Part shown: piece after piece, positions 1-64,000 of the stretch | How the letters are laid out: each line of letters starts with the position of its first letter | How positions within the stretch are numbered: the first letter of the stretch is position 1 | Notes under the pieces: model-generated | Seen by the model: only the letters and a program-made list of their open reading frames with translations | Database searches by the model: none | What the model was told of the DNA's origin: nothing | From: Candidatus Flexicrinis affinis | GTDB taxonomy: Bacteria; Chloroflexota; Anaerolineae; Aggregatilineales; Phototrophicaceae | DNA length: 64,000 nt | Direction: 5' to 3' | Assembly (NCBI GenBank): GCA_016716525.1 | Contig: JADJWE010000002.1 | Location: forward strand, 579,951 to 643,950 | Program-made: the position numbers and the translations under genes

Positions 1-1089
1 CTTGTCTCCGCCTAGACGTACGCGCGGATCGAGCCAGCCGTAAAGCAGATCGGCCAGTATGTTGCTCACCACCACGGATACGGCGATCACAAGAAAAATG
101 CCCTGCATGGTGGTGTAGTCGCGCATGCCAATCGCCAACACAAGGTTTCGGCCAAGCCCGGGGTACAGAAACAGCGTCTCGATGATCGCGCTGCCGCCCA
201 CCACAAAACCGATGCTGATCGCCAAGCGGGTCATCAGCGGAAGCATGGCGTTACGGCCGACATACGCGGTGAGAAGTCGGCGCTCCGGCAGACCGCGCGC
301 ACGGGCCACGGTGATGTAGTCCTCACCGAACGTACTAATGGTGCTGCTTTTCATCGTCAGCATCCACCCGCCGATGGTCGCCATCACATATGTGAACACG
401 GGCAGGAAGGCGTGTTTGAGCAGGTCGAGGATGTACTCGACGGTGAAACCGGGCGCAATACCCTGCGTGCTGCCGCCATACAACTCGCCCACCGGAATGA
501 GCTTGAGCTGTACGCCGGCGACCATGATGAGCAGCAGCGCGATGATGTAGTCTGGAATGGCGTAGATGACCGACGCGAACACGGTCATCACGTTGTCCAG
601 AATTCCCCCGCGCCAGTACGCCATGGCCAGACCAATAAGGACACCCAGCGAGAACGCAATGAGAAGTGATAGCCCGACGCTGAACAAGGTCCACGGCAGG
701 AATTTGAGGATCTGCTGGGCGACGGGTGTCTCCGTTGAAGTCAACGAACGACCCAGGTCGAACCGGACCAAATCGCCCAGATAGTCCACATACTGCTCGA
801 GTACAGGTTGGTTGGGATCGAAGCTGAAGAGTGTCGCGACTTGCTGCCGCGCCTGATCCTCCGACATTCCATAACGATCCATGTATTCGTCAATTTTGAT
901 TTGGGCGGGGTTGCCGGGCATCAGGCGAATCAAAAAGAAGGTAAAGGTCATTACCGCCCAAATGGTGATAAGTCCCTGCACGACCGTTCGAAACGTATAG
1001 CTGCGAACCAGTTTTCGCAGGGTGAAACGCGAGCGCGGCTGATCTGAGACTGATGGCACGCGCGCCGCAGGAGTTGTCTGTGCGCTCAT
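1..1089 (-). CDS. Peptide ABC transporter permease (DppB/OppB family); the 3' end runs off the window start
   Basis: The minus-strand frame is open from an ATG at 1089 to the window edge. The translation is TM-rich with a permease EAA-loop region and a C-terminal '...GWLDPRVRLGG' signature. It lies immediately downstream of an SBP gene. It is absent from the ORF track only because it is edge-truncated. Confidence 0.8.
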   Translation of the reverse strand, partial: MSAQTTPAARVPSVSDQPRSRFTLRKLVRSYTFRTVVQGLITIWAVMTFTFFLIRLMPGNPAQIKIDEYMDRYGMSEDQARQQVATLFSFDPNQPVLEQYVDYLGDLVRFDLGRSLTSTETPVAQQILKFLPWTLFSVGLSLLIAFSLGVLIGLAMAYWRGGILDNVMTVFASVIYAIPDYIIALLLIMVAGVQLKLIPVGELYGGSTQGIAPGFTVEYILDLLKHAFLPVFTYVMATIGGWMLTMKSSTISTFGEDYITVARARGLPERRLLTAYVGRNAMLPLMTRLAISIGFVVGGSAIIETLFLYPGLGRNLVLAIGMRDYTTMQGIFLVIAVSVVVSNILADLLYGWLDPRVRLGGDK

Positions 1090-1115
1090 TGGATAATTCT
1101 GTTCCATTAAAGCGG

Positions 1116-1141
1116 CTGGGGGAAGCCGCAGCTCCCCCCAG
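1116..1141 (-). promoter_or_regulatory. Intercistronic GC-rich stem-loop between the SBP and permease genes
   Basis: Inverted repeat ctgggggaagc / cgca / gctccccccag (10 of 11 bp). It sits between the SBP stop (1159) and the permease start (1089). Confidence 0.45.
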
Positions 1142-1158
1142 CCCGAACGTTCAGATCG

Positions 1159-2913
1159 TTACATCTCGGCCGGGCGAACCACACCCTCGAGCAGCAGCTT
1201 GAGCATCCACGCGTCGTCAAGCGGCGCGGCATACAGCGGGTCGCCATCTTCCGGAGCACCGGCGAGGATCGACTCGTTGAACGGCTGTGCCGCATCGATG
1301 ATGTTGAGCGGGATAAACGGCATCAGGTCGTTGAGGATCAGCGCGACGCGGCCGGCGCGCTGCGCCTGCGCGTCACGATCGAAGCCCGACGACACATCGT
1401 TGATGAGCGCGTTGAGGTCGATCATCTCGCCGTTGTACTCGAACTCCATCGGGAAGTTCATGCCCTTCTGGCCTTCCGCCAGACCAACGTAGTTGAAGCG
1501 CTGGATCGGGCCGAAGAACTGGCGCGACGCAAGCGGGTTGCCACCGGCCCACGACCACACCGACAACTGGAAGTTGCCCTGACGGATGTCTTCAGCGGTC
1601 TGCTGCCACGGGATCGCGCGCAGCGTGATGTCGAAGCCGAACTCGTTGAGCTGTTCGACGGCGTTGGTGCTGGCGCCGAGGAAGTCGGCAAACTCGGCCG
1701 GGGCCTTGTATTCGACGCTTATGCGGTTGCCATCACCGTCGACCCACTTGCCTTCACTGTCGCGCGTGAAGCCAGCGGATTCCATCAGCCCGGCGGCGAT
1801 GTCAACGTTGAATTCGTAGCGGTTGAGCTGTTCGATCGATTCGGCGTCAAGCAGCGTCGGCACCATCTTGTCAAGCACACCGGCCATGTATTCAGTGCCG
1901 GATGCGCCGAAGCCGTTGGTGAAGAAGGCGTTCTCGGCGCGGTCGATCGCGTAAGCCATCGCCTGCCGGACTTCCTTGATAGTGAACGGATAGGTATCGT
2001 GCTGCATCAACAGCGCGGCGCCGTAGCCGAGCGGCACGTTCACAAGGCGGATGCCGGCATCCACGAACGCCTGCTGCGTGGCGGGCGGATACACGTTGGT
2101 CGCCCACGCAATGTCACCGTTGAGCACGAGCGGCGTGGTGGATTCGGTTTCGCCCTGCCACAGGCGGATTTCGCCGAACTGCACGGAACCCGAGTAAATG
2201 CTGTTGGGCTGCCAGCGCAGCGTCATGTAACTGTCGCCAATGTCCTCGAGACCGTAGGTATACGGTCCGGAAGCCAGCAGCACGTCAGGCCGGAATTCGG
2301 CAATCTTGGTGGCGAGGTCGGTCCACTCCTGATCGTCGCTGGTCTTGCCATCGGCGATCAGCGCCGCAGCCTCATCGGCCAGCGCCTGATAGGTTGCGGC
2401 CGGCGCAATGCGGGTCTTCATAATGAGACGCTCTGCCGTGTAACCGGCGCCGGTCTCGTTGAAGATGAACTCGACAGTGCGGTCGTCCGCGGCGACGACA
2501 TCGCTGAGGTAGGTCCAGTCCGCCCAGTTCAGGATGCGGCCGATGGTGTACGTGACAACGGCATCATTCGCGGTCAACGGGGTGCCGTCGCTCCACGTGC
2601 CTTCCTTGATGGTCACGACGTACTTGGTGTTGTCCTCGTTGAAGCCCCACGACTCGGCAAGCAGCCCTTCGTAGCTCGCGCTGTCCCACCGATAGAAGCC
2701 GAACGGCATTACGACCATTTGACGGTAGAAGTTACCGATGCCGGTGCTGTCATGCGGGCCGCCGGCAGAGAAGAGGTTCAGATGATGCGTCGGCGGCAGA
2801 GAGTATGGCCAAGTGCCCGGGAAAATACCGTCCGGGGCGTCCTGCGCCGCGGCCGGCGCAAAGCCGACGACGACGAGCGCAAACAGCGCCACAATCAGGA
2901 GAATGCGTTTCAT
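1159..2913 (-). CDS. Peptide/oligopeptide ABC transporter substrate-binding protein (SBP family 5)
   Basis: 584-aa ORF with an N-terminal signal peptide (MKRILLIVALFALVVVGFAPAAAQ). Its length and composition are typical of DppA/OppA-family SBPs, and it precedes the permease gene. Confidence 0.85.
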   Translation of the reverse strand: MKRILLIVALFALVVVGFAPAAAQDAPDGIFPGTWPYSLPPTHHLNLFSAGGPHDSTGIGNFYRQMVVMPFGFYRWDSASYEGLLAESWGFNEDNTKYVVTIKEGTWSDGTPLTANDAVVTYTIGRILNWADWTYLSDVVAADDRTVEFIFNETGAGYTAERLIMKTRIAPAATYQALADEAAALIADGKTSDDQEWTDLATKIAEFRPDVLLASGPYTYGLEDIGDSYMTLRWQPNSIYSGSVQFGEIRLWQGETESTTPLVLNGDIAWATNVYPPATQQAFVDAGIRLVNVPLGYGAALLMQHDTYPFTIKEVRQAMAYAIDRAENAFFTNGFGASGTEYMAGVLDKMVPTLLDAESIEQLNRYEFNVDIAAGLMESAGFTRDSEGKWVDGDGNRISVEYKAPAEFADFLGASTNAVEQLNEFGFDITLRAIPWQQTAEDIRQGNFQLSVWSWAGGNPLASRQFFGPIQRFNYVGLAEGQKGMNFPMEFEYNGEMIDLNALINDVSSGFDRDAQAQRAGRVALILNDLMPFIPLNIIDAAQPFNESILAGAPEDGDPLYAAPLDDAWMLKLLLEGVVRPAEM

Positions 2914-3043
2914 GTCTATTTGCTCCTTAGTCCAACAAAGTCGGCGCGAGGCGCGCCACGGGAATGAGTCTACCCCTGCGCCTCACCCGGCGCAAATGCC
3001 GTAGGCTAAGAATCAGGCTCGAATAGATCCATTGCGAAGCGAA

Positions 3044-4291
3044 TCACGCCGTCGGCAGCCAGATGTGCAGCAGGCCGGAGTCGGTGCCGACGGCCAGCGC
3101 GAGATGTCCGTCCGCGAGCGTAAGGGCTGCTAAATTGGTGCTGACCGTCCCGTCGACCGGCACGACCCATGCGATTTCGATGTCCTCGGGGCCGTCGCGG
3201 CGCAGGCCGGCCAGATTACGCCGTTCCTGATCGGGCAGCACCAATTCGACGCGCCCGTCTCCGTCGAAGTCTCCCGCCACCGCCATATCGAGGTTGTCGG
3301 AATACAGCACATGCGATGTGAACCCGCGCAGTTCGGCCACTACCGGAAACCCGTCGCCGTTGAGCCGGTTGAACTGGACCACCCCGCCGATGTGCGGCGT
3401 CAGCACCGACGCCAGTTCGATCACGCCGTCTTCGCTAAATGCTCCGGCCGCGAGCTGATGACGCCAGCGCCCGCCGCGACCAACCTGCGGGCCTTCCGCG
3501 ATCTGTTCGCCGGTGTCACCGGCATAGACGCGGATACGCGCGCCAGCCTCCTCGTCGGCCACCGTGGCAATGAGTTCCTCGGAACCGTTGCCATCCATGT
3601 CCGTCCACAGCGGTGTCAGGCCTTCAAACACCAGCCCGTCTTCCAGCGAGATACGGTACACCTCGGTCAACGTCTCGATATTGAATACGACCAGCGCCGT
3701 CGCCTCGACGGCATCGCCCAGCACGCCGTGGGCATAACGCGACGTCTGGCCGGCGTAGACGGCGGCACGGTCGCCACGCACGACGATTCGCGCGTCCGGT
3801 AGGGCGTCGAGCGACTCTCGCACGACCGTACCGCGCGCGGTGCGAACGACGTCACCGTTGTTGGCGACATATAGCAGCCCCTCGGGCAGTACGACCGGTA
3901 CCGACCGGACCGACGCATCGGCGGGCAGAGGTAGCAGTGCGAGGTCGCCGTCCGGGTCGATCATGCCGACCGGCGGCTGACCGGGCGCAAGCTGCCCGGC
4001 GGGATTGAGCCGGCCGTTGGCGTCGACGGCAAGCACGCGCCCGTCCTCAAGCGCCACCAGCCACGATGCGCGGCTGCGCGAGGGTGTCCCGACGACCCAC
4101 TTGGGCACGCCGTCAAGTTGAACGCTGAGGTAGACGGCATCCGGCATAGAGCCGACACCGGGGACAAATCGGCTGCCGGTGGGCTGATGATGAGGGATTG
4201 CGGCAAGCGGCATAGGTCGTTCCTCATGGGCGGCAGGCGCAATGGACGTTGTAAGAAGCAGCACTAAAGCAATTGTCCATCGCGGCATCAC
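3044..4291 (-). CDS. Secreted FG-GAP/VCBS-like repeat protein
   Basis: Signal peptide followed by repeated D-x-D-G-D/N-G motifs (DMDGNGSEELI, GDFDGDGRVELVL) characteristic of FG-GAP calcium-binding blades. Confidence 0.55.
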   Translation of the reverse strand: MMPRWTIALVLLLTTSIAPAAHEERPMPLAAIPHHQPTGSRFVPGVGSMPDAVYLSVQLDGVPKWVVGTPSRSRASWLVALEDGRVLAVDANGRLNPAGQLAPGQPPVGMIDPDGDLALLPLPADASVRSVPVVLPEGLLYVANNGDVVRTARGTVVRESLDALPDARIVVRGDRAAVYAGQTSRYAHGVLGDAVEATALVVFNIETLTEVYRISLEDGLVFEGLTPLWTDMDGNGSEELIATVADEEAGARIRVYAGDTGEQIAEGPQVGRGGRWRHQLAAGAFSEDGVIELASVLTPHIGGVVQFNRLNGDGFPVVAELRGFTSHVLYSDNLDMAVAGDFDGDGRVELVLPDQERRNLAGLRRDGPEDIEIAWVVPVDGTVSTNLAALTLADGHLALAVGTDSGLLHIWLPTA

Positions 4292-4394
4292 TCACCGGCC
4301 CAGTCGTGTCGATGCGAGAGGCCGCCGGCACGGTTGCCGACGACCGACTCAGTGTACAGGACGAATCCAGTTCGGGTCAGTGGAGAATGAGCAG

Positions 4395-6095
4395 CTACGG
4401 CTGAGTGCCAGACAGCTTTGACGCGTAGTCGGTCGCGTTCTCGGTCGACTGGAAGATCACGGGCTGCGCATCGAACACGGCATCCGGGCCCAGCCGCATC
4501 AACGCGCCGGTTCGCGTGAGTTCGTCGCGCAGCTTTTTCCCGACACCGGCAAGGATCAGCTTGCCGCCCTGATCGCGCAGCATTGAGTCGTAGCGCAGGA
4601 TGACGTTGATCCCGGTGCTGCCGAGCGACTCGGTATCGCGCAAGCGCAGAATCACGAGCGGCTTGACACTGCCTTCCGGATCGGGCAGCAGCGACTCCAG
4701 CTTGCGGAACGCCGCGAAGTACAGCGTGCCGTTGACCGAAAGCACCACGGGCGTATGGTCAGGCAGCTTAGCCGGGCTGGGCTGCTCGCTGAACCGTCCC
4801 CGCTCGTCCTGTACGAGTTGAACGACTTCGATCTGCGTGCTGGATGTCCAGATGTACAACCCGAGCGACAGCAACACGCCGCCGTAGATCGAGTACTCAA
4901 GCGGCAGCACCAGCGCGCCGGCGAAGGTTGCCAGCATCGACACGCGGCCAATCGTGGAGACGGCCCACACCAGGCGAATTGCGCGCAGGTCGATCAAGCT
5001 GAGTGCCGCGACGACGAGGTGACCGGCCAGCGCCGCCAGCGGAATCACCTCAATCACGCCAGAGAACAACAGCATCATCATAAAGATGGTGATGCCGGCG
5101 TAGACGTTCGCCATGCGGCTTTGCGCGCCGCTGCTGATGTTGACGGCCGTGCGCGAGAGCGACCCGCTGGACGGCAGCGCCTGAAACACGCTTCCGACCG
5201 CGTTTGAGACGCTGTGCGCGATGAAGTCCCGGTTGACATCCGCGCGGGGTTCCTTGCGGTCGCGCAGCTTCTCGACAAGCGCAGCGTGCTGCACACAGGC
5301 CAACAGCGCCGTGGCGAACGCCGCGCCGAGCAGCGGCTGAGCGTAACCGAGGTCAGGCAAAACGGGCAGCGGCAGTCCTGACGGAATCGGCGACTGATCG
5401 CTCACGAGCGCAACCGTCGACCAGTCGAAGATCAGCACCAGCGGCGTGACGATCGCGAAGGCGACCAGCGTCGCGATGTTCTTGAGGCGTCGCATGTGGT
5501 GGAACGTGTAGATCATCACTGTCGTGGCCGCGCCGACGACGAGCGTCGCCGGGTCAGTTTCGGCGATCCGCCCGAACAGCTCGATGACGCCGCCCAGCGC
5601 GTTGCTGCCCGAATGCACCTCGATGCCGAAGATGTGATCCAGTTGACCGAAGATGATGAGCACGCCTGCCCCGCTGATAAAGCCGACGATCACGGCATTG
5701 CTGACGAATCGTGTGAGCGCAGAGAAGCGGAACAGACCGAATACGAGTTGAAACGCGGCGACCAGCAGCGTGAACGTGAACAGCGGAACGGGCGGGTCGG
5801 GGTTGTTGAAGGTCGTTAGCGCGCCCGCCACCAACAGCATGAGCACGTTTGTCGGCGCGACGGTGACGAAACGCGAACTGCTCAACAGGCCGCCGATGAT
5901 TGTCGGGAAGATGCTGGCATAGAGACCGTAGACCGGATTGACGCCGCCCAGCAGCGCGAATCCCATCGACTGCGGCGCGCCGGCGATTGCACCGGTCAGT
6001 CCCGCAGTGAAGTCCGCACCAAAACTCGCCCGTGCAAAGCGCAGACGTTCACGAAGCATGTGCAAATAGCCCAGTTGAAAGTGCCGAGACAGCAA
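4395..6095 (-). CDS. SulP-family anion (sulfate) permease with a C-terminal STAS domain
   Basis: 566 aa with multiple TM segments. The N-terminal region is SLC26/SulP-like and the C-terminus is STAS-like. Confidence 0.85.
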   Translation of the reverse strand: MLSRHFQLGYLHMLRERLRFARASFGADFTAGLTGAIAGAPQSMGFALLGGVNPVYGLYASIFPTIIGGLLSSSRFVTVAPTNVLMLLVAGALTTFNNPDPPVPLFTFTLLVAAFQLVFGLFRFSALTRFVSNAVIVGFISGAGVLIIFGQLDHIFGIEVHSGSNALGGVIELFGRIAETDPATLVVGAATTVMIYTFHHMRRLKNIATLVAFAIVTPLVLIFDWSTVALVSDQSPIPSGLPLPVLPDLGYAQPLLGAAFATALLACVQHAALVEKLRDRKEPRADVNRDFIAHSVSNAVGSVFQALPSSGSLSRTAVNISSGAQSRMANVYAGITIFMMMLLFSGVIEVIPLAALAGHLVVAALSLIDLRAIRLVWAVSTIGRVSMLATFAGALVLPLEYSIYGGVLLSLGLYIWTSSTQIEVVQLVQDERGRFSEQPSPAKLPDHTPVVLSVNGTLYFAAFRKLESLLPDPEGSVKPLVILRLRDTESLGSTGINVILRYDSMLRDQGGKLILAGVGKKLRDELTRTGALMRLGPDAVFDAQPVIFQSTENATDYASKLSGTQP

Positions 6096-6129
6096 ACAGT
6101 GTACCGCACGCTCAGGCGGTTGGCGTTAG

Positions 6130-7200
6130 CTATGACGCATTCTTGACGTGTAGATCGAAGAACGCCGTCACGCGCTGCATGAATTCGACCCAACTGTCGC
6201 CCCAGAACGTGTGATCCTGTCCCTCATACCAGAAGAACTGCACCGCGATTCCCTCGGCGCGCATGGCGTCGTACAGCTTGGTCGACCATGCGGTCGGAAC
6301 GACGGTGTCACGGCTACCAATATGGATTTGCACTGGCACGGTAATCAGGTCGAGGTCGTGGATCGGCGACACCCGCGTGACAAACTCAGTATCGCGGGCC
6401 GCGTCCAAGTACGTCTCGTACAACGTTTCATCCACATCGGCCGGGATGACTTCGCCACGGTTGCAGCGCCGCCCTGCCCGCCGTTCGGCCAGACATCCCG
6501 GCCCCCAAAGGCCGATCAGGTCGGAGTCGTCGGCGCTGTTGGTGGCGTACAACACAGCGGCGTCGATACGCGGGTCGATCGTCAGCGCTTTGGTGGCGAT
6601 CCCGCCGCCCATGCTGTGCCCCCACATGCCGATCCGTGACGTATCGGCCTGCGGGACGGTCTCTAGCGCGCTGATCAGGTTGAGCACGTCGGCGGTGACA
6701 CCGGCGTGAAACAGGCTGACGCCCCAGTCGCTGCCGCCCCAACTGCGGTAGTCTGACGAGACAGTCAGGTAGCCGCGCGCGTTGAGATAGCCCGCCGCTT
6801 CCCACGTCTCGTAGCCCGACCAGTACTCGGCCTGACGGATGTACCCGTGATTGAGCACGATCACCGGGAACGGCCCCGTTCCCGGCGGCACCTGCATGAT
6901 GCCCGTGATCGTCAGGCCGTCGCTCGGGTAGGAGATCAGATAGCGCGTAAACGTGTCGGTCGCCATGATCGACCGCTCGATCGTGACCGTGCCGCCGGGG
7001 TACTCGCGTGCGCGCAGCGATTCGAGCGTATACAGTTCGAGAATCGTGTAGTCGAGCACCGCGGCGCCGTCGCCCTCGGGCGGGGTCGACGCGTCTTGAG
7101 CGGTTGTCGGGGACAGAGCGAAAACGATCAGGATCAGTAGTGCGAAACGCGAGGAAACCTGTAGGACGTGGGACATCGAAGCATGCTCACCAGTAAACAC
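6130..7200 (-). CDS. Secreted alpha/beta-hydrolase (S9 peptidase / dienelactone-hydrolase-like)
   Basis: Signal peptide from the internal Met (MSHVLQVSSRFALLILIVFALS..AQ). A GHSMGG nucleophile-elbow motif is present. The true start may be the second Met, at about 7176. Confidence 0.65.
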   Translation of the reverse strand: MFTGEHASMSHVLQVSSRFALLILIVFALSPTTAQDASTPPEGDGAAVLDYTILELYTLESLRAREYPGGTVTIERSIMATDTFTRYLISYPSDGLTITGIMQVPPGTGPFPVIVLNHGYIRQAEYWSGYETWEAAGYLNARGYLTVSSDYRSWGGSDWGVSLFHAGVTADVLNLISALETVPQADTSRIGMWGHSMGGGIATKALTIDPRIDAAVLYATNSADDSDLIGLWGPGCLAERRAGRRCNRGEVIPADVDETLYETYLDAARDTEFVTRVSPIHDLDLITVPVQIHIGSRDTVVPTAWSTKLYDAMRAEGIAVQFFWYEGQDHTFWGDSWVEFMQRVTAFFDLHVKNAS

Positions 7201-7263
7201 GCAAACGATAGCAGGCGTGCGGCGCGCTGTCAGCCCACGACCACCCGACGCTTGCGCGAACGG

Positions 7264-8010
<747 letters not shown>

Positions 8011-8024
8011 TTCGAGACCGCCTG

Positions 8025-8825
8025 CTAGTTCTTGATCAATTTGAGTGCGCGGCTGCCGAGGTAGGCTTCGATCACCCGCGCATCCTGCTGCACCTCGGAT
8101 GGCTTGCCCTCGCTGATCTTGCGTCCGTAGTCGAGCACCGTGACCTTGTCGCTGATCGTCATGACGACGTGCATGTCATGTTCGATCAGCAGGATCGTCA
8201 ACTTGCGTTCATCGCGCAGGCGGCGGATGAACGCGGTCATGTCCTTGGTCTCGTTCGGGTTCATGCCGGCTGTCGGCTCGTCCAGCAGCAGCAGCTTCGG
8301 CCGCGTTGCCAGCGCGCGCGCGATCTCGAGGCGGCGCTGCAAGCCGTAAGGCAAATTGCGCGATTCGATGTCTTCAAAACCCTTCAGGCCGACATAGGCG
8401 AGCAATTCTTGGCCGTGCTGGATAGCCTCGTCTTCCTCTGTTCGGGTCGAACGCAGCTTGAGCAGATCGCCCCACCACGGCGAGCGCAGCCAGTGGTGCA
8501 TGCCGATCAGCACGTTTTCGAGCGCGCTCAGGCGGCCGAACAGTCTGATGGTCTGGAACGTGCGGCCGATCCCATATCGCGTCAGCCGGTGCGGCGAAAG
8601 GCCGCCGATGTCATGCCCGTCAAAGCGCACCGTGCCGGTCGACGGCTTGTAGTAGCCGGTGACGATGTTGAAGAAGGTCGTCTTGCCGGCACCATTCGGC
8701 CCGATGATGCTGTTGATCGCACCGGATTCTACGGTGTAGTCGAGTGTGTCGACCGCCGTCAGACCGCCGAACTTCTTGCTGACCCCCTTCGCCTCAAGCA
8801 GCGTCGCCATGGATTGCCTCCTCAA
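8025..8825 (-). CDS. livG: Branched-chain amino acid ABC transporter ATP-binding protein (LivG-type)
   Basis: Walker A (GPNGAGKTT), a signature motif and LLLLDEPTAGM. It overlaps the upstream permease gene by a few codons; the likely start is MATLLEAK at about 8810. Confidence 0.85.
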   Translation of the reverse strand: MRRQSMATLLEAKGVSKKFGGLTAVDTLDYTVESGAINSIIGPNGAGKTTFFNIVTGYYKPSTGTVRFDGHDIGGLSPHRLTRYGIGRTFQTIRLFGRLSALENVLIGMHHWLRSPWWGDLLKLRSTRTEEDEAIQHGQELLAYVGLKGFEDIESRNLPYGLQRRLEIARALATRPKLLLLDEPTAGMNPNETKDMTAFIRRLRDERKLTILLIEHDMHVVMTISDKVTVLDYGRKISEGKPSEVQQDARVIEAYLGSRALKLIKN

Positions 8826-9927
8826 TGGTCAGCGGAGTATGCCGGCGCCGCCCGAGATGCCCGAAAAGCCCTTGCGGACGGAACAGCATCACGGCGATCA
8901 GGCCGACGCCGAAGAACACCCAGCGCAGGCTCTGTACGTCGCTGTTGGGAAAGATGGACGGCATGATCTGCGCCAGAAGCACGCCGTCGAACGTCGAGAT
9001 CAGCAGGCCGCCGATCAACACGCCCCACACGCTTCCAGCCCCGCTGAGGATGACGATAATCAGCAGGAAGATCGACACTTGGAAGCGGAACAACTCTGGA
9101 AAGATCGCCCCAAGCATCGACGCGAACACTGCCCCCGCAAGGCCGCTGAACGACGCGCCGAACGCAAACGCCAGCAGCTTGACCCGCACGGTGTTGACGC
9201 CCATGAATCGTGCGGCCGTCTCGTCCTCGCGAATGGCACGCCATGCGCGGCCAATGCGCGAGTCCTCGAACCGGCGCGAAGCGGACAGCACGATCAGCAC
9301 CAGAATGACGATGATGAAATACCAGAATGTCGGGTTTACCCCGGGATCGAGCTGCCCCGGTGGCAGTCCCGCGACGCTTTCTATTAACCCGAAATTCGGC
9401 CGTCCGAGCGGCTTCATGCCGAGCGGCCCGTTGGTCAGGTTAAAACTCTCGACCAACACCCAGTCGCCAAAGCGAATCGTGATATGGTCGAGGTTGCGCA
9501 CCAGCGGCGGAATAATCTCGCCGAACGCCAGCGTCACAATCGCCAGATAGTCGCCGCGCAAGCGCAACGTCGGCGCTCCGATAAACATGCCGAACAGGGC
9601 CGCGACTAGAACGCATATCCAGATGGCGATGAAGAAGCTGTATTCCAATCGCAGCGACGGCCACGTCAGGATTCCGAACGTGTACGCCCCGATGGCGAAG
9701 AACGCGGCGTAGCCGAGGTCAAGCAAGCCCGCGAAGCCGACGACGATATTCAGGCCAAGCGCCAGACATACGTAGATCAGGGCGCGGTTGATCTGTGTCA
9801 GCAGGCCGAATCCGGTTTGGCGCTCGAGGATGTTGATCACCGGCGGCACGAAGACGACGATCGCGACGAGGATGGCGAGCTGCGCCCAGCGCGGAATGGA
9901 CCGCCAGCGTGAAAGCAGAGTGCTCAT
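8794..9927 (-). CDS. livM: Branched-chain amino acid ABC transporter permease (LivM-type)
   Basis: 377-aa polytopic membrane protein in the canonical position between LivH and LivG. Confidence 0.85.
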   Translation of the reverse strand: MSTLLSRWRSIPRWAQLAILVAIVVFVPPVINILERQTGFGLLTQINRALIYVCLALGLNIVVGFAGLLDLGYAAFFAIGAYTFGILTWPSLRLEYSFFIAIWICVLVAALFGMFIGAPTLRLRGDYLAIVTLAFGEIIPPLVRNLDHITIRFGDWVLVESFNLTNGPLGMKPLGRPNFGLIESVAGLPPGQLDPGVNPTFWYFIIVILVLIVLSASRRFEDSRIGRAWRAIREDETAARFMGVNTVRVKLLAFAFGASFSGLAGAVFASMLGAIFPELFRFQVSIFLLIIVILSGAGSVWGVLIGGLLISTFDGVLLAQIMPSIFPNSDVQSLRWVFFGVGLIAVMLFRPQGLFGHLGRRRHTPLTIEEAIHGDAA

Positions 9928-9930
9928 CGG

Positions 9931-10863
9931 TTACACCTTCTCCACACTCTGAGTCGAACCGAGGATGCCCGACGGCCGGAATACCAGCATAAGGATCAGC
10001 AGCGAGAAGATGATCACGCGAGACCATTCGCCGCCGATGTAGAGGTCGCTCATGGCCTGCACCATGCCGATGATGAACGCGCCCAACACGGCGCCTCTGA
10101 TATTGCCAATGCCACCCAGCACCGCGGCGGTAAACGCGAATAGGCCGAACTCGAAGCCCATGATGAACCGGCCGCTGCCGGTGTACAGACCGTAGACCAT
10201 GCCAGCGATTCCCGCCAACCCGCCACCGATGAAGAATGTGATCGCGATGATCCGGTTGACGTTGATGCCCATCATCGCGGCGGCTTCGCGGTCTTGGGCG
10301 GCGGCGCGCATGGCCTTCCCCAGCCGCGTCCGGTCGATGAAGAGCGTCAGGCCAATCATCAACGGGATGGTGACGCCAAACAGCAGGAGGTCGCGCGGGG
10401 TAAAACGGATGATGCGGCTGAAGTCGCTCAGGAAGTTGGTCGTCGGGATGAAGCGCGGGTAGTTGATCTGATTCGCGCCCCAAATGTAGGCGTAGATCGC
10501 CTCCAGCATGAACGACACGCCGACGGCGGTGATCAGCGGCGCCAGCTTTGACGAACCGCGCAGCGGCCGGTATGCCACCCTCTCGATTACGACGTTGAGA
10601 CCGCCTGTTAACACCACGACCACGACCGCGATCAACGGAAGCGCGAGTATCCATGCCCCTTGCAGCGGCATCGGGACATCGAACAGTCCCCAGATCGTCA
10701 ATGAAATAAAGAAGCCAAACGTAAACAAATCGCCATGTGCGAAGTTGATCAGCTCGATGATGCCGTACACCATCGTGTAGCCGAGCGCGATGAGCGCCAA
10801 GTAACAGCCGATCGATAAGCCAACCAGTACCTGCCGTAAGAACGCCTCAAGCTGCGGATCCAT
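9931..10863 (-). CDS. livH: Branched-chain amino acid ABC transporter permease (LivH-type)
   Basis: 310-aa polytopic membrane protein immediately downstream of the SBP gene. Confidence 0.85.
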   Translation of the reverse strand: MDPQLEAFLRQVLVGLSIGCYLALIALGYTMVYGIIELINFAHGDLFTFGFFISLTIWGLFDVPMPLQGAWILALPLIAVVVVVLTGGLNVVIERVAYRPLRGSSKLAPLITAVGVSFMLEAIYAYIWGANQINYPRFIPTTNFLSDFSRIIRFTPRDLLLFGVTIPLMIGLTLFIDRTRLGKAMRAAAQDREAAAMMGINVNRIIAITFFIGGGLAGIAGMVYGLYTGSGRFIMGFEFGLFAFTAAVLGGIGNIRGAVLGAFIIGMVQAMSDLYIGGEWSRVIIFSLLILMLVFRPSGILGSTQSVEKV

Positions 10864-10883
10864 GGTCCCTCTTCTGCAATCGC

Positions 10884-10921
10884 TTCGCCGCCCCCGGACT
10901 GTGTATCCCGGGGGCGGCGAA
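10884..10921 (-). promoter_or_regulatory. Perfect 14-bp-stem intercistronic hairpin between the SBP and first permease gene
   Basis: ttcgccgcccccgg / actgtgtatc / ccgggggcggcgaa, between the SBP stop (10947) and the LivH start (10863). Confidence 0.55.
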
Positions 10922-10946
10922 ACTGCCTCACGGCGTCAGCGCGAAG

Positions 10947-12203
10947 TTATTCACAAGTCTCGTGCATCGTGGGCGTGATTGCAGTGGGGTTGGAGAAGTT
11001 GTCGCTCTCGAAGTCGTAACCGTAGAAGGCGGCTGCGGTGTTGTCACCGTTCTCGTCGAACCCGAAGGTGCCGATGATGCCTTCGAAGTCGGCCGTGCTG
11101 CGGACAGCTTCGAGGACCGACGCGCGATCGACGGTGCCGGTCTCAGACGCGCTACCGAGCGCGTTGAGGACGACCTGCATCGACGCGTAGGCGTACACGC
11201 TGTACGGATCCGGCTCTTCGCCAAACTGCTCGACGTAGTCGGTGTAGAACCGCACGCCCTGCTCGTTGCTGAGCAAGCTCGGCAGCAGGCCGGGGAACGT
11301 GAAGTAAGTGTTGTTCGCCAGAATCTCGGCACCGCCGACCTGTTCGATCAGCGCGGCAGAGAGGATTCCGTCCGGACCCATGAACTTGATGCCTTCATCG
11401 AACAGACCTTCGTCGTACATGGCCTGAACAACGCGCGGGCCGCCGCTGTCAAGCACGAAGCCGCCGTAGATCAGGTCGGCGCCGTCGCGCAGCGCAGCCG
11501 TCAGAGCCGAACGCGGGTCGGAATCGGCCGTCTCCAGCGACGAACGGCCGACAACGTTCAGGCCGATCTCTTCGGCGTGGTTGACGAATTCGTTGGCGAT
11601 ACCGGCGCCGTAGGCCTGCGTATCGTCAAGAACGTAGACGTTCTCAAAGCCGAGGCAGACTGCCCACGAGGCAGCCGCCGGGCCTTGTACGTCGTCGGTC
11701 GCCGCAACGCGGAAGTAGTTGACTTCGCCCGACGGACGATAGATGCCCGGCTCGTCTTCGGCGCAGGTCGGGCAGGAACGGGTCAGACCGGCGTAGCTGT
11801 TGGCGGGGCTGACCTGCACGACGCCAGCCGCGTTGGTGATCGGCATGGACACAGCGGCGGCACCGCTGTTGTACGTCCCCATGTAGACCAAGCATTCCGG
11901 ATCGTTCACGCAGCGCTGGGCGTTCTCCGCCTCGATTTGGCCGTCCCAAGCACCGGAGGTGGGCGACGCGTCGTCCAACGGCACGACTTGGACCGTAAGG
12001 CCGGCCGGCCCCATGCCTTCATTGTCTGCCAGATAGTGCTCGAGCGCCAAGTTGACTGCGTTGAGCATGGATTGACCAATGGCCTGCGTGCCGCCAGTCA
12101 GAGGCCACGACGTGTAGATCTTGACGGTCTGTCCGTCCTGCGCACTGACACCCAGAACCAGCAGGGCCAGTAGGACGAAGACCACGACGCGTTTTGCCAG
12201 CAT
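10947..12203 (-). CDS. Branched-chain amino acid ABC transporter substrate-binding protein (LivK/LivJ-like)
   Basis: Signal peptide begins at the internal Met (MLAKRVVVFVLLALLVLGVSAQ); the track ORF extends to 12248. It has a periplasmic-binding-protein type I composition and is the first gene of the liv-type operon. Confidence 0.8.
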   Translation of the reverse strand: MLAKRVVVFVLLALLVLGVSAQDGQTVKIYTSWPLTGGTQAIGQSMLNAVNLALEHYLADNEGMGPAGLTVQVVPLDDASPTSGAWDGQIEAENAQRCVNDPECLVYMGTYNSGAAAVSMPITNAAGVVQVSPANSYAGLTRSCPTCAEDEPGIYRPSGEVNYFRVAATDDVQGPAAASWAVCLGFENVYVLDDTQAYGAGIANEFVNHAEEIGLNVVGRSSLETADSDPRSALTAALRDGADLIYGGFVLDSGGPRVVQAMYDEGLFDEGIKFMGPDGILSAALIEQVGGAEILANNTYFTFPGLLPSLLSNEQGVRFYTDYVEQFGEEPDPYSVYAYASMQVVLNALGSASETGTVDRASVLEAVRSTADFEGIIGTFGFDENGDNTAAAFYGYDFESDNFSNPTAITPTMHETCE

Positions 12204-12308
12204 TTTTGCACTCTCCTCACACAGTATAATTTGCGAGCCGCGCAACACTGCCTTTTCGGGCGGTGTGCGCGCATTGTAGCGACTCGCCTAATGTACCGGC
12301 AAATTCTC

Positions 12309-13205
12309 ATGACAAAGGACGGTTTCCCCGTGATTCGAGGCGCCATCTACGGGCTGACGGCTGCGGCCATTTGGGGCGGAATGTACGTCGTGTCGGACGT
12401 CGTGCTGCCGGTGATCCCGCCATTCGCACTGCTCACACTTCGGCTGCTGTTGGGCGGCGCGGTGCTGCTTGCGCTGTTGGCGTATCAGCGCAGGAACGGC
12501 AGCGGACCGGCCTTGCCCCGCCGATCGGACCTGCCGGTTCTGCTCGGCGTCGGGCTAATCGGGTTCGGTGTCAGCATCGGGGCGCAGTTCGTCGGCACCG
12601 ACCTGTCGACCGCGATCAACGGCTCGGTCGTGACGAGCGCGTCGCCGGCGTTCATCGTGCTGTTTGCGGCGCTGATCCTGCGCGAGCGCCTCAACATGCG
12701 CCGTGTGCTGGCCGTCGGGTTGGCGAGCATCGGCGTGCTGTTGATCCTCGACCTCAGCCAAGCCAGTTTCTCGTCGGACACATTTCGCGGCGATGTGGCG
12801 CTGGCAGTCGCGGCGGTGACATGGGCGCTGTATTCGGTATTGGTCCGCCGCGTCAGCAAGAATCGCGATACGCTGGTCGTCACGCTGGCGGCGTTCGCGG
12901 GCGGACTGCTGCTCACAGTACCTGCCGCCGCAATTGAAGCGGGCACGCGGCCAGTCGGCGAGATCACACCGGCGATCGTGCTGGGCGTACTGTATCTCGG
13001 CGTGATCTCGACGGCCGTGGCGATGTGGATGTGGAACCGCGCTTTCGCGCTGGTCGATGCGTCGGTCGCGTCGCTGTTCTTCTTCGCACAGCCGGTCGTC
13101 GGCGCGGCGTTGAGCGTGATCCTGCTGGGTCAGCCGCTGACCGTGCCGCTGATCGCCGGCAGCATTCTGATCGCCGCCGGCGTGCTGCTGGCCCTGCGCG
13201 GTTAG
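12309..13205 (+). CDS. DMT-superfamily transporter (EamA/RhaT family)
   Basis: Ten predicted TM segments in two EamA-like halves. The track ORF begins at a TTG at 12231. The first ATG is at 12309. A GTG at about 12330 preceded by aaggacgg is an alternative start. Confidence 0.75.
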   Translation: MTKDGFPVIRGAIYGLTAAAIWGGMYVVSDVVLPVIPPFALLTLRLLLGGAVLLALLAYQRRNGSGPALPRRSDLPVLLGVGLIGFGVSIGAQFVGTDLSTAINGSVVTSASPAFIVLFAALILRERLNMRRVLAVGLASIGVLLILDLSQASFSSDTFRGDVALAVAAVTWALYSVLVRRVSKNRDTLVVTLAAFAGGLLLTVPAAAIEAGTRPVGEITPAIVLGVLYLGVISTAVAMWMWNRAFALVDASVASLFFFAQPVVGAALSVILLGQPLTVPLIAGSILIAAGVLLALRG

Positions 13206-14149
13206 TCGTTGATGCGCGGGTCGAACGCGTCGCGCAGGCCGTCGCCGATCACGAACAGACACAGCACCGTGACGAAGATCAGCAGCCCGCTGACGGTCGC
13301 CATGTGCGGCCCGCGCGTGAAGAACTGCTGCGCGTTCGAGAGCATGTTGCCCCACGTCGGCGTCGGCGGTTGAACGCCGAGCTTGAGAAAGCTCAGCGTC
13401 GCCTCGGTTAGCATCAGCCCGCCGATGCCGCCAGCCAGCGACAGGAACATCAGCGACAGCGTATTGGGAAAGATGTGGACGAGCATGATGCGCCAGCTCG
13501 ACGCGCCCATCGCCTTGGCACTTATCACAAACTCCATGCCGCGAAGTTGGATCGTCTGCCCGCGAACGAGGCGTGTCCCGCCGGTCCAACCGACCATCGC
13601 GATGACGATCACCAACGTGACCGCCGAGCGTGTCAAGATCGTCGAGAGCAGCAGCAGCAAATAAATGCTCGGGATGCTGTCGAGAGTCGTGATCACCCAG
13701 TTCATCAGGTCATCGACGCGACCGCCGAAGTAACCCGCGATCAACCCGGTCAGGACACCGATCGTCAAGGTGATGACCGACCCGAAGAAGCCGATGGCCA
13801 GCGAGATTTGGCCGCCATACAACAGGCGCGCGGCGTAGTCGCGGCCGAGGTCGTCGGTGCCGAGAATGTGGCCGGGGCTTCCGGGCGGCAGCAGACGCAT
13901 CTGCGGGTTGGTCGTCTCCGGATCGACCTGCAAGATGTGACGGCAGATCGGGTCGGCCAGCACGACCAACACGGTAATCAACGCCAGCGTGATCAGTGCG
14001 ATCAGCGTCAGGCGGTCGTGGCGGATACGCCGCAGGGCGCGCCGGGTCAGCGATTCACTCTTGAGATGCGCGGCCGGATCGTCACCCAAGCGGGCGACGG
14101 CGTCGGCGGAACGTGTGTTGGTTGCCATGATGCGAACGTCCTCAGTCAA
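13202..14149 (-). CDS. Peptide ABC transporter permease (DppC/OppC family)
   Basis: 315 aa with an EAA-loop region and a C-terminal '...GDGLRDAFDPRIND'. It overlaps the upstream DppB-type gene. Confidence 0.85.
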   Translation of the reverse strand: MTEDVRIMATNTRSADAVARLGDDPAAHLKSESLTRRALRRIRHDRLTLIALITLALITVLVVLADPICRHILQVDPETTNPQMRLLPPGSPGHILGTDDLGRDYAARLLYGGQISLAIGFFGSVITLTIGVLTGLIAGYFGGRVDDLMNWVITTLDSIPSIYLLLLLSTILTRSAVTLVIVIAMVGWTGGTRLVRGQTIQLRGMEFVISAKAMGASSWRIMLVHIFPNTLSLMFLSLAGGIGGLMLTEATLSFLKLGVQPPTPTWGNMLSNAQQFFTRGPHMATVSGLLIFVTVLCLFVIGDGLRDAFDPRIND

Positions 14150-15215
14150 GCCGGATGCGCGGGTCGATCACCGCGTACAGGATGTCGGACAACAAGTAGC
14201 CGGCAATGGTGGCGACGGCAGCGTAGATCGTGAGCGCCATGACGACCGGAAAGTCGCGCTGGGTCACGGCTTCGACGCTGGTCTTGCCCAAGCCCGGGTA
14301 GTTGAAGATCGTCTCGACCACTACTGCGCCGGATATCAGCGAGGTGATGGCCGGGCCGAGCGCGGTCGCAATCGGGATCATCGCGTTGCGCGCGGCATGG
14401 CGATACCACACCACCGTCGCGGTCATGCCTTTGGCCTGTGCCGTGCGAATGTAGTCCTGCGAGACGATGTCCAGCATCGACGCGCGCATCAGGCGGCTGA
14501 AGCCCGCCACCCCGCCGATCGAGAGCACGAACACCGGCAGGATGATGTATTCGAGGCGTTCCCAGAGCGGCGGGCACGAGTCGTTGAGCGTCATTGCGCA
14601 TCGGTCTCCAATCGGAAAGACGCGGAACTGAACGCTCAACAACAGCAGGATCATCAACGCGAACCAGAACAGGGGTATCGCCGTCAGCGCGACCGACAGC
14701 ACGCGCGACGCCTGATCGAACCATCCGCCGCGCTTGACCGCCGCCACAATCCCGATGGAAATGCCGATGACCGTGCCGAGGAAGAACGAGCTAACGCTGA
14801 GTTCGAGGGTTGGCACTACGCGCTCCACGATGATGTCAAGCACGGGCCGCTTCTTGGTGAACGACACGCCGAAGTCGCCGCGCAGTACGCCGTGCCGTCG
14901 CCCGGGTGGCTCCGCCTCGCCGTCACCATCCGAATCCAACGGCAGCAGAACAGCATGATCGCTCACGCCGTCGCCGTCACTGTCCCAGCGCATCCAGTCG
15001 TCCCCCAACAACCAGCGCAGATACTGAATATGGATCGGATCGTCCACGCCGAGCTCTGCCGCGACCCGCGCCATCTCTTCGGGCCGGGTGCCGGGCCGGA
15101 ACGCCAACTGCGCAACCGGATTACCCGACGCGGCCATCAGGACGTACGACAGCAGCGTGATACCAAAGAAGATCGGGATCGACTGCAGGAGTCTCCGGAC
15201 GATGTATCGCCCCAT
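14142..15215 (-). CDS. Peptide ABC transporter permease (DppB/OppB family) with an Asp-rich insertion in the first periplasmic loop
   Basis: 357 aa, DppB-like throughout ('...VIDPRIRLD' C-terminus). It carries an extra segment of about 40 aa containing two DSDGDG motifs. Confidence 0.85.
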   Translation of the reverse strand: MGRYIVRRLLQSIPIFFGITLLSYVLMAASGNPVAQLAFRPGTRPEEMARVAAELGVDDPIHIQYLRWLLGDDWMRWDSDGDGVSDHAVLLPLDSDGDGEAEPPGRRHGVLRGDFGVSFTKKRPVLDIIVERVVPTLELSVSSFFLGTVIGISIGIVAAVKRGGWFDQASRVLSVALTAIPLFWFALMILLLLSVQFRVFPIGDRCAMTLNDSCPPLWERLEYIILPVFVLSIGGVAGFSRLMRASMLDIVSQDYIRTAQAKGMTATVVWYRHAARNAMIPIATALGPAITSLISGAVVVETIFNYPGLGKTSVEAVTQRDFPVVMALTIYAAVATIAGYLLSDILYAVIDPRIRLD

Positions 15216-15260
15216 GATGTGTGTCCCTTACCTATAAAGTAGGCAGTTGCAGAGGCTTGT

Positions 15261-15289
15261 CCCCGGTGGGGCGCTGCCCCAGACCGGGG
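15261..15289 (-). promoter_or_regulatory. Nested GC-rich intercistronic stem-loop after the SBP gene
   Basis: ccccggt [ggggc gct gcccc] ag accgggg: an outer 7-bp helix enclosing an inner 5-bp helix, between the SBP stop (15383) and the DppB start (15215). Confidence 0.45.
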
Positions 15290-15382
15290 TTGAAAGCTGC
15301 GCCGTCTGCGACTGCATCGAACGTCCGCTGCCGGTGTGCGTTGACACCGGCGGCGGACAGGATGTGTGGTTGGATCAGTCGG

Positions 15383-17120
15383 CTAGCGGATCGTCCACGC
15401 CGGCAGGTTCCACGTCGTGCTGTTGGTCTTGGGTTCGAAGCCTTCGACAGTGCTCTGCACGATCACCGGAACGATCGACGTATTGACGAGGAAGTACGGC
15501 ACGTTGTCGTGGATGATCTCCTGCGCGCGGTCGTACAGCGCCTTGCGCTCGGCGACGTCACAGCCGGGCAGGCTGCGCGCTTCCTTCATGATCTCCTCGA
15601 ACTCGGCGTTGTAGAACGATCCGGTGTTGAAGCCGGCGCCGGGCAGATCGCCATCCAGCCCGAGCTGGTCGTACATGTCCTGCGGCCGGGTCGCGGTCAC
15701 GCCCCAGAACACCATCAGCAGGTCGTACTGTTGGGCGACGAGGCGGTCGATCATGGGCGAGAACTCCATGATGTCGAGATCAAGCTGGATACCCACCTGC
15801 TTGAGCTGATCCTGAATGAGCACGTTGGACGCATCGACCGACGGGTTACCGCCAAACGACGTCAGCGTGAGGACGAGCGGCGTGCCTGCCGGAACCGTGC
15901 CCACGGCATCGGTGGCCACGCGCGGCGTGTTGACGTCGTTGTCGTCGTCCACCCAGCCCGCTTCGTCAAGCAGCTGCTTGGACAATTCGGGATCGAACGC
16001 ATACGGCTCGATGTCCTCGTTGTACGCCCAAGACTGTGGCAGCATCGGCCCGCCGACCGGACGTCCGGTGCCGCTAAACGCGCCGGCGTTCAGGTCGTCA
16101 TGGTTGACCGCATGCACGAGGGCGCGGCGCACGTTCAGGCTGCTGAGGATTGGGTGCGGATCCTGCTCAACGAGGTTGCCTTCCTCATCGACGCCGGGGA
16201 GCGGGTTCTCGGGGTTGCCGAGGTTGATGAGCATGACCTGCCAGCCGCCGGCGGGCACGTCGACCAGCGTAAACTCGCCGTTAGCGGCGCGCTCGCGCGC
16301 CTCGGCTTCGCGGTCCTCCGGTGCATTCGAGTAGGTGATCTGTCCGTTCAGGAACTGCTCGAACTCAACCAGTTGGTCGGCCACGGTCTTGTACACGAAG
16401 CCTTCCGGCACGACGTAGCCGGCCGGGCTGTCCGGGTAGTTTTGGTCGGCCAGCAGCGTGACCTGTTCGCCCGGACGGAAATTGGCGAATCTAAACGGTC
16501 CGGCAGTGACTTCCGGGTTCAGGTTGGCCGGGTTTTCGGTGGTCATGTCCGCAAACGACGGATAGATCGACTCGAAGTAGTGCGCAGGTACGACCGGCAG
16601 AGAGGCCGCGACGAAGACCGCGGTGCAGTCCGACTCGGTGAAGTTGATGACGACCGTGTAGTCGTCCGGCGTCTCGAGCGAATCGATCGTGTTGATGAAC
16701 GATGCGATCGGCGTATCGACGTCACCGCTGACGATGGCATCGTATGCGTACTTGACGTCGCGGCTCGTAATCGGCGTGCCGTCGCTCCACGTCCAGTCGT
16801 CGCGCAGGTTAACGGTCAGCGTACGGTTGTCGTCGCTGAGTGTCCAGTCGACCGCAATCGAACCCGCGGCGCCGGGTGTCGGCAGGCCTGTCTCGGGGTC
16901 ACCGTCGATGAACGTCGGGTAGATTTGCTCGATGACGTCTTCGGACGAGCCATCAGACTGAAGGATGGGGTTGGTTGTGGCGATATCGCCGCCGAAATTG
17001 CCGAGGATGACGGGCTGACCTTCGCCGGGTCCAACCGGATCCTGCGCCGAGGCAGGGATCGCGATCAGCAGGGCGGCGAGCAGCACTGCCAACAGGGTAC
17101 GTATCGTGGAACGGGTCATG
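15383..17120 (-). CDS. Peptide ABC transporter substrate-binding protein (SBP family 5)
   Basis: Signal peptide at the internal Met (MTRSTIRTLLAVLLAALLIAIPASAQ) with a GGGGAGG Shine-Dalgarno 6 nt upstream. The track ORF runs to 17224. Confidence 0.85.
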
Positions 17121-17284
17121 CTAGACCTCCCCTTGGAAGATGGTACGACCTTCCGAAGGTAGCGAGGCCTTATTGCGATGTCTAAACATCTGACAACAAC
17201 CCCGCAAGTCCAACACGAATTCAATCGCTTTGAATGGATTCTAACGATCTCAAATGTGGTAGAGACGCGGGGTTCAGAGGCCGC

Positions 17285-18388
17285 CTAGCCGCGAATCAGC
17301 AGATGCAGATCGCCGAATTCGTGCCAAAGATAGCCGGTGGCGATAGCTTCGTGATACACGCGCATCAGGTGGGCACGCGGCGCGAGCGCCTCCAACATCG
17401 CAAGGTGCGACGCGCGCGGCTCGTGAAAGCCGGTAATCAAGCCGTCGACCGCGCGCACCCCGCGCTCCGGCGAGATCACAACGTCCGTCCATCCCTCGCC
17501 GGGATGTGTGACGCCGTCGTCATCGGTGACCGCTTCGAGCGCGCGGACAACCGTTGTCCCCACGGCGATCACGCGACGCCCTGCCCCGCGTGCCGCGTTG
17601 ACGAGCGCCGCGGTCGAGGCCGGAACGTGAAACTGCTCCTCATACGGCGGTTCGTTCTCTTCGAGGCTGGCGACGCCGGTATGCAGCACGAGTGGAGCGA
17701 ACTGCACCCCGCGCGCCGTCAACGCGGTGATCAGGTCGGGCGTAAAGGCGCGGCCTGCGGACGGCATCTCGGCGCTGCCGGGGCTGTTGGCGTACACCGT
17801 CTGGTAGTAACCGATGTCCCACGCATCAGGCACGTAGCTGTAGCGGATCGGCCGGCCGACGCGATCGAGGTAGTCAAGCACAGGCAGCGGAAGATCGAGC
17901 ACGGCCACCCACAGCCGAACATCGCTCCCGACCTGCCGCTGAACCGGTGCATACGGCGTGAGCAGCTGCGCGATGCCGCCTTCCGGCAAGACATATCGTT
18001 CTCCCGGCTTTGCCGACGACCAGCGCCGCGTCGTACCGCCATCCGGAACGCGCACCTCGACGGTCCACAGATCGCCGGGCATGCGGGTCGAAAAGTGGAT
18101 GACAAACGGTGCGCCGTCGGTCTCGCGCATCGCCGTCACAGCGGCCTTGAGCGTCGCGCTCGTGTTGATCGCCAGCACGTCGCCTGCACGCAAGTGTTGG
18201 CCGATGTCCTCAAACTGCCCGTGGTCCATGCAGTCGCACCCGGTACATGACGTCAGCAGGCGGACCTGATCGCGGCGCAGGCCGCGCGCTTCCGGCGGCG
18301 CACTGGCCTCAAGCGCATTGGGCAGCGTAAAGTCGAACGTGTCGAGGGCACGGACCGATTTCGTGAGTTCAGTCGTAAATGTTGGCAT
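17285..18388 (-). CDS. queA: S-adenosylmethionine:tRNA ribosyltransferase-isomerase
   Basis: The N-terminus 'FDFTLPNALEASAPPEARGLRRDQVRLL' matches the QueA pattern (FDYELPEELIAQ..R..SRLL). Internal 'GTTVVRALE' and 'LITGFHEPRASHLAMLEA' segments also match QueA. The start was reassigned to the Met at 18388. Confidence 0.85.
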   Translation of the reverse strand: MPTFTTELTKSVRALDTFDFTLPNALEASAPPEARGLRRDQVRLLTSCTGCDCMDHGQFEDIGQHLRAGDVLAINTSATLKAAVTAMRETDGAPFVIHFSTRMPGDLWTVEVRVPDGGTTRRWSSAKPGERYVLPEGGIAQLLTPYAPVQRQVGSDVRLWVAVLDLPLPVLDYLDRVGRPIRYSYVPDAWDIGYYQTVYANSPGSAEMPSAGRAFTPDLITALTARGVQFAPLVLHTGVASLEENEPPYEEQFHVPASTAALVNAARGAGRRVIAVGTTVVRALEAVTDDDGVTHPGEGWTDVVISPERGVRAVDGLITGFHEPRASHLAMLEALAPRAHLMRVYHEAIATGYLWHEFGDLHLLIRG

Positions 18389-18393
18389 TGGGG

Positions 18394-19488
18394 TTACTGC
18401 TCCTCGGGCGAGGGCTGAAACAATGTAAGCGCGATTCCGTCCGGGCCGGTCATGCGGCGGTTGGTGTGGCCCCACGGCGTCTTGACGATGCCGTTGACCG
18501 GCACGGCGCCTTTGCCGATCAGGCGCTCGGAATCGGCCGCGATATCCGGGACGCTGAGCGCAAGACGCACACGGTTTTCCTGCGGGCCACCCGTCTCGAT
18601 TCGATCGACGTCGGCGGCCTGCGTGCGGTCGGCGATCTCCAGCGTTGCGCGGCCGATCTCAAGCATCGCGCCGTGACCAATCGCGTCCCACCGTTCGACG
18701 ACTTCGTAACCGAGACCCTCCGTATAGAATGCGAGCGTCTTGTCGAAGTCGTCGGTCTTGAGCACGAGGTTGAGCCATCCGTGCGGCTTGGCCACCGGCT
18801 CTGCGCCGACTTCGCGCGCACGGTAACGCCCGCTCGGTGCATCGCCTTCGATCAGCCTGATCAACCCGGGAACGCTCTCCTCAGGCAGCGGCCGGTCGGT
18901 AATGTCCTCGCCGGGATACGCTTCCTGCTGCATCTTCGTCCGCATGTCGCCCGGATCGATCCACAGCACGCGCCAACCGGGCTGTTCAGCGGCCAACACG
19001 CGGGAGACTTGCTCAAGCGCGGCCTTGCTGCTGCCATAACCGCCCCACCCCGGGTATCCTACTACCGCGGCGTCGCTGCTGATGTTGATCACAGTCGCGC
19101 GCCCGTTCATTTCGGCGCGCACGGCTTGCAGGACTCCGAGCGGCGCGATCACGTTGGCGGCGTAGACATCGGCTAGAATATCGAGCGGATATTGGAGCAG
19201 TGGGGGCTGTGGCGACGGCCCGAGGATCCCGGCGTTGTTGACGACCAGATCCAGCCCGCCCAGCTCGCGGGCGGCGCGGGCAAGCGCGGCGCGATGCTCT
19301 GAGTCGCGGACATCGCCCGCGACGGCGCGGACGGTGGTGCAGGCGGCCAGTTCGTCAGCCGCGGAATTCAGCGCGTCTTGGCCGCGCGCGTCGAGGATCA
19401 GCGACCATCCGCGATCGGCCAGCCCGCGCGCAAGCGCCAGTCCCAACCCGCGCGAGGCACCGGTGATAAGTGCGGTACGTTGAGTCAT
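18394..19488 (-). CDS. Two-domain protein: N-terminal short-chain dehydrogenase/reductase fused to a C-terminal glyoxalase/VOC domain
   Basis: TGASRGLG Rossmann motif and a Y-x3-K region (YGSSKAALE) in the first ~220 aa. The last ~130 aa are VOC-like. A GGAGG RBS precedes the start. Confidence 0.7.
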   Translation of the reverse strand: MTQRTALITGASRGLGLALARGLADRGWSLILDARGQDALNSAADELAACTTVRAVAGDVRDSEHRAALARAARELGGLDLVVNNAGILGPSPQPPLLQYPLDILADVYAANVIAPLGVLQAVRAEMNGRATVINISSDAAVVGYPGWGGYGSSKAALEQVSRVLAAEQPGWRVLWIDPGDMRTKMQQEAYPGEDITDRPLPEESVPGLIRLIEGDAPSGRYRAREVGAEPVAKPHGWLNLVLKTDDFDKTLAFYTEGLGYEVVERWDAIGHGAMLEIGRATLEIADRTQAADVDRIETGGPQENRVRLALSVPDIAADSERLIGKGAVPVNGIVKTPWGHTNRRMTGPDGIALTLFQPSPEEQ

Positions 19489-19617
19489 GGTGAAACCTCC
19501 ATACGATACGACTCAAGCGTATGGCAACTACGGCAATGGACACATCGCGCGACAGGACAGCCTAGCCCTGAACGTTGGTACAGTGTACGATCTTGAGGGC
19601 ACCGGTACGGAGGTACT

Positions 19618-20528
19618 ATGACACAGCGGGTAATCACGCTGGAAAACGCATCTTGGAAGGTCGGAATTCTGCCCGAGACCGGCGCATCGGTCGCGTTCGG
19701 ACAGTTCTGGAACGGCAGCACATGGATCGACGTCATGCGCCCGACCGATCCGGCCGACTACGGCAACGCGTCCAAGTGTGCCAGCTTCATCATGCTGCCG
19801 TGGTGCAACCGCATCCGCGAAGGTGTCCTCAAGACTGCCGGACAGCGCTATCAACTGCGCACCGCGCCGGAGGACAACACCGCCCGTCATGGCGACGTGC
19901 GCAATCGACCGTTCAAGGTCGTCAAAGAGTCAAATCATGCCGTAACGTGCACGTTCGATAGCCGTGACTTCACCGACATCAACTGGCCGTTCGCGTTCAC
20001 GGCGCAGGTGCGCTATTTGCTGGACGGTCCACGCTTCACGTGGGACCTACAGATTCGCAACGTGGACAAGCGGTCGTTCCCTGCCGGCTTCGGCCATCAT
20101 CCGTATTTCGTCAAGACGAACACGCCGCCCACCCTGCAAATTCCGTGCACGCAGCAGTTCGACCTGCTGGACTCATTGGCGCACAGCGCGCCTCGCACGG
20201 TGGACCCCGCGCTCAACTTCGTCAAGCCCCGGCCGATGGGCGACCGCGTCTATGACGACGTGCTGACCGGTCGCATCCCGATGGTCGCGTACGCATGAGC
20301 TGGGACGAGCTGGACGTGATTCTTACGCTCGATGCCGAACCCGTGTTTGCGCATTGGCTGTTGTATGCGCCCGAGGGCCAGCCGTTCATCGCGCTTGAGC
20401 CGATGACCAACGTCAACGACGGTTTCAACCTCGTCGACGCCGGAATCGAAGGCTCGGGCGTGTTTATCCTGTCACCCGGCGAAATTCGCAGCGGCGCGTT
20501 CTCGATGACCGTGATGCTGGCCGACTAA
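19618..20528 (+). pseudogene. Aldose 1-epimerase (galactose mutarotase-like) family protein, split into two frames at about 20290-20297 (as sequenced)
   Basis: The N-terminal 226 aa (frame 1) and C-terminal 77 aa (frame 0, containing the conserved 'FIALEPMTN' region) together make one ~300-aa epimerase. The junction is an ATGA overlap. It is either a sequencing indel or a genuine frameshift. Confidence 0.65.
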
Positions 20529-20531
20529 CAC

Positions 20532-21641
20532 CTAAGCAGACGCAAATCGGACGGAATAGATTGGTGGCAGATTGCCGCCCAAGCACTGCCACGATTCACC
20601 GCGGTCGCTGGATAAGTACAGGTTGCCGGTGGTCGTACCGAAGGCCAGCGTGTCGCCGCTCAAGTCAAGCGCGTGGCGGAACACGACGTCAAACGCCGCG
20701 CCTTGCGGCAGGCCGTTTCGAAGGGCCGCCCACGTATTTCCACCGTCTTCGGTGCGGCACACGCACAACGCGCGATCAACCGCGATGCGGAACTCGGAGT
20801 CGATGGCCGGGACGACCCACGCCGTATTTGCATCATGCGGATCAACCGCAATCGGAAAGCCGAAATACGCAGGCGCTTCAGGCTGCGAGATGTTCTTCCA
20901 TGTCTTCCCGCTGTCGATACTGCGGAACACGCCGCAGTGATTTTGTTGCCACAGCACGTCCGGGTTGGACGGCGACATCAACATGAAGTGCGGGTCGTGC
21001 CCGAACTCGGATGTCGGGTCGGGCAGAAAGTCGGCATACAGGCCGCTGTTGCGCGGATGCCACGTCGCGCCGTCGTCGTGCGTTTCATACACGCCGCCGC
21101 AGCTAATGCCGACGACGATGTGCGCGCTGTCGCGCGGATCGACGCAGATCGAGCACAGGCCCGGATGATCGCGCCCACCGCCGAACCACCATTCGCTGCG
21201 CTCCGACCGATCCCACAAGGACTGCACCAGTTCAAACGACTCGCCTCCGTCGTCACTGCGGAACAAGCCGCCGGGTTCGGTGCCGATGTACAGACGTTCG
21301 GGCTGATCAGCCCCGCCGGGCTGGATGATCCAGATATAGCTGAGCTTAGCCGGCGTCTCGCGCCGATCGCCCCCGGGAAAACCGACACTCTGTACGGCAC
21401 CGTCGGGAAACACCGGCACGGGAACTTCTTGCCACATTGCACCCACGTCGTCTGACCGGTGCAGTTTCTGCCCCCAATGGCCATGGTCGAGGCCCGCCCA
21501 CAGCGTGCCGGTACGCGGATCTCGCATTGCGTAGCTCACGGGCTGAGCACGGAAGCTCTCGCTCTTGTAGCGCCACGCGCCGTTGTGCCGTTCGTACTGC
21601 AGCAGTCCCTTGCGCGTGCCGAGTATCAACAGGTCGCCCAT
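20532..21641 (-). CDS. BNR/Asp-box repeat beta-propeller protein
   Basis: Six S/T-x-D-x-G-x-T/S-W/F boxes (SDDVGAMW, SDDGGESF, HDDGATW, SIDSGKTW, TEDGGNTW, SSDRGESW). There is no signal peptide and no N-terminal RIP motif, so it is not a canonical sialidase. Confidence 0.65.
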   Translation of the reverse strand: MGDLLILGTRKGLLQYERHNGAWRYKSESFRAQPVSYAMRDPRTGTLWAGLDHGHWGQKLHRSDDVGAMWQEVPVPVFPDGAVQSVGFPGGDRRETPAKLSYIWIIQPGGADQPERLYIGTEPGGLFRSDDGGESFELVQSLWDRSERSEWWFGGGRDHPGLCSICVDPRDSAHIVVGISCGGVYETHDDGATWHPRNSGLYADFLPDPTSEFGHDPHFMLMSPSNPDVLWQQNHCGVFRSIDSGKTWKNISQPEAPAYFGFPIAVDPHDANTAWVVPAIDSEFRIAVDRALCVCRTEDGGNTWAALRNGLPQGAAFDVVFRHALDLSGDTLAFGTTTGNLYLSSDRGESWQCLGGNLPPIYSVRFASA

Positions 21642-21643
21642 AA

Positions 21644-21940
21644 CTATCCCCCCGAAAGTGCCTGCATGAAAAATACGACTTGATCCTCTTTGACGCGGTC
21701 GGCCAACGTCGTGCGATCCAGCACGAACTCGTCGCCGATGAAGACGTTGACGTGCTTGCGCAAGGCACCGCGTTCGTCGACAAAATATGACGCGATTCCC
21801 GGATAGCGCGCGTCGAGCGCCTGCACGACGTCCGCCACGGTATCGCCTTGAACGGTGATCCCTTGTTCGAGCGTTGGGAAGAACTTCTGCAGATGTGACG
21901 TGAATCGGGCGCGTGGCATTGACTGTTTCCCGTCAGTCAT
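21644..21940 (-). CDS. MoaD/ThiS/CysO-like ubiquitin-fold sulfur-carrier protein ending in Gly-Gly
   Basis: About 90-98 aa. The pattern (...LRKHVNVFIGDEFV...DQVVFFMQALSGG*) matches the MoaD/CysO beta-grasp family, with a C-terminal GG. Its stop lies 2 nt before the start of the BNR gene. Confidence 0.6.
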   Translation of the reverse strand: MTDGKQSMPRARFTSHLQKFFPTLEQGITVQGDTVADVVQALDARYPGIASYFVDERGALRKHVNVFIGDEFVLDRTTLADRVKEDQVVFFMQALSGG

Positions 21941-21988
21941 CTGGTTGCAGTGTAGAACAAAAGTGCGAATTCTGTCAACCAGCGGCGA

Positions 21989-22618
21989 TCAGTCGAGGCG
22001 AACCAGTCCGCGCTGAACCGCGATACGCACCGCCTCGGTCCGGTTCCCGGCGCTGAGCTTGCCCAAGATGGCGCTGATGTGGAACTTGACGGTGCGTTCG
22101 GTGATGACCAGCGCGGCCGCGATTTCTTTGTTGAGATGCCCCTTGGCCAACAAGCGCAGCACGTCCATTTCGCGTTCGGTCAGGCTTTCGGCCGGCGGCG
22201 CGCTGAGCTGACGCAGCAGCTTGGACGCCACGACAGGTTGCAGCAGCGAGCCTCCGCCAGCGACGACCCGCACGGCCTCGAACAATTCGCCGCGCGGCAC
22301 CCCCTTGAGGAGGTAGCCCTTCGCACCCGCTTCGACCGCCTTGACGATACGTTCGTCAGTGTCGAAGGCGGTGAACACGATCACGCGCACGTCCGGCGCG
22401 CGCTGGCGCAGTTGAGTCAGCGCGTGGAGCCCGTCCACGCCGGGCATCTCGAGGTCGAGCAGGATGACGTCAGGCCGCAGCGCGCAGGCTTGCTCGACCG
22501 CCTGCTGCCCGTCCGCCGCCTCGCCCACAACGGCGAAATCGGGCTGCGTGCCGAGCACCATCGTCAGGCCGTCGCGCACCACGGGATGATCGTCTACGAC
22601 AAGAATGCGAATGGTCAT
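21989..22618 (-). CDS. NarL/FixJ-family response regulator (receiver + LuxR-type HTH)
   Basis: MTIRILVVDDHPVVRDGL...D54-like context. The C-terminus has 'LTEREMDVLRLLAKGHLNKEIAAALVITERTVKFHISAILGKL'. Its ATG overlaps the kinase stop (ATGA). Confidence 0.85.
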   Translation of the reverse strand: MTIRILVVDDHPVVRDGLTMVLGTQPDFAVVGEAADGQQAVEQACALRPDVILLDLEMPGVDGLHALTQLRQRAPDVRVIVFTAFDTDERIVKAVEAGAKGYLLKGVPRGELFEAVRVVAGGGSLLQPVVASKLLRQLSAPPAESLTEREMDVLRLLAKGHLNKEIAAALVITERTVKFHISAILGKLSAGNRTEAVRIAVQRGLVRLD

Positions 22619-23770
22619 ACATCCCCCACCGGCACTTCGACCACGACACGCGTCCCCCGCCCGGGCGCAGACGTCAGCCGAAAACGCCCGCCAAGCAGAC
22701 CGGCGCGCTCGCGCATACCGGTCAGCCCATAACGATCCGACGGCGCTAGTTCGGGATCGAACCCGACACCATCGTCGGCGATCGACAGCTTGACCTTGCC
22801 GCGGCTCAGCGCAAGCGACAGTGATGGTCGACGCCTGCGCGTGGCGGGCGATGTTGGACAGCGCCTCTTGCATGATGCGGATGAAGCCGTTCTCGACGTG
22901 CGGCGGCAGGTCGATCGCGGTGAGCTGCAGTTCGACATCAAAGTTAAAGCGCCCGCCGTAATCACGCGCCAGCGTCGAAATCACGTCGGAGAGCGTTCGC
23001 CCGTCAAGCAGCGAAGCGCGCAGGTCCATGACCGACCGGCGGGTCTCGTCCAGCCCGTGCCGCACGCGGCCTAACGCCTGCTGCACGATCGAACGGACGC
23101 GCTCGCCGCCGTCGACCGACTCAAGGACGGCATCAGCGGTCTCGAGCTGGAGCGCGATCGACGTCAAGTCCTGCGCCAGCGTGTCATGGAATTCACGGGC
23201 GATCCGCACGCGCTCCTCGGCGGCGCCGGTTTCGGCACTGCGGCGGAACAGCCTCGCCCGTTCGATCGCCACGCCGAGCATGTCGGCGATGGTCGCCAGC
23301 AGGCGCAGTTCGTCGGCATTGAGCGCGCGCTCGTCGGCGCTGGTGACGTTGATCAGGCCGAGCTTCTTGCCGTGCGCGTCGATCGGCACGGTTGCGTGAT
23401 AGCGCAAGCCGTCGGTGCCGGTCATCGTGTCCTTCAGGCGCGAGCACTTGATCACGCTGATGTTCGACGCGCCGGACAGTTCGCCGGACTCGTAGTCGTC
23501 GATGCACGTACACCACGTGGTGCCCTTCATGCGGTGCGGATGGTCGGCCAGCGCCGGCGGCAGGTTCTGATGCACGGCGAGGCGCGCGTTTGCGCCGTCA
23601 TCGTCGGTCAGCCACACCCACCCGGTCTGCAGGTCCATCAACCGCACGACAAGGCTGAGCGTGGTACGCAAGGCGCGCTGCACGTCCAGCTCGGCGTTGA
23701 GCGCCTGCGCGATTTGATTCAATACGGAGAGTTCGGCGTTGCGCCGGGCGAGGTCAGCGGGCGTATTCAT
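22615..23770 (-). pseudogene. GAF-domain sensor histidine kinase (HisKA_3 H-box + HATPase_c), reading frame broken at about 22835 (as sequenced)
   Basis: The N-terminal GAF domain and H-box (REFHDTLAQDL) are in one frame. The HATPase_c domain ('KVKLSIADDGVGFDPE...GTRVVVEVPV') is in another. The switch is at 'atcactgtcgcttgcgctgagc'. Without it the kinase is full length and ATGA-coupled to the regulator. Confidence 0.75.
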
Positions 23771-23798
23771 GCCCTAAGTATACGCGATCTGAATCGCG

Positions 23799-24438
23799 CT
23801 ACCCGATCAGCACGACATGTACCTCGACGGGGCCGTGCGCACCCAGTATGAGTTCCTGTGCAATGTCGGCCGTGCGGCTTCCGCCGGTGATAAACACGAC
23901 GTTGGCGCTCTCGCGGAAGTGCGTCAATCCCGAGGCAGAGACCTGTTCGAACCACGCCTCGACATCCGGCAATATCTGATCGGCGCGAACCACCGCGATA
24001 TGCACCGGCGGCAGCAGTGATGCAAAGCGTGGTTTTCCCGGCCCGCTCGATACGACGAGGCTTCCCGTTCCGGCAAGTGCTGCCTCGACACCAGTCAGCC
24101 CGACGCGGGCCGACGGATCGCGCACGTCGGCGGGCGTAATCCCGCGCGCGTTGAGCGCCTGGCCAACCCTCCAGCGAAATCTGATCCGGATCCCGCGATG
24201 ACCTGTTTGTCATCCCCGATCACTCGAGCACCCGCCCAAGCGCCGCCTTGTCGTCAGCGCACGGCCACAGCGTCACGCCGACGCGTGCTGCCGCCGCCGA
24301 AAACGCGTCGCGGAGCGCATCCGGCGATGTGTCGGCCATCGGCACGACCCGCACCGGATCGGGGGTGGCAGGGATGTTCAGCGCCGGATTTGTTACCGCG
24401 CGCAGGCGTTTCAGGATGGATTCTCTGCTCGACATCAT
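23799..24438 (-). pseudogene. lutC: Lactate-utilisation protein C (LutC/YkgG family), two frame changes between 24125 and 24220 (as sequenced)
   Basis: The N-terminal 72 aa ('SRESILKRLRA...LGRVLE') and the C-terminal 108 aa ('...LVVSSGPGKPRF...VVRADQI...VVLIG') are LutC-like but lie in different frames. A third frame carries 'VIGDDKQVIAGSGSDF' in between. The breaks lie in gggg/ggg runs. Confidence 0.6.
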
Positions 24439-24444
24439 TGGATA

Positions 24445-24592
24445 CCCTCACCCCTAGCCCCTCTCCCTCAGGGAGAGGGGGATTCGACCGATCGGTCTGT
24501 CGCCATTGTCGGCGGGCGACCCGGCGGGTCGCCCCTACAGACTTGCGCGCCGCCGGTTCCTGACAACTGACACCTGATTCCTGACGTCTTCC
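24445..24592 (-). repeat. Composite intergenic repeat, copy 1 (modules M1+M2+M3)
   Basis: Read on the minus strand after the lutB stop: M1 'gtcaggaatcaggtgtcagttgtcagg'. Then M2 'tgtaggggcgacccgccgggtcgccc' (9-bp hairpin). Then M3 'cccctctccc tca gggagagggg' (perfect 10-bp hairpin), followed by 'ctaggggtgaggg'. These modules recur at six or more other sites. Confidence 0.7.
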
Positions 24593-24596
24593 CTCA

Positions 24597-25991
24597 TCAC
24601 TTCCCTCTTTCCGCCCAAAGTTGGCGGAAGGTCTTGGGCGCGAACGTGGGAAGGTCACGATATTTGGCCCACGCCCCGATCGGCCCCGGATGCCAGCGAC
24701 CCATGATCTTCTGGCCGACTCGCGCGGCCCATGCCGTAAGCCGGTAACTCCACGCTGTTCGCTGCGTGATCGACCACGCCCAGAGGCCGAATCCGTAGAG
24801 CTTGCTGCCGTGGCCGCGCACGGTCATGTCGTGGCGCAGGTCGAGCAGCATGCGCGGCAGGTCGATATCCACCGGACAGACCTGCTTGCACGCACCGCAC
24901 AGGCTGGATGCATACGGCAGCGGTTCGGCGTTCTCAAGCCCGACGTACAGCGGCGTCAGCACCGCCCCGATCGGCCCACCATACACCCATCCGTAGGCGC
25001 CGCCGCCTGTGGAACGATAGACAGGGCATGCGTTCTGGCACGATCCACAGCGGACGCAGCTTAACACCTCGGCGTATTTGGTCGCGTACACCTTGCTGCG
25101 GCCATTGTCGACGAGGACGACGTACACTGCTTCCGGCCCGTCGGGCTCGTCGGTCCGGCGCGGGCCGTTGATCATCGAGGTGTAGACTGCCATGTGTTGA
25201 CCGGTACCGGCACGCGGCAGAACCTGCGTAAGCAGCGCGTAGTCCTCGACGGTCTCGACCATCTTCTCGATACCGACCAGTGCGACATGCACCCGCGGCG
25301 CCGACGTACACAGGCGCCCGTTGCCCTCGTTGGTAACGAGCGTAACTGTGCCGGTTTCTGCAATGATGAAGTTACCGCCGCTGATGCCCATGTCGGCGTC
25401 GAGGTAGATCGGGCGCAGGCGTTGGCGGGCAAAAGCGACCATTTCGCCGGAGTTGTCGGTAAACGGCATGCCCAGCTTCTCGACCATCAGGTCGCGGATG
25501 CTCTCTTTGCTCTTGTGGATGATCGGCGCAACGATGTGGCTCGGGTGTTCGCCGCCGATCTGCACGATGTACTCGCCAAGATCGGTCTCGACCACGTCGA
25601 GGCCCGCGCCTTCCAACGCGCCGTTGAGCGCGATCTCCTCGCTCAGCATCGACTTGGACTTGACGATCCGCTTGACCTGATGCCGCGCCGCGATCTCCTG
25701 CACGTGGCGGCGGGCCTCAGCGGCATCCTCGGCCCAAAGCACGGTGATTCCGTTCTCTTTCATGCGCGCTTCGGCTTCTTCGAGCAGGTCCGGCAGCGAC
25801 TTGAGCGCGCGGCGTTTAGCGGCTGCAGCTTGCATGCGCAGCTTCTGGCCGTGCTCGTACCCGAACTGTGTGAACGCCGCCTGCCGGTTGTTGTAGGCAT
25901 TGCGCGTGCCGCGCCGGACGGCGGTCTGCTGGTCGGTGTTGCGGACGGCGATCGACGCCAGATCGACGAAGTTGTTGGACTCGATCTTCAT
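24597..25991 (-). CDS. lutB: Lactate-utilisation protein B (iron-sulfur, LUD domain)
   Basis: 464 aa with two CxxCxxC ferredoxin-type clusters (CVRCGSCQNACP, CGACKQVCP). It sits between lutA and lutC. Confidence 0.85.
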   Translation of the reverse strand: MKIESNNFVDLASIAVRNTDQQTAVRRGTRNAYNNRQAAFTQFGYEHGQKLRMQAAAAKRRALKSLPDLLEEAEARMKENGITVLWAEDAAEARRHVQEIAARHQVKRIVKSKSMLSEEIALNGALEGAGLDVVETDLGEYIVQIGGEHPSHIVAPIIHKSKESIRDLMVEKLGMPFTDNSGEMVAFARQRLRPIYLDADMGISGGNFIIAETGTVTLVTNEGNGRLCTSAPRVHVALVGIEKMVETVEDYALLTQVLPRAGTGQHMAVYTSMINGPRRTDEPDGPEAVYVVLVDNGRSKVYATKYAEVLSCVRCGSCQNACPVYRSTGGGAYGWVYGGPIGAVLTPLYVGLENAEPLPYASSLCGACKQVCPVDIDLPRMLLDLRHDMTVRGHGSKLYGFGLWAWSITQRTAWSYRLTAWAARVGQKIMGRWHPGPIGAWAKYRDLPTFAPKTFRQLWAERGK

Positions 25992-26755
25992 TTCGGCGCC
26001 TCCTGACCTTCAAGCGACTCGGCCAGCAGGTCGGCCAGGTGGACGCATCGCACCGCCGATCCGCTGCGCGCCAGCCCGCCGTTGATCTGCGTCATACAGC
26101 TCGCGTCGCCGGTCACAACTACGTCCGCCTCGGAGCCGGTGATGCTCTTGACCTTGTCTTGCAGCATCGCACCGCTGACGTCGGCCATCTTAACCGCGAA
26201 CAGCCCGCCGAACCCACAGCAGTTGTCGCAGTCCGGCACCTCCGAAAGCTCGGCATTCTCGACCTCACCGATCAGCGCGCGCGCCTGACCGCCCAATTTG
26301 AGCACACGCAGACCGTGACAACTATCGTGCAGACCGACTTTGCGCGGCGCGTTCAGCCGTCCGCCGAGGTCGGTGATCCCCAGCCCGTCGACCAAGTACT
26401 CGCTGAATTCCCACGTGATCGACGCGGCACGCTCGGCGCGCGGCCCCCACAATGTGTCTCCAGCGAACAGCGACGGAAACTCGTGCCGCACCATCGCCGC
26501 GCACGAGCCGGACGGCGTGACAATGACCTCGGCCCCGTCGAACGCGCGCAAGAACTGCTTGGCGACGCGCGCCGCTTCGCGCCGGTTGCCGCTGTTGAAC
26601 GCCGGTTGGCCGCAGCACGTCTGCGCCATCGGGAACACGACGTTGACGCCGAGGCGCTCGAGAATCGTCACGACCGACATGCCCGTCTGGGGATACATCA
26701 TGTCCACGATACAGGTCACGAACAGACTGACGGTCTTTCCCTTTGGGGGACTCAC
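25988..26755 (-). CDS. lutA: Lactate-utilisation protein A (Fe-S oxidoreductase with CCG domains)
   Basis: A GTG start at 26755 gives 'VSPPKGKTVSLFVTCIVDMMYP...' (compare LutA 'MKVALFVTCLVD'). Two Cys-rich CCG-type motifs are present. The track ORF begins further upstream and overlaps nothing else. Confidence 0.8.
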   Translation of the reverse strand: MSPPKGKTVSLFVTCIVDMMYPQTGMSVVTILERLGVNVVFPMAQTCCGQPAFNSGNRREAARVAKQFLRAFDGAEVIVTPSGSCAAMVRHEFPSLFAGDTLWGPRAERAASITWEFSEYLVDGLGITDLGGRLNAPRKVGLHDSCHGLRVLKLGGQARALIGEVENAELSEVPDCDNCCGFGGLFAVKMADVSGAMLQDKVKSITGSEADVVVTGDASCMTQINGGLARSGSAVRCVHLADLLAESLEGQEAPK

Positions 26756-26997
26756 GGTTGGGTTCAGCCACCGCCCTCTCCTTCGATTGCATCCGTCGCC
26801 GGTCGCCCATTCGGGCGGGCGTCTGGTCCGATGATAGCCAGCCGTGACCGACGGCGCAATCACGCGGCACACCAATGGCGCCGAACGTGCCAAGACGTGT
26901 AGATTTTGGTAGACTCCGCCTGTTCACCGAGCGCGGCACGCCGCGGCCCAACCTTGCGCCTTGCGCTCGATCGCTCGCTTGACTGAAAGAACGGTGC

Positions 26998-28740
26998 ATG
27001 CCCAACGCCGATCCGGAGCTGTTGGCCGACCCCGAACGCCTGAACGTGCTTCGCACGTTGTTTCCAGCGCGCGGTGCAACCGAGCCTGCGTTCGACCGTC
27101 TGGCGTCGCTGGCGGCAAGGCTCGTAAAGGCCCCGATCGGGATCGTGACGCTGGTCGACATCGATCGCATGACGTTCGCCGGAGCCCACGGCCTGACCGG
27201 CAAGTGGCCCGGCCGGGCGATCTGGGGTTTGACACATTCGTACTGTCCGCACGTAATCGCCACGCGCGAGCCGCTGGTGATCGACGACGCCCGCAAGAGC
27301 GCGCTCGTGCGCGACTACGACGCGGTCCGCGATCCGGGGTTCACCGCATATCTCGGCGTCCCGCTGACCACCGTCGACGGCTTTACGCTGGCGGTGCTCG
27401 CAGTCGCGGATCGCCGGCCGCGGCGCTGGTCGGAAGAGGACTTGCGAGTCGTGAGCGACATCGCCGAATGCGCCGTCACCGAAATCCACCTGCGGGCCGC
27501 CATCTACGCCGACTCAGGCGAGGAACCGGTGGTCGATACCGGCCCGCTGGTCGAACGAACGGCGGACATCCGCGCCCTCGACGCCGACGGCGCTACCAAA
27601 GCCCTGCTCTATCAGCGCCTTGCGCAGATCGGCGAGCCGTTGGTTGCCGCGCTTGCCTCGACCTCCGATGTGGTGTGGGTGGCCGACTCCAACGGCGATC
27701 TGCTGTACCTCAACCCTGCCGCCGGCGCATTCTTCGGCGTGGATCTGCTCTCGTATCGCGGCACGGCCAACTGCGTCGATTTCTTGGACGGCGAAGTGCT
27801 CGAGTTCTTCAAGTCCGTCGCCGTGCCGGACGCGTCGCGGGGTGGCGAATGGAGCGGCGACCTGTACCTCCGCCGCCACGACGGGGCCGAGATTCCAATG
27901 TCGGTGACGGTCAACGTACACATCCCCGTCGCAAGCACGAAAGAGAATTGGAGTGTGGTCGCGCGCGACATCACCGCCCTGCGCGATTCCGAGCAGTCGG
28001 TGCTGCGGTCGCTGGAACGCGAACAGGCCGTGACGGCCTTGCAGCAGCGATTCATCACGACCATGTCACACGAATTCCGTACACCGCTGTCGATCGTGCT
28101 GTCGTCGTTGGAGATGCTGCAGCGGCATGGCGCGCGGTCCGACCCGATCGAACACTATCAGCGCATGCGCGCGTCCGTCCGGCACATCTCCAGCGTGCTC
28201 GACCGCGGCGTGCAAATGCTTGAAGACCCGGACGCCGATCTGATCCCGTCGATCCAGAAGGTGTCGCTGCCGGAATTTGCGCATGAGATTTCGGCGCGCA
28301 TGCACGAGGAGTTCGAGGGTCGTATCATTCACGTCGACGCGCCGCCGGACATGCCGGCCGTCCGCACCGACACTGTCGCGCTGGGCATGATCGTCGAAAA
28401 TCTGCTCTCGAACGCGCTCAAGTTCAGCACGACCGGGACGGTGGTCACGTTCAAGCTGGCGCTGCGCGGATCGGGGACGAGCAGCGATCCGCGCCTGCTG
28501 GCGATCACCGTGCGCGATCATGGCATCGGAATCCCGGAGGACGCACAGCCGTACATCTTCGAGCGCTTCTTCCGAGCCTACAACCTGCCCAATGTACCGG
28601 GGATCGGCGCGGGGTTGTATACCGTCAAGCGGTTGGTCGAACGCCTACAGGGGCGGATCGAGTTCTACAGCCGGCCGGGCGAAGGCACGGAGTTCATCAT
28701 CATCATCCCAGTTGGGCCAGACTCCGGGCGTGCCGGCTGA
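26998..28740 (+). CDS. Cytoplasmic GAF-PAS sensor histidine kinase (HisKA + HATPase_c), with no adjacent response regulator
   Basis: No TM segments. An N-terminal GAF-like region and a PAS region ('WVADSNGDLLYLNPAAGAFFG') are followed by an H-box ('MSHEFRTPLS') and G-boxes ('GIGIPEDAQPYIFERF', 'GIGAGLYTVK'). Confidence 0.8.
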   Translation: MPNADPELLADPERLNVLRTLFPARGATEPAFDRLASLAARLVKAPIGIVTLVDIDRMTFAGAHGLTGKWPGRAIWGLTHSYCPHVIATREPLVIDDARKSALVRDYDAVRDPGFTAYLGVPLTTVDGFTLAVLAVADRRPRRWSEEDLRVVSDIAECAVTEIHLRAAIYADSGEEPVVDTGPLVERTADIRALDADGATKALLYQRLAQIGEPLVAALASTSDVVWVADSNGDLLYLNPAAGAFFGVDLLSYRGTANCVDFLDGEVLEFFKSVAVPDASRGGEWSGDLYLRRHDGAEIPMSVTVNVHIPVASTKENWSVVARDITALRDSEQSVLRSLEREQAVTALQQRFITTMSHEFRTPLSIVLSSLEMLQRHGARSDPIEHYQRMRASVRHISSVLDRGVQMLEDPDADLIPSIQKVSLPEFAHEISARMHEEFEGRIIHVDAPPDMPAVRTDTVALGMIVENLLSNALKFSTTGTVVTFKLALRGSGTSSDPRLLAITVRDHGIGIPEDAQPYIFERFFRAYNLPNVPGIGAGLYTVKRLVERLQGRIEFYSRPGEGTEFIIIIPVGPDSGRAG

Positions 28741-28794
28741 GGAGCGCACAAGTTAGTTCCACTATCGTAAGTCGTGTTTAGCGAGGGAAGCGCT

Positions 28795-29802
28795 ATGCGA
28801 ATTGCCGTATTCAGCACCAAACCGTACGACCGCCAGTTTCTCGAAGCCGCAAACGGGTTTCATGATTTCAAGCTGAAGTACTTCGAGACGCGCCTGACCA
28901 GCGAGACGGTTCAAGTCGCTGCCGGCTATGACGGCGTGTGCGTATTCGTCAACGACGTGCTCGACGCCGAAGTAATCGAGCGATTGTCCGCCGAGGGCGT
29001 CAAGCTGATCGCACTGCGGTGCGCCGGCTTCAACAACGTGAACCTGCACGCTGCCGAAGAACACGGGATGACAGTGGTGCGCGTTCCCGCCTACTCCCCC
29101 TACGCGGTGGCCGAGCACACGGTCGCCATGATGTTGTCGCTCAACCGCAAGATTTACCGTGCACACAACCGCGTGCGCGAAGGCAATTTCTCGCTCGACG
29201 GCTTGCTGGGGTTCGACCTGCATGGCCAGACCGTCGGCGTCATCGGAACCGGCCAAATCGGACAAGTGGTCATCCGTATCATGGCCGGGTTCGGCTGCAA
29301 GGTACTGGCTTACGACCCCTACCCGAACCCGGAGGTCGAACGCCTCGGTGGATCGTACGTCGCGCTGGACGACCTGCTCACGCACTGCGACATCATCACG
29401 CTGCACTGCCCGCTGACTCCGGAGACGCGCCATTTGATCGACGCCGAGACACTGGCCGTGTGTAAGGACGGCGTGATGATCGTCAACACAAGCCGCGGCG
29501 CGCTGATCGACGCCCTCGACGTCATCGAGGCGCTCAAGTCCGGCCGGATCGGGTATTTGGGATTGGACGTCTACGAGGAGGAGGCCGATGTCTTCTTTGA
29601 AGATCTATCGGGGCAAATCCTCAAAGACGACACGTTGGCGCGGCTGATGACGTTTCCGAACGTGTTGATTACCAGTCATCAAGCATTCTTCACGCGTAAC
29701 GCGCTGCAGAATATCGCCGAAACGACGATGCGCAACATCGCGCTGTTTGCCGCCGGCAAGTCCGCGGAAAACGCGGTCGGCATCGAACGCGTCAAACGCT
29801 AA
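28795..29802 (+). CDS. ldhA: D-lactate dehydrogenase (D-isomer-specific 2-hydroxyacid dehydrogenase)
   Basis: Near-colinear match to the fermentative LdhA pattern ('[12 protein letters not shown]', '[12 protein letters not shown]', '[15 protein letters not shown]', 'GVIGTGQIG', '[12 protein letters not shown]'). Start reassigned to the ATG at 28795 with a GAGGGA RBS. Confidence 0.85.
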
Positions 29803-29820
29803 TTCAAAAGGAGGACACGC

Positions 29821-30741
29821 ATGGTACAGATCGGCATCATGATCGAGGGGCAGGACGGCCTGAATTGGGAACGCTGGACGCGCATCCTGCAAGCGGCGGA
29901 AGACCTCGGCTATGCGTTCGTATTCCGTTCCGACCACTTCGCATTCACCGACCCGCCGACTAAGGACTCACTCGAGCTGTGGGTGTCGCTGACGTACGCC
30001 GCGACTCTCACCAAGCGCATCGAGTTCGGGCCGATGGTGGCGCCGGTTACGTTCCGTCACCCGTCGATGACCGTACGTATGGGCGCGCAGGTCGACGATT
30101 TGAGCGGCGGGCGCTTGTCGTTGGGGCTGGGCGCGGGCTGGCACGAGGGCGAACACCGGATGTTCGGTGTGCCGTTCTACGACCGCGCCACGCGCTTCGA
30201 AATGTTCTCGGACGCGTTGGAGGTCACGCGACTGCTGTTGGACGGCGACGGACCGGCGACCTACCACGGCAAGCACTTCTCGCTCGAAAACGCCCTGCTG
30301 CTGCCCAAGCCCAAGCGCAAGACGCCGGTGCTGATCGGCGGCAATGGGCCGAACAAGACTCTGCCGCTGGTGGCGCGTTATGCCGACGAGTGGAACGGCG
30401 TGTTCATCAACCCGTCCACTTACCGCGAGCGGAACGCCCGCTTGAACGACCTGCTCGCCGAGCGCGGGCGGCCCGAAAGCGCGATCAAGCGGTCGATCAT
30501 GACCCGCGTCGAGTATGCGCGCGATGCGTCCGAGCTGGCAGCGCGCGTGAATGCCGCAGGGCGGAGCCAAGCCGAGCTGGTCGAGCACGGCCTGATTGTC
30601 GGCACCGCGTCGCAAATCGTCGACCAGATCGGCGCGTTTGCCGATGCCGGCGTGCAGCGGTTCATGCTGCAGTGGCTCGATCAGGACGACATCGACCGGC
30701 TTGAGCACATGGCGACCCACGTACTACCTCAACTGCACTAA
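29821..30741 (+). CDS. LLM-class (luciferase-like) flavin-dependent oxidoreductase, probably F420-dependent
   Basis: 306 aa beginning 'MVQIGIMIEGQDGLNWERW' with 'LSGGRLSLGLGAGW', typical of the F420-dependent LLM subgroup. Assignment of the cofactor is by inference. Confidence 0.7.
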   Translation: MVQIGIMIEGQDGLNWERWTRILQAAEDLGYAFVFRSDHFAFTDPPTKDSLELWVSLTYAATLTKRIEFGPMVAPVTFRHPSMTVRMGAQVDDLSGGRLSLGLGAGWHEGEHRMFGVPFYDRATRFEMFSDALEVTRLLLDGDGPATYHGKHFSLENALLLPKPKRKTPVLIGGNGPNKTLPLVARYADEWNGVFINPSTYRERNARLNDLLAERGRPESAIKRSIMTRVEYARDASELAARVNAAGRSQAELVEHGLIVGTASQIVDQIGAFADAGVQRFMLQWLDQDDIDRLEHMATHVLPQLH

Positions 30742-30745
30742 CCAA

Positions 30746-30772
30746 AGTGCCCCCTCAGGTCGAGGGGGCACT
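30746..30772. terminator. Bidirectional intrinsic-terminator-like hairpin between convergent genes
   Basis: agtgccccctc / aggtc / gagggggcact is a perfect 11-bp stem. It sits between the LLM stop (30741) and the YeaQ stop (30799). Confidence 0.5.
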
Positions 30773-30798
30773 CTCTATTACGGTACGGGTTCAGTGCG

Positions 30799-31056
30799 CT
30801 ATGCGCGTCGCAGGAACCTGACTGCCGCGATCACGATAATCGCGCCGATAGTTGCCGTGACGATGTGTAAGACGCTCAGGCCGGTTGTCTCGAAATCGGT
30901 GCCGGTCAACAGGCCAATAACCCAGCCGCCGACGAAGCTGCCGACGATTCCGAGGATGATGTTCATAATGAGGCCCTGCGGGTTGCCCATGATCATGCCA
31001 GCAAGCCAACCAGCGATGGCGCCAACGACGATCCAAACGAGGATATTCACCAACAT
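30799..31056 (-). CDS. GlsB/YeaQ/YmgE-family (transglycosylase-associated) small membrane protein
   Basis: 85 aa with three TM helices and glycine-zipper motifs (GAIAGWLAG, GIVGSFVGGWVIG). Confidence 0.75.
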   Translation of the reverse strand: MLVNILVWIVVGAIAGWLAGMIMGNPQGLIMNIILGIVGSFVGGWVIGLLTGTDFETTGLSVLHIVTATIGAIIVIAAVRFLRRA

Positions 31057-31182
31057 GCTGCCATCTCCTAAGTCTGCGCGACGGCGTCACCAACACCGTC
31101 AACGGTAGCGTATCTCAAATGTACCGCAGCGGTGACCGGCCAGTAATCAGCCAGTCGACCCATACTGCCTTACCCGAGATGG

Positions 31183-31224
31183 CCCAAAACTGCATAGGCC
31201 CGTTCGTTTCTGAACGGGCCTATC
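31183..31224 (-). terminator. Intrinsic terminator of the nfeD-flotillin operon
   Basis: ataggcccgttc / gtttct / gaacgggcctat is a perfect 12-bp stem, followed on the minus strand by gcaguuuuggg. It lies 11 nt after the flotillin stop. Confidence 0.55.
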
Positions 31225-31234
31225 GTGCTCTGAA

Positions 31235-32767
31235 CTATGCCTCCGGCGCCGGATCGTCAGGGCGCAGCGGCGCGGGCGACGGCGTGAGGTTCGCGCCGGT
31301 TCCCGCCGTACGGATAGCGTTGAACATACCGGCGATGCGCAGCGCAGTCTGCTCGATGTCGTCCCCGCTGAGCGCCTCGACTTTGGCGCGCAGCACCTCG
31401 GCCGCTTCCGGGATGCCCATCAGGAAGTCCATGAACGTGCTGCCGGACCCACCGTTCGAGCCATTCCCGAAGTTGACCATCCGGACATTGTTACCCAGTC
31501 CGGCCAGTGCCTTCGAGATGGCCTCGGCCTTGGCGATCTCTGCATGCGTCACCTGCTCGATCAAGAACTGGCGCAGGTTGATCTCGCCTTCCGCGCTGCT
31601 GGCAGCGGCCAGTTCGCGCCGGCCCTCGGCTTCGGCGAGCAGCTTGGCCTTGTCGCCTTCCGCCTCGGCCAGCTTATGGGCCTGAACGGCTTCTGCTTGC
31701 GCCTTCTGACCGGCAGCCTCGGCCTCTTTCATGGCACGAAGCGCGTCGGCTTCGGCACGGCTGCGATCCTGCGTGGCCTTCGCTTCGGCCTCAGCGCGGA
31801 TGCGCGTAGCTTCCGCGGTTGCCTGTGCGCCGATGCGGGTCGCCTCGGCATTGGCTGTCGCCTCGATCGTCGCTTTCTGACGCGCAGCCTCGGCCTCGAT
31901 CTCGGTCGCCTGCCGCTTGGCGCGCGCCGGGACCAGCACTTCGGCTTCCTGCTGCTGCTCGACCGCGAGCGCCTTCTGCTTCTGCACTTCCTGCTCGGAC
32001 GCGGCGTTTGCCAAGCCGACGCGCTTCTGCACTTCGACCTCGCGGATGTTCAACGCCTCGCGCTGGGCGAGAATTTCGCGCAGCGAGTCCAGCTCCGCCT
32101 GCTCCGCCGTCCGGCGGGCGTCGGCGGATTTGACGCGGGCCTCGCGCTCGGCCTCCGCTTCCGCGATCTGCGCATCGCGCTTGATCGCCGCGATCTGCGG
32201 AGCGGCCATCGCCGTCAGATAGCCTTGATCGTCCGTGATCTCCTCGATGCCCATCGACAGCATCTTAATGCCCATCGCGGCCATGTCGTCACGGGCGAGG
32301 TCCTGCACCTTCTGCACGAACGAGTCGCGGTCGCGGTGAATCTCCTCGACGCTGAGCTGGCCGACGATCGCGCGGAAGTTGGCACTCAGCGTCTCGGCGA
32401 TGATCTGCCGCACCTCCTCGCGCGTCTTATCGAGGAACGCCCGCGCAGCCGTGCGCAGCGCGGTCTCCTCGGGGTCGATCTGCACCTGCGCGACCCAGTC
32501 GAGCTTGATCGGCACGCCGCGCTCGGTGTAGACCTCGTCCTTTTCCTGCTTGATGGTAATGATCGTAATGTCCAGTTTCTTGTACGTCTCGAGCAGCGGG
32601 ACGACGAACACGCCGCCGTTGGTAATCATGCGCGCGTTCTGGCGGCCGTAGACCACCATGACCTCGCTGGGTGGAACGCGGTGGTACTGACGCGTGATCA
32701 AGGTGATCAACGCGATGACGACCACCAGTACGACTGCACCGACAATCAACAGACCAGAACCTTCCAT
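31235..32767 (-). CDS. Flotillin-family SPFH/band-7 protein
   Basis: N-terminal TM segment, an SPFH domain, then a long Ala/Glu/Gln-rich coiled-coil (flotillin repeat region). It is paired with an NfeD gene. Probable start is MEGSGLL at 32767. Confidence 0.8.
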   Translation of the reverse strand: MEGSGLLIVGAVVLVVVIALITLITRQYHRVPPSEVMVVYGRQNARMITNGGVFVVPLLETYKKLDITIITIKQEKDEVYTERGVPIKLDWVAQVQIDPEETALRTAARAFLDKTREEVRQIIAETLSANFRAIVGQLSVEEIHRDRDSFVQKVQDLARDDMAAMGIKMLSMGIEEITDDQGYLTAMAAPQIAAIKRDAQIAEAEAEREARVKSADARRTAEQAELDSLREILAQREALNIREVEVQKRVGLANAASEQEVQKQKALAVEQQQEAEVLVPARAKRQATEIEAEAARQKATIEATANAEATRIGAQATAEATRIRAEAEAKATQDRSRAEADALRAMKEAEAAGQKAQAEAVQAHKLAEAEGDKAKLLAEAEGRRELAAASSAEGEINLRQFLIEQVTHAEIAKAEAISKALAGLGNNVRMVNFGNGSNGGSGSTFMDFLMGIPEAAEVLRAKVEALSGDDIEQTALRIAGMFNAIRTAGTGANLTPSPAPLRPDDPAPEA

Positions 32768-32894
32768 CGCACCCCTCCTACCGTCCCTGTGCCACACGGC
32801 ACCGATTAACGAAATGTGGTTTGCAGCGAACCCGTACCCCTGCGTCTCCAGCGATGGGAACCTGCCGACCTATTCGACAGTATTGCGCGTCGTC

Positions 32895-32975
32895 TAGCCC
32901 GGGCGACCCGGCAGGTCACCCCTACACATCAGCGATAGGCGTGACTGACAACTGTCTACTGACTCCTGAACCTGC
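32895..32975 (-). repeat. Composite intergenic repeat, copy 2 (modules M1+M2), inserted between nfeD and the flotillin gene
   Basis: Minus-strand reading after the nfeD stop: 'gttcaggagtcagtagacagttgtcagtc' (M1), then 'tgtaggggtgacctgccgggtcgcccgggc' (M2). Confidence 0.65.
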
Positions 32976-32977
32976 CC

Positions 32978-33487
32978 TTACCCATTCTTCTTCTTCACAT
33001 ACAGCAGCCCGCTTTCGACATTGACGACTTCGACGATGTCGCCGCGATGCAGCGCCACGCCGTTGACCTCTTTCACGGCCGAGCGCGTGACGAACGCACC
33101 GCTCTCGATCATCGCCTCGCCGGTCTTGCCGGGGGCGCTCTCGATGGTGACGCGCGCACTCATACCGATCAGCTCGCGCTGGACCGGGATACTGTCGGTC
33201 GTCTGCTGGCGCATCACCCACCGCAGCACGAAGATCGCGGCCTTGCCGATCGTGTAACCGAACACCGCTGCCACAAGGACAGTGACCAGCACCGACCACC
33301 CTGACGACGTGCCGAGCAAGCCCATTGCCCCGAAACCGGAGCAGAACGCCGCGATCAGCAGGAGCGTGAAATCGCCGTCCCCGCCGTCGCCCGAATCGGT
33401 GACGTCGCCGAAGAAGATGCTGAAGACGAAATAACCGGTGCCGACCAGCATGAAAGCACCGAACACCCACGGAAGGATGCCGCTCAT
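32978..33487 (-). CDS. NfeD-family membrane protein (flotillin partner)
   Basis: 169 aa with N-terminal TM helices and a C-terminal beta-barrel-like soluble part. It sits upstream of the flotillin gene on the same strand. Confidence 0.7.
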   Translation of the reverse strand: MSGILPWVFGAFMLVGTGYFVFSIFFGDVTDSGDGGDGDFTLLLIAAFCSGFGAMGLLGTSSGWSVLVTVLVAAVFGYTIGKAAIFVLRWVMRQQTTDSIPVQRELIGMSARVTIESAPGKTGEAMIESGAFVTRSAVKEVNGVALHRGDIVEVVNVESGLLYVKKKNG

Positions 33488-33662
33488 GTTTCTCCTCCCT
33501 GCCTCACCAAACGTAATGCCTATATTGTATGGGGAAATGTGTTTCGCCGCGCGTCAACGCGTGCCGCATCCCCAACGCCTGGGGATGTGGCCCAAACCGC
33601 GCGATTTAGACTACACTGGAAACACGGCGAACCGGGATGATGTTCATGAATGGGAGGCAGAC

Positions 33663-34742
33663 GTGCCTGACCGTGTCATTACTGATATTCGCCAGATTAC
33701 CCCGGAGCGACTCACCGAAATACTGCGCCGAGACGGTGCGCTGCAGCAAGGCGAGGTCACCGCGCTCGACATGAACGTCAACGAGCGAGAACTCTCGACC
33801 GGCGTCAAGCTGGGTGTCACCTACTCCACCGATGCCCGCGGCACCCTACCCCGCAAGCTGTTCCTCAAGCTGGTCAACGCACAGGTTGACGAGGACGAGT
33901 ATTTCGGCCCGTCCGAGGTCGACTACTACGTGCGCGACTACGTCGGCGTCGAAGGCGTTCCGATCCCGCACTGCTACGACGGCGCGTATTCGGCGGCGCT
34001 GCACCGCTATCACATCCTACTCGATGATCTGTCCGACACGCACATGCCTTCGTACGAACGCGCGCCGACGCTGGAACACGGCTTCGCGCTGGCGGATGCC
34101 ATGGCCGCGCTGCACGCGCCGTATTGGGGCGCGGCGCGTCTTGAGGCCGCCGGAGCACTGATTCACGATGCCTCCCACGTTCGCCGCTATGCCGAGATCG
34201 CACTGGCCGGGTCGGAGTTCATCATCGAGGGCTGCGCCGATCAGCTTGCAGCCCACTGGCCGGCGCTGATCCGCGACACGTTCGCGCGCCATCCGCAGGC
34301 ATTGGTCGAGCGTTCGGCCGATCTGAACGGGTTCACACTCATCCACGGCGACGCAAACCTGTCCAACATCTTGATCCCGCGCGACGGCGACCGGCCGCTG
34401 TATGTCGTCGATCGACAGCCATTCGATTGGGGCCTGACGACGTGGCTGGGCGTCTACGATCTGGCCTACACGATGGTGCTGAAGTGGGATACGCAACTGC
34501 GCCGCGAGTTCGAACAGCCAGTGCTGGCGCGCTACCACGCCCAGTTGATCGAGCGCGGCGTGGTCGATTACGGGTGGGATCAACTGTGGTCAGACTACCG
34601 GCTGTGCATCCCGATCTGCGTGTATGTGGCGACCGAGTGGTGCCGGACCGAACTGCGCCGGGACACGATGGAATGGTGGATGCCGATGCTGCAGCGGACG
34701 CTGACCGCAATGGACGACCACGATTGCGCGGCGCTGTACTAG
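33663..34742 (+). CDS. Aminoglycoside/choline-kinase-like phosphotransferase (APH-fold small-molecule kinase)
   Basis: Brenner motif 'LIHGDANLSNILI' and 'VVDRQPFDWGL' (the D-x-D/E region). Start reassigned to a GTG at 33663 with a GGGAGG RBS. The upstream part of the track ORF overlaps nfeD and is rejected. Confidence 0.6.
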   Translation: MPDRVITDIRQITPERLTEILRRDGALQQGEVTALDMNVNERELSTGVKLGVTYSTDARGTLPRKLFLKLVNAQVDEDEYFGPSEVDYYVRDYVGVEGVPIPHCYDGAYSAALHRYHILLDDLSDTHMPSYERAPTLEHGFALADAMAALHAPYWGAARLEAAGALIHDASHVRRYAEIALAGSEFIIEGCADQLAAHWPALIRDTFARHPQALVERSADLNGFTLIHGDANLSNILIPRDGDRPLYVVDRQPFDWGLTTWLGVYDLAYTMVLKWDTQLRREFEQPVLARYHAQLIERGVVDYGWDQLWSDYRLCIPICVYVATEWCRTELRRDTMEWWMPMLQRTLTAMDDHDCAALY

Positions 34743-34803
34743 CGGAACCAGCCCGACGCGCTAGACTCGACGTGTGTTGTCATCGCAGAAATCGGAGGGC
34801 GCC

Positions 34804-36669
34804 ATGAAGATAGACGGTATTTGGTTCAAGGACGACGAGGGCCGCCGGCTCATCCTGCGCGGCGCGAACCTGAGCGGCGCGACGAAGGTACCCGTCACGC
34901 CAAACGGTGCGACCTATCGCAGTGAGGGGTTCTTCAACGGGCGAGACGTGTCGTTCGTGGGCCGCCCCTTCCCGCTCGACGAGGCCGACGAGCACTTCAC
35001 GCGGCTAAAGGCGTGGGGCATGACGTTCCTGCGCCTCCTCATTACGTGGGAGGCCATCGAACACGCCGGACCCAGGCAGTACGACGAAGCCTATCTCGAT
35101 TACCTGCGCGCGGTCGTCCAGAAGGCCGGCGAGCACGGAATCGACGTATTCATCGACCCGCATCAGGACGTGTGGAGCCGTTGGACGGGCGGTGACGGCG
35201 CGCCCTCATGGACGTTCGACGCCGTCGGTATCGACATCGCCAAGCTGCACACGACCGGCGCGGCGATCAATCACCAGACGCACGGCGACCCGTTCCCGCG
35301 CATGATCTGGCCGAGCAACTACTCACGCCTCGGCGCGGGCACGATGTTCACACTGTTCTTCGGCGGGAACGACTTTGCGCCCGCCACGCAGGTCGACGGC
35401 GTGCCCGTGCAGGAGTACTTGCAGGGTCACTATATCGACGCCGTCAAACAGGTCGCGGAACGCCTGAAGGACCTGCCAAACGTCGTCGGCTACGACAGCC
35501 TGAACGAACCGGGCCCGGGCTACCTCGGGATTCAGGATGTCGGCGCGCCGTACCCCGGCCTGCTGCAGATGGGGCCGATGCCGACACCGTTCCAGTCGAT
35601 GCTGCTGGCATCCGGCTACCCGCAGGACGTCCCCGTCTTCGAAATGGGATTCGAGGGCGCCAAGCAGGTCGACACCGTGCGCATCAATCCGAACAGCGTG
35701 AGCCTGTGGAAGTCAGGATACACCTGCGTGTGGAAGCAGAACGGCGTGTGGGATGACGCGGGCGGGTCGCCGGTCGTTCTGCGTGCGGACCACTTCGCGC
35801 GCAAGCCCGACGGCAGCGCGGTCGACCCGATCCACGACTACATGAAGCCGTTCATGATCCGGTTCATCCACGAGATCCGTCAGGTCGACCCGCGCGCGTT
35901 CCTGTTCCTCGAAGGCGCGCCGGCCACGCCGCACCCCAAGTGGGGTCCGGACGACCCCGGCAACGCGGTCAACGCGGCCCACTGGTACGACTCGTTGACC
36001 CTGTTTCTCAAGACGTTCTCGGACGAGTTCACCGTCGATATCGAGACGCGCCAGCCGGTCTTCGGGCCGGAGAACGTGCAAGCGCTGTTCGTCCAACAGC
36101 TCGCGCACGTCAAAGACGCCAACATCCCGACCGTGGTCGGCGAGTTCGGTGTGCCGTTCGACCTCGACGACAAGTCGGCGTATCGCAGCGGTGACTTCTC
36201 GGTGCAGACCGCCGCGCTCGATATGTACTACAACGCAATGGACGCCAACCTGCTCAACTGCACGATCTGGAACTACACGCCGGACAACTCCAACGAGCGC
36301 GGCGACTTGTGGAACGACGAAGACCTGTCGATCTTCAGCCGCGATCAGCAGGACAAGCCGTGGCAAGACGATGTTCACGCCGGCGGGCGCGGCCTGAACG
36401 CGATCGTGCGCCCGTATGCGCGTAGGACGGCGGGCGATCCGGTGTCGATGCACTTCGACCTGCACACGCGCCGGTTCGAGTTCACGTACAGGCCTGACCC
36501 GGCGGTGACGGCTCCGACCGAGATCTTTGTGCCGTCGTTTCAATATCCAAACGGGGTAAAGGTCGACGCAGGCGGCGGGACGTTCGACTACGACGCCGAT
36601 GCACAGGTGCTACGCGTCACGGCCCCCGCCGGGCCGGAGACGCACACCGTCGTGGTGACCTCCGCCTAA
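34804..36669 (+). CDS. Glycoside hydrolase family 5 protein with a C-terminal accessory domain
   Basis: 'LRLLITWEAIEH' and the catalytic 'YDSLNEPGPG' (NEP acid/base) motif. N-terminal 'GRRLILRGANLSG' resembles the endoglycoceramidase/glucosylceramidase-like GH5 subgroup; that subgroup assignment is weak. Start is the ATG at 34804 with a GGAGGG RBS. Confidence 0.65.
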   Translation: MKIDGIWFKDDEGRRLILRGANLSGATKVPVTPNGATYRSEGFFNGRDVSFVGRPFPLDEADEHFTRLKAWGMTFLRLLITWEAIEHAGPRQYDEAYLDYLRAVVQKAGEHGIDVFIDPHQDVWSRWTGGDGAPSWTFDAVGIDIAKLHTTGAAINHQTHGDPFPRMIWPSNYSRLGAGTMFTLFFGGNDFAPATQVDGVPVQEYLQGHYIDAVKQVAERLKDLPNVVGYDSLNEPGPGYLGIQDVGAPYPGLLQMGPMPTPFQSMLLASGYPQDVPVFEMGFEGAKQVDTVRINPNSVSLWKSGYTCVWKQNGVWDDAGGSPVVLRADHFARKPDGSAVDPIHDYMKPFMIRFIHEIRQVDPRAFLFLEGAPATPHPKWGPDDPGNAVNAAHWYDSLTLFLKTFSDEFTVDIETRQPVFGPENVQALFVQQLAHVKDANIPTVVGEFGVPFDLDDKSAYRSGDFSVQTAALDMYYNAMDANLLNCTIWNYTPDNSNERGDLWNDEDLSIFSRDQQDKPWQDDVHAGGRGLNAIVRPYARRTAGDPVSMHFDLHTRRFEFTYRPDPAVTAPTEIFVPSFQYPNGVKVDAGGGTFDYDADAQVLRVTAPAGPETHTVVVTSA

Positions 36670-36671
36670 CG

Positions 36672-37940
36672 ATGCTGACCGTCGATCGGATCACGGCACG
36701 GCGGTTCATTCTCGGCAAGCAGGGCCTATGGCCCGGGCGGCGCTGGCGCGGGACTGACGGCACCGAGCAGGCCATGCGCGATATCGAATACCTTCAGCTT
36801 GACCCGCTGCAGGTCATCGCGCGCAGTCAGGACATTGCGCTGCACAGCCGCGTGTTCGATTACGCGCCGGAACAGTGGCAAGATGCGGCGTACGGCCAGC
36901 GCCAGTTCTTCGACTGGGGCGGTTGGTTGGCGACCCGGCCGATGAGCGACCTGCCGTATTGGCGGGTCGTCATGCAGCGCGAACGCGACGGCCATCCCGA
37001 CTGCGACAATCGGGTTCGCAAGATGGGCGTGGAACACGCGGAGGCCATCGCCGAAGTGCGCGAGCTGTTGCGAGAGCGCGGCACATTGACCAACCGTGAC
37101 TTCGACGCATCGGCGCGCAAGAAGACCCAGAGCTATCGCGGGCGCAAAGACAGCGCGTTGGCGTTGTATTACCTGTGGCGCGTCGGCGAAGTGATGACGC
37201 ACCACCGCGAGGGATTCGAGCGCGTATATGCGCTGGCTGAGGCGGTCGCACCGGCCCACTATCTGCACGAACGCGACCCCGCCGAAGTCGACCGCTTTCT
37301 GATCAAGAAGGACATCAGCTTCGAGGGTATCTCACGGCTGAGCCGGACGGCAGACTCGTACTTCCGCGGGGTCCCGTTCAGCCAGAAGAAGCCGATCGTC
37401 GACGACCTGCTGACCACCGGAGACATCACGGAGGTCAAGGTCGAAGGCTTGAAGCCCACGTACTACGTGCTTGCCGAAGATGTCGAACTCATCGAAGCGG
37501 TAGCGGCAGGACGCATCCCGCAGTCGTGGGAACCGATCGAGACGACCACGCAGGAGGAAGTCTCGTTTCTGGCGCCGCTCGACCCGACAATTGCGCGTGG
37601 GCGCGCCAAGGAGTTGTTCGGTTTTGACTATGTGTGGGAGGTGTACAAGCCGGCCGACAAGCGCATCTACGGCTACTACACGCTGCCGATCCTGTGGGGT
37701 GACAACCTCGTCGCGCGGTTCGACAGCAGGTTCGATCGTGCCGCTGACACGTTTACCATCCTCGGTTTCTGGTTGGAGGACGACGGTCTCGCCAGCAACG
37801 ACGCGTTCGTCGAAGCGTTAGCGCGCGGATTTTCGCGCTTTGTGGCGTTCCTCGGCGCGGCCAAGTTCGATAGCAGCGCGATTGTCGATCCGGTGCTGCG
37901 TCGCCGCCTCGGGAGTCAACGCCCACGCCAACGCTCGTAA
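36672..37940 (+). CDS. Winged-helix DNA-binding protein, YcaQ/AlkZ-like (DUF1006)
   Basis: About 420 aa. The general layout and conserved QxD/HTH-like segments fit the crosslink-glycosylase YcaQ family. This is a family-level guess only. Confidence 0.45.
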   Translation: MLTVDRITARRFILGKQGLWPGRRWRGTDGTEQAMRDIEYLQLDPLQVIARSQDIALHSRVFDYAPEQWQDAAYGQRQFFDWGGWLATRPMSDLPYWRVVMQRERDGHPDCDNRVRKMGVEHAEAIAEVRELLRERGTLTNRDFDASARKKTQSYRGRKDSALALYYLWRVGEVMTHHREGFERVYALAEAVAPAHYLHERDPAEVDRFLIKKDISFEGISRLSRTADSYFRGVPFSQKKPIVDDLLTTGDITEVKVEGLKPTYYVLAEDVELIEAVAAGRIPQSWEPIETTTQEEVSFLAPLDPTIARGRAKELFGFDYVWEVYKPADKRIYGYYTLPILWGDNLVARFDSRFDRAADTFTILGFWLEDDGLASNDAFVEALARGFSRFVAFLGAAKFDSSAIVDPVLRRRLGSQRPRQRS

Positions 37941-37950
37941 CAACACGTTA

Positions 37951-37978
37951 GTTGACAGAAAAAAAAAACGCGATATAG
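37951..37978 (+). promoter_or_regulatory. Sigma-70-type promoter candidate: consensus -35 TTGACA, a 16-nt spacer made of an A10 tract, and -10 TATAGA
   Basis: ttgaca gaaaaaaaaaacgcga tataga sits 38 nt upstream of the first gene of the low-G+C islet. Confidence 0.5.
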
Positions 37979-38015
37979 ACTGTGGTCATCAGTCCATTAG
38001 TGCTGGTGGTGGATC

Positions 38016-38864
38016 ATGACCCTACGCGTCCGGATCGCGGTTCTGTGCGTGCTGATCTGTGCCATCGCCTTACCGGCAGTAGCGCAAGACCCGCCCATAC
38101 TGTCTCCCCAGTCTAAACTGACCCGCGAGCAGCGGGAACGAAAGCTAGAAATCATTCGAGAGGTCCGTCAGGCCTATTTCGCGCAGTTTCGGACCCGAAC
38201 CGCAGCGGACTACAACCTCGTTTATATCGTTGGCCCGGCCCTGCTTGAGGACACAGCCTCATACGTTGCGGTCAACATACTGCAGGACAATATCCCCAAT
38301 CTCGTCGTCGTAGCGTCAGGGAGCGACTTCGAGAGGTTGGCGGAGAACGATTGGACACGCTTCGACTCGATTGTCATACACCGCTCGGCGTTGGAGTGGC
38401 TGGACGCCGAATCTATTCAACGCGCCTACGCGCGGGGTATCGCTGTAACGACGTTGGGAATGCGTTTCGAGGAGCACGCTGCGCTGACTGGCGATCGGTG
38501 TTCGCTGCCTGCGACGCGAGGAGACCCGCTGCTTAACGATCCCCGAAATCCTCCCAAGCCGGGGGATCTCGGTGTCATTGTTTCGTGGCACAGACTTCGG
38601 GCCAATTCCTTATTGGCTGCACAACTCGCGTCACTGAATCGTGATGTTCTCTCGTCCTGCAAAGACGAACAGATAGAACTCGACGGCGTGCGTGTAGGCG
38701 TTTCATCAGCGTCTTGGCTGCACGAAGTGCGTTCTGCCGGCGATCTGGAAGCACTAGTTGTATTGGTGACAAACGGCGCGGTTACTCTCGAGGCATTTCA
38801 GGGCCGAGCTGAACTTGAAAGCGAGATCAACCTTCGACTGGCTCAAGAGGGATTACTCGAATGA
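38016..38864 (+). CDS. Hypothetical secreted protein in a low-G+C islet
   Basis: Signal peptide MTLRVRIAVLCVLICAIALPAVAQ. I recognise no family. Codon usage is visibly less GC3-rich than in neighbouring genes. Confidence 0.5.
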   Translation: MTLRVRIAVLCVLICAIALPAVAQDPPILSPQSKLTREQRERKLEIIREVRQAYFAQFRTRTAADYNLVYIVGPALLEDTASYVAVNILQDNIPNLVVVASGSDFERLAENDWTRFDSIVIHRSALEWLDAESIQRAYARGIAVTTLGMRFEEHAALTGDRCSLPATRGDPLLNDPRNPPKPGDLGVIVSWHRLRANSLLAAQLASLNRDVLSSCKDEQIELDGVRVGVSSASWLHEVRSAGDLEALVVLVTNGAVTLEAFQGRAELESEINLRLAQEGLLE

Positions 38865-39421
38865 CAAACTGGATCTGGGCTCTCCGCTCTCTAGTGCGAC
38901 TTGCTGTTCTGATTTGCCTAGCCGGGAGTGTATTCGCAGGAAGCTGGTTCACCGATCTCGACTTCTGTTTTGGGCCAAACAATTCTACGGTACTGTGCGT
39001 ACCCAATGCAGGGTTTGTACCAATGCACACTCGAGCGGGCTACTATGCGCCGCCCATTGATTACGTTCCGATTTCCTCAACTTGGACTGATTATCTCAGC
39101 GTGCCTGAGATCAGGGCAAGAGCACGGACATGGGACCTGTATCACTGTCTTCCGGACTTCACGTTGAAAGGCGACGACGTGGATACGAGCTATGTTGACG
39201 TAGAAGAGGCCACATTGCTTCCGGGCGTTGACTTGATTCTGCAAGACCATGATTACTTCACTTCGAAGCACAGAATCGTGTTTAATCCGACGATCTACAA
39301 ACTGAAGGCCTATAGTAGCGCGAACGGCATATATAGCTCCAAAGCGTGGTGGGATGGTTCCGCGCACAAGCCTGAGCCAACATGCTCCCTGACGTTTCCA
39401 CCACCACCTGACGACGATTGA
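38861..39421 (+). CDS. Hypothetical secreted protein in a low-G+C islet, Cys-containing with a Pro/Asp tail
   Basis: ATGA-coupled to the previous gene. The N-terminus has signal-peptide character, and the protein ends with PPPPDDD. Confidence 0.5.
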   Translation: MTNWIWALRSLVRLAVLICLAGSVFAGSWFTDLDFCFGPNNSTVLCVPNAGFVPMHTRAGYYAPPIDYVPISSTWTDYLSVPEIRARARTWDLYHCLPDFTLKGDDVDTSYVDVEEATLLPGVDLILQDHDYFTSKHRIVFNPTIYKLKAYSSANGIYSSKAWWDGSAHKPEPTCSLTFPPPPDDD

Positions 39422-39436
39422 GAACTGGCCGATACG

Positions 39437-40696
39437 TCACTCAACTTCCGCGATCCGGCGTAGGAGGAACGCGCGTTCGGCGGCGTTGGTGCACAGGTCG
39501 AGCGCGCGCAGGTAGGCGGCGCGGGCTTCCGGCATCCACCCCAACCGGCGCAGCAGGTCGGCGCGGGCGGCGTGGAACAGGTGATAGCCGTCGAGCGCCC
39601 CGTCGTTTCCCAACGCGTCGATCCGGTCGAGACCGGCCTCCAACCCGTCGCTCATGGCGACGGCAACGGCGTGATTTAGCGCGACCACTGGCGTCGGGGC
39701 CAAGCGGTGGAGCGCGCCGTACAGCAGTGCGATCTGCGCCCAGTCCGTGCTGGCCGAGTCCGGCGACTGTGCGTGCAGCGCCGCGATGGCGGCCTGAATC
39801 TGGTACGGGCCGGCACGCTTGAGCGTAATCGCGTGGTCGAGGATGGCGACGCCGCGGCCGATCTGCGCGTGATCCCACTGCGACCGGTTCTGATCCTCGA
39901 GCAGCACGAGCTGTCCGTCGACCGATTGGCGCGCCCCGCGCCGCGCGTCGTGCAGCAGCATCAACGCCCATAGGCCGAGCGCCTCGGGGTCTTCGCGCAG
40001 GCCGCGCTCGTGCGCCAGCAGGTCGTTGAGTACGGCGGCCAGGCGGATCGCCTCGGTCGTCAGGTCGGGCCGCACGATCGACTCGCCCTCAGGCGCGCTG
40101 TACCCCGCGTTGAAGATCAGGTACAGCACCGACAGCACCGCATCGAGGCGGTCGGGGATGTCGGACGGCGACGGTACAGCGTATGGGATGCCCTCGTCCT
40201 TGATGCGCCGCTTGGCGCGCACCAATCGCTGCTGCAGAGTCGTCACCGGCACGAGGAACGCGGCGGCGATCTCCGACGCGCTCAAACCGCCGAGCGTGTG
40301 CAGCGTCAGCGCGACCTGCGCCTCTTTGCTCAACGCCGGGTGACAGCATGTGAACATCAGCTTGAGCCGCTCGTCCGGGATGTCCTCGGTGAGCATGTCC
40401 GGGTCCTCCGATGCGCCGCGCATCGCCTCCAGCGCGTGCAGGGTCGCCTTCTTGCGCTCGAAGTTCTGCTCGCGGCGTACGCGGTCGATGGCGCGATTGC
40501 GTGCCGTCGCCGTGATCCACGCGGCCGGATTGCGCGGAATGCCGCCCTCCGGCCAGTGTTCGAGCGCCGAGACGACCGCGTCCTGCAACACATCTTCAGC
40601 CAGCGCAAAGTCCCCTAGCGCGGCGATCAAGGCGGCGAGGACGCGCCCGTGCTCGTCGTGCAGCACCTTACGAATGGTGTCGTGAGTCGTCCGCAT
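39437..40696 (-). CDS. ECF-type sigma-70 family RNA polymerase sigma factor with a long C-terminal extension
   Basis: Region 2 ('AAWITATARNRAIDRVRRE') and region 4 ('GLSASEIAAAFLVPVTTLQQRLVRAKRRI'), followed by a ~200-aa extension. It lies downstream of a YciI gene, a common pairing. Confidence 0.75.
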   Translation of the reverse strand: MRTTHDTIRKVLHDEHGRVLAALIAALGDFALAEDVLQDAVVSALEHWPEGGIPRNPAAWITATARNRAIDRVRREQNFERKKATLHALEAMRGASEDPDMLTEDIPDERLKLMFTCCHPALSKEAQVALTLHTLGGLSASEIAAAFLVPVTTLQQRLVRAKRRIKDEGIPYAVPSPSDIPDRLDAVLSVLYLIFNAGYSAPEGESIVRPDLTTEAIRLAAVLNDLLAHERGLREDPEALGLWALMLLHDARRGARQSVDGQLVLLEDQNRSQWDHAQIGRGVAILDHAITLKRAGPYQIQAAIAALHAQSPDSASTDWAQIALLYGALHRLAPTPVVALNHAVAVAMSDGLEAGLDRIDALGNDGALDGYHLFHAARADLLRRLGWMPEARAAYLRALDLCTNAAERAFLLRRIAEVE

Positions 40697-40711
40697 CGGA
40701 ACCGGGTACGC

Positions 40712-41053
40712 CTAGAACTCGACGATCGGGCGAACCTCGACGCTGCCGTGTTTCGCACCGGGGATCATCGCCGCGACCTCGCACGCCTCTTCGATCGTGT
40801 TCGCCTCGATGACATAGTACCCGCCCAGCGCCTCCTTCGTCTCGGCGAACGGGCCGTCGGTGGTCAGCACCTTGCCGTCGCGGACACGCACGGTCTTGGC
40901 GGTCGCCACCGGGTACAGCGCCTCGCCGGTCATATTGACCCCGCGTGCGCGGGCTTTGGCGTTGAACGCATAGTACTCCTGCATCTCCGCTTGCTGCTCC
41001 GCCTCGGTCATGTTGGGCCGGTCTTCGCCGTAGATCAGCGCGATGTACTTCAT
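40712..41053 (-). CDS. YciI-family (DGPF domain) protein
   Basis: 'MKYIALIYGED...GPFAETKEALGGYYVIEANTIEEA'. Start is at the internal Met (41053) with a GGGAGA RBS. It is 16 nt upstream of the sigma-factor gene. Confidence 0.75.
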   Translation of the reverse strand: MKYIALIYGEDRPNMTEAEQQAEMQEYYAFNAKARARGVNMTGEALYPVATAKTVRVRDGKVLTTDGPFAETKEALGGYYVIEANTIEEACEVAAMIPGAKHGSVEVRPIVEF

Positions 41054-41191
41054 GCCTATCTCCCTCGAGTCGCTAGTCGTACGTGCGCGCCTACTATAAC
41101 GACGATCAGCGTATCGGAAAATCGACACTCATCATCTGTGCGGCTATGCAAGCAGACGTGTTGAGTTCCGGTTGGGTCAAACGCCTCAGCT

Positions 41192-41210
41192 ATTGGATAT
41201 CCAATTGGAT
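41192..41210. promoter_or_regulatory. AT-rich 14-nt perfect palindrome plus a third half-site in a divergent promoter region
   Basis: ATTGGATATCCAAT is followed by TGGATT (ATTGGAT x3). It lies between the yciI-sigma operon start (41053) and the hypothetical gene start (41290). Confidence 0.4.
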
Positions 41211-41289
41211 TGAACCACCGCCGCCCGGATCGCGTATTCTTTGTGTAGCACACAGACGCGGCAGGCGAAACGGGGGGTACCGTCAAGCC

Positions 41290-41967
41290 ATGGATGTCCA
41301 GACCCTCATCGAACGGCACGTCAATGCGCTCGGGGGAATACGCGCGGTACTCGATGTGCGCGCGCTGTCCATGCGCGGGCTCGTCACGGATGGACGACAC
41401 CGGACACGCGCCGTGCGCAGTTGGCGCCTGCGGCCCAATTACCTGCGGATCGACGTCGAAGAGGCGTCGGGCATTGCCGTCGAGGCGTGGGACGGATCGC
41501 ACGGGTGGGTCGTCCAACCCGAAGAGTCGCCCTATCCGGCGATCGTGTGGGGCCACACCGCGGAGGCCCTGAGGCGCGACAGCACGTTCGACAGCCCGCT
41601 CATCCTGCCCGAGCAGCACGGCGCGCGCGTCACCGGCTTGGGCGAGCGAGTCGTCAGCGGCCTGCCCGTTTACGGCGTGCGCGTCGTTGCACAGGACCAG
41701 TCTCAAACCGACTTTTACCTGCACCGCCAGTCGTACATGATCGCCATGACCGAGTCCCGCCCGCCGCTGACCGACGTGAACGCGTCACCATGCAAGTGCC
41801 TGTACACCGACTATCGCGTTGTCAGCGGAATGTTGATCCCGCATTACGTGGTGACCCTATGCACGGGAAACGGGCGTCATGAGACGTTCAGTTGGGAGGA
41901 GATCACGGCCAACCCGCCGCTTGATCCCGACTTTTTTCAGATGTCCGCCGCAGTAGCGGGCCGGTAG
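41290..41967 (+). CDS. Hypothetical protein (LolA-fold-like by composition only)
   Basis: Coding-like frame from the Met at 41290. The upstream part of the track ORF has a low coding-like character. I recognise no motif. Confidence 0.4.
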   Translation: MDVQTLIERHVNALGGIRAVLDVRALSMRGLVTDGRHRTRAVRSWRLRPNYLRIDVEEASGIAVEAWDGSHGWVVQPEESPYPAIVWGHTAEALRRDSTFDSPLILPEQHGARVTGLGERVVSGLPVYGVRVVAQDQSQTDFYLHRQSYMIAMTESRPPLTDVNASPCKCLYTDYRVVSGMLIPHYVVTLCTGNGRHETFSWEEITANPPLDPDFFQMSAAVAGR

Positions 41968-41997
41968 CAGCGGTCAGCGCGTGTAGCACTGACTACG

Positions 41998-42357
41998 TCA
42001 TCTCGCTGAACTCTCGAGGCAGCTCGCCGGAATCCAGCCCAGCTCACCGGATTCCGCTTCGACCCAGCACCATCCGCTTTCCTCGTCCAGCACCGCGACT
42101 GCGTCCCCTGCCGCCACGGTGAGCTCCCACGCGCTGTAAGCGCGTAAACACGTCCCGCGCTCGCCGTCGTGCTCGAGGTACGTTTCCGGTACCCAGCCCT
42201 GCTTGCCGGTGTCGGCGATGCACCACAACCACACGTGCCGGTCGTCCCAGACGTCGCGCTTGGTGATCTGCACCCGGTCTCCGGCCCGCAATACCACCGG
42301 ATCGTCGTACGACCGCGTGTGGGCCTTTATCACGGTGCGGCGCGCGCTTTGACTCAC
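41998..42357 (-). CDS. Small cytoplasmic protein made of two SH3-like repeats
   Basis: Two ~50-aa repeats ('VVLRAGDRVQITKRDVWDDRHVWLWCIADTGKQGWVPETYLE' and 'ELTVAAGDAVAVLDEESGWCWVEAESGELGWIPASCLE'). Its GTG start overlaps the alpha-galactosidase stop (GTGA). Confidence 0.45.
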   Translation of the reverse strand: MSQSARRTVIKAHTRSYDDPVVLRAGDRVQITKRDVWDDRHVWLWCIADTGKQGWVPETYLEHDGERGTCLRAYSAWELTVAAGDAVAVLDEESGWCWVEAESGELGWIPASCLESSAR

Positions 42358-44534
42358 TCGGAATTTCCCTCCTCTACGGCCTTAAGCCGCAGCACTCGGC
42401 TGTCGAAGTTGCCGAGCAGCAGCGGAATGCCGCCGTACATCCAGCCCGCGCCGGTGCGCACGCCTTCTCGCAGGTCGAGTGCAGCGCGCAGGTCGGAATC
42501 GAATCCATGGCCGCCGGTGTCCGCATGCGGCAGCTCGAGCGTCTCCAGCGTGTACAGCCGATCGGGTTCCAGCCCGCGCGGATACACCGTCAGCGGTACC
42601 GCCGGATCGGGGATATGCGTGCGGAAGGCGAAGATCACGGCTTCCGAAGGGAGATGCTGCGTGTCGTAATCTACGAAGTTCAGTGCCGTATAGCCCTCGG
42701 GCGTTTGGAGCCTATAGACCCTGCCGTTGTGCACGATGTGTCTGATCTGCTTGTACTGCGCGATGGCCGTGCGCGCCATGTCCTTCTCGGCATCGCCCCA
42801 CTTTGTGATGTCCGCGCCGATGCCGAAGACCCCGAACATGCTGACGTGCAGCCGGAAGCTCAGCGGCACGATCGGATCGCCCATGTCGGTCACCCACGCT
42901 TCCATGGTCGAGGCCGGGAACGCGTGCAGGTAATTGACCTGCATGGGCAGGCGGCGGGTCGGCATGGTGTTGTCGCTGATCCAGATCTGTTCGGCGTACT
43001 TGAGGATGCCGTAATCGGCGCGCCCGCCGCCTCCGGAGCACGACTGCCACACGATGTTCGGGTGGCGCCACCCCAACTGCTCCAACACGCGGTACAGCCC
43101 CTTGACATACTCGACCCAAATCTCGCGCGGATCGCCCGGGGCATCCGGCCAGCCCGGTTCGCTGACGTTGCGGTTCATGTCCCACTTGATAAACCGGATG
43201 TCCGCGCTCTTCAGCAGCGTGTCGAGTTCGGCAATCAGATAATCCTGCACGTCCAGACGCGCGAGGTTGAGGATGTACTGGTCGCGCATTTCGCTCGGTG
43301 TACGCGTCGGAAAATGGATGATCCAATCCGGGTGATTGCGATACAGGTCGCTGTCCGGGTTGACCATCTCCGGCTCGATCCACAGGCCGAACGTCATGCC
43401 CAGCGCCTTGACGCGCTCGGCCAGTGGCGACAAACCGTCGGGGAACTTGACCGGGTCGGGCGTCCAGTCGCCGAGGCCGGCCTTATCGATCGTCCGCCCC
43501 TTGAACCACCCATCGTCCATCACGAACAGCTCGACACCGAGGTCGGCGGCAATCTCGGCATAACGCGTCTGCGACTCAGTGTCGACGTCGAACGTCGAGA
43601 CCTCCCAACTGTTGAACAACACGGGTTTGGGGTGATCCCAACGCCGATCGCGATCTGGCATGAGGTATTCGCCCGCATGATCATGCAGGCAGTGGCTAGC
43701 ACCCGTATAGCCCTTGGACGTGTACCCGCCCCACGCGTGCGCCGTTTCAAACGAACGGCCCGAATCAAGCCGATACGCGAAGTCCCAGTCGTTGATTCCG
43801 GTCGCGACGCGCGTCGCGTAGAATCCGGTCACCTCGGCGCGGGTGGCCCAGTTGCCAGACCACAAGAGCGTGCCAAACCACACGTCGCCGTGCTCCTCGT
43901 CAGCGTCGACATCGAGCGACCACCACGGGTTGTGATGATGGCTGGTGGTGAGCCGGCGGCTTTCCAGCAGCTTGACACCTGGCGTGAGGCGTTCGGACTG
44001 CATCTGCCACTCGTCAAGCCACTTGCCGGTCAAGTGGCGCAGACGGTACTGCGGCCCGCGCGGGACGTTCCAGACCGCCGAATACGCCCGTTCGATCACC
44101 ATCGGCTCGTCGCCCTCGTTGCGAACCTCGACCCATCGTTCGATCAGATCGAAGCCGAAATGTGCCCAGTAATTGATGCTCACCTTTAGCGGGTAGTGGA
44201 CGTCCCTAAATACGACTTCAAGTAGGCCTTCCTCGCAGTCTGCTGACTCGAACTTCAGCACGGTATCGCGCACGCCATCCGGCTGGGTGATCTTGAGCGC
44301 AGGCTCGACGTAATTCGGGCCGGCGTAGGCCGGGTATTCGAGCTGATTCAGCGTACCGCGGTCGCTGAAGCTCGCCCACCGGCCGAGGTCTTGCGCAGGC
44401 GGGATGTCCTCGACCCGGTCGAGTCGGCGGCCCCAATAGCGCGTCACGAGCTGGCCGGCGGCGTTCAGGCCGACCGCGTAGGTTGTATTTTCCGTGTGCA
44501 GCACCCACGAGTCGGGCTGTTGATCGGTCGGCAT
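42354..44534 (-). CDS. Alpha-galactosidase, glycoside hydrolase family 36
   Basis: 726 aa with the GH36 hallmarks 'FVMDDGWF' and 'KWDMNRN', and a (beta/alpha)8 core flanked by N- and C-terminal beta domains. Confidence 0.85.
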   Translation of the reverse strand: MPTDQQPDSWVLHTENTTYAVGLNAAGQLVTRYWGRRLDRVEDIPPAQDLGRWASFSDRGTLNQLEYPAYAGPNYVEPALKITQPDGVRDTVLKFESADCEEGLLEVVFRDVHYPLKVSINYWAHFGFDLIERWVEVRNEGDEPMVIERAYSAVWNVPRGPQYRLRHLTGKWLDEWQMQSERLTPGVKLLESRRLTTSHHHNPWWSLDVDADEEHGDVWFGTLLWSGNWATRAEVTGFYATRVATGINDWDFAYRLDSGRSFETAHAWGGYTSKGYTGASHCLHDHAGEYLMPDRDRRWDHPKPVLFNSWEVSTFDVDTESQTRYAEIAADLGVELFVMDDGWFKGRTIDKAGLGDWTPDPVKFPDGLSPLAERVKALGMTFGLWIEPEMVNPDSDLYRNHPDWIIHFPTRTPSEMRDQYILNLARLDVQDYLIAELDTLLKSADIRFIKWDMNRNVSEPGWPDAPGDPREIWVEYVKGLYRVLEQLGWRHPNIVWQSCSGGGGRADYGILKYAEQIWISDNTMPTRRLPMQVNYLHAFPASTMEAWVTDMGDPIVPLSFRLHVSMFGVFGIGADITKWGDAEKDMARTAIAQYKQIRHIVHNGRVYRLQTPEGYTALNFVDYDTQHLPSEAVIFAFRTHIPDPAVPLTVYPRGLEPDRLYTLETLELPHADTGGHGFDSDLRAALDLREGVRTGAGWMYGGIPLLLGNFDSRVLRLKAVEEGNSE

Positions 44535-44676
44535 CGCGCTATCCTTTACGGTCGTTCTCGCCGGCCGGATTCTAGCAACGGTGGCGATTGAGAGCTATTG
44601 CACAAATCAGCACACAACGGCCAGTTCTGAATTACAATCTGCATTACGTCTACTTGCGCAGTTCGAACGGGCAACC

Positions 44677-46449
44677 ATGACCGATTTGTACGGCATCGTC
44701 TACATATTCACCCTTGCCGGGGCGATCTTCTCTGCTTTGGTCGCGTGGTTCGCGTGGCCCTATCGCCGGGACCTGACGACGATTCGCACCTATTCAGTTC
44801 TCATGGCGCTTGTGAGCGCCACTTGTATCCTGTATTGCATCCTGTGGACGACGCCTTCCGACGGCGTGGCATGGGCTGCAGCGCACCTGCGCTTTACCAC
44901 CCAAGCCATAATGCCGGTCGTCTTCCTCATCTCGGTCATGCAATTCGACCGCGGAAAATGGATGCTCAGCCCGTGGCATGCTGCCGGAATCTTTGCGGTA
45001 CCCCTGATTGTTATTGCATCGGTATGGAGCAACGAATATCACCAGTTGTTCGCTCAATCGTGGCGATTGCTCGGCATCGGAATGCTGCGCTACGATCAGG
45101 TCGTGCACGGCCCGGGCTGGCACCTTCACACGTTGTACAGCTATACAATGATCGGTGCTGCACTGCTGATCGGCCTGCGCGGCTCGCTTCGCCAAAATGA
45201 ACCGCACGCCGTCGAATACCTCTTGATTGTCCTGACGGTTCTGACCATCGTGATCGTCAACCTGCCGGTGGGCATATTGCTCCTCAACACGTGGACCACC
45301 AACCTGCTGGCGATCAGTCTCGTGGCGGCAGGCACAGTCTACGGATATGCCCTGCACCGCTATCGCCGATCCGGTTTCGTGCCGATCGCGCTTGAATACG
45401 TGTATAACACCATGCGCGATCCGGTTCTCGTGCTCAATGCCGACCGGCGGGTCGTTTCGGCCAATCCGGCGGCTTTGCATTTGTTTGGCCCGGCGACGAG
45501 TGCGGTCAAGGGCTATCAGCTCGAAGCCGCGTGCGCTAGACTTGTCGAAAGTGCCGAGGCCGTACCGGGTCGCGATGTCGAAGTGACCTTCCAGATCAAT
45601 GGTCAGCCGATGACCTTCGACATTCAGGTTCAGCCCATCACCGACGCCGGATCGCGACCCGCGGTGCTGGTGGTCATGCGTGACATCACCCAACGCATCG
45701 TCGCCGTGCGCCAATCGTTCGAGCTGAGCTTGGAAACCGAGAAGGTGCGGTTGTTGGAGCGTTTCATCTCCGACACCAGTCACGACCTGCGCACGCCCCT
45801 CACCATCATGCAGACTGCCGCCTACCTCGCGCAGCGGGCCGATGACCCTGCCAAGCGTGCCGCAAGGCTTGAGGAGATCGTGTCGCAGATCGGCCGCATT
45901 ACCCGCATTATCGACACGCTGCATCTGATGACCCGCCTCGACACGCTTGGAGCCGCGGCTGTCTCCGCCGTTCCGCTGAAGCAAACCGTCGTTCCGCTGA
46001 CGAGCGAACTAGAAGACCTGATACGTGCGCGCGGTCATACGCTCGTAACTGAATGTTCGGATGCCACCGTCCGCGGCGATCCCGAGCTGCTACGAATCGC
46101 TCTGCACCACCTGATCGGAAACGCGGCGCTGTATACACCGCCGGGCGGACGTATTGAGATTCGATGTCTGCCAACCGACGATCATGCCGTCATCACCGTG
46201 ACCGACAACGGCGTCGGAATCGCTGCGGACAACCTGCGCCTCGTCTTCGAACGGCTCGCCAAGGGTGATGCCGCGCGATCATCTCTTGGCGCTGGCCTCG
46301 GTCTCAGTATCGTACGCAAGGTCGCCGAGCTGCACGGAGGTACGATCGACGTCTTCAGTACGCCGGGGGCAGGCAGCACGTTCACCCTTAAGCTGCCGTT
46401 GTACCACTCACCTGCCGGCGCCGTGTCAAGCGGGTCGAGACTCATGTAG
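44677..46449 (+). CDS. Membrane sensor histidine kinase with an N-terminal 7TM sensor domain, PAS, HisKA and HATPase_c (paralogue 1)
   Basis: Seven N-terminal TM helices ('MTDLYGIVYIFTLAG...'), then PAS, then the H-box 'SHDLRTPLT' and 'GLGLSIVRKVAELHGG'. Start is at the Met at 44677 within the track ORF. Confidence 0.8.
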   Translation: MTDLYGIVYIFTLAGAIFSALVAWFAWPYRRDLTTIRTYSVLMALVSATCILYCILWTTPSDGVAWAAAHLRFTTQAIMPVVFLISVMQFDRGKWMLSPWHAAGIFAVPLIVIASVWSNEYHQLFAQSWRLLGIGMLRYDQVVHGPGWHLHTLYSYTMIGAALLIGLRGSLRQNEPHAVEYLLIVLTVLTIVIVNLPVGILLLNTWTTNLLAISLVAAGTVYGYALHRYRRSGFVPIALEYVYNTMRDPVLVLNADRRVVSANPAALHLFGPATSAVKGYQLEAACARLVESAEAVPGRDVEVTFQINGQPMTFDIQVQPITDAGSRPAVLVVMRDITQRIVAVRQSFELSLETEKVRLLERFISDTSHDLRTPLTIMQTAAYLAQRADDPAKRAARLEEIVSQIGRITRIIDTLHLMTRLDTLGAAAVSAVPLKQTVVPLTSELEDLIRARGHTLVTECSDATVRGDPELLRIALHHLIGNAALYTPPGGRIEIRCLPTDDHAVITVTDNGVGIAADNLRLVFERLAKGDAARSSLGAGLGLSIVRKVAELHGGTIDVFSTPGAGSTFTLKLPLYHSPAGAVSSGSRLM

Positions 46450-46560
46450 AGCGCCATACCGCTGTAACCGGATACGCGACGCCGCGCAAACCTACACACA
46501 CCATAGGTCAGCAGCGGCTTACAATACCGGTAACGAATTGTGCGCAGCCCGCAGCGGCTC

Positions 46561-48333
46561 ATGACTGACCTGTACGGTATCGTTTACATCTTCACCCTTG
46601 CCGGGGTGCTCTTCAGCGCCGGGCTGGCGTATTTTGGTTGGCGCCAACGCCACGACGCGCCGGTGATGTACACCTATGCCGTGCTGTCGGCGGGTGCCGC
46701 GCTGGCCAGCCTGATGTACTGCATCGTCTGGACGACGCCATCGCCCGAGCTCGCATATATCGCCGCGCGGATCCGCTTCACGAGCCACGCGTTCATCGCC
46801 GTGCTGTTCCTCATGATCGTGCTGCAGATCGAGGGCGTGTCGGTCAGCAAACACCGCTGGTGGTTTGGCGTGCTTGTGGTCGTGCCGATCATCGCAATGA
46901 CCGCCTTGTGGACGAACGACAGCCACCTTTTGTTTTTCCGGTCGTGGGAACGACTGCCGGTCGGCTCATTGATGATCGAAATCATTGAGCATGGCCCGGC
47001 TTGGCACCTGCACACCGGCTACAGCTACCTGATGATCCTGTTGGTGCTCATCCTCTGCGTACGCGGGCTGCTGCGCAAGGGTCAAACGCGTACCACCGAA
47101 TACATGCTGATGCTGGTCACGATGCTGACTCTAGTCGTGTTCAACATCCCCGGCGGCGTGCTGCAGGGCGATCAGCGCGTCCCGATTCTGGTGCCGGTCA
47201 GCTTCGTCGTCGCCGATGGGATCGTCGGCTATGCGCTCTATCGGCACATTGTGTCCAGCCTCGTGCCGATGGCGCTGGACGCGGCGTTCAACAGCATGGA
47301 AGACCCGATGCTGGTGATCAACCAGGACGAACGGGTTACCGCCGCCAATCCGGCGGCACATCGCCTCGCGGGCGTGGAGCGCGGCAAGCTGATTGGCGCC
47401 AAGCTGTGCGAAGTCCCGGGTAATGTGTTCGCTCAACTTGTGCAGCGCAGCGAATCGACGTTCGAAGTCGAAATCCCACGGGCCGGGCATCCCGCGACCT
47501 ATGACGTGCGCATCTCGCCCATCGAGGTTTCCGGCAGGCCACGCGGTACGCTGATGGTCCTACGCGATATCACCCAGCGCGCGGTCGCCAACAAGCGCAG
47601 CATGGAACTGCGACTGGAGCAGGAAAAGGTCCGAATGCTGGAGCGCTTCATCGGCGACACCAGCCACGATCTGCGCACGCCGCTAACGATCATGGACACC
47701 GCGCTCTATATCGCAGAACGTACCAGCGACCCGGTCAAGCGCAGCCAGAAGCTCGCCGAGGTCAGCGTGCAAATCCACCGCGTCAGCCGAATCATCGAGT
47801 CGCTGCAGTTCATGACGCGACTCGACTCGCTGCAGACGATGCGCATATCCAGCATCTCGCTGCAGAGCGCAGTCCAACCGCTCCCTGACGAGCTTGACGA
47901 ATTGATTCAGGTGCGCGGACACACACTGATCGTGGACTGTGATGACGCGTACATCAAAGCCGATCTCGAGCTGCTGCGCAGCGCGGTCCACCGGCTGATC
48001 GAGAACGCCGCGCAGTACACGCCCAACGGCGGGACGATTCGGGTAGAAGCGGGAGTCGTCGGCGAATCGGCCGTCATTGCCGTATCCGACAATGGGACCG
48101 GCATCTCCGCAGACAAAATGCCGCACATCTTCGACCGGTTCACAAAGGCGTCGCCGGCACGTACGTCGACGGGCGCTGGTCTCGGCCTCGCCATCGTCCG
48201 TAAGATCGCCGAACTGCACTGCGGATTGGTCGACGTGTCGAGCGAAATTGGCAAAGGCAGCACGTTCCTGCTGTTGCTGCCTGCACGGCTGTCAACGACA
48301 ACCTTGACCGGTAGCGCACTGCTCAATGCCTGA
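46561..48333 (+). CDS. Membrane sensor histidine kinase with an N-terminal 7TM sensor domain (paralogue 2, tandem duplicate)
   Basis: Same architecture and start ('MTDLYGIVYIFTLAG...') as the preceding gene. The 5' leader is also partly conserved. Confidence 0.8.
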   Translation: MTDLYGIVYIFTLAGVLFSAGLAYFGWRQRHDAPVMYTYAVLSAGAALASLMYCIVWTTPSPELAYIAARIRFTSHAFIAVLFLMIVLQIEGVSVSKHRWWFGVLVVVPIIAMTALWTNDSHLLFFRSWERLPVGSLMIEIIEHGPAWHLHTGYSYLMILLVLILCVRGLLRKGQTRTTEYMLMLVTMLTLVVFNIPGGVLQGDQRVPILVPVSFVVADGIVGYALYRHIVSSLVPMALDAAFNSMEDPMLVINQDERVTAANPAAHRLAGVERGKLIGAKLCEVPGNVFAQLVQRSESTFEVEIPRAGHPATYDVRISPIEVSGRPRGTLMVLRDITQRAVANKRSMELRLEQEKVRMLERFIGDTSHDLRTPLTIMDTALYIAERTSDPVKRSQKLAEVSVQIHRVSRIIESLQFMTRLDSLQTMRISSISLQSAVQPLPDELDELIQVRGHTLIVDCDDAYIKADLELLRSAVHRLIENAAQYTPNGGTIRVEAGVVGESAVIAVSDNGTGISADKMPHIFDRFTKASPARTSTGAGLGLAIVRKIAELHCGLVDVSSEIGKGSTFLLLLPARLSTTTLTGSALLNA

Positions 48334-49985
48334 GAGTTCGCCCGCTCTACTCGCTCGACTGTGGCCAGCTCGCACGTCCCTGCGGTCGCGTTTGGCGGCG
48401 CTCGCCGGCATCGGCACCGTGCTTGTCGGCGCGCTAGTGGCCGTGATCACCGGGCAGGTCGCCCGTGCGCAGCTGACCGCCACCGTTGGCACCGCGCTGG
48501 TCTCGACCGCGCAGCAAATCGCCGACCTGCTCGACCGTGAAATGTACGAGCGCTGGCGCGATGTCGAATTCACGGCGGGGCTTCGGCGTATGAACGATCC
48601 GAAGTCGTCAGTAGAGGATCGTCGGGATCTGCTAAACGAGCTCAAGGGTACGTATCGCTACTACTCGTGGATCGGGTTCACAGACACGACTGGGACGATC
48701 ATCGCCGGCTCGGATGGACTTCTGGAGGGCGAGTCGGTCGCGGCGCGTCCGTGGTTCATCGGCGGTCTGACAGGTATGTTCGTGGGCGACGTACGCGATG
48801 CAGTCCTGTTGGCGCGCGTTCTCGAAGTCGATCCGAACACGCCACTGCGGTTTGTCGACTTCGCCGTGCCGGTCAAAGCGCCGGATGGCACGCTGTTGGG
48901 CGTACTGGGCGCGCACTTGAGCTGGGAATGGGCGCGTGACCTGACGTCGTCGTTCCGGGTAGACAACGGCAGTGACAGCGTGCTGCGCGATCTCGATGTG
49001 ATGATCGTCAATCGGGACGGCCGCTTGCTGATGAGTTTGGATGACGTGGGCGCGGGTGCCGTAGAGACCCTGCCGGTCGTGGATCCCGAACTATATGCGC
49101 CGCGACTCGCCAACGACAATCCGACCTATTGGCTGTCTGAGTGGCCGGATGGAGTCCGCTATGCGGTCGCCGCGGTCAGCGACACCGGATATGAGGCGTA
49201 TCCTGGGCTTGGCTGGACGGTCGTAGTGCGACAGACCGAATCGATTGCGCTGGCGCCAGCCTCGCTCATTCAGGCGCCCATTTTGCTTGTCGGGCTCGCC
49301 GCGGGCGTCGTCGTCGCAGCGCTGGTGTGGGTCGCGACAGGCCGACTAATGCGGTCGCTCTTACAAGTCGTACAGGCTGCGGAGCTCGCCGCTTCCGGCG
49401 TAAACCTGACCGATCTGCCGGTACACTCGCGGCTCGCTGAAGTGAGCCAGCTCAGCAGCGCCCTGACGCACATGATGCATGAGCTTGAGGGTCGCAAGCA
49501 TGCAAGCAGCCACGACTTCCTGACCGGTCTCGCCAATCGTGCCGCGTTCGAAAGTGCGCTTCAGGAAACGCTCACCCGCGGCGTTCAGGTACAGATCGCC
49601 GTGGCAATCGTTGACCTAGACTCCTTCAAACCTGTCAACGACAAGTTCGGCCATGCGGCCGGCGACGCCGTGCTGCGTGTCCTCGCGCGCCGCTTTGCCG
49701 ACGCCGTCCGCGGGCACGGCCTGCTCGCCCGGCTAGGGTGGCGACGAGTTCGCCGTGATGCTCGCGCCAATCGAGTCACAAGAGGCTGCTCTCGGCACGA
49801 TTCAAACCCTGATTGACGCCGCGGGCGACGAGATCGAGGAGCTTTCGGTCGTCGTAGGGGCAAGCGCTGGAGTGAGCTACAGCCCCGACCACGGAATCAC
49901 TGTGGCAGAGCTGCTGGCAGCAGCGGATCGCGCGTTGTATGCCGCCAAACGTGCGGGGCGCGGGCGCGCGCGCGTGGCCGATTAA
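48326..49985 (+). pseudogene. Membrane diguanylate cyclase: periplasmic Cache-like sensor, HAMP and GGDEF; frame broken inside the GGDEF motif (as sequenced)
   Basis: 'ARPWF' Cache signature and a HAMP segment. The GGDEF motif reads 'LLARLG' then switches frame ('GDEFAVMLAPIE' lies in the 49755..49985 frame). The cause is one extra g in 'ctaGGGtggcg'. Its ATG overlaps the stop of the second kinase gene. Confidence 0.7.
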
Positions 49986-52184
49986 CTCCAGCCGGTCTGC
50001 AAGTTCTGCCGGGGCGCGTCTGATACCGCGCTCGGGTTGAATCAAGAATACCAGTTCAAACGTACTGCCTTGCGGGGATGAACGGACGTCGACCGTCCCG
50101 CCGTGGGTCTCGACGATCTTCTTGACCATCGCGAGGCCCAAACCCGTACCGCCCCGCTGCGCGCTTTGTCGGCCTTATAAGCGATCGAAGATGTGCGGAA
50201 TATCCTCGGGCGCGATTCCGGACCCAAAGTCGGTTACGCTGACAGAGACGTGCGAAGGCGCTGCGTGGGTGCGATCTCGATTGGTTTGTCGGCCGGAGAA
50301 AAGAGGTAGGCGTTCTGGATGACGTGACGGCAGGCTTGTGTCAGCAGGTGTTGATCACCCACGATTGGCGGCAGGGACGGGGCCAGGTCAAGCTGTGGAG
50401 GGACACGCAATCCGATCGCACCGACGACGGCTAACGCATCACGAACCACGCCGTTGAGGTCGACCTCGGTCAGCGCGTGCATCGGCCCGGCGTCCAACGA
50501 CGCGAGAGTCTGCAGATCGTCGACGAGCTTCGTCAAGTGCACAATCTGCTGTTCGATCTCGGACAGCCGCCCCTTACGGATGGCCGGATCATCCGCCCGG
50601 GACATGACATAGGCCGCACTGCTGATCACGGTCAGCGGCGTGCGCAGTTCGTGACTGCTGTTGGCGATGAATTCGGCGTTGACGCGCATGCGTTCGCGTT
50701 CAAGACGCAGTTCGAACGCCCGCTTTTCGGCCTCGCGCCAGTCTGTAATGTCGTGAAGCACGCCGACATGTGTAGCAACCCGTCCCGATGCATCACGGCT
50801 GAACACCCGATCGGCCGAGCGAATCGTCCTCCACTTCCCGTCCGCAGCACGCATCCGGAACTCGAGCTCGAGCACCTCGTCGTCGCCTCAGACGCGACAA
50901 GCCGCGCGAAGTGAGCCTGCTTGCGTTCGAGATCCGCCGGATGGACAAGATGGTCGAAAGGATCGGGATCGTAAGCGTCCCACCGATTCTTTGGGTAGCC
51001 GAGCAGTTCACGCACATCGACGTTCTGATAGATCGTCCGGCGCGTGCCGGTGTCGAGCAGATAAATCATCTCCGGCGCCGCATATGTCACCTGCTCGAGG
51101 AGCCTTGTCTGCTGCTCGCGCTCGGCATACGCTTTTTTGAGTTCGGTGTGTTCCGTCACCGTACCGACGATCTGCGCGAGCGTGCCGCCTTCCATACGAA
51201 ACGGGACGATCTCGGTCTGATACCAGCGCAGATTTCCTTGTGCGTCGCGCGAACGCGCTTCGAACGACGCGTGTTCGTCACCTGGACAAGCCGCGCCAGT
51301 GCGTCGAAGACTTTCCAGCGATCGTCTTCCATCACGAAGTCAAACGTTTGGGAAGAATTGACCTCGTTCCACGTCTGTTCGTCAAAGCCGAAGAACGACC
51401 ACATCGACTGGCTCGAAAAAGCGAGCTCATCTTTGAGTACGTCGTAAACGAATACGAAGCCGGGCGTCGTGCGCAGTACGGACTCGAACATGGATTTCTG
51501 TTCGCGCAGCGCCGCTTCCGAGCGCGAAACTTGCTCAACTTGAGCGGCCAACGACTCGGTCTGCCCCTCCACGCGATCCAGCAGCGGATAGTGAACGAAC
51601 ACCGCGTAGCCGCCGATGGCGACCACAATAACGACAATACGCGCGATGTTGATGACCTGCTGCAGGCCCGATACTTGCGAGAATTCGGCGCGCTGACTCC
51701 GAGCATAGGCGATGAGATCGGCAGTGAGTCCCGGCGTCTGCGCCTGAAGCAGGAGGACGTCGGGATTTTCGGCATCGACCTCGCCAATCGGCAACGCGCT
51801 CAACCGTTCAATGGCCGCAACGACGGCCTCGATGCGCGGACGCGCCTGCAAGTCTTCGAGCTGGAACATCTCGCGGAAGTCGCTCGTATCGGGGAGGATG
51901 TCGACCAGCGAGGTGACTTCGCCGATCTGATCTGCCTCGCGCTGCATCACCGCAAGCAAGCTGGCAGTCTCCCTCTCCCCGGCATCAATCAAGCGGTCCG
52001 CCATAAAGGCGATATCGTCAAGCGGGGTAATGATCTCGTTGAGGTGGCCGAACAGCTCCGCAGAGTCGGTCTCGGTGGAGCGAATCCAATTGAACATCAG
52101 TTCGCTGCTGATCACCAGAATGGCGATCAGTACGACAAAGACGAGGGTGGCGCGGCGCGTTGGAAGCGTTAGCGTACGATTCAT
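49982..52184 (-). pseudogene. Large membrane sensor histidine kinase (periplasmic sensor, two PAS, HisKA, HATPase_c) with at least five frame breaks (as sequenced)
   Basis: Domain pieces are spread over the 51156..52184, 50632..51195, 50234..50875, 50042..50227 and 49776..50141 frames. Breaks lie at about 51250 (a gg run that should be ggg), about 50880, about 50255, about 50195 (a ta repeat) and about 50175 (a gggg run). The 3' end is inferred to be the TAA at 49982..49984, abutting the cyclase stop. Confidence 0.6.
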
Positions 52185-52364
52185 CAGGTCCCGAGCACCC
52201 GTCGTCGCGGATGCTACTCAACAGCATACACATTGTAGCGCAACGTTACTTGCACAAGTTTTGTGAATTGCGTCCGGACCCATGCGCGCTGCGACAACAT
52301 GACAGAAGTCATCGGGATCGCACGATTTTCTATAGATTCATGTAGATCTTTGGACATTTACCGA

Positions 52365-52370
52365 TATAAT
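52365..52370 (+). promoter_or_regulatory. Candidate -10 hexamer TATAAT upstream of hemH
   Basis: 'ccgatataatg' sits in an AT-rich divergent intergenic region 32 nt upstream of the hemH start. No good -35 is found at the 17-nt spacing. Confidence 0.3.
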
Positions 52371-52401
52371 GTTCGAGTCGTCACCCATCGAGTTAACGCG
52401 T

Positions 52402-53475
52402 ATGACGGTCTCACGGTCGAAAGTCGGCGTCGTAGTCGGGCAGCTTGGCACCCCGACCGCACCGACTCCGCATGCCTTGCGCCCGTACCTGCGGCAGTTT
52501 CTATCCGACATGCGGGTCATCGATTATCACCCGTTGGCGTGGCAGCCCGTACTGCACGGGATCATCCTGCGCACCCGCCCACGCCGGTCGGCGAAGCTGT
52601 ACGCGCGTATCTGGACCGATGAAGGGTCGCCGCTGCTGGTCTATTCACGCCAGCAGGTCGAACTGCTGCAAGCGCGGCTGGGCGACGCGTTCGAGGTCGT
52701 CCTAGGCATGCGTTACGGCCAACCCGGCCTGATCGATGCGATCCGTGGGCTGGAGGCGCGCGGGATCGACCGCATCGTCGTGCTGCCGATGTACCCGCAG
52801 TACAGCTCGACCACCACAGCGTCGATCTACGACGGCGCATATCAAGGCGCGGCCGGCCGCCGGTGCCCGCTGTTCAACGAGCGCAAGCGTTTCGTGCCAA
52901 CCTTGCGCTTTGTCGAGCCTTACTTCGACCACCCCGGCTACATCGAGTCGATGTGCCGCCATCTCACCGCACAAATCGATTCCATGGACGCGCCGCCGGA
53001 CGTCACCATTCTCACGTTCCACGGGATCCCGAACCGTTACATTCAGACCGGAGACCCGTACCGAGCGCAGTGCGATTCGACCGCCCGCCTGCTTGCCGAG
53101 GCCATGGGCTGGGACGAGTCCCAGTGGCGCGTGAGTTTCCAGTCGCGGTTCGGGCCGGAGAAGTGGCTTGAGCCGTACACCGACGGCACGATTGAACAGC
53201 TCGCCCACGAAAAGGCTGGGCGGGTGCTGGTGTTCTCGCCGGGGTTCACCACCGACTGCCTCGAAACGCTGGACGAACTCGGCAACGAGGGGCGCGAGGC
53301 ATTTGTCGAGGCCGGCGGCAGCGAGCACGACTTCACGCTCGCTCCATGCTTGAACGCCAACCCCGACTGGATCGACGTCCTCGCCGGCCTCGTCCGGCAA
53401 AATGCGGCGGGTTGGACAGACGCCGCCAGCACGCACGAATTTCACCACGCAGTTGAAGGAGCGACCCTACCGTGA
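52402..53475 (+). CDS. hemH: Ferrochelatase
   Basis: 'VVLPMYPQYSSTT', 'LTFHGIP' and 'LVFSPGFTTDCLETLDEL' match the ferrochelatase signature regions. Start is the Met at 52402 within the track ORF. Confidence 0.85.
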   Translation: MTVSRSKVGVVVGQLGTPTAPTPHALRPYLRQFLSDMRVIDYHPLAWQPVLHGIILRTRPRRSAKLYARIWTDEGSPLLVYSRQQVELLQARLGDAFEVVLGMRYGQPGLIDAIRGLEARGIDRIVVLPMYPQYSSTTTASIYDGAYQGAAGRRCPLFNERKRFVPTLRFVEPYFDHPGYIESMCRHLTAQIDSMDAPPDVTILTFHGIPNRYIQTGDPYRAQCDSTARLLAEAMGWDESQWRVSFQSRFGPEKWLEPYTDGTIEQLAHEKAGRVLVFSPGFTTDCLETLDELGNEGREAFVEAGGSEHDFTLAPCLNANPDWIDVLAGLVRQNAAGWTDAASTHEFHHAVEGATLP

Positions 53476-53912
53476 ACGACACAACCCCGCACTCGACCTT
53501 GTTCAAGCCGCTTTCCGCCCCGGTTCGATACGCGTTAATCGCGTTCGGCTTCGTGTTCGTGGCCGTCGGGCTGATTGGCACGGTCGTGCCCGGCCTGCCG
53601 TCCACGATCTTCTTCATCCTCGCGGCGCTGTGTTTCGGGCGGGCGTCGGAGCGGTGGTACCAGTGGCTCGTGACGCGCCCGTTCGTCGGCAAGCACTTCC
53701 ACACGTTCATGCAAGGCAAAGGCCTCACCGCACGCGCCAAGACCATCGCCATCGCGGCGTGCTGGATCATGCTGCTCGCGCTGGCGCTCACGGTCGTGAT
53801 CAGCGCCGGGGGACGGGCTGCGCTGGCGGTGACGGCGCTCATTCAGGCGTTCGTCGTGCTGCGCGTGCCGACCTATGTCGAGCCTGAGCCCTCGCTCGCC
53901 TCAGGCGATTAG
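53472..53912 (+). CDS. DUF454/YbaN-family inner-membrane protein
   Basis: 146 aa with a 'GLPSTIFFILAALCFGRASERWYQWL' core. It overlaps the hemH stop (ATGA-type coupling). Confidence 0.65.
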   Translation: MNDTTPHSTLFKPLSAPVRYALIAFGFVFVAVGLIGTVVPGLPSTIFFILAALCFGRASERWYQWLVTRPFVGKHFHTFMQGKGLTARAKTIAIAACWIMLLALALTVVISAGGRAALAVTALIQAFVVLRVPTYVEPEPSLASGD

Positions 53913-54020
53913 ACCGGATTACTGTTAGGACCGGCGCGGAAGCCTGTCAGGTTCCGGTTAGCGACTGGCTGTCGTTCTATACTCGTGCGGATGTGTCCGG
54001 CCCTACCGGGAGGCCCGCCG

Positions 54021-55782
54021 ATGTTCCGCGCCCTGACCCTGATTGTCTGTATCGCACTGCTGGCAGCGACCGGCGCTGCTGCACAGGATAGCCCGTACCT
54101 GACCGGCACCTTGACGACCGTGGACGTCGGCGGCGTCGAGCGTCAGTACGTGCTGTTCGCGCCGGATGACCTGCCCGCCGATGCGCCCCTTGTCGTCGTA
54201 TTGCACGGCCGATTCCAGTCGGCTCGGTCGATCGAGGCGTTCACGCACCTAAATGCCGCCGCGCAAGAAAACGGCTGGATCGTCGCGTACCCGAACGCCG
54301 TCAACGGCAGTTGGGAGGACGGCGGGCGCGAGTCCGGCCTGCCGCGCACTGGCGATCCGGTCGATGACGTCGGGTTCTTCGACGCGGTCGTCGCCGACGT
54401 GACCGCTACCCACAGCACCGGTTCGATCAACGCGGCAGCCTTCGACACCGGCGGCACCCTGCTCCAGCGCATCCTGTGCGAAGCTGAGACCGAACTCGAC
54501 ACGGCGATGCTGGTCGCGTCGGTGGTGTGGTCGCACACGCTGGAACGCTGCGCCGAGGCGCGGATCGATACGCGCATGCTGCTCGTGTTCGGCGCGCTCG
54601 ACTCGATTTACGAGCCGCTGGGCACGACCTTCGACACCCTGCCCCGCCCGGACGGCACGCCCAACCGCCGCGGCGGCTTTGACGAGACGGCCAAGTTCTG
54701 GGCGTCACGCGCGGGCTGCGACCCGGACTCGACGCAGACCGGTCAGTCGGTCGTGTTCGAAGGCTGCCCGATCGACGGCCAAGTGACGGCGATGCTGCTG
54801 CCGAGCGCCGGGCACGAATGGCCGCGCTCCGGCGACTACGCGATCACCGGCGGGTTCAACCCACTGCACGACGGCGTAACCTTGCTCGGTGAACTGCTGG
54901 CGGGCCGCCTGCCGGTCGATCCGGTCGATCCGCCCGACGTGCTCGTGCCGCCGCGCACATTCATCGCCTACGTGCCGACAGCCTACACCGCCGACGCGCC
55001 GCTGCCCGTGGTCGTCGCGCTGCACGGCCGGCCCGACACCGGTGCCGGATTCGCCGCCATCACCGCCATGACGCCGATTGCCGAAGAAGAAGGCTTCATC
55101 GCCGTGTTCCCCGACGGCGTCGACAACCAGTGGAACTACCTCGAAGGCGTGACGGGCGAAACGCCGTACAACTATGTGAGCGACGTGCGCTTCCTCGACC
55201 GGCTGATCGACGACCTCGCCGTCGACCTCAACATCGACGCGGCACGCGTGTACCTGACCGGCTTCAGCAACGGCGGATTCATGACCTACCGGATGGCCTG
55301 CGAGCCAACCGTCAACCGCTTTGCCGCGTTCGCCGTGGCCGGCGCGCTGATGTACCCCGAGTTTCAACCGCCGTGCCTTGTCAGTCCGCCGCGCCCGATG
55401 CTGATCGAGCACGGCACCGAGGACATCAGCATTTCGTGGGACGGCATCACGCACATGCCCGCCCCCCGGCCACCTCGCCGTGACGCTTAACGTGCTGCAA
55501 TCGGTGAGCTTCTGGGCCTCGCGCAACGGGTGCGATCCGACCCTGACCGAGCGATTCGAGTATCCGCGGGCGGACGAGCTGACGGCCGTCATCCGCTTCG
55601 ACTTCGTGGAGTGCGCGGGCGCGCCGGTGACGTTCTACGCCGTGATGGGTGGTGGGCACGGTTGGCCGGGCGTGGATGTCGTGCCGGAGCGCATCGCCGG
55701 GAACAACACGCACGACATCCACCTCACCCACGAAATCTGGGACTTCTTCAAGGATCAGCGCTTGGTGGAGAGTGGTCAGTAG
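54021..55782 (+). pseudogene. Secreted tandem-domain esterase (PHB-depolymerase/LpqC-like alpha/beta-hydrolase, duplicated), with a frame break at about 55465 (as sequenced)
   Basis: Signal peptide (MFRALTLIVCIALLAATGAAAQ) and two homologous halves ('VVVLHGRFQS...' and 'VVVALHGRPDT...GFSNGGFMTY'). The last ~100 aa are in the 55480..55782 frame. The break is in a C6 run ('gcccgCCCCCCggcc'). Confidence 0.6.
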
Positions 55783-56216
55783 GCAGGAGTCAGGTGTAAG
55801 TACCCGACCTCACCCCGCGTCGCTGCGCCCTCTCGAACGAACCTCACCCCAAACCCCTTTCCGCCTCGGAGAGGGGCTTTCAAATCCGGCGTGTGTTTCT
55901 CCCCTCTCCTCGGGAGAGGGGCCGGGGGTGAGGTCTGTTCTGGCCGGGGGTGTCGTTACGCTTGGCGCACCGACCGCCTACTCGTAGGGACGCGATATAT
56001 CGCGTCCGGTGGCGGCGGGCCGATCGCGTTCGCGGACGCCATGTATGGCGTCCCTACCACACCGTGCTTATTCCGCTGCTGAGATCACTCCGCCACGCTG
56101 CGCTCCGCTATCCCTCGCCCTGAGGGGGACGGGCGTTCGTGTCCGGCGCGAGTCGTTCTCCCCTCTCCAGTTGGAGAGAGGTCGGGGGTGAGGTCTGCTT
56201 TGGGCGACGTACTTAC
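55783..56216 (+). repeat. Composite intergenic repeat, copy 3: a 430-bp MITE-like array of hairpin modules filling a convergent intergenic region
   Basis: Starts 1 nt after the esterase stop with M1 'gcaggagtcaggtgtaagtacc'. Contains three M3 hairpins (55854..55876, 55901..55937, 56160..56197), the last two each followed by 'cgggggtgaggtctg'. A 73-nt nested palindrome spans 55985..56057 (ggacgcgata|tatcgcgtcc and ggacgccat-gt-atggcgtcc, framed by gtaggg...ccctac). Imperfect terminal inverted repeats share GTAAGTAC and GACCTCACCCC (55796..55816 vs 56184..56216). Confidence 0.7.
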
Positions 56217-56221
56217 CATTT

Positions 56222-57499
56222 CTACGGCGTCGACGTCGCTGTAGCCACCATGCACGGCCAGGTCCCATACGTCGGACAGTCCTGAACGAGTGGCTCGCCC
56301 GGGGGATCCTCGGCCCAACTGTACCCATGTCCCGGGTACGCAAGGTTGAAAAACGAAATGGCGTCATTGCTACCGGCCAGCCGATCCACATAGAACGCAA
56401 GACCCAATTCCGGGTACGCGATCACGATAAGATCTGGAGTCGCCGCTTTCGCGGTGTCATGTATCGTTGCGACTGGCGGTGAACCGAATACTTCAACGAC
56501 GACGTCTACGGTTGTATCGAGGCGGCCATTCAATTGGTCGACCATGCCTGACACGATGTGTACGTCGATCGCTGAATCTGAGAATAGGAGTGGCAAGTCA
56601 GGGGCGTACCACTGAATCTGACCAGGCAGAACATAGTACTGGATACTCGCGCTTACGAGAGAATCGACTAACTCCTGCTCGGTCGTGACATTCGGCTGGA
56701 TGCCGAGAAAACAGTTTCGCTGACAGTCCGGCCCGCTGAACAGGTTCAGCAGCGCCTGCCCTTCGGTTGAGAGCGACTGTTCGTCCATGTCGGCAGATGT
56801 AGAAACGGCGGTCGGCGTCGCCGTCGGCGCGATACATGGGGCCACATCGTATGTTGCGCACTCTTGGGTCACTGGTGTGCCGGGGGGATGACTTGGCATA
56901 CCGACTCGGTTCTCAGGCTCAGTCAGAAACAAATAACTAGCTCTTTGGGTGTTCTGTGTTGCGTCTACAAAAAACAGTAGGCCCAAGTCTGGATACCCAA
57001 CTAAGTACATGGGGAATTGATACGTTACGACCTCTGGCGCACCGAAAACCTGCAGGATTGCGCTCACGCGGACACCTATCGGAGCGGCAACTTGAATCAC
57101 GGTGCGTTGATCATCTTCTCCGACGGTAATAGTAAATCCGAATGGATCGACTCCATCGTTGACCCCCGCGATCAGCTCAGGTTCCCAGTAAATCACGCCA
57201 TACTCAAAGTGGTATGCTGTGTTGCTCTGTTCGAGGGATGACACAATCTCCGTCGCGGTAGTAACCCCGGGCTCGAGTCCCATATAGCACAGTGGCGAAC
57301 ATTCGCCTGCGAATAGACTGTTGAGGATTTTCACTTCAGATTGCGAATCGAAAGCCGATTGCCCGCCGCCGCCAGTGGGTGTTGGCGTCGTCACGGGCGT
57401 GGATGGCACGGTCGGCTGGGCTTTTGACAGGCCGAGCAGCACAATGCCGAACAAGGTAACTAACAGGCATCTAGACAAGAGGTTCATTGAACATGTCAC
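56222..57499 (-). CDS. Hypothetical secreted protein with an internal tandem duplication, in a low-G+C islet
   Basis: Signal peptide and a Thr/Pro linker. Two ~170-aa repeats ('LNSLFAGECSPLCYMGLEPGVTTATEIVSSLEQ...' and 'LLNLFSGPDCQRNCFLGIQPNVTTEQELVDSLVSAS...'), each with conserved Cys pairs. I recognise no family. Confidence 0.5.
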   Translation of the reverse strand: MTCSMNLLSRCLLVTLFGIVLLGLSKAQPTVPSTPVTTPTPTGGGGQSAFDSQSEVKILNSLFAGECSPLCYMGLEPGVTTATEIVSSLEQSNTAYHFEYGVIYWEPELIAGVNDGVDPFGFTITVGEDDQRTVIQVAAPIGVRVSAILQVFGAPEVVTYQFPMYLVGYPDLGLLFFVDATQNTQRASYLFLTEPENRVGMPSHPPGTPVTQECATYDVAPCIAPTATPTAVSTSADMDEQSLSTEGQALLNLFSGPDCQRNCFLGIQPNVTTEQELVDSLVSASIQYYVLPGQIQWYAPDLPLLFSDSAIDVHIVSGMVDQLNGRLDTTVDVVVEVFGSPPVATIHDTAKAATPDLIVIAYPELGLAFYVDRLAGSNDAISFFNLAYPGHGYSWAEDPPGEPLVQDCPTYGTWPCMVATATSTP

Positions 57500-57681
57500 C
57501 GATCCAATCCGACAACAGCCCGTTCAATGGACGCTGGCGTGGAGATGATGCGGGTCAATCACCCGAAGCGTAACGCCGGATAACCATACCCGGCCAGTAC
57601 CGTTGGCATGGCGTCGGGATGCCGGTAGTCAGGAGTTGCCGCGCGTGGTCTGTGTCGCAATAACCCCTTCCGTCCGTCGCC

Positions 57682-58868
57682 TCACGCCGGCGCGCCGCGG
57701 AACCGGCCCGCCCTTGACGCCAGCGCGATCGCCGCGACCGCCAAGACCATCAGCAGCGTATACGCGCTCTGCATGCCGAACGCGTCGGACAGGCCGCCGA
57801 AGACCTGTACCGTGCTGATCACGGACAGCGACGCGATCATCCCGAAGCGCGCGCTGGCCCGGTTCGCCGCCGGCCCCGCCACCTGCATCCCGCTCGAGAC
57901 GCTCAACGGGCCGAGGTTGCCAACTCCCAGCCCCATCAGGAACAATCCGGCGATGTTCAGCGCGGGGTGTGTGCCCAGCCAGTACAGCGGAAACGTCATC
58001 AGCACCCATACGAAGGCCAGCAGCAGCACGCGCGAGTCGGGCATGACATCCAGCAAGCCGCCCGATGATGCGGCCGAGCGATCGCCACCGCGAACACGCG
58101 CGCTCATCACCGACGCCGACGTGCTCCGGGTCGAGCTTCACGACCGTCGAGAAATACGTCGCGCCCAAGCCGGAGATGAGGTTTTCGATGCCGATGGCGA
58201 GAAACGCGAGGACCGCAAAGAACCAGAATGCGGCCGGAAGCGGCACGACTCGTGCGCGGCGCGCCGTCGCCGACGTTTCGGCCGGCGCTGTCGCCGGCGC
58301 CGGGATCGCCAACCCGGCGAACAGCATCCGGTACAGCCCGACGGCAGCCAGCGGAATGAGCGGAATGGCTTGCCAGCCCAACGGCGAGCGCGCGATCATC
58401 CCCGCCAAAATCGGCCCGGCGATCATCGGCAGGCCGGCGATGATGTTGGCCTCGGCATACGCTTGGCCGCATGTGGGCCGGCAGCGACCGATATGGCCGT
58501 TGGCGACCATGAAGACCGAGCCGATCGCACAACCGAACACGAACATCGACGCGATTCGTCACCGGCAGCGATCCGCCGAACGCCACGCCCAAAAGGCCGA
58601 TCCCGACCATCACCGCCGCGACCCACACCATCCGGTCGCTGCCCACGCGCGCGACGATTCTATCCGCGACCAGGCTGACGATGATGATGCCGACCGACGA
58701 GACCGTGAAGTGATAGCTGATCTCGGTGAACGTCAGGTTCAGTTTCGCGCCGAGGAACGGCATAGTCGGCCCGATGAGTGAGATCCGGAGGCCAAAGAAC
58801 GCAAGAAAATGCGTAGCTGAACCATGTTGTCGCGTCCGGACGAAGGCGGCAGCGGGTTCGTTAACCAT
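57682..58868 (-). pseudogene. MFS transporter with at least two frame breaks (as sequenced)
   Basis: Three consecutive frames (58868..~58560, ~58546..~58100, ~58100..57682) each carry contiguous MFS-like TM sequence. The rest of each track ORF is Arg/Ala-rich noise. Confidence 0.65.
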
Positions 58869-58939
58869 TCAGGGACATCCTTCACGAACGCGATGGGGTC
58901 ATTTCGCGACATCAAGCGGCAATCGCTATAGCCTAGCCA

Positions 58940-59000
58940 GACGAAGGGGCGACCGCACGGCCGCCCCCGTAAAACCTACCCCTCCTCGGTGGAGGAAGTA
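58940..59000 (-). repeat. Degenerate relative of the composite intergenic repeat (M2-like + M3-like)
   Basis: 'ggggcgaccgcacggccgcccc' is followed by '..cctacccctcctcggtggaggaag'. It lies between the SBP stop (59083) and the MFS start (58868). Confidence 0.35.
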
Positions 59001-59082
59001 TCACACTTTCCTCTGTGTCCTGCGCGCTTGTGTGGTTTAGCCTGCTCCCACAGCACGCGGCAGCACACGACACCCGTGCGGT

Positions 59083-59989
59083 TTATTCGCCGCCCGGCGT
59101 GATCTCAACATCCATCGGCTCCCACTCTTCGCCGGTGACGTCGACCATGTCATCCATCGCCAGCGACTCGAGCGCCGCCTCGACCAGATCGGTGCGGAAC
59201 GCGCCTTCGCTCGGCTCTTCGCTGATGACCGAGCCGTCGATGGCGACCGCGACGGTCTGCGCCCACAGGTCTTCGTCCAGCATGCCAATGCCATCCGGCG
59301 ACGGCCAGATCAGGCGGTTGATCTCGTTGAGCTGCCAGCGCATGTGGCCTTCACCGAGCGTCGGGCCGTTGTCCAGCACGATGTCGACGCACTCGTCGAA
59401 GTTGTCACGGCAGAAGATCCAGCCCTTGATCGAGGCGCGGATGAACTTGATCGCGATATCTTCGTTGCCTTCCTCGGCAAGGAACGACTCGGTGGTGAAG
59501 ATGATCCTGCAGCATGGCCCGTGCCGACGTCGTTGGGCGCGCAGCGCGGCAAACAGCTCGTGCTCGTTGCCGAAGCCCCACGTGCCGACGCGCTTGCCCG
59601 CCATGTCCGCTATCGACGTAATGCCGGCGTCAACGAACGACACTTCCAATGTGCCTGAGCGCTGGAAGATCTGGGCGACGTTGACCAGATCGGCGCCAGC
59701 CTCGCGGCTCTCGAGCACCTTCGGCACCCACGCGATGCCGAATTCGGCCGCACCCGATGCGACGACCTGCTGCGGCACGATTTCAACGGCGCCTTCGAGG
59801 ATCGTGACGTCGAGTCCCTTCTTCTTCATAGAAGCCCTGAGCCAACGCCGCATAATAGCCGGCGAACTGCGACTGGGCGACCCACTGCAGCTGCAGGCGA
59901 ACGGGCACGAGGTCTTGCGCGCCGGCGGTACCGCCCACGAGCAAAGCAACCAACATAACAACTGCGAGCACTGCACTAAACTTACGCAT
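59083..59989 (-). pseudogene. ABC transporter substrate-binding protein, NMT1/THI5 (SsuA/TauA-like) family, with a frame break at about 59820 (as sequenced)
   Basis: The signal peptide and first ~55 aa ('MRKFSAVLAVVMLVALLVGGTAGAQDLVPVRLQLQWVAQSQFAGYYAALAQGFYEEEG') are in the 59783..60154 frame. The remainder ('LDVTILEGAVEIV...FIRASIKGW...') is in the 59083..60051 frame. The break is at 'gaaGGGactcg'. A GGAG RBS precedes the start. Confidence 0.65.
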
Positions 59990-60174
59990 AGAACTCCCCC
60001 TGGAAAGAGTTGGCCTTGCAGGAAACACGAATCGCGCCTCCTCAACGCCATAATCTATCGAATCTGGTGACAAGTGCCAAAATCTCGTGTGCACAAGAAT
60101 TGCCGCGGCCCATTGTCCAATCCTGACAATCGAGGCTAAACTGAGGCGGCACACGCGCGAATAAGGGGTACGCC

Positions 60175-60963
60175 TTGTCGATTTCCACCCGCGATCTACT
60201 TGTCACAGGACTGGTGTCGGCGCTGTTGATCATTGTCACGCTCGCCGGCCTGAGCCTCGTGCCGGCGTCGACATGGGACGCGATGCGCCCGGCCACGTGC
60301 CTGCCGACGGCATGTTTCTGCGAAGCGCCGCTGACGACCGAGTCGATCCGTCAACCGGTCAACGCGGTGTCGTCGCTGGCGTACGTCATCCCCGGCGCGT
60401 GGATGCTGGTGACCGCCGGACAGGTCGCGGTTGGCGTGATCTTCGGCACCGGCCACCGTATCATGATGGGCCTGAGCGCAATCGTAATCGGCGTTGGGAG
60501 CGCGTTCTACCACGGCTCGCTGACGTTCGTGGGGCCAGTTTTTCGACATCCTCGGCATGTATCTGTTCGCCGCCCTGCTCCTGATCTACGCCCTGCAGCG
60601 GCTGTACCGTTGGTCGTTCACGACGACTGCGCTGATCAGTGGTCTTCAACCTCACGCTGACGATCCGTACAGATCGGCGTGCCGGACACGCGCCGGTACG
60701 TGTTCGGGATCGTGCTGGCGCTCGCGCTGCTGGCCGAGGCGGTGGTGTGGCAGGTGCTGCGGCCAACGCGGAGCTACGCATGGTTTTGGGCCGGCATCGG
60801 CGCGTTCGCCGTCGCCATGGTGATCTGGGTGCTCGATCTGACCGGCACGGTGTGCGACCCGACTTCGGTGATTCAGGGCCACGCGGTGTGGCACGTGCTT
60901 GGTGCGGTGGCGGTCTTCTGCACGTGGATGTGGCATCACAGCGAGCCAGCGCCTGCACCCTAG
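60175..60963 (+). pseudogene. Alkaline-ceramidase-family (ACER-like) 7TM hydrolase homologue, with two compensating frame breaks (as sequenced)
   Basis: Family hallmarks in order: 'CEAPLTTESIRQPVNAVSSLAYV' (C-E...P-N..S..Y), 'SAFYHGSLTFVGQFFDILGMY' (S..YH...GQ..D) and 'QGHAVWHVLGA' (H..WH). The middle segment (60540..~60650) is in the +1 frame because of an extra g in 'gtGGGGcc'. The frame returns before 60679. Confidence 0.55.
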
Positions 60964-61078
60964 CGACTGTTCAGATTCTGTATACGTCTCTAAATGCAGC
61001 ACAAACCTTTTTCACACCTCGCAGTGCATCAGGTCGTCGTACACTGATTGCAGTCGAACGTGGACTGAGAACGCTGTC

Positions 61079-61327
61079 ATGGCATCGCGGCTGAACCCTG
61101 TACAAATGCTGTCCCTGATCGGGCACACTGCGCCGGCGAAGTTCGAGCTGACGTACGGCCGCGAGGCGCGGCTGGTGTTTTACGTCCGGGAGCGGCATGC
61201 AAGAGGTTGCGACTTCCGATCTGAGACTGTTGCGGACGTGCGTGAGGCCGTCCAGCATATGGGCTATCGCCAGATTGACGAGTGGCGGCGCAAAGGCGAA
61301 GGCGGCTACGTCTTCGTACGGGGATAG
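61079..61327 (+). CDS. Hypothetical small protein (about 83 aa)
   Basis: The track ORF begins at 60899, but the upstream part is AT-rich and non-coding-like. Met at 61079 gives 'MASRLNPVQMLSLIGHTAPAKFELTYGREARLVFYV...'. No family is recognised. It is followed immediately by a repeat copy. Confidence 0.35.
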   Translation: MASRLNPVQMLSLIGHTAPAKFELTYGREARLVFYVRERHARGCDFRSETVADVREAVQHMGYRQIDEWRRKGEGGYVFVRG

Positions 61328-61339
61328 GTGGAAGTCGCC

Positions 61340-61440
61340 AGCTGTCCGGAGTCAGGTGTCAGTAACCGCGGACTAGCGTAGGTAATCGACGTCGTAGCGC
61401 AGGGTCGCGGAAGCCCACTTCGGCCATCCCCTACCCGGAC
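61340..61440 (+). repeat. Composite intergenic repeat, copy 4 (M1 + divergent tail)
   Basis: M1 'ccggagtcaggtgtcagtaacc' begins 13 nt after the upstream stop (61327). The tail contains '..cgtaggtaatcgacgtcgtagcg..' and 'cccctacc'. Confidence 0.55.
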
Positions 61441-61480
61441 ATGAGGTATACTTTTCAACATACAGGCCCGAGGTCCAGCC

Positions 61481-62047
61481 ATGTTTGAGTCCCCAGAAAA
61501 GACAATGACCCTCGACGAGTTTGTCGCGTTTGTCGAGCGTCAAGACGATGCTGTCACTTACGAACTTCACCAAGGAGAAGTCATCGAGGTGTCTCCCTCA
61601 AAGGCGAAGCAGACGTTCGTAGCGGTCTCGGGTTGCCCGCATCCTTGATGCGTTTGTAGACGAACGTGGTCTGGGGATTCGTTGCTACGACCGACGGGGT
61701 TTCAAGATCACGCCATCTGACTTCTACGTACCGGACGCCGCCTACTACTCGCGACACCGCCTGCCGCAGGTTCCTGACGACGACTTCCTTCCTGTCGCTC
61801 CGACCTCGCGGTGGAAGTCGTTTCCGATAGCGACACGTACTCTGTACATCGAAAGGCTCTGCGCTACATCGAACTGGGTGTGCGCTTGGTTTGGGTCATC
61901 TATCCCAAGGGGAAATCGGTTGACGTGTACGAACCGGCCGAGGGTGGCGGTGCAATGGTGAGAACCTATCGGTTCGATCAGTCGTTAAGCGGCGGCGATG
62001 TCCTTCCCGGATTGTCGGTACCGGTCAATTCTCTGTTTCCAACCTAG
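61481..62047 (+). pseudogene. Uma2-family (DUF820) putative endonuclease with two frame breaks (as sequenced)
   Basis: N-terminus 'MTLDEFVAFVERQDDAVTYELHQGEVIEVSPSKAKQTF' (frame a). Middle 'RVARILDAFVDERGLGIRCYDRRGFKITPSDFYVPDAAYY...' (frame b). C-terminus 'PDLAVEVVSDSD...LVWVIYPKGKSVDVYEP' (frame c). The second break is in 'ccgacctcg', where 'ccggacctcg' is expected. Confidence 0.6.
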
Positions 62048-62846
62048 CCCGTCTCGCGCGTGCCCCCACGGGGCGAGGCGGCGTTCCGCGAACACGATTA
62101 TCGAATAGAACGCGATCCCGATCAGCGACGCGATGACGATCGCCGCCCACGCGCGGTCGGTTGAAGCCGGACGCCTCCTGCGTGATGAACACGCCGAGCG
62201 TCGCGCGCGGCCCGCCGAAGAATTCCGCGACGACGGCGCCGATCATGCTCAAGGGACTGGCGACCCGAAGTGCCGAGAAAATGTACGGCACGGCGTTCGG
62301 GAATGCGCAGTGCGCGCAGGATCTTGAAGTCTCCGGCGGCGTACGAGCGCACTTCAGCTCGAGCTGACGGGGATCGATCAGCGTCAGTCCGCGCACGGTA
62401 TTGATCATCGTCGGGAAGAACACGATGATCGCCACGATCGCCATTTTGGACGCCGGGTTGGTCAGGCCGAACCAGTTGTTCATGATCGGGGCAAACGCGA
62501 TGATCGGCACGCTGTTGGCGGCGATGGCAAACGGCATCATCGCCTCACTCAGTACGGTCCAGCGCGCGGTCACCAGCGCGACAAGGATCCCGCTGCCACA
62601 GCCGAGGATGAACCCGCCCAGCGCCTCGTAGAACGTCGCGCCCGCCGCCTGAAACAAGATCGACCCCTGACCGGTCACGAACAGGTTGACCTCTTCGAAG
62701 AACCGGCCGCCAATCTGCGTCGGCTTGGGCAGGATGAACTGCTGGATGTTCAACACTGTGACCAGCACTTCCCACAACACCAACACTGCGACCGCCACGA
62801 CGATGGTCGGCAGATAGTAGCGGAGGCGTTCAAGTGACTTCGTCAT
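62044..62846 (-). pseudogene. ABC transporter permease, NitT/TauT (SsuC-like) family, with three frame breaks (as sequenced)
   Basis: '...TVRGLTLIDPRQLEL' (frame A), then 'MRSYAAGDFKILRALRIP' (62122..62352 frame), then 'NAVPYIFSALRVASPLSMIGAVVAEFFGGPRATLGVFITQEASGF' (frame A), then the C-terminus 'TDRAWAAIVIASLIGIAFYSIIVFAERRLAPWGHARDGL*' in a third frame. The stop at 62044..62046 overlaps the convergent Uma2 stop. Confidence 0.65.
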
Positions 62847-62847
62847 T

Positions 62848-62956
62848 GGAGTTTCCAGTTTTCAGACATCAGTTGTCAGTCTTTTATTGCCGCAACGTGG
62901 ATAGCCAATCGTCACTCGATCGCCCTTGGAAACTGACATCTGACACCTGATCACTT
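62848..62956 (-). repeat. Composite intergenic repeat, copy 5 (M1 plus an inverted partial M1)
   Basis: Minus-strand reading 4 nt after the ATPase stop gives 'gtgatcaggtgtcagatgtcagtttcc' ... then 'aagactgacaactgatgtctgaaaactggaaactcc'. The two ends are imperfect inverted repeats of each other. Confidence 0.55.
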
Positions 62957-62958
62957 CG

Positions 62959-63747
62959 CTATTCGTCAAAGGTGTGTGCATCACGCAGGAGCTCGCGCAC
63001 TTCGGTGACCAGTTCGAAATAGCGCGGCTGCTCGCGGGTTTCAAACGTGCGCGGGTACGGCAGATCGACATCCAATACCGCCGTGATGCGGCCCGGACGC
63101 GGCGACATCACCACCACCCGGCTGCTCAAGAACACGGCTTCGGCGATGCTGTGCGTGACGAAGATGACAGTCGTCTGTGTGGCCTGCCAGATACGCAGCA
63201 GTTCGAGGTTCATGCGCTCGCGCGTGAACTCGTCCAGTGCGCCGAACGGCTCGTCCATCAACAGCAGCGCCGGCTGAAATGCCAGCGCGCGCGCGATCGC
63301 CACGCCGCTGCATGCCGCCTGAAAGCTGCCACGGGTAATGCTTCGCGAACTTGCCCAGTTCGACCAGTTCGAGCATTTCGGCGGCGCGCTCTCGCGCTCC
63401 GGTTTGTCGATGCCCATGATCTCAAGCGGAAGCTGCACGTTCTTGCCGACTGTGCGCCAGTCGTACAGGGTCGCCGCCTGAAACACCATGCCGTAGTCGC
63501 GGTCGAGGCGGGCCTGGTGCGGCGTTTTGCCGTTGATCACCAGCTCGCCACTGCTGGGCTGCAGCAGGTCGGCGATCAAGCGCAGCAGCGTCGACTTGCC
63601 GCAGCCCGACGGGCCGATCAGCGACACGAACTCGCCGCGCTTGACATCGAGCTGGATGTCTTTGAGCGCAACGACTGGATCGGCGTTCTTGACGGCGAAG
63701 ATCTTGTTGACGCCTTGGGCGCGGATTACTGCGGGTGTCTCAGTCAT
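62959..63747 (-). pseudogene. ABC transporter ATP-binding protein, NitT/TauT (SsuB-like) family, with two compensating frame breaks (as sequenced)
   Basis: Walker A 'GPSGCGKST' and Q-loop, then frame B carries 'LSGGMQRR' (63041..63376 frame), then frame A resumes with 'VAIARALAFQPALLLMDEPFGALD...H-loop'. The start ATG at 63747 overlaps the upstream permease stop (ATGA). Confidence 0.75.
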
Positions 63748-64000
63748 GGCTTTACGTAGAGTGGAATAAAGCGCCGCAGGGCGACGCGTTCGACAAGGCT
63801 GACAATCACGAAGAATACGATTCCGACCGACGCGGCCATCACGATGGGCCTCGCTGTAGCTACTGCTGAAATCGAGGATCGCCCGCGCCAATCCGTCCCG
63901 GATGCTGGACGGCAGCTCGCCGATGATCGCGCCGACGACGCTGGCCGTGGCGCTGACCTTGAGCGCCGTGAAGATGTACGGCACGGCCGACGGCAGCCGC
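63744..64000 (-). pseudogene. ABC transporter permease, NitT/TauT family, 3' part (runs off window end), with a frame break at about 63835
   Basis: '...AVPYIFTALKVSATASVVGAIIGELPSSIRDGLARAILDFSSSYSEA' is followed, after a 1-nt shift in a ccc run, by 'IVMAASVGIVFFVIVSLVERVALRRFIPLYVKP*'. Confidence 0.6.

Follow-up and report, generated by a model that had tools for sequence, protein, structure and literature searches.

What might a run of ten adenines do between the putative promoter hexamers of two small genes for predicted secreted proteins, and is the AT-rich unit that carries it a recent arrival in its genome? The locus, here called A-B, occupies positions 37941-39436 of the window, by which we mean the whole 64-kb stretch of DNA that was analysed, and its host is a wastewater-type Chloroflexi genome. 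The unit has its own predicted promoter and lies between two convergent genes, one encoding an AlkZ-like protein and the other an ECF sigma factor. Its features are the following.

37952..37957, plus strand: -35 hexamer TTGACA, matching 6/6 consensus positions (direct reading and promoter scan)
37959..37968, plus strand: poly-A tract A10, length-polymorphic, within the predicted promoter spacer
37974..37981, plus strand: two overlapping -10 candidates, TATAGA (37974-37979) and TAGACT (37976-37981), from reading and scan
38005..38013, plus strand: purine-rich GGTGGTGGA, possible ribosome-binding site before ORF A, suggested by its letters
38016..38864, plus strand: ORF A, 282 aa, predicted Sec-secreted protein (ORF translation, family alignment)
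38861..39421, plus strand: ORF B, 186 aa, predicted secreted, four Cys, acidic C-terminal tail (ORF translation, homologues)
39422..39436, no strand: 15 nt left between ORF B and the stop codon of the ECF sigma gene, which runs convergently

Long homopolymers are rare in this DNA. The A10 run is the sole homopolymer of at least 7 bases in the 64-kb window, in line with the first-pass annotation, which had called it atypical for the genome. Other Chloroflexota DNA, 1.05 Mb in total, has three runs of at least 9 bases, and runs of at least 10 bases were not found in it. The -35 hexamer is followed by a G (37958), the ten adenines, CGCGA (37969-37973) and then TATAGA. The promoter had been described as TTGACA-16-TATAGA, and both the sequence and the 16-nt spacing are correct, but TAGACT is more likely to be the -10 element. 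The consensus scanner selected TTGACA-18-TAGACT (37952-37981, 10/12 matches) because TATAGA has no T at position 6, and TAGACT conforms to the TAnnnT pattern common to the promoters of related loci. With TAGACT the spacer measures 18, 17 or 16 nt for A10, A9 or A8, and with TATAGA it measures 16, 15 or 14 nt. A repeat between the -35 and -10 elements, the defining trait of promoters controlled by spacer length, is therefore present in the window, in a predicted promoter. The hexamers probably act as a real promoter if E. coli-type rules hold in a Chloroflexi organism, and TTGACA-like hexamers of putative promoter function stand at the equivalent position before eight other family members. An ECF-type promoter used by the neighboring sigma factor is unlikely, since relatives without that gene keep the TTGACA...TAnnnT layout. 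A role of the A10 run as the terminator tail of the AlkZ-like gene was ruled out, as that strand carries A's rather than T's.

The two genes overlap in an ATGA (38861-38864) that joins the stop of ORF A to the start of ORF B. Both translations begin with a hydrophobic signal-like segment, ending ...ALPAVA|QD in ORF A and ...AGSVFA|GSW in ORF B, and ORF B carries four Cys past this segment and terminates in PPPPDDD. The translations uphold the earlier description of an ATGA-coupled pair with signal peptides and a Cys-containing second protein ending in PPPPDDD, the signal segments being predictions. No match to ORF A or ORF B was found in Pfam, NCBIfam, PADLOC, PHROGs or PDB-sequence libraries. 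The earlier statement that the proteins have no recognisable domains stands as far as these curated libraries go, but about 30 clusters are homologous to ORF A, and next to them lie homologues of ORF B. Both had first appeared as orphans, as a word-indexed search returned self-matches only and the ORF A profile run through the word index recovered just three members; exhaustive HMMER revealed the family of ORF A, with 32 representatives at E below 1e-3. These representatives share 24-42% identity and span 243-348 aa, with one exception of 207 aa. Alignment A1 of the family conserves the signal segment ending A-Q, Y70, S124, Y138, G159-D160-x-C162 and C215. A Ser-His-Asp triad was considered and rejected: S124 and D160 are conserved among 31 members, H122 and H154 are not. 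All homologues with a named source come from Chloroflexota/Anaerolineae metagenome-assembled genomes (MAGs), and most homologues carry no taxonomic name. By these profile matches the ORF A family is an undescribed one, so far restricted to Chloroflexota among named sources.

ORF B follows its partner closely. Its homologues lie immediately 3' of ORF A homologues in L012, L095, L099, L011 and L097, although two of these five are disrupted, and its HMM matches solely adjacent to A. Alignment A5 conserves C46, R89-x-W91, C96, T134, H137, C175 and P180, together with the near-invariant motifs Y-x-TSKH and WWDG. Judged by such alignments ORF B is a real gene, and the A-B pair is conserved. Its family, like that of ORF A, is undescribed and has so far come up in Chloroflexota only. 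Both families retain N-terminal hydrophobic segments, A-x-A-type ends and conserved Cys pairs, features consistent with secretion of A and B. A metagenome scan recovered one locus with the A profile and no match with the B profile. Single-sequence AlphaFold models were unusable (mean pLDDT 45 for A and 39 for B), and Foldseek with the A model returned noise, the best hit having E 0.06, TM about 0.19 and pointing to generic Rossmann-like methyltransferases. The family evolves fast. Between L007 and L009, which are syntenic here, identity is 46% for the A orthologues and 77-92% for their neighbors, so the divergence of A is accelerated relative to its neighbors.

The base composition of the unit raises the possibility that promoter and A-B cassette were newly imported from a donor of lower G+C and set between the convergent genes, with the A-tract as incidental baggage. 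The suspected drop in G+C is real and amounts to 0.544 for 37941-39436 against a window mean of 0.629 (SD 0.0225 over 1.5-kb segments), making the locus the minimum of the entire window and placing it within the lowest 0.05% of 1.5-kb segments. Codon usage deviates from the host as well: GC3 is 0.604 in ORF A (z = -2.5) and 0.561 in ORF B (z = -3.1), while 41 other ORFs average 0.79 (SD 0.07), and with a CAI-like index the two lie at z = -2.7 and z = -3.2, respectively. The composition changes abruptly at both edges, with 11 nt from the AlkZ-like stop to the -35 hexamer and 15 nt from the ORF B stop to the sigma stop. Neighborhoods of family members also differ from genome to genome. Neither A nor B was nearby in any of 80 Chloroflexota loci with an AlkZ-like gene, but these loci are not syntenic with the window and have no other neighbor in common with it, so the scan could not reveal an empty site and the missing genes are uninformative. 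The nearest other genomes retrieved, with AlkZ-like proteins 64-71% identical, equally share no synteny with the window.

Several observations speak against a recent import. No signature of mobility was seen: integrase or transposase domains were not found among the scanned neighbors, tRNA genes as potential targets are absent from the 64-kb window, and no meaningful flanking or direct repeats surround the locus, as the first-pass annotation had partly noted for integrase and tRNA. Scans of viral contigs gave no match. Homologues with a named source all fall within Chloroflexota rather than in distant taxa, and the cassette is present in all five assemblies of the organism. Nine of 11 family loci are AT-richer than their flanks, with a G+C that follows that of the host, and these nine include L007/L009 at a shared syntenic position in related genomes; low G+C thus looks like a trait of a fast-evolving family rather than a mark of recent import. 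An import would further leave unexplained why tracts of differing base recur in homologous promoters. The proposal of an acquired cassette is consequently not established, and we regard it as unlikely. We take the low G+C for a property of a rapidly diverging family, as far as composition can tell, and not for proof of recent transfer. An integron cassette is likewise unlikely because just 15 nt follow ORF B and the boundary has no inverted repeat. Region 37941-39436 matched no Rfam family, and no terminator-like site was predicted after ORF B.

The length of the tract differs between samples. We compared five independent assemblies from different sequencing runs, all carrying the exact ORF A protein; besides the MAG's own long and short reads, the runs involved are DRR784963, SRR11674018, ERR15459717 and SRR31864891. 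The window and L002 have A10, L001/L005 and L003 have A9 and L004 has A8, and the tract is the single indel in alignments spanning 1.6 to 11.8 kb among the five assemblies. A substitution at 39281 (T to C in L003 and L004) is nonsynonymous and changes F141L in ORF B. Combined with tract length it defines the haplotypes T/A10, T/A9, C/A9 and C/A8, and to account for these the tract must have changed twice or more, compared with a single substitution in 1.5 kb. A9 occurs on both backgrounds, which would fit reversible switching. At the level of assemblies, repeat length hence varies far more than other sites among close relatives. A second lineage behaves likewise. L007 and L008, whose protein P0029 is 25% identical to ORF A, have A9 and A10 upstream of the gene, and this difference is the sole indel in 4.76 kb.

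Variation of this kind could arise from slippage without consequence or from sequencing or assembly errors, with the promoter equally active at all lengths. Homopolymers of 8-10 bases are hot spots of biological slippage and sequencing error alike. The lengths were taken from assemblies, in which homopolymer miscalls are possible, and the family contig L100 ends within a G-run. Runs of A10 are intrinsically unstable, so polymorphism by itself is no proof of a regulatory role. Every observed allele would give a spacer of 16-18 nt under TAGACT. The internal control is weak, as the compared 11.8 kb contain seven other runs of at least 5 bases, none of which varies. Against an artefact, the long-read MAG and the independent assembly L002, which is 100% identical to the window across 5143 nt, concur on exactly A10. 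Three lengths within otherwise near-identical DNA and the parallel in L007/L008 are also difficult to reconcile with error or neutral drift of a run. Inconsequential slippage is challenged further by where such runs are found across the family.

Homologous promoters repeatedly carry a homopolymer in the same place. The window reads TTGACA-G A10 CGCGATA-TAGACT, L095 reads TTGACA-AACGC A9 GGA-TACTCT, and L098/L099 reads TTGACA-AAC G12 AAGTG-TACTCT. L012 has TTGACA-G7 TGGAAAGTGAGG-TAATAT, L097 has TTTACA-A7 TATCTAGTGA-TATGCT, making an A8 run, and L013 has TTGGCA-A5...-TAATAT. The layout with a repeat in the spacer is hence shared with L095, L097, L098, L012 and L013, and the tract stays right after the -35 element though its base changes between A and G among members. 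Of 11 independent family loci, 6 carry an A-run or G-run, 7-12 bases long, within 150 nt upstream, mostly in a near-consensus spacer; runs of at least 8 bases are found in five of the 11 and runs of at least 9 in four. Among 572 control regions upstream of other genes in the 80 Chloroflexota loci, runs of at least 7, 8 and 9 bases occur in 2.6%, 0.7% and 0%, respectively (binomial P for the enrichment 1e-7 to 3e-9). The recurrence has exceptions in three or four members: the tract is absent in L011, L096 and L009, and L006 has only A5 (TTGACC-GAATCACAAAAACACGAT-TATCAT). Slippage without consequence does not explain why rare runs cluster in the promoter spacers of one family, nor why they are maintained as A-runs in some members and G-runs in others. 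Together with the artefact, we judge it to be quite improbable.

Action of the tract by means other than spacing, such as promoter geometry set by a stiff or curved A-tract or by a G-run structure, a regulator site or, in some members, reiterative transcription near the start site, is very improbable: L007/L008 have their A9/A10 run outside the spacer of the top-scoring hexamer pair and 3 nt downstream of the second-ranked TTGTCT-17-TAATGT, near a possible start site, and spacers are unusually long for simple sigma-70 promoters in L012 (19 nt) and L098 (20 nt), but A-runs and G-runs of very different structure share the same place (L095 versus L098), favoring length or mutability over structure or a protein site, and neither a conserved flanking operator in the window nor an Rfam match in the region was seen.

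We thus lean towards reading A-B as a two-gene operon for a secreted, disulfide-containing pair under a near-consensus sigma-70-type promoter with a hypermutable poly-A spacer. The tract lies between the predicted hexamers, is polymorphic in length and recurs in homologous promoters. Slipped-strand mispairing at replication would add or remove A's and so alter the spacing of the -35 and -10 elements to 16, 17 or 18 nt (TAGACT) or to 14, 15 or 16 nt (TATAGA) for A8, A9 or A10. Such shifts might turn the transcription of both genes up or down in a heritable and reversible manner, as in a contingency locus of the phase- or "volume"-variable type, and the tract might switch at a high rate within lineages. 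Since all alleles give possibly active spacers of 16-18 nt with TAGACT, the effect may be graded or small rather than on/off. Most likely the pair consists of fast-evolving cell-envelope or extracellular proteins that are sometimes costly and sometimes beneficial to express, for instance under exposure to phage or grazers, or in adhesion. The suspicion that a tract in the promoter spacer could mark a contingency locus has become the best-supported part of the first-pass annotation, given the A8, A9 and A10 alleles and the recurrence in the family.

Repeat-driven promoter switching is textbook knowledge for Neisseria, Haemophilus, Bordetella and mycoplasmas, and is known mainly from pathogens. 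In opc of Neisseria meningitidis, a poly-C between the hexamers controls the surface-protein transcript through spacing. The porA gene of the same species has a poly-G in the spacer, where a one-base change shifts the spacing and the surface-protein transcript (PMC3899988). A repeat in the -35/-10 spacer similarly sets promoter strength in hifA/hifB, in genes for Bordetella pertussis outer-membrane proteins and in Mycoplasma hyorhinis (PMC3899988). The predicted A-B promoter resembles porA and opc in having a homopolymer between the -35 and -10 hexamers. It differs in its environmental Chloroflexi host, in the use of poly-A (poly-G in relatives) and in its two unrelated, predicted secreted proteins. 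In Haemophilus influenzae hifA/hifB, the number of spacer repeats yields graded strength over several spacings (PMC3899988), analogous to the 16/17/18-nt series of the A-B promoter, but the repeat there is a TA dinucleotide and the promoter is bidirectional and drives fimbrial genes. [quoted passage not shown] Its Vlp proteins are lipoproteins, repetitive at the C-terminus and encoded in a multigene array. A poly-A in the promoter region governs on/off switching of these variable surface proteins, according to work cited in PMC3899988. A and B, in contrast, are single copy in the window, and neither a lipobox Cys closing the signal segment (alignments A1 and A5) nor internal repeats were seen. 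A-B is also reminiscent of genomic islets or "morons", being compact, low in G+C, equipped with its own promoter and placed between unrelated genes. Unlike morons, it stands outside a prophage, has no mobility signature and gave no viral relatives in our scans.

Full-text literature searches returned no report of repeat-driven promoter switching in Chloroflexi. The architecture described here extends across about ten divergent uncultured Chloroflexota relatives and is length-variable between samples in two lineages. We tentatively propose that free-living filamentous-type Chloroflexota of engineered and natural waters keep A-B as a contingency locus, in which the spacer homopolymer might have been selected for switchability across deep divergence, including the change from A to G. 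As a practical matter, low G+C combined with an own promoter should not automatically be equated with recent horizontal transfer. The tract would offer a testable marker, readable from sequence, of heterogeneity within populations of bacteria abundant in wastewater and sediment, and it points to the A and B families as likely objects of fluctuating selection, for instance as phage receptors or in adhesion or kin interaction. If the proposal is true, repeat-based bet-hedging, deemed mainly a trait of host-adapted pathogens, would also operate in environmental monoderm bacteria, and what is switched would probably be a factor in interactions with phage, predators or other cells.

The two-gene region at 37941-39436 differs from its surroundings in base composition. 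It has 54.4% G+C against 62.8% in the window and the lowest G+C of all 1.5-kb windows in the 64 kb, 3.8 SD under their mean of 0.629. The drop that the first-pass annotation had noted by eye is thus a computed minimum. GC3 is 0.60 in ORF A and 0.56 in ORF B, compared with ~0.79 in 41 other ORFs, and a CAI-like index deviates in the same two genes (z = -2.7 and z = -3.2, respectively). Both encode predicted secreted proteins and overlap in an ATGA, so the coupling proposed earlier holds in their coordinates.

Features of the two-gene region and its neighbours
36672-37940, AlkZ-like (YcaQ-type) DNA glycosylase gene (Pfam PF06224), upstream neighbour whose stop borders the region
37952-37957, TTGACA (-35), 11 bases past the AlkZ-like stop
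37959-37968, A10 tract, preceded by a single G
38016-38864, ORF A, 282 aa
38861-39421, ORF B, 186 aa
39437-40696, minus strand, convergent ECF sigma gene (Sigma70_r2/r4 and DUF6596)

Only 15 nt (39422-39436) separate the stops of ORF B and the sigma gene, and no terminator-like site is predicted in this gap. Antisense transcription from the variable promoter might therefore run into the sigma/YCII operon and could, speculatively, tie its expression to tract length. No tRNA gene occurs anywhere in the 64-kb window, in line with the earlier statement that none flanks the region. Nothing meaningful was found among flanking repeats around 37941-39436, and an Rfam search of the interval gave no match. 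Further downstream (44581-49816), two 7TM-PAS histidine kinase genes stand in tandem ahead of a dCache-HAMP-GGDEF gene; this signalling cluster is of an ordinary type and has no connection with the ORF A/ORF B locus.

The promoter region reads, in order, TTGACA, G, A10, CGCGA and TATAGACT. The TTGACA-16-TATAGA promoter described at first pass is literally present. A consensus scanner instead chose TTGACA-18-TAGACT (10/12 matches), because TATAGA lacks a T at the sixth position. The A10 had also been called highly atypical, and it is the sole homopolymer of at least 7 bases in the window.

The tract differs in length between assemblies. Four more contigs, from assemblies of different public runs, encode the exact ORF A protein, and tract lengths were taken from the assembled contigs with the window as reference. 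One contig (L002) is 100% identical to the window over 5143 nt, A10 included. The deposited MAG and this independent assembly agree, which argues against a simple error in tract length. The tract is A9 in L001/L005, A9 in L003 and A8 in L004. It is the sole indel in gapped alignments to L005 (11.8 kb, with patches of dense substitutions elsewhere), L003 (1.6 kb) and L004 (1.6 kb). A T to C substitution at 39281 (F141L in ORF B) divides the set into the haplotypes T/A10, T/A9, C/A9 and C/A8, which implies at least two changes of tract length in the time of a single substitution across 1.5 kb. A distant homologue repeats the pattern: in L007/L008 (protein cluster P0029), TTGCA is followed by A9 or A10, the sole indel between two samples over 4.76 kb, and the run lies outside the spacer of the best-scoring hexamer pair. 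As a separate observation, the cassette of L005 (DRR784963), another strain, is identical to that of the window, and L005 carries 15-56 substitutions per 500 nt at window 40124-41623 and 42624-44123 (sigma/YCII region and GH36 gene). These patches alternate with stretches of zero substitutions, a pattern that looks like a recombination mosaic.

Homopolymer runs recur in the promoters of relatives. For every independent family member, 150-200 nt of upstream sequence were read and one uniform hexamer rule was applied.

Promoters of ORF A family members (-35; spacer sequence; -10; spacer length)
Window (P0001): TTGACA; G A10 CGCGATA; TAGACT; 18 nt (17 and 16 in the A9 and A8 alleles)
L006 (P0003, 42% identical): TTGACC; GAATCACAAAAACACGAT; TATCAT; 18 nt
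L095 (P0008): TTGACA; AACGC A9 GGA; TACTCT; 17 nt
L098/L099 (P0012): TTGACA; AAC G12 AAGTG; TACTCT; 20 nt
L012 (P0005): TTGACA; G7 TGGAAAGTGAGG; TAATAT; 19 nt
L097 (P0010): TTTACA; A7 TATCTAGTGA; TATGCT; 17 nt
L013 (P0007): TTGGCA; A5 TCCAATTGTCAT; TAATAT; 17 nt
L011 (P0004): TTGACA; no tract; TAGCTT; 17 nt
L096 (P0009): TTGACT; no tract; TATCCT; 16 nt

The L006 promoter is visibly homologous to that of the window, with an interrupted A-run. L009 and L094, the latter cut by a contig end, gave no promoter call under the hexamer rule. In L095 and L098 the flanks are the same (TTGACAAAC...TACTCT) but enclose an A-run in one and a G-run in the other; what is kept is the run and not a particular sequence. 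Two contigs begin just 5' of an ORF A homologue: L100, the third contig of the P0012 set, has position 1 inside a G-run (G9), and L094 starts in or at a G-run (positions 1-10, GGGGGAGGGG). Breaks in assembly seem to occur at these tracts.

Such runs are rare in the background, a set of 80 other Chloroflexota loci totalling 1.05 Mb at 57% G+C. There, runs of at least 7, 8, 9 and 10 bases occur 99, 17, 3 and 0 times. Among 572 control upstream regions, each with its own intergenic gap, runs of at least 7, 8 and 9 bases are found in 2.6%, 0.7% and 0%, against 6, 5 and 4 of the 11 independent family loci (binomial P ~1e-7 to 3e-9). Beyond the 150-nt upstream stretch, run density at the family loci is not above background. 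The recurrence of runs in family promoters is far above chance, and replicated comparative evidence supports the contingency locus that the first-pass annotation had offered as an alternative. One of only 4 control runs of at least 8 bases is a T8/A8 run 5' of an AlkZ-like gene in a Caldilineaceae MAG (L027, ~7883-8000), near TTGACA and TATAGA-like hexamers.

Word-indexed searches with ORF A and ORF B returned self-hits only (source Chloroflexi MAG, locus tag IPM16_11840). An exhaustive HMMER search of 1.84 billion representatives (E below 1e-3) matched 32 proteins to ORF A at 24-42% identity, with lengths of 243-348 aa except P0025 (207 aa). All source-named members come from Chloroflexota or Anaerolineae MAGs. 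One Anaerolineae MAG carries two members, P0011 and P0041 (MUF87_17420, MUF87_09540); paralogues therefore exist in some genomes. The aligned family shares a hydrophobic N-terminus ending in A-Q-(D/E), the motifs H-x-S-A-L, A-Y-R-x-G and T-G-D-x-C, and a second conserved Cys (C215), consistent with a predicted Sec-exported, disulfide-bonded protein. Single-sequence structure models of both proteins were too poor for use; at low confidence, strands and helices alternate at ORF A residues ~60-160. A classical hydrolase triad is unsupported because S124 and D160 have no conserved His to go with them.

ORF B homologues lie directly 3' of ORF A homologues at five other loci. Searches of all the DNA covered by the analysis with both HMMs found B solely beside A, at 6 of 11 independent A loci. 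The homologues in L012 (169 aa), L095 (180 aa) and L098/L099 (175 aa) are intact. Those in L011 (1157-1669, one in-frame TAA) and L097 (1053-1562, one frameshift and one TGA) are disrupted downstream of intact ORF A homologues; decay, sequencing error or a further layer of on/off control could explain this. The ORF B alignment shows a signal segment, conserved Cys residues, an acidic tail and the motifs R-x-W...C, Y-x-TSKH and WWDG..H..P.C. Neither family matched Pfam, NCBIfam, PADLOC, PHROGs or PDB sequences. The proteins thus lack recognisable domains in these libraries, as first described, yet both have homologues and are real genes.

The first-pass annotation also proposed a small horizontally acquired cassette. 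Recent acquisition is possible, and composition is the one observation that points to it; the mobility features of genomic islands were not found in the ORF A-ORF B region, and the proposal is not established. Among genome hits to the AlkZ-like neighbour, the best 80 (64-71% identical) have no other neighbour in common with the window. The ORF A homologue is AT-richer than its remaining contig in 9 of 11 loci (G+C 0.41 vs 0.53 in L007, 0.51 vs 0.59 in L095, 0.47 vs 0.52 in L012), and its G+C roughly follows that of the host. L007 and L009, from two related organisms, are syntenic (SDR, A, SDR, ThrRS). Their A orthologues (L007 2673-3488, L009 6001-6819) are 46% identical; the proteins encoded around them, SDR and ThrRS among others, reach 77-92%. 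In both stretches no gene is richer in A+T than A, and the tract is present in L007/L008 and absent in L009. Low G+C therefore accompanies the family even where it was clearly kept in place, and goes together either with much faster divergence of A compared with its flanks or with replacement in situ by a divergent allele. A second low-GC3 gene in the window (56222-57499, minus strand; GC3 0.61, codon index among the lowest) matches nothing in Pfam and lacks an upstream homopolymer. Its 425-aa product has a signal-like N-terminus, Thr/Pro-rich linkers, paired Cys residues and, by eye in translation, two similar halves of ~200 aa each.

Slippage in the run would alter the spacing between the -35 and -10 hexamers. 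With TAGACT, the A10, A9 and A8 alleles would give 18, 17 and 16 nt, straddling the usual optimum; with TATAGA they would give 16, 15 and 14 nt. From the established behaviour of sigma-70 promoters, stepwise changes in promoter strength would be expected under either reading, and translational coupling would make both genes respond. Spacer-repeat control has analogues in the porA, hifA/hifB, Bordetella pertussis and Mycoplasma hyorhinis promoters (reviewed in PMC3899988; general review, PMC11868660). The window locus resembles these in the position and length polymorphism of its repeat within a predicted promoter, and by analogy the most likely mechanism is a spacer-repeat promoter of an already known kind. 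A Vlp-type lipoprotein system was ruled out because ORF A and ORF B have neither lipobox nor repeats. Full-text literature searches turned up no account of phase variation in Chloroflexi. The cargo consists of two undescribed protein families.

Predicted export signals and conserved Cys pairs in both proteins, the rapid divergence of ORF A and the loss or disruption of ORF B in several loci together suggest an envelope or extracellular pair that may be under fluctuating or diversifying selection. The design is familiar; what is noteworthy is the Chloroflexota host, a run conserved across a divergent family, in which A and G are interchangeable, and the fact that the idea can be tested directly from public reads.

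Follow-up and report, generated by a model that had tools for sequence, protein, structure and literature searches.

A nested-palindrome spacer between convergent genes of an uncultured Chloroflexi bacterium, probably a mosaic of three widespread short-repeat families

Two convergent genes of an uncultured Chloroflexi bacterium, one for an esterase and one for a secreted-looking protein, are separated by a spacer with nested palindromes and apparent terminal inverted repeats, and the question raised by this locus is whether such a structure represents one mobile element, an RNA gene or a cluster of smaller repeats. The window, that is the whole stretch of 64,000 nucleotides that was analysed, is MAG-derived and contains frameshifts at homopolymers, so that the lengths of the G/C runs in the motifs are possibly off by one; within the source genome, copies of the modules and of the composite were sought in these 64 kb. 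All the features listed in the initial annotation were present in the sequence and their coordinates were verified. The spacer is indeed filled with repeats, as had been proposed, although its length is 439 bp (55783-56221) and not 430 bp. It is probably a BIME-like mosaic, in which three independent and widespread short-repeat families are piled up at the 3' flanks of two convergent genes, and not one mobile element.

The genes of this region are the following:

53985-55782, plus strand: upstream gene, two-domain esterase of the PHB-depolymerase family (homologues of 585-595 aa).
56222-57499, minus strand: downstream convergent gene, 425-aa secreted-looking orphan protein with an internal two-domain duplication.
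57682-58868, minus strand: split MFS-like gene, inside a lineage-variable segment.
59083-60051: NMT1-like gene, which adjoins the esterase spacer in the closest relative.

A frameshift at a C-run near 55461-55467 splits the esterase reading frame into two ORFs (53985-55490 and 55480-55782); one homologue, P0001, is 100% identical (NCBI MAG, Chloroflexi bacterium, IPM16_11915). The 425-aa protein did not match any Pfam family and has 8 homologues only. Its gene was correctly recognized from the outset as a low-G+C neighbour (G+C 0.53-0.58 vs about 0.65-0.68), and its GC3 is 0.61 vs about 0.8. A retron, a CRISPR, an integron attC site and a group II intron remnant were also considered and rejected, since the flanking genes were examined and reverse transcriptase, cas, integrase and matching repeats were not found among them.

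The RNA folding of the whole spacer yielded -226.5 kcal/mol on the plus strand and -219.1 kcal/mol on the minus strand (z = -6.27 and -5.64, respectively), and 0 of 100 shuffles folded equally well. [quoted passage not shown] Hairpins rich in G+C are common in a genome with ~65% G+C, and this is the point in favour of a spacer made of chance low-complexity G+C-rich sequence. However, the shuffle controls for folding and for hairpin, heptamer and GTAAGTAC counts rule that explanation out, and exact matches to the modules occur in unrelated organisms; its probability is regarded as practically nil.

The first family is represented by a pair of palindromic units:

55984-56007, plus strand: GTAG-tagged REP unit 1, GTAGGGACGCGATATATCGCGTCC; the same unit is found on other contigs.
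56008-56033, no strand: spacer of the REP dimer, 26 nt.
56034-56057, minus strand: GTAG-tagged REP unit 2, GTAGGGACGCCATACATGGCGTCC; with an inner stem that departs from that of unit 1 by a compensatory change.

A palindrome of 73 nt, formed by two perfect palindromes of 20 nt within a GTAGGG...CCCTAC frame, had been described here. The frame and the two palindromes were confirmed, but the structure extends over 74 nt (55984-56057) and the second palindrome consists of a stem of 9 bp and a loop of 2 nt. The two units constitute a head-to-head heterodimer with GTAG outside, which folds with -49.6 kcal/mol on the plus strand (z = -5.7) and -40.3 kcal/mol on the minus strand (z = -2.95), and both show the unpaired GTAG-type tetranucleotide at one end that is characteristic of the palindromic REP units of 20-40 bp. 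The REP core, GTAGGGACGC-N8-GCGTCC, was detected in 45 other stretches. The inner stem had been left free in the search pattern, and in the 39 distinct units it was 81% paired vs 44% in shuffles; all three of its pairs vary on both sides, and the covariation score was 0.90 vs 0.23, a value reached by 0 of 500 shuffles. Head-to-head REP dimers and REP/TM neighbours were found in unrelated contigs (L170, L186, L047 and L075), the dimers specifically in L170 and L186. The 64-kb window contains 4 clear REP units, all of them extragenic, at 3' positions downstream of a gene, and with GTAG on the 5' side when read in the direction of the closest gene upstream. When the window and ~200 loci were searched by tblastn with the RayT of E. 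coli as query, a test of low sensitivity, nothing below E = 0.77 was retrieved. GTAG-tagged REPs and their head-to-head dimers were defined by Di Nocera et al. 2013, with previous reports in Chloroflexi and Cyanobacteria, dimer spacers usually of 20-100 bp, and HH or TT arrangements with 1-100 bp (PMC3733652), while the BIMEs of E. coli and RAYT were treated by Ton-Hoang et al. 2012 (PMC3333891). On the basis of its sequence, 55984-56057 is classified as a REPIN/BIME-like head-to-head heterodimer of GTAG-tagged REP hairpins.

The second family comprises the hairpins on both sides of the REP dimer:

55806-55834, minus strand: truncated triplex-motif copy with the third-strand complement GACCTCACCCC (55806-55816) and CCCTCTC (55828-55834), purine arm missing.
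55835-55940, plus strand: inverted triplex doublet formed by the units 55841-55876 and 55901-55934, one long hairpin.
55841-55876, minus strand: triplex-motif unit, on the minus strand CCCCTCTCC-gaggc-GGAAAGGGG-ttt-GGGGTGAGGT; one mismatched triplet, type-A-like second loop.
55901-55934, plus strand: triplex-motif unit of type B, CCCCTCTCC-tcg-GGAGAGGGG-ccg-GGGGTGAGGT; all triads allowed; with flanks, 55889-55946.
56160-56194, plus strand: triplex-motif unit, CCCCTCTCC-agtt-GGAGAGAGG-tcg-GGGGTGAGGT; one mismatched triplet; with flanks, 56148-56206.

Three hairpins, named M3, had been reported in the spacer, two of them with a tail; they are present as CCCCTCTCC/GGAGAGGGG-type hairpins at 55855-55875, 55902-55920 and 56161-56180, and the tail, CGGGGGTGAGGTCTG, is found on two copies. 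This hairpin with its CGGGGGTGAGGTCTG tail corresponds to the G/C-rich potential intrastrand-triplex motif (BoxC/PIT/TM) that was characterized as TM_ECO by Holder et al. 2015 and is known from E. coli and >260 other genomes (PMC4666352). The two direct CGGGGGTGAGGTCTG-tailed copies have ~58 nt in common with ~85% identity, and the spacer contains 3.5 copies of the motif, including the inverted pair. The truncated copy at 55806-55834 is additional to the three M3 hairpins.

Arms of ~9 nt, one of pyrimidines and the other of complementary purines, with a loop of 3-6 nt between them, were identified in 55841-55876, 55901-55934 and 56160-56194, as well as in a further unit of the window (24447-24480, minus strand). 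The third segment is G/T-rich and mirrors the purine arm; when only the triads of a class II purine motif (G*G:C, A*A:T and T*A:T) were accepted, 55901-55932 and 24447-24480 had 0 mismatches, and 55841-55876 and 56160-56194 had one mismatched triplet each (read by eye), like the 'mm' types of E. coli; the hairpin mismatch of 56160-56194 is a G-U pair on the minus strand. The second loop is TTA in type A and CCG in type B; the loops found here are CCG in the 55901 unit, TCG in the 56160 unit (cf. E. coli nos. 12 and 20) and TTT/CTA, which is A-like. The doublet thus pairs an A-like unit with a B unit and folds with -62.1 kcal/mol (z = -4.6); five inverted A+B pairs are described for E. coli, and the formation of a triplex in vitro (CD/NMR) was demonstrated for E. 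coli sequences only (PMC4666352). Triplex units were also detected in unrelated metagenome contigs with 41-68% G+C, in >120 IMG/VR stretches and on plasmids of cyanobacteria, Sulfitobacter and Cupriavidus, with a 92-nt match to the doublet on a Leptolyngbya plasmid, and exact units were present in contigs with portal, terminase, tape-measure and major-head genes. The motif is intergenic, multi-copy and conserved across distant taxa, and the M3 units of the spacer are assigned, by their arms and loops, as members of the BoxC/PIT/TM family.

[quoted passage not shown]

55775-55802, plus strand: heptamer tract (M1), GTCAGTA GGCAGGA GTCAGGT GTAAGTA.
56209-56216, minus strand: right copy of GTAAGTAC, 5 nt past the stop of the 425-aa gene, inverted twin of 55796-55803 and conserved in the related contig L035.

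The M1 tract had been placed immediately after the esterase stop. It does follow the stop codon, but it also overlaps it, as the first heptamer unit supplies the TAG (55780-55782); the last unit lies within the left GTAAGTAC (55796-55803). The tracts are tandem repeats with a period of 7 nt, dispersed, intergenic and short (3-4 units). Five of the six tracts of the window begin 0-11 nt past a stop codon and in sense, vs just 2 of 11 at other loci. Dispersed heptanucleotide repeats of cyanobacteria, the STRR, were reportedly described by Mazel et al. in 1990. A GTCAGNN-type heptamer is also the 44-copy repeat csR1.1 of Nostoc PCC 7120 (ttgtcagttgtcagttgtca), in which the dispersed intergenic repeats include both the heptamer and the REP core (PMC2408588). 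The GTAAGTAC pair does not fit any known family, and an extra assumption is therefore needed for it, either an inverted duplication or homogenisation by quasi-palindrome template switching. The twin GTAAGTAC ends and the heptamers 0-11 nt past stop codons are the two points that the mosaic leaves unexplained.

Each of the three families occurs separately elsewhere, in the window, in unrelated bacteria, on plasmids and in phage contigs, and other clusters of the window carry different subsets of the modules. The co-occurrence of REPs and triplex motifs across loci is modest (3.0 vs 0.8 TM per 100 kb); a general REP-triplex link was rejected on this ground, and both are treated as independent families. 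The identity of the modules, their mutual independence and the covariation of the REP stem were demonstrated. The membership of the spacer in a repeat family, as initially proposed, is borne out in the form of a cluster of members of dispersed families, and its palindromes are conserved between copies. From the stop codon inward, each arm consists of a heptamer unit or tract ending in GTAAGTAC, followed by triplex motifs and by a GTAG-first REP, and the REPs of the two arms join head-to-head at the centre. Two such stacks placed back to back account for the nested-palindrome symmetry and for the apparent terminal inverted repeats.

The comparison with related genomes involves one further feature:

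55783-58940, no strand: lineage-variable segment of ~3.1 kb, missing from a CFX4-like relative, which holds the mosaic, the 425-aa gene and the split MFS-like gene.

The closest relative (L016/L017, CFX4-like), with an esterase of 85% aa identity, is devoid of these ~3.1 kb and has 140 bp of other sequence in their place, its esterase stop being followed by an unrelated 280-bp spacer and the NMT1-like gene, and in a third lineage (L036) a CHAT-domain gene occupies the position. In L035 the right 187 bp of the spacer (56035-56221) are 98% identical and lie 3' of the orthologous 425-aa gene, and the contig terminates within the REP. Identity is ~92% across the 847-bp aligned block that includes this right arm, the flanks have diverged by 8-13%, and the locus as a whole is a mosaic of blocks with 47%, 87%, 92% and 99% identity; the L035 copy of the 56160-56194 triplex unit differs at two middle-arm positions. 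A search with the C-terminal fragment of the esterase, seeking the left arm in a close relative, yielded one match only, with 62% identity. Two independent contigs end in or beside these repeats. These alignments showed that the position of the spacer is a lineage-variable site and that the right arm was passed on together with the 425-aa gene in a related lineage. The 98% identity was not attributed to selection on the spacer alone, because the block of high identity also covers the end of the coding sequence, to which recent recombination is a better fit, and because the locus is such a mosaic of blocks.

The insertion junction that had been suspected here is supported insofar as a lineage-variable site lies beside an atypical gene, but the gap comprises 3.1 kb and not the element alone. 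The esterase 3' region of the relative lacks the repeats together with the rest of the 3.1 kb, L035 has the right arm, and a target-site duplication was not recognized.

MITEs, such as the Correia and Nezha elements, are intergenic sequences of ~100-450 bp with inverted ends and strong folding. A single non-autonomous MITE-like element of 421 bp (55796-56216), integrated between the genes for the esterase and the 425-aa protein, would agree with the confinement of GTAAGTAC and its complement to the two ends of the spacer within the 64 kb, with the 11-nt perfect inverted match that adjoins these ends, with the minimum-energy fold, which pairs both ends, and with the lack of the sequence in the CFX4-like relative. 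Nevertheless, the inverted ends that had been noticed (GTAAGTAC..GACCTCACCCC vs 56185-56216), although real, are not collinear, since 2 nt separate the 8-mer from the 11-mer on one side and 13 nt on the other, and the 11-mer is nothing but the third strand in two triplex motifs of opposite orientation. The composite was not encountered a second time in the 64-kb window, the metagenome contigs or the plasmid and phage collections: a scan of the metagenome for the ends (GTAAGTAC-N0-15-GACCTCACCCC) gave 17 matches, not above chance for an 8-mer beside a common 11-mer, all of them chance matches or plain triplex units without a composite, and the whole spacer, when compared by blastn with the sequences of phages and plasmids, matched single triplex units or the doublet only. 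The flanks (...AGTCAGGT / CATTTCTA...) have no direct repeat that could be a target-site duplication, the units of the interior are scattered independently over many phyla, the absence in the relative concerns 3.1 kb and not just the element, and in L035 the right arm is fixed 5 nt past the 425-aa stop beside the diverged flanks. The absence of a second composite and of a target-site duplication in these searches, together with the independent dispersal of the modules, weighs against the MITE proposed in the initial annotation, which is considered very unlikely.

A functional structured RNA, either a small RNA or one derived from a 3'-UTR, with a role beyond the protection of 3' ends, would be consistent with the very strong folding of both strands, with mismatches that become G-U pairs on the transcribed strand of the nearest gene (55855-55875, plus; 56161-56180, minus), with the REP dimer being 9 kcal/mol more stable as plus-strand RNA, and with the identity of the right arm in L035, higher than that of the inclusive block. 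However, the strong folding is fully explained by the generic repeat units of which the structure is wholly composed, the G-U argument comes from 2-3 cases, and the L035 block extends into coding sequence, a better fit to recent recombination. Rfam did not give any match at the gathering score in the whole window, and only weak miRNA-like chance matches on the spacer at E <= 10; neither promoter-like nor intrinsic-terminator-like sites, nor U-tract terminators, were detected in a scan of the spacer. An RNA gene at this locus is held to be improbable.

A role as a selected barrier to transcription in both directions and a stabiliser of mRNA 3' ends, built from recruited repeats, is somewhat more plausible, if still doubtful. 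Such a barrier would add a substitute for terminators in a phylum with few canonical intrinsic ones. The spacer is convergent, its hairpins reach -50 to -62 kcal/mol, the REPs of the window (4 of 4 clear units) and the post-stop heptamer tracts (5 of 6) are in the sense of the upstream gene, and in bacteria at large REPs are located preferentially in convergent and unidirectional spacers, at short distance from 3' ends, with a presumed action at the RNA level (PMC3733652). On the other hand, the scan did not reveal U-tract terminators, and for the PIT/TM of E. coli neither promoter nor terminator activity nor a stable triplex in vivo was observed (PMC4666352). The orthologous spacer of the relative is entirely different, which argues that no specific structure is required, and 3.5 triplex motifs and a REP dimer exceed the functional need.

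For the mosaic of independent families, the following origin is proposed. The REP units would spread as single-stranded DNA hairpins by means of a RAYT-type Y1 transposase, and the heptamer tracts may grow by slippage. The resulting stacks would provide both convergent mRNAs with very stable 3' hairpins, of -50 to -62 kcal/mol in the folding model, which might protect the mRNA ends and reduce transcription into the gene opposite. By analogy with the triplex loci of E. coli, the stacks could also behave as non-B DNA and create a site prone to rearrangement.

An unlikely variant of this origin is that the families, instead of accumulating at random, were deposited as an ordered, transcription-oriented stack of the 3' flank (stop, heptamers 0-11 nt on, a REP with GTAG first and optionally a triplex motif) by a process linked to translational or transcriptional termination, for example a transposase or template switching directed at DNA or RNA just beyond stop codons, or selection of the arrangement by an RNA-binding factor. 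Since exact units are present in contigs with phage genes, the units would in this case travel between phyla on phages.

Under the preferred mosaic, the main value of these results is one of clean-up, as the nested palindrome is explained by repeats known from E. coli and cyanobacteria; because these families were described years ago, an annotation of the spacer as a novel MITE or RNA gene is not warranted. In addition, the triplex motif of the E. coli type and GTAG REPs coexist and are stacked in Anaerolineae-like Chloroflexi. The stack is located between conserved genes, at a site that varies in three ways, in agreement with the link between triplex motifs and local instability, as the triplex-motif loci of E. 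coli are associated with locally variable regions of the genome (PMC4666352). Assemblies break at these repeats. The heptamers past stop codons, the REPs in sense and the units on phage contigs, as side observations, bear on the unexplained origin of these motifs and on their spread across phyla.

In comparison with known systems, the spacer resembles MITEs in size, inverted ends, intergenic location and strong folding, but differs in having neither a target-site duplication nor another full-length copy among the sequences searched, in ends that are not collinear and in an interior of separately dispersed units. The mosaic intergenic regions of Neisseria, where different repeat families are interleaved (PMC3733652), are alike in this interleaving. 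The REP units share with known REPs the unpaired GTAG head, the G+C-rich stem of 9-10 bp, the short loop and the alternative complementary stem residues among units, and 55984-56057 shares with known dimers the HH arrangement, the convergent spacer and the folding as two hairpins or one long structure; the stem is GGGACGC/GCGTCCC, and 24 REP families are numbered in PMC3733652. Compared with a strict E. coli BIME, Y/Z units and an IHF linker are absent from this spacer. The tracts of the window and csR1.1 of Nostoc are alike in their 7-nt unit (GTCAGNN and GTCAGTT, respectively) and in being intergenic and dispersed, and in both cases the heptamers coexist with a REP core of the AGACGCGATTCATCGCGTCT type in the same genome; the window tracts differ from the cyanobacterial heptamers in their 3-4 units per tract and in their position past stop codons, in sense, in 5 of 6 cases. 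TM_ECO (CCCTCTCCC-loop-GGGAGAGGG-(TTA/CCG/TCG)-GGGTGAGGG) and the units of the spacer (CCCCTCTCC-loop-GGAGAGGGG-(TTT/CCG/TCG)-GGGGTGAGG) are near-identical, as was checked in the E. coli sequence itself, and have in common the 5' TTCT flank, the intergenic location, one-mismatch variants, inverted A-like/B pairs and occurrence in variable regions. The host is here an Anaerolineae-type Chloroflexi, a phylum absent from PMC4666352, with the triplex assigned from the sequence; units are present on phage contigs and plasmids, where the BLAST searches of PMC4666352 did not find them, and, unlike TM_ECO, 3.5 triplex copies are stacked with REPs and heptamers in one spacer.

The spacer between the esterase gene and the converging 425-aa gene (55783-56221, 439 bp) was wholly occupied by the structure described here, and all the features listed for it in the initial annotation were found in the sequence, minor corrections apart. 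Chance is a very unlikely source: the fold had z = -6.3 on the plus strand and -5.6 on the minus strand, with 0 shuffles as good, and the hairpin pattern was present twice in the window where 0.00 copies were expected. The flanking genes are:

53985-55490 and 55480-55782, plus strand: two-domain esterase of the PHB-depolymerase family, ORF split by a frameshift
56222-57499, minus strand: secreted-looking orphan gene of 425 aa (IPM16_11925)

The esterase was 100% identical to the NCBI protein IPM16_11915 (uncultured Chloroflexi MAG, 692-kb contig); in the species collection, Anaerolineae bacterium CFX4 came closest, with 83% amino-acid identity. The frameshift sits at a C-run (55461-55467, region 55455-55495), homologues having 585-595 aa, and the MFS-like gene at 57682-58868 (minus strand) is also split, near 58100-58115. 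Both splits are likely MAG assembly errors, so the precise lengths of G and C runs within the motifs need caution. The 425-aa protein, with only 8 homologues, is built from an internally duplicated ~190-aa domain that ends in a Cys-rich, Thr/Pro-rich linker, and its gene has a GC3 of 0.61. A second stretch of atypical composition was observed at 38016-39420, where ORF 38016-38864 has a GC3 of 0.61 and low G+C runs on for ~570 bp beyond it, probably encoding another small secreted protein.

The spacer is concluded to be a BIME-like accumulation of independent repeats. The repeat named M1 in the initial annotation is a tract of GTCAGNN heptamers, and 6 such tracts of 3-4 units each were found in the window versus 0.12 in shuffles:

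24558-24585, minus strand: heptamer tract
32943-32970, minus strand: heptamer tract
55775-55802, plus strand: heptamer tract
61337-61364, plus strand: heptamer tract
62861-62881, plus strand: heptamer tract
62931-62951, minus strand: heptamer tract

Five of the six start 0-11 nt past the upstream gene's stop codon and run in its sense, where random positions would give 5%; the remaining tract is antisense, directly upstream of a start codon and able to pair with the neighbouring tract. In loci of other organisms this post-stop rule was not upheld (2 of 11 tracts).

The M3 hairpin with its tail is the G/C-rich intrastrand triplex motif (TM) of Holder et al. 2015 (PMC4666352), first named BoxC and then PIT, known from 23 copies in E. 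coli K-12 and from >260 genomes overall. A purpose-written triad-rule scan of candidate triplex units gave zero mismatches for 55901-55932 and 24447-24480; further spacer units are:

55806-55834: truncated copy
55841-55876, minus strand: unit in which a single triplet is mismatched, as in E. coli "mm" variants
56160-56194, plus strand: unit in which a single triplet is mismatched, again as in E. coli "mm" variants

Units 55841 and 55901 are paired in inverted orientation, an A-like with a B unit (-62 kcal/mol as RNA fold), and a Leptolyngbya plasmid matches the inverted pair across 92 nt. The copy at 24437-24480 (minus strand), upstream of a minus-strand start codon, has the end ...GGGGTGAGGGTATCCAATG, which places a G-rich third strand in Shine-Dalgarno position, ~9 nt before the ATG.

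The 74-nt palindrome comprises a pair of hairpins, each headed by an outward-facing GTAG, and is an "HH" (head-to-head) heterodimer of GTAG-tagged REPs in the terms of Di Nocera et al. 2013 (PMC3733652). The REP core GTAGGGACGC-N8-GCGTCC was present in 45 further stretches. Among 39 distinct units, the inner three stem pairs, left free in the search pattern, were 81% paired versus 44% in shuffles, every one of them varying on both sides; GAT..ATC and CAT..ATG, the versions in the window, fall within the ordinary variation of this series. In all four clear REPs of the window, GTAG lies on the 5' side when read in the upstream gene's direction.

Elsewhere in the window the modules are combined as follows:

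24440-24590: heptamers, REP and TM
32898-32970: heptamers and REP
61337-61434: heptamer tract, then a weaker GTAG-ended sequence
62861-62951: inverted pair of heptamer tracts

Unrelated contigs carry other combinations (REP-REP-TM in L047, REP-TM-TM in L075, HH dimers in L170 and L186), and the families co-occur just modestly. The composite as a whole was not found again in the window, in the metagenome scan for its ends or in phage or plasmid collections, and a target-site duplication was absent at the spacer. With its modules also occurring apart, the proposed MITE was not borne out. GTAAGTAC has just two copies in 64 kb (55796-55803 and 56209-56216), inverted, one per spacer end and both a few nt past a stop codon; no known repeat family matched these paired ends as an explanation, and they may derive from inverted duplication or template-switch homogenisation. 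The spacer is two-fold symmetrical because each converging gene has the same kind of 3' stack, in the order heptamer unit, triplex motif, GTAG-first REP.

In a 1.69-kb contig of another sample (L035), the 425-aa gene has an ortholog, behind which lie the right 187 bp of the spacer, altered by 4 substitutions; the contig ends within the REP. The right arm is thus a stable 3' flank of the 425-aa gene, kept in a lineage with 8-13% diverged neighbouring DNA. The locus itself is a patchwork of blocks ~47%, 87%, 92% and 99% identical, which indicates recombination. Within the gene (L035 298-1503) the N-terminal domain has ~47% DNA identity, the C-terminal domain and 3' flank being 92-99% identical, which points to a domain that was swapped or is diverging rapidly.

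An insertion junction beside the low-G+C gene had also been suggested. In a CFX4-like relative (L016/L017, esterase 85% amino-acid identity) an unrelated spacer of 280 bp comes after the esterase stop; it opens with a lone GGGGTGAGGG and is alignable only in its last ~140 bp (window 58940-59082), the next gene being the NMT1-like gene (59083-60051 in the window). Hence ~3.1 kb of the window is absent from the relative, comprising the mosaic, the 425-aa gene and the split MFS-like gene of normal composition. In a third lineage (L036, 57% identity) a CHAT-domain gene sits between the esterase and an NMT1 gene, so the site is variable in three lineages. The junction idea is partly supported; the difference may be an insertion or a deletion alike. 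The variable site fits the rearrangement excess reported at triplex-motif loci (Holder et al. 2015, PMC4666352), which does not prove causation.

Two hairpins (GGGxCGxCCGC..GGCCGCCCC and CCCCTxC..GxAGAGGAA) in the NMT1-like gene's 3' flank are kept, with several substitutions, in the window (58940-59000) and L016 (10170-10230), and may be a conserved terminator-like pair. Two independent assemblies break within or beside the region, the CFX4 contig inside the esterase gene (L001 10341) and L035 in the REP (1690), which fits repeats fragmenting short-read assemblies.

As RNA, the TM doublet and REP dimer are predicted to give both genes highly stable 3'-UTR hairpins. Three hairpin mismatches become G-U pairs on the strand that transcription from the nearest gene would yield, and the plus-strand fold of the REP dimer is stronger by 9 kcal/mol; in this tiny sample, both hint at transcription. 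The proposal of a novel structured RNA was not supported. That the stack is a transcription terminator for the converging genes is rather doubtful, since the spacer has no U-tract and PIT elements did not act as terminators in E. coli (PMC4666352).

RAYT Y1 transposases are thought to mobilise REPs in the form of single-stranded hairpins; a low-sensitivity tblastn search with E. coli RayT detected no RAYT gene in the window and ~200 loci (no hit below E = 0.77). Heptamer tracts could plausibly lengthen or shorten by slippage. Exact TM and GTAG-REP units were also observed on contigs that bear genuine structural genes of phages:

L039 (IMGVR_UViG_3300048592_001291), 1-7283: neck, minor head, portal and large terminase genes with 5 TM units, 2 of them within long ORFs
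L173 (IMGVR_UViG_3300031998_001371), 850-8150: tape-measure and major-head genes with 4 REP units

On L173, two REP units flank a long tandem array (acgtgggacacgtgggacaaa...) at 1000-1180. IMG/VR contained >120 stretches with the TM pattern and 45 with the REP core. Holder et al. 2015 (PMC4666352) reported that they found no TM on phages or plasmids. Phages are possible carriers of both motifs from one phylum to another.

The repeats are new members of known families, in a new host. Both the heptamer (ttgtcagttgtcagttgtca, 44 copies) and the REP core (agacgcgattcatcgcgtct, 34 copies) recur among the dispersed intergenic repeats tabulated for Nostoc PCC 7120 (PMC2408588). GTAG-tagged REPs are known from Chloroflexi and Cyanobacteria, their dimers typically having 20-100-bp spacers and sitting in convergent or unidirectional spacers near 3' ends (Di Nocera et al. 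2013, PMC3733652). The E. coli triplex unit, read directly from sequence, is CCCTCTCCC-tgt-GGGAGAGGG-ccg-GGGTGAGGG and that of the window CCCCTCTCC-tcg-GGAGAGGGG-ccg-GGGGTGAGG; the two agree in their arms and loop types, down to the TTCT flank on the 5' side, and the inverted A-like + B arrangement occurs five times in E. coli (PMC4666352).
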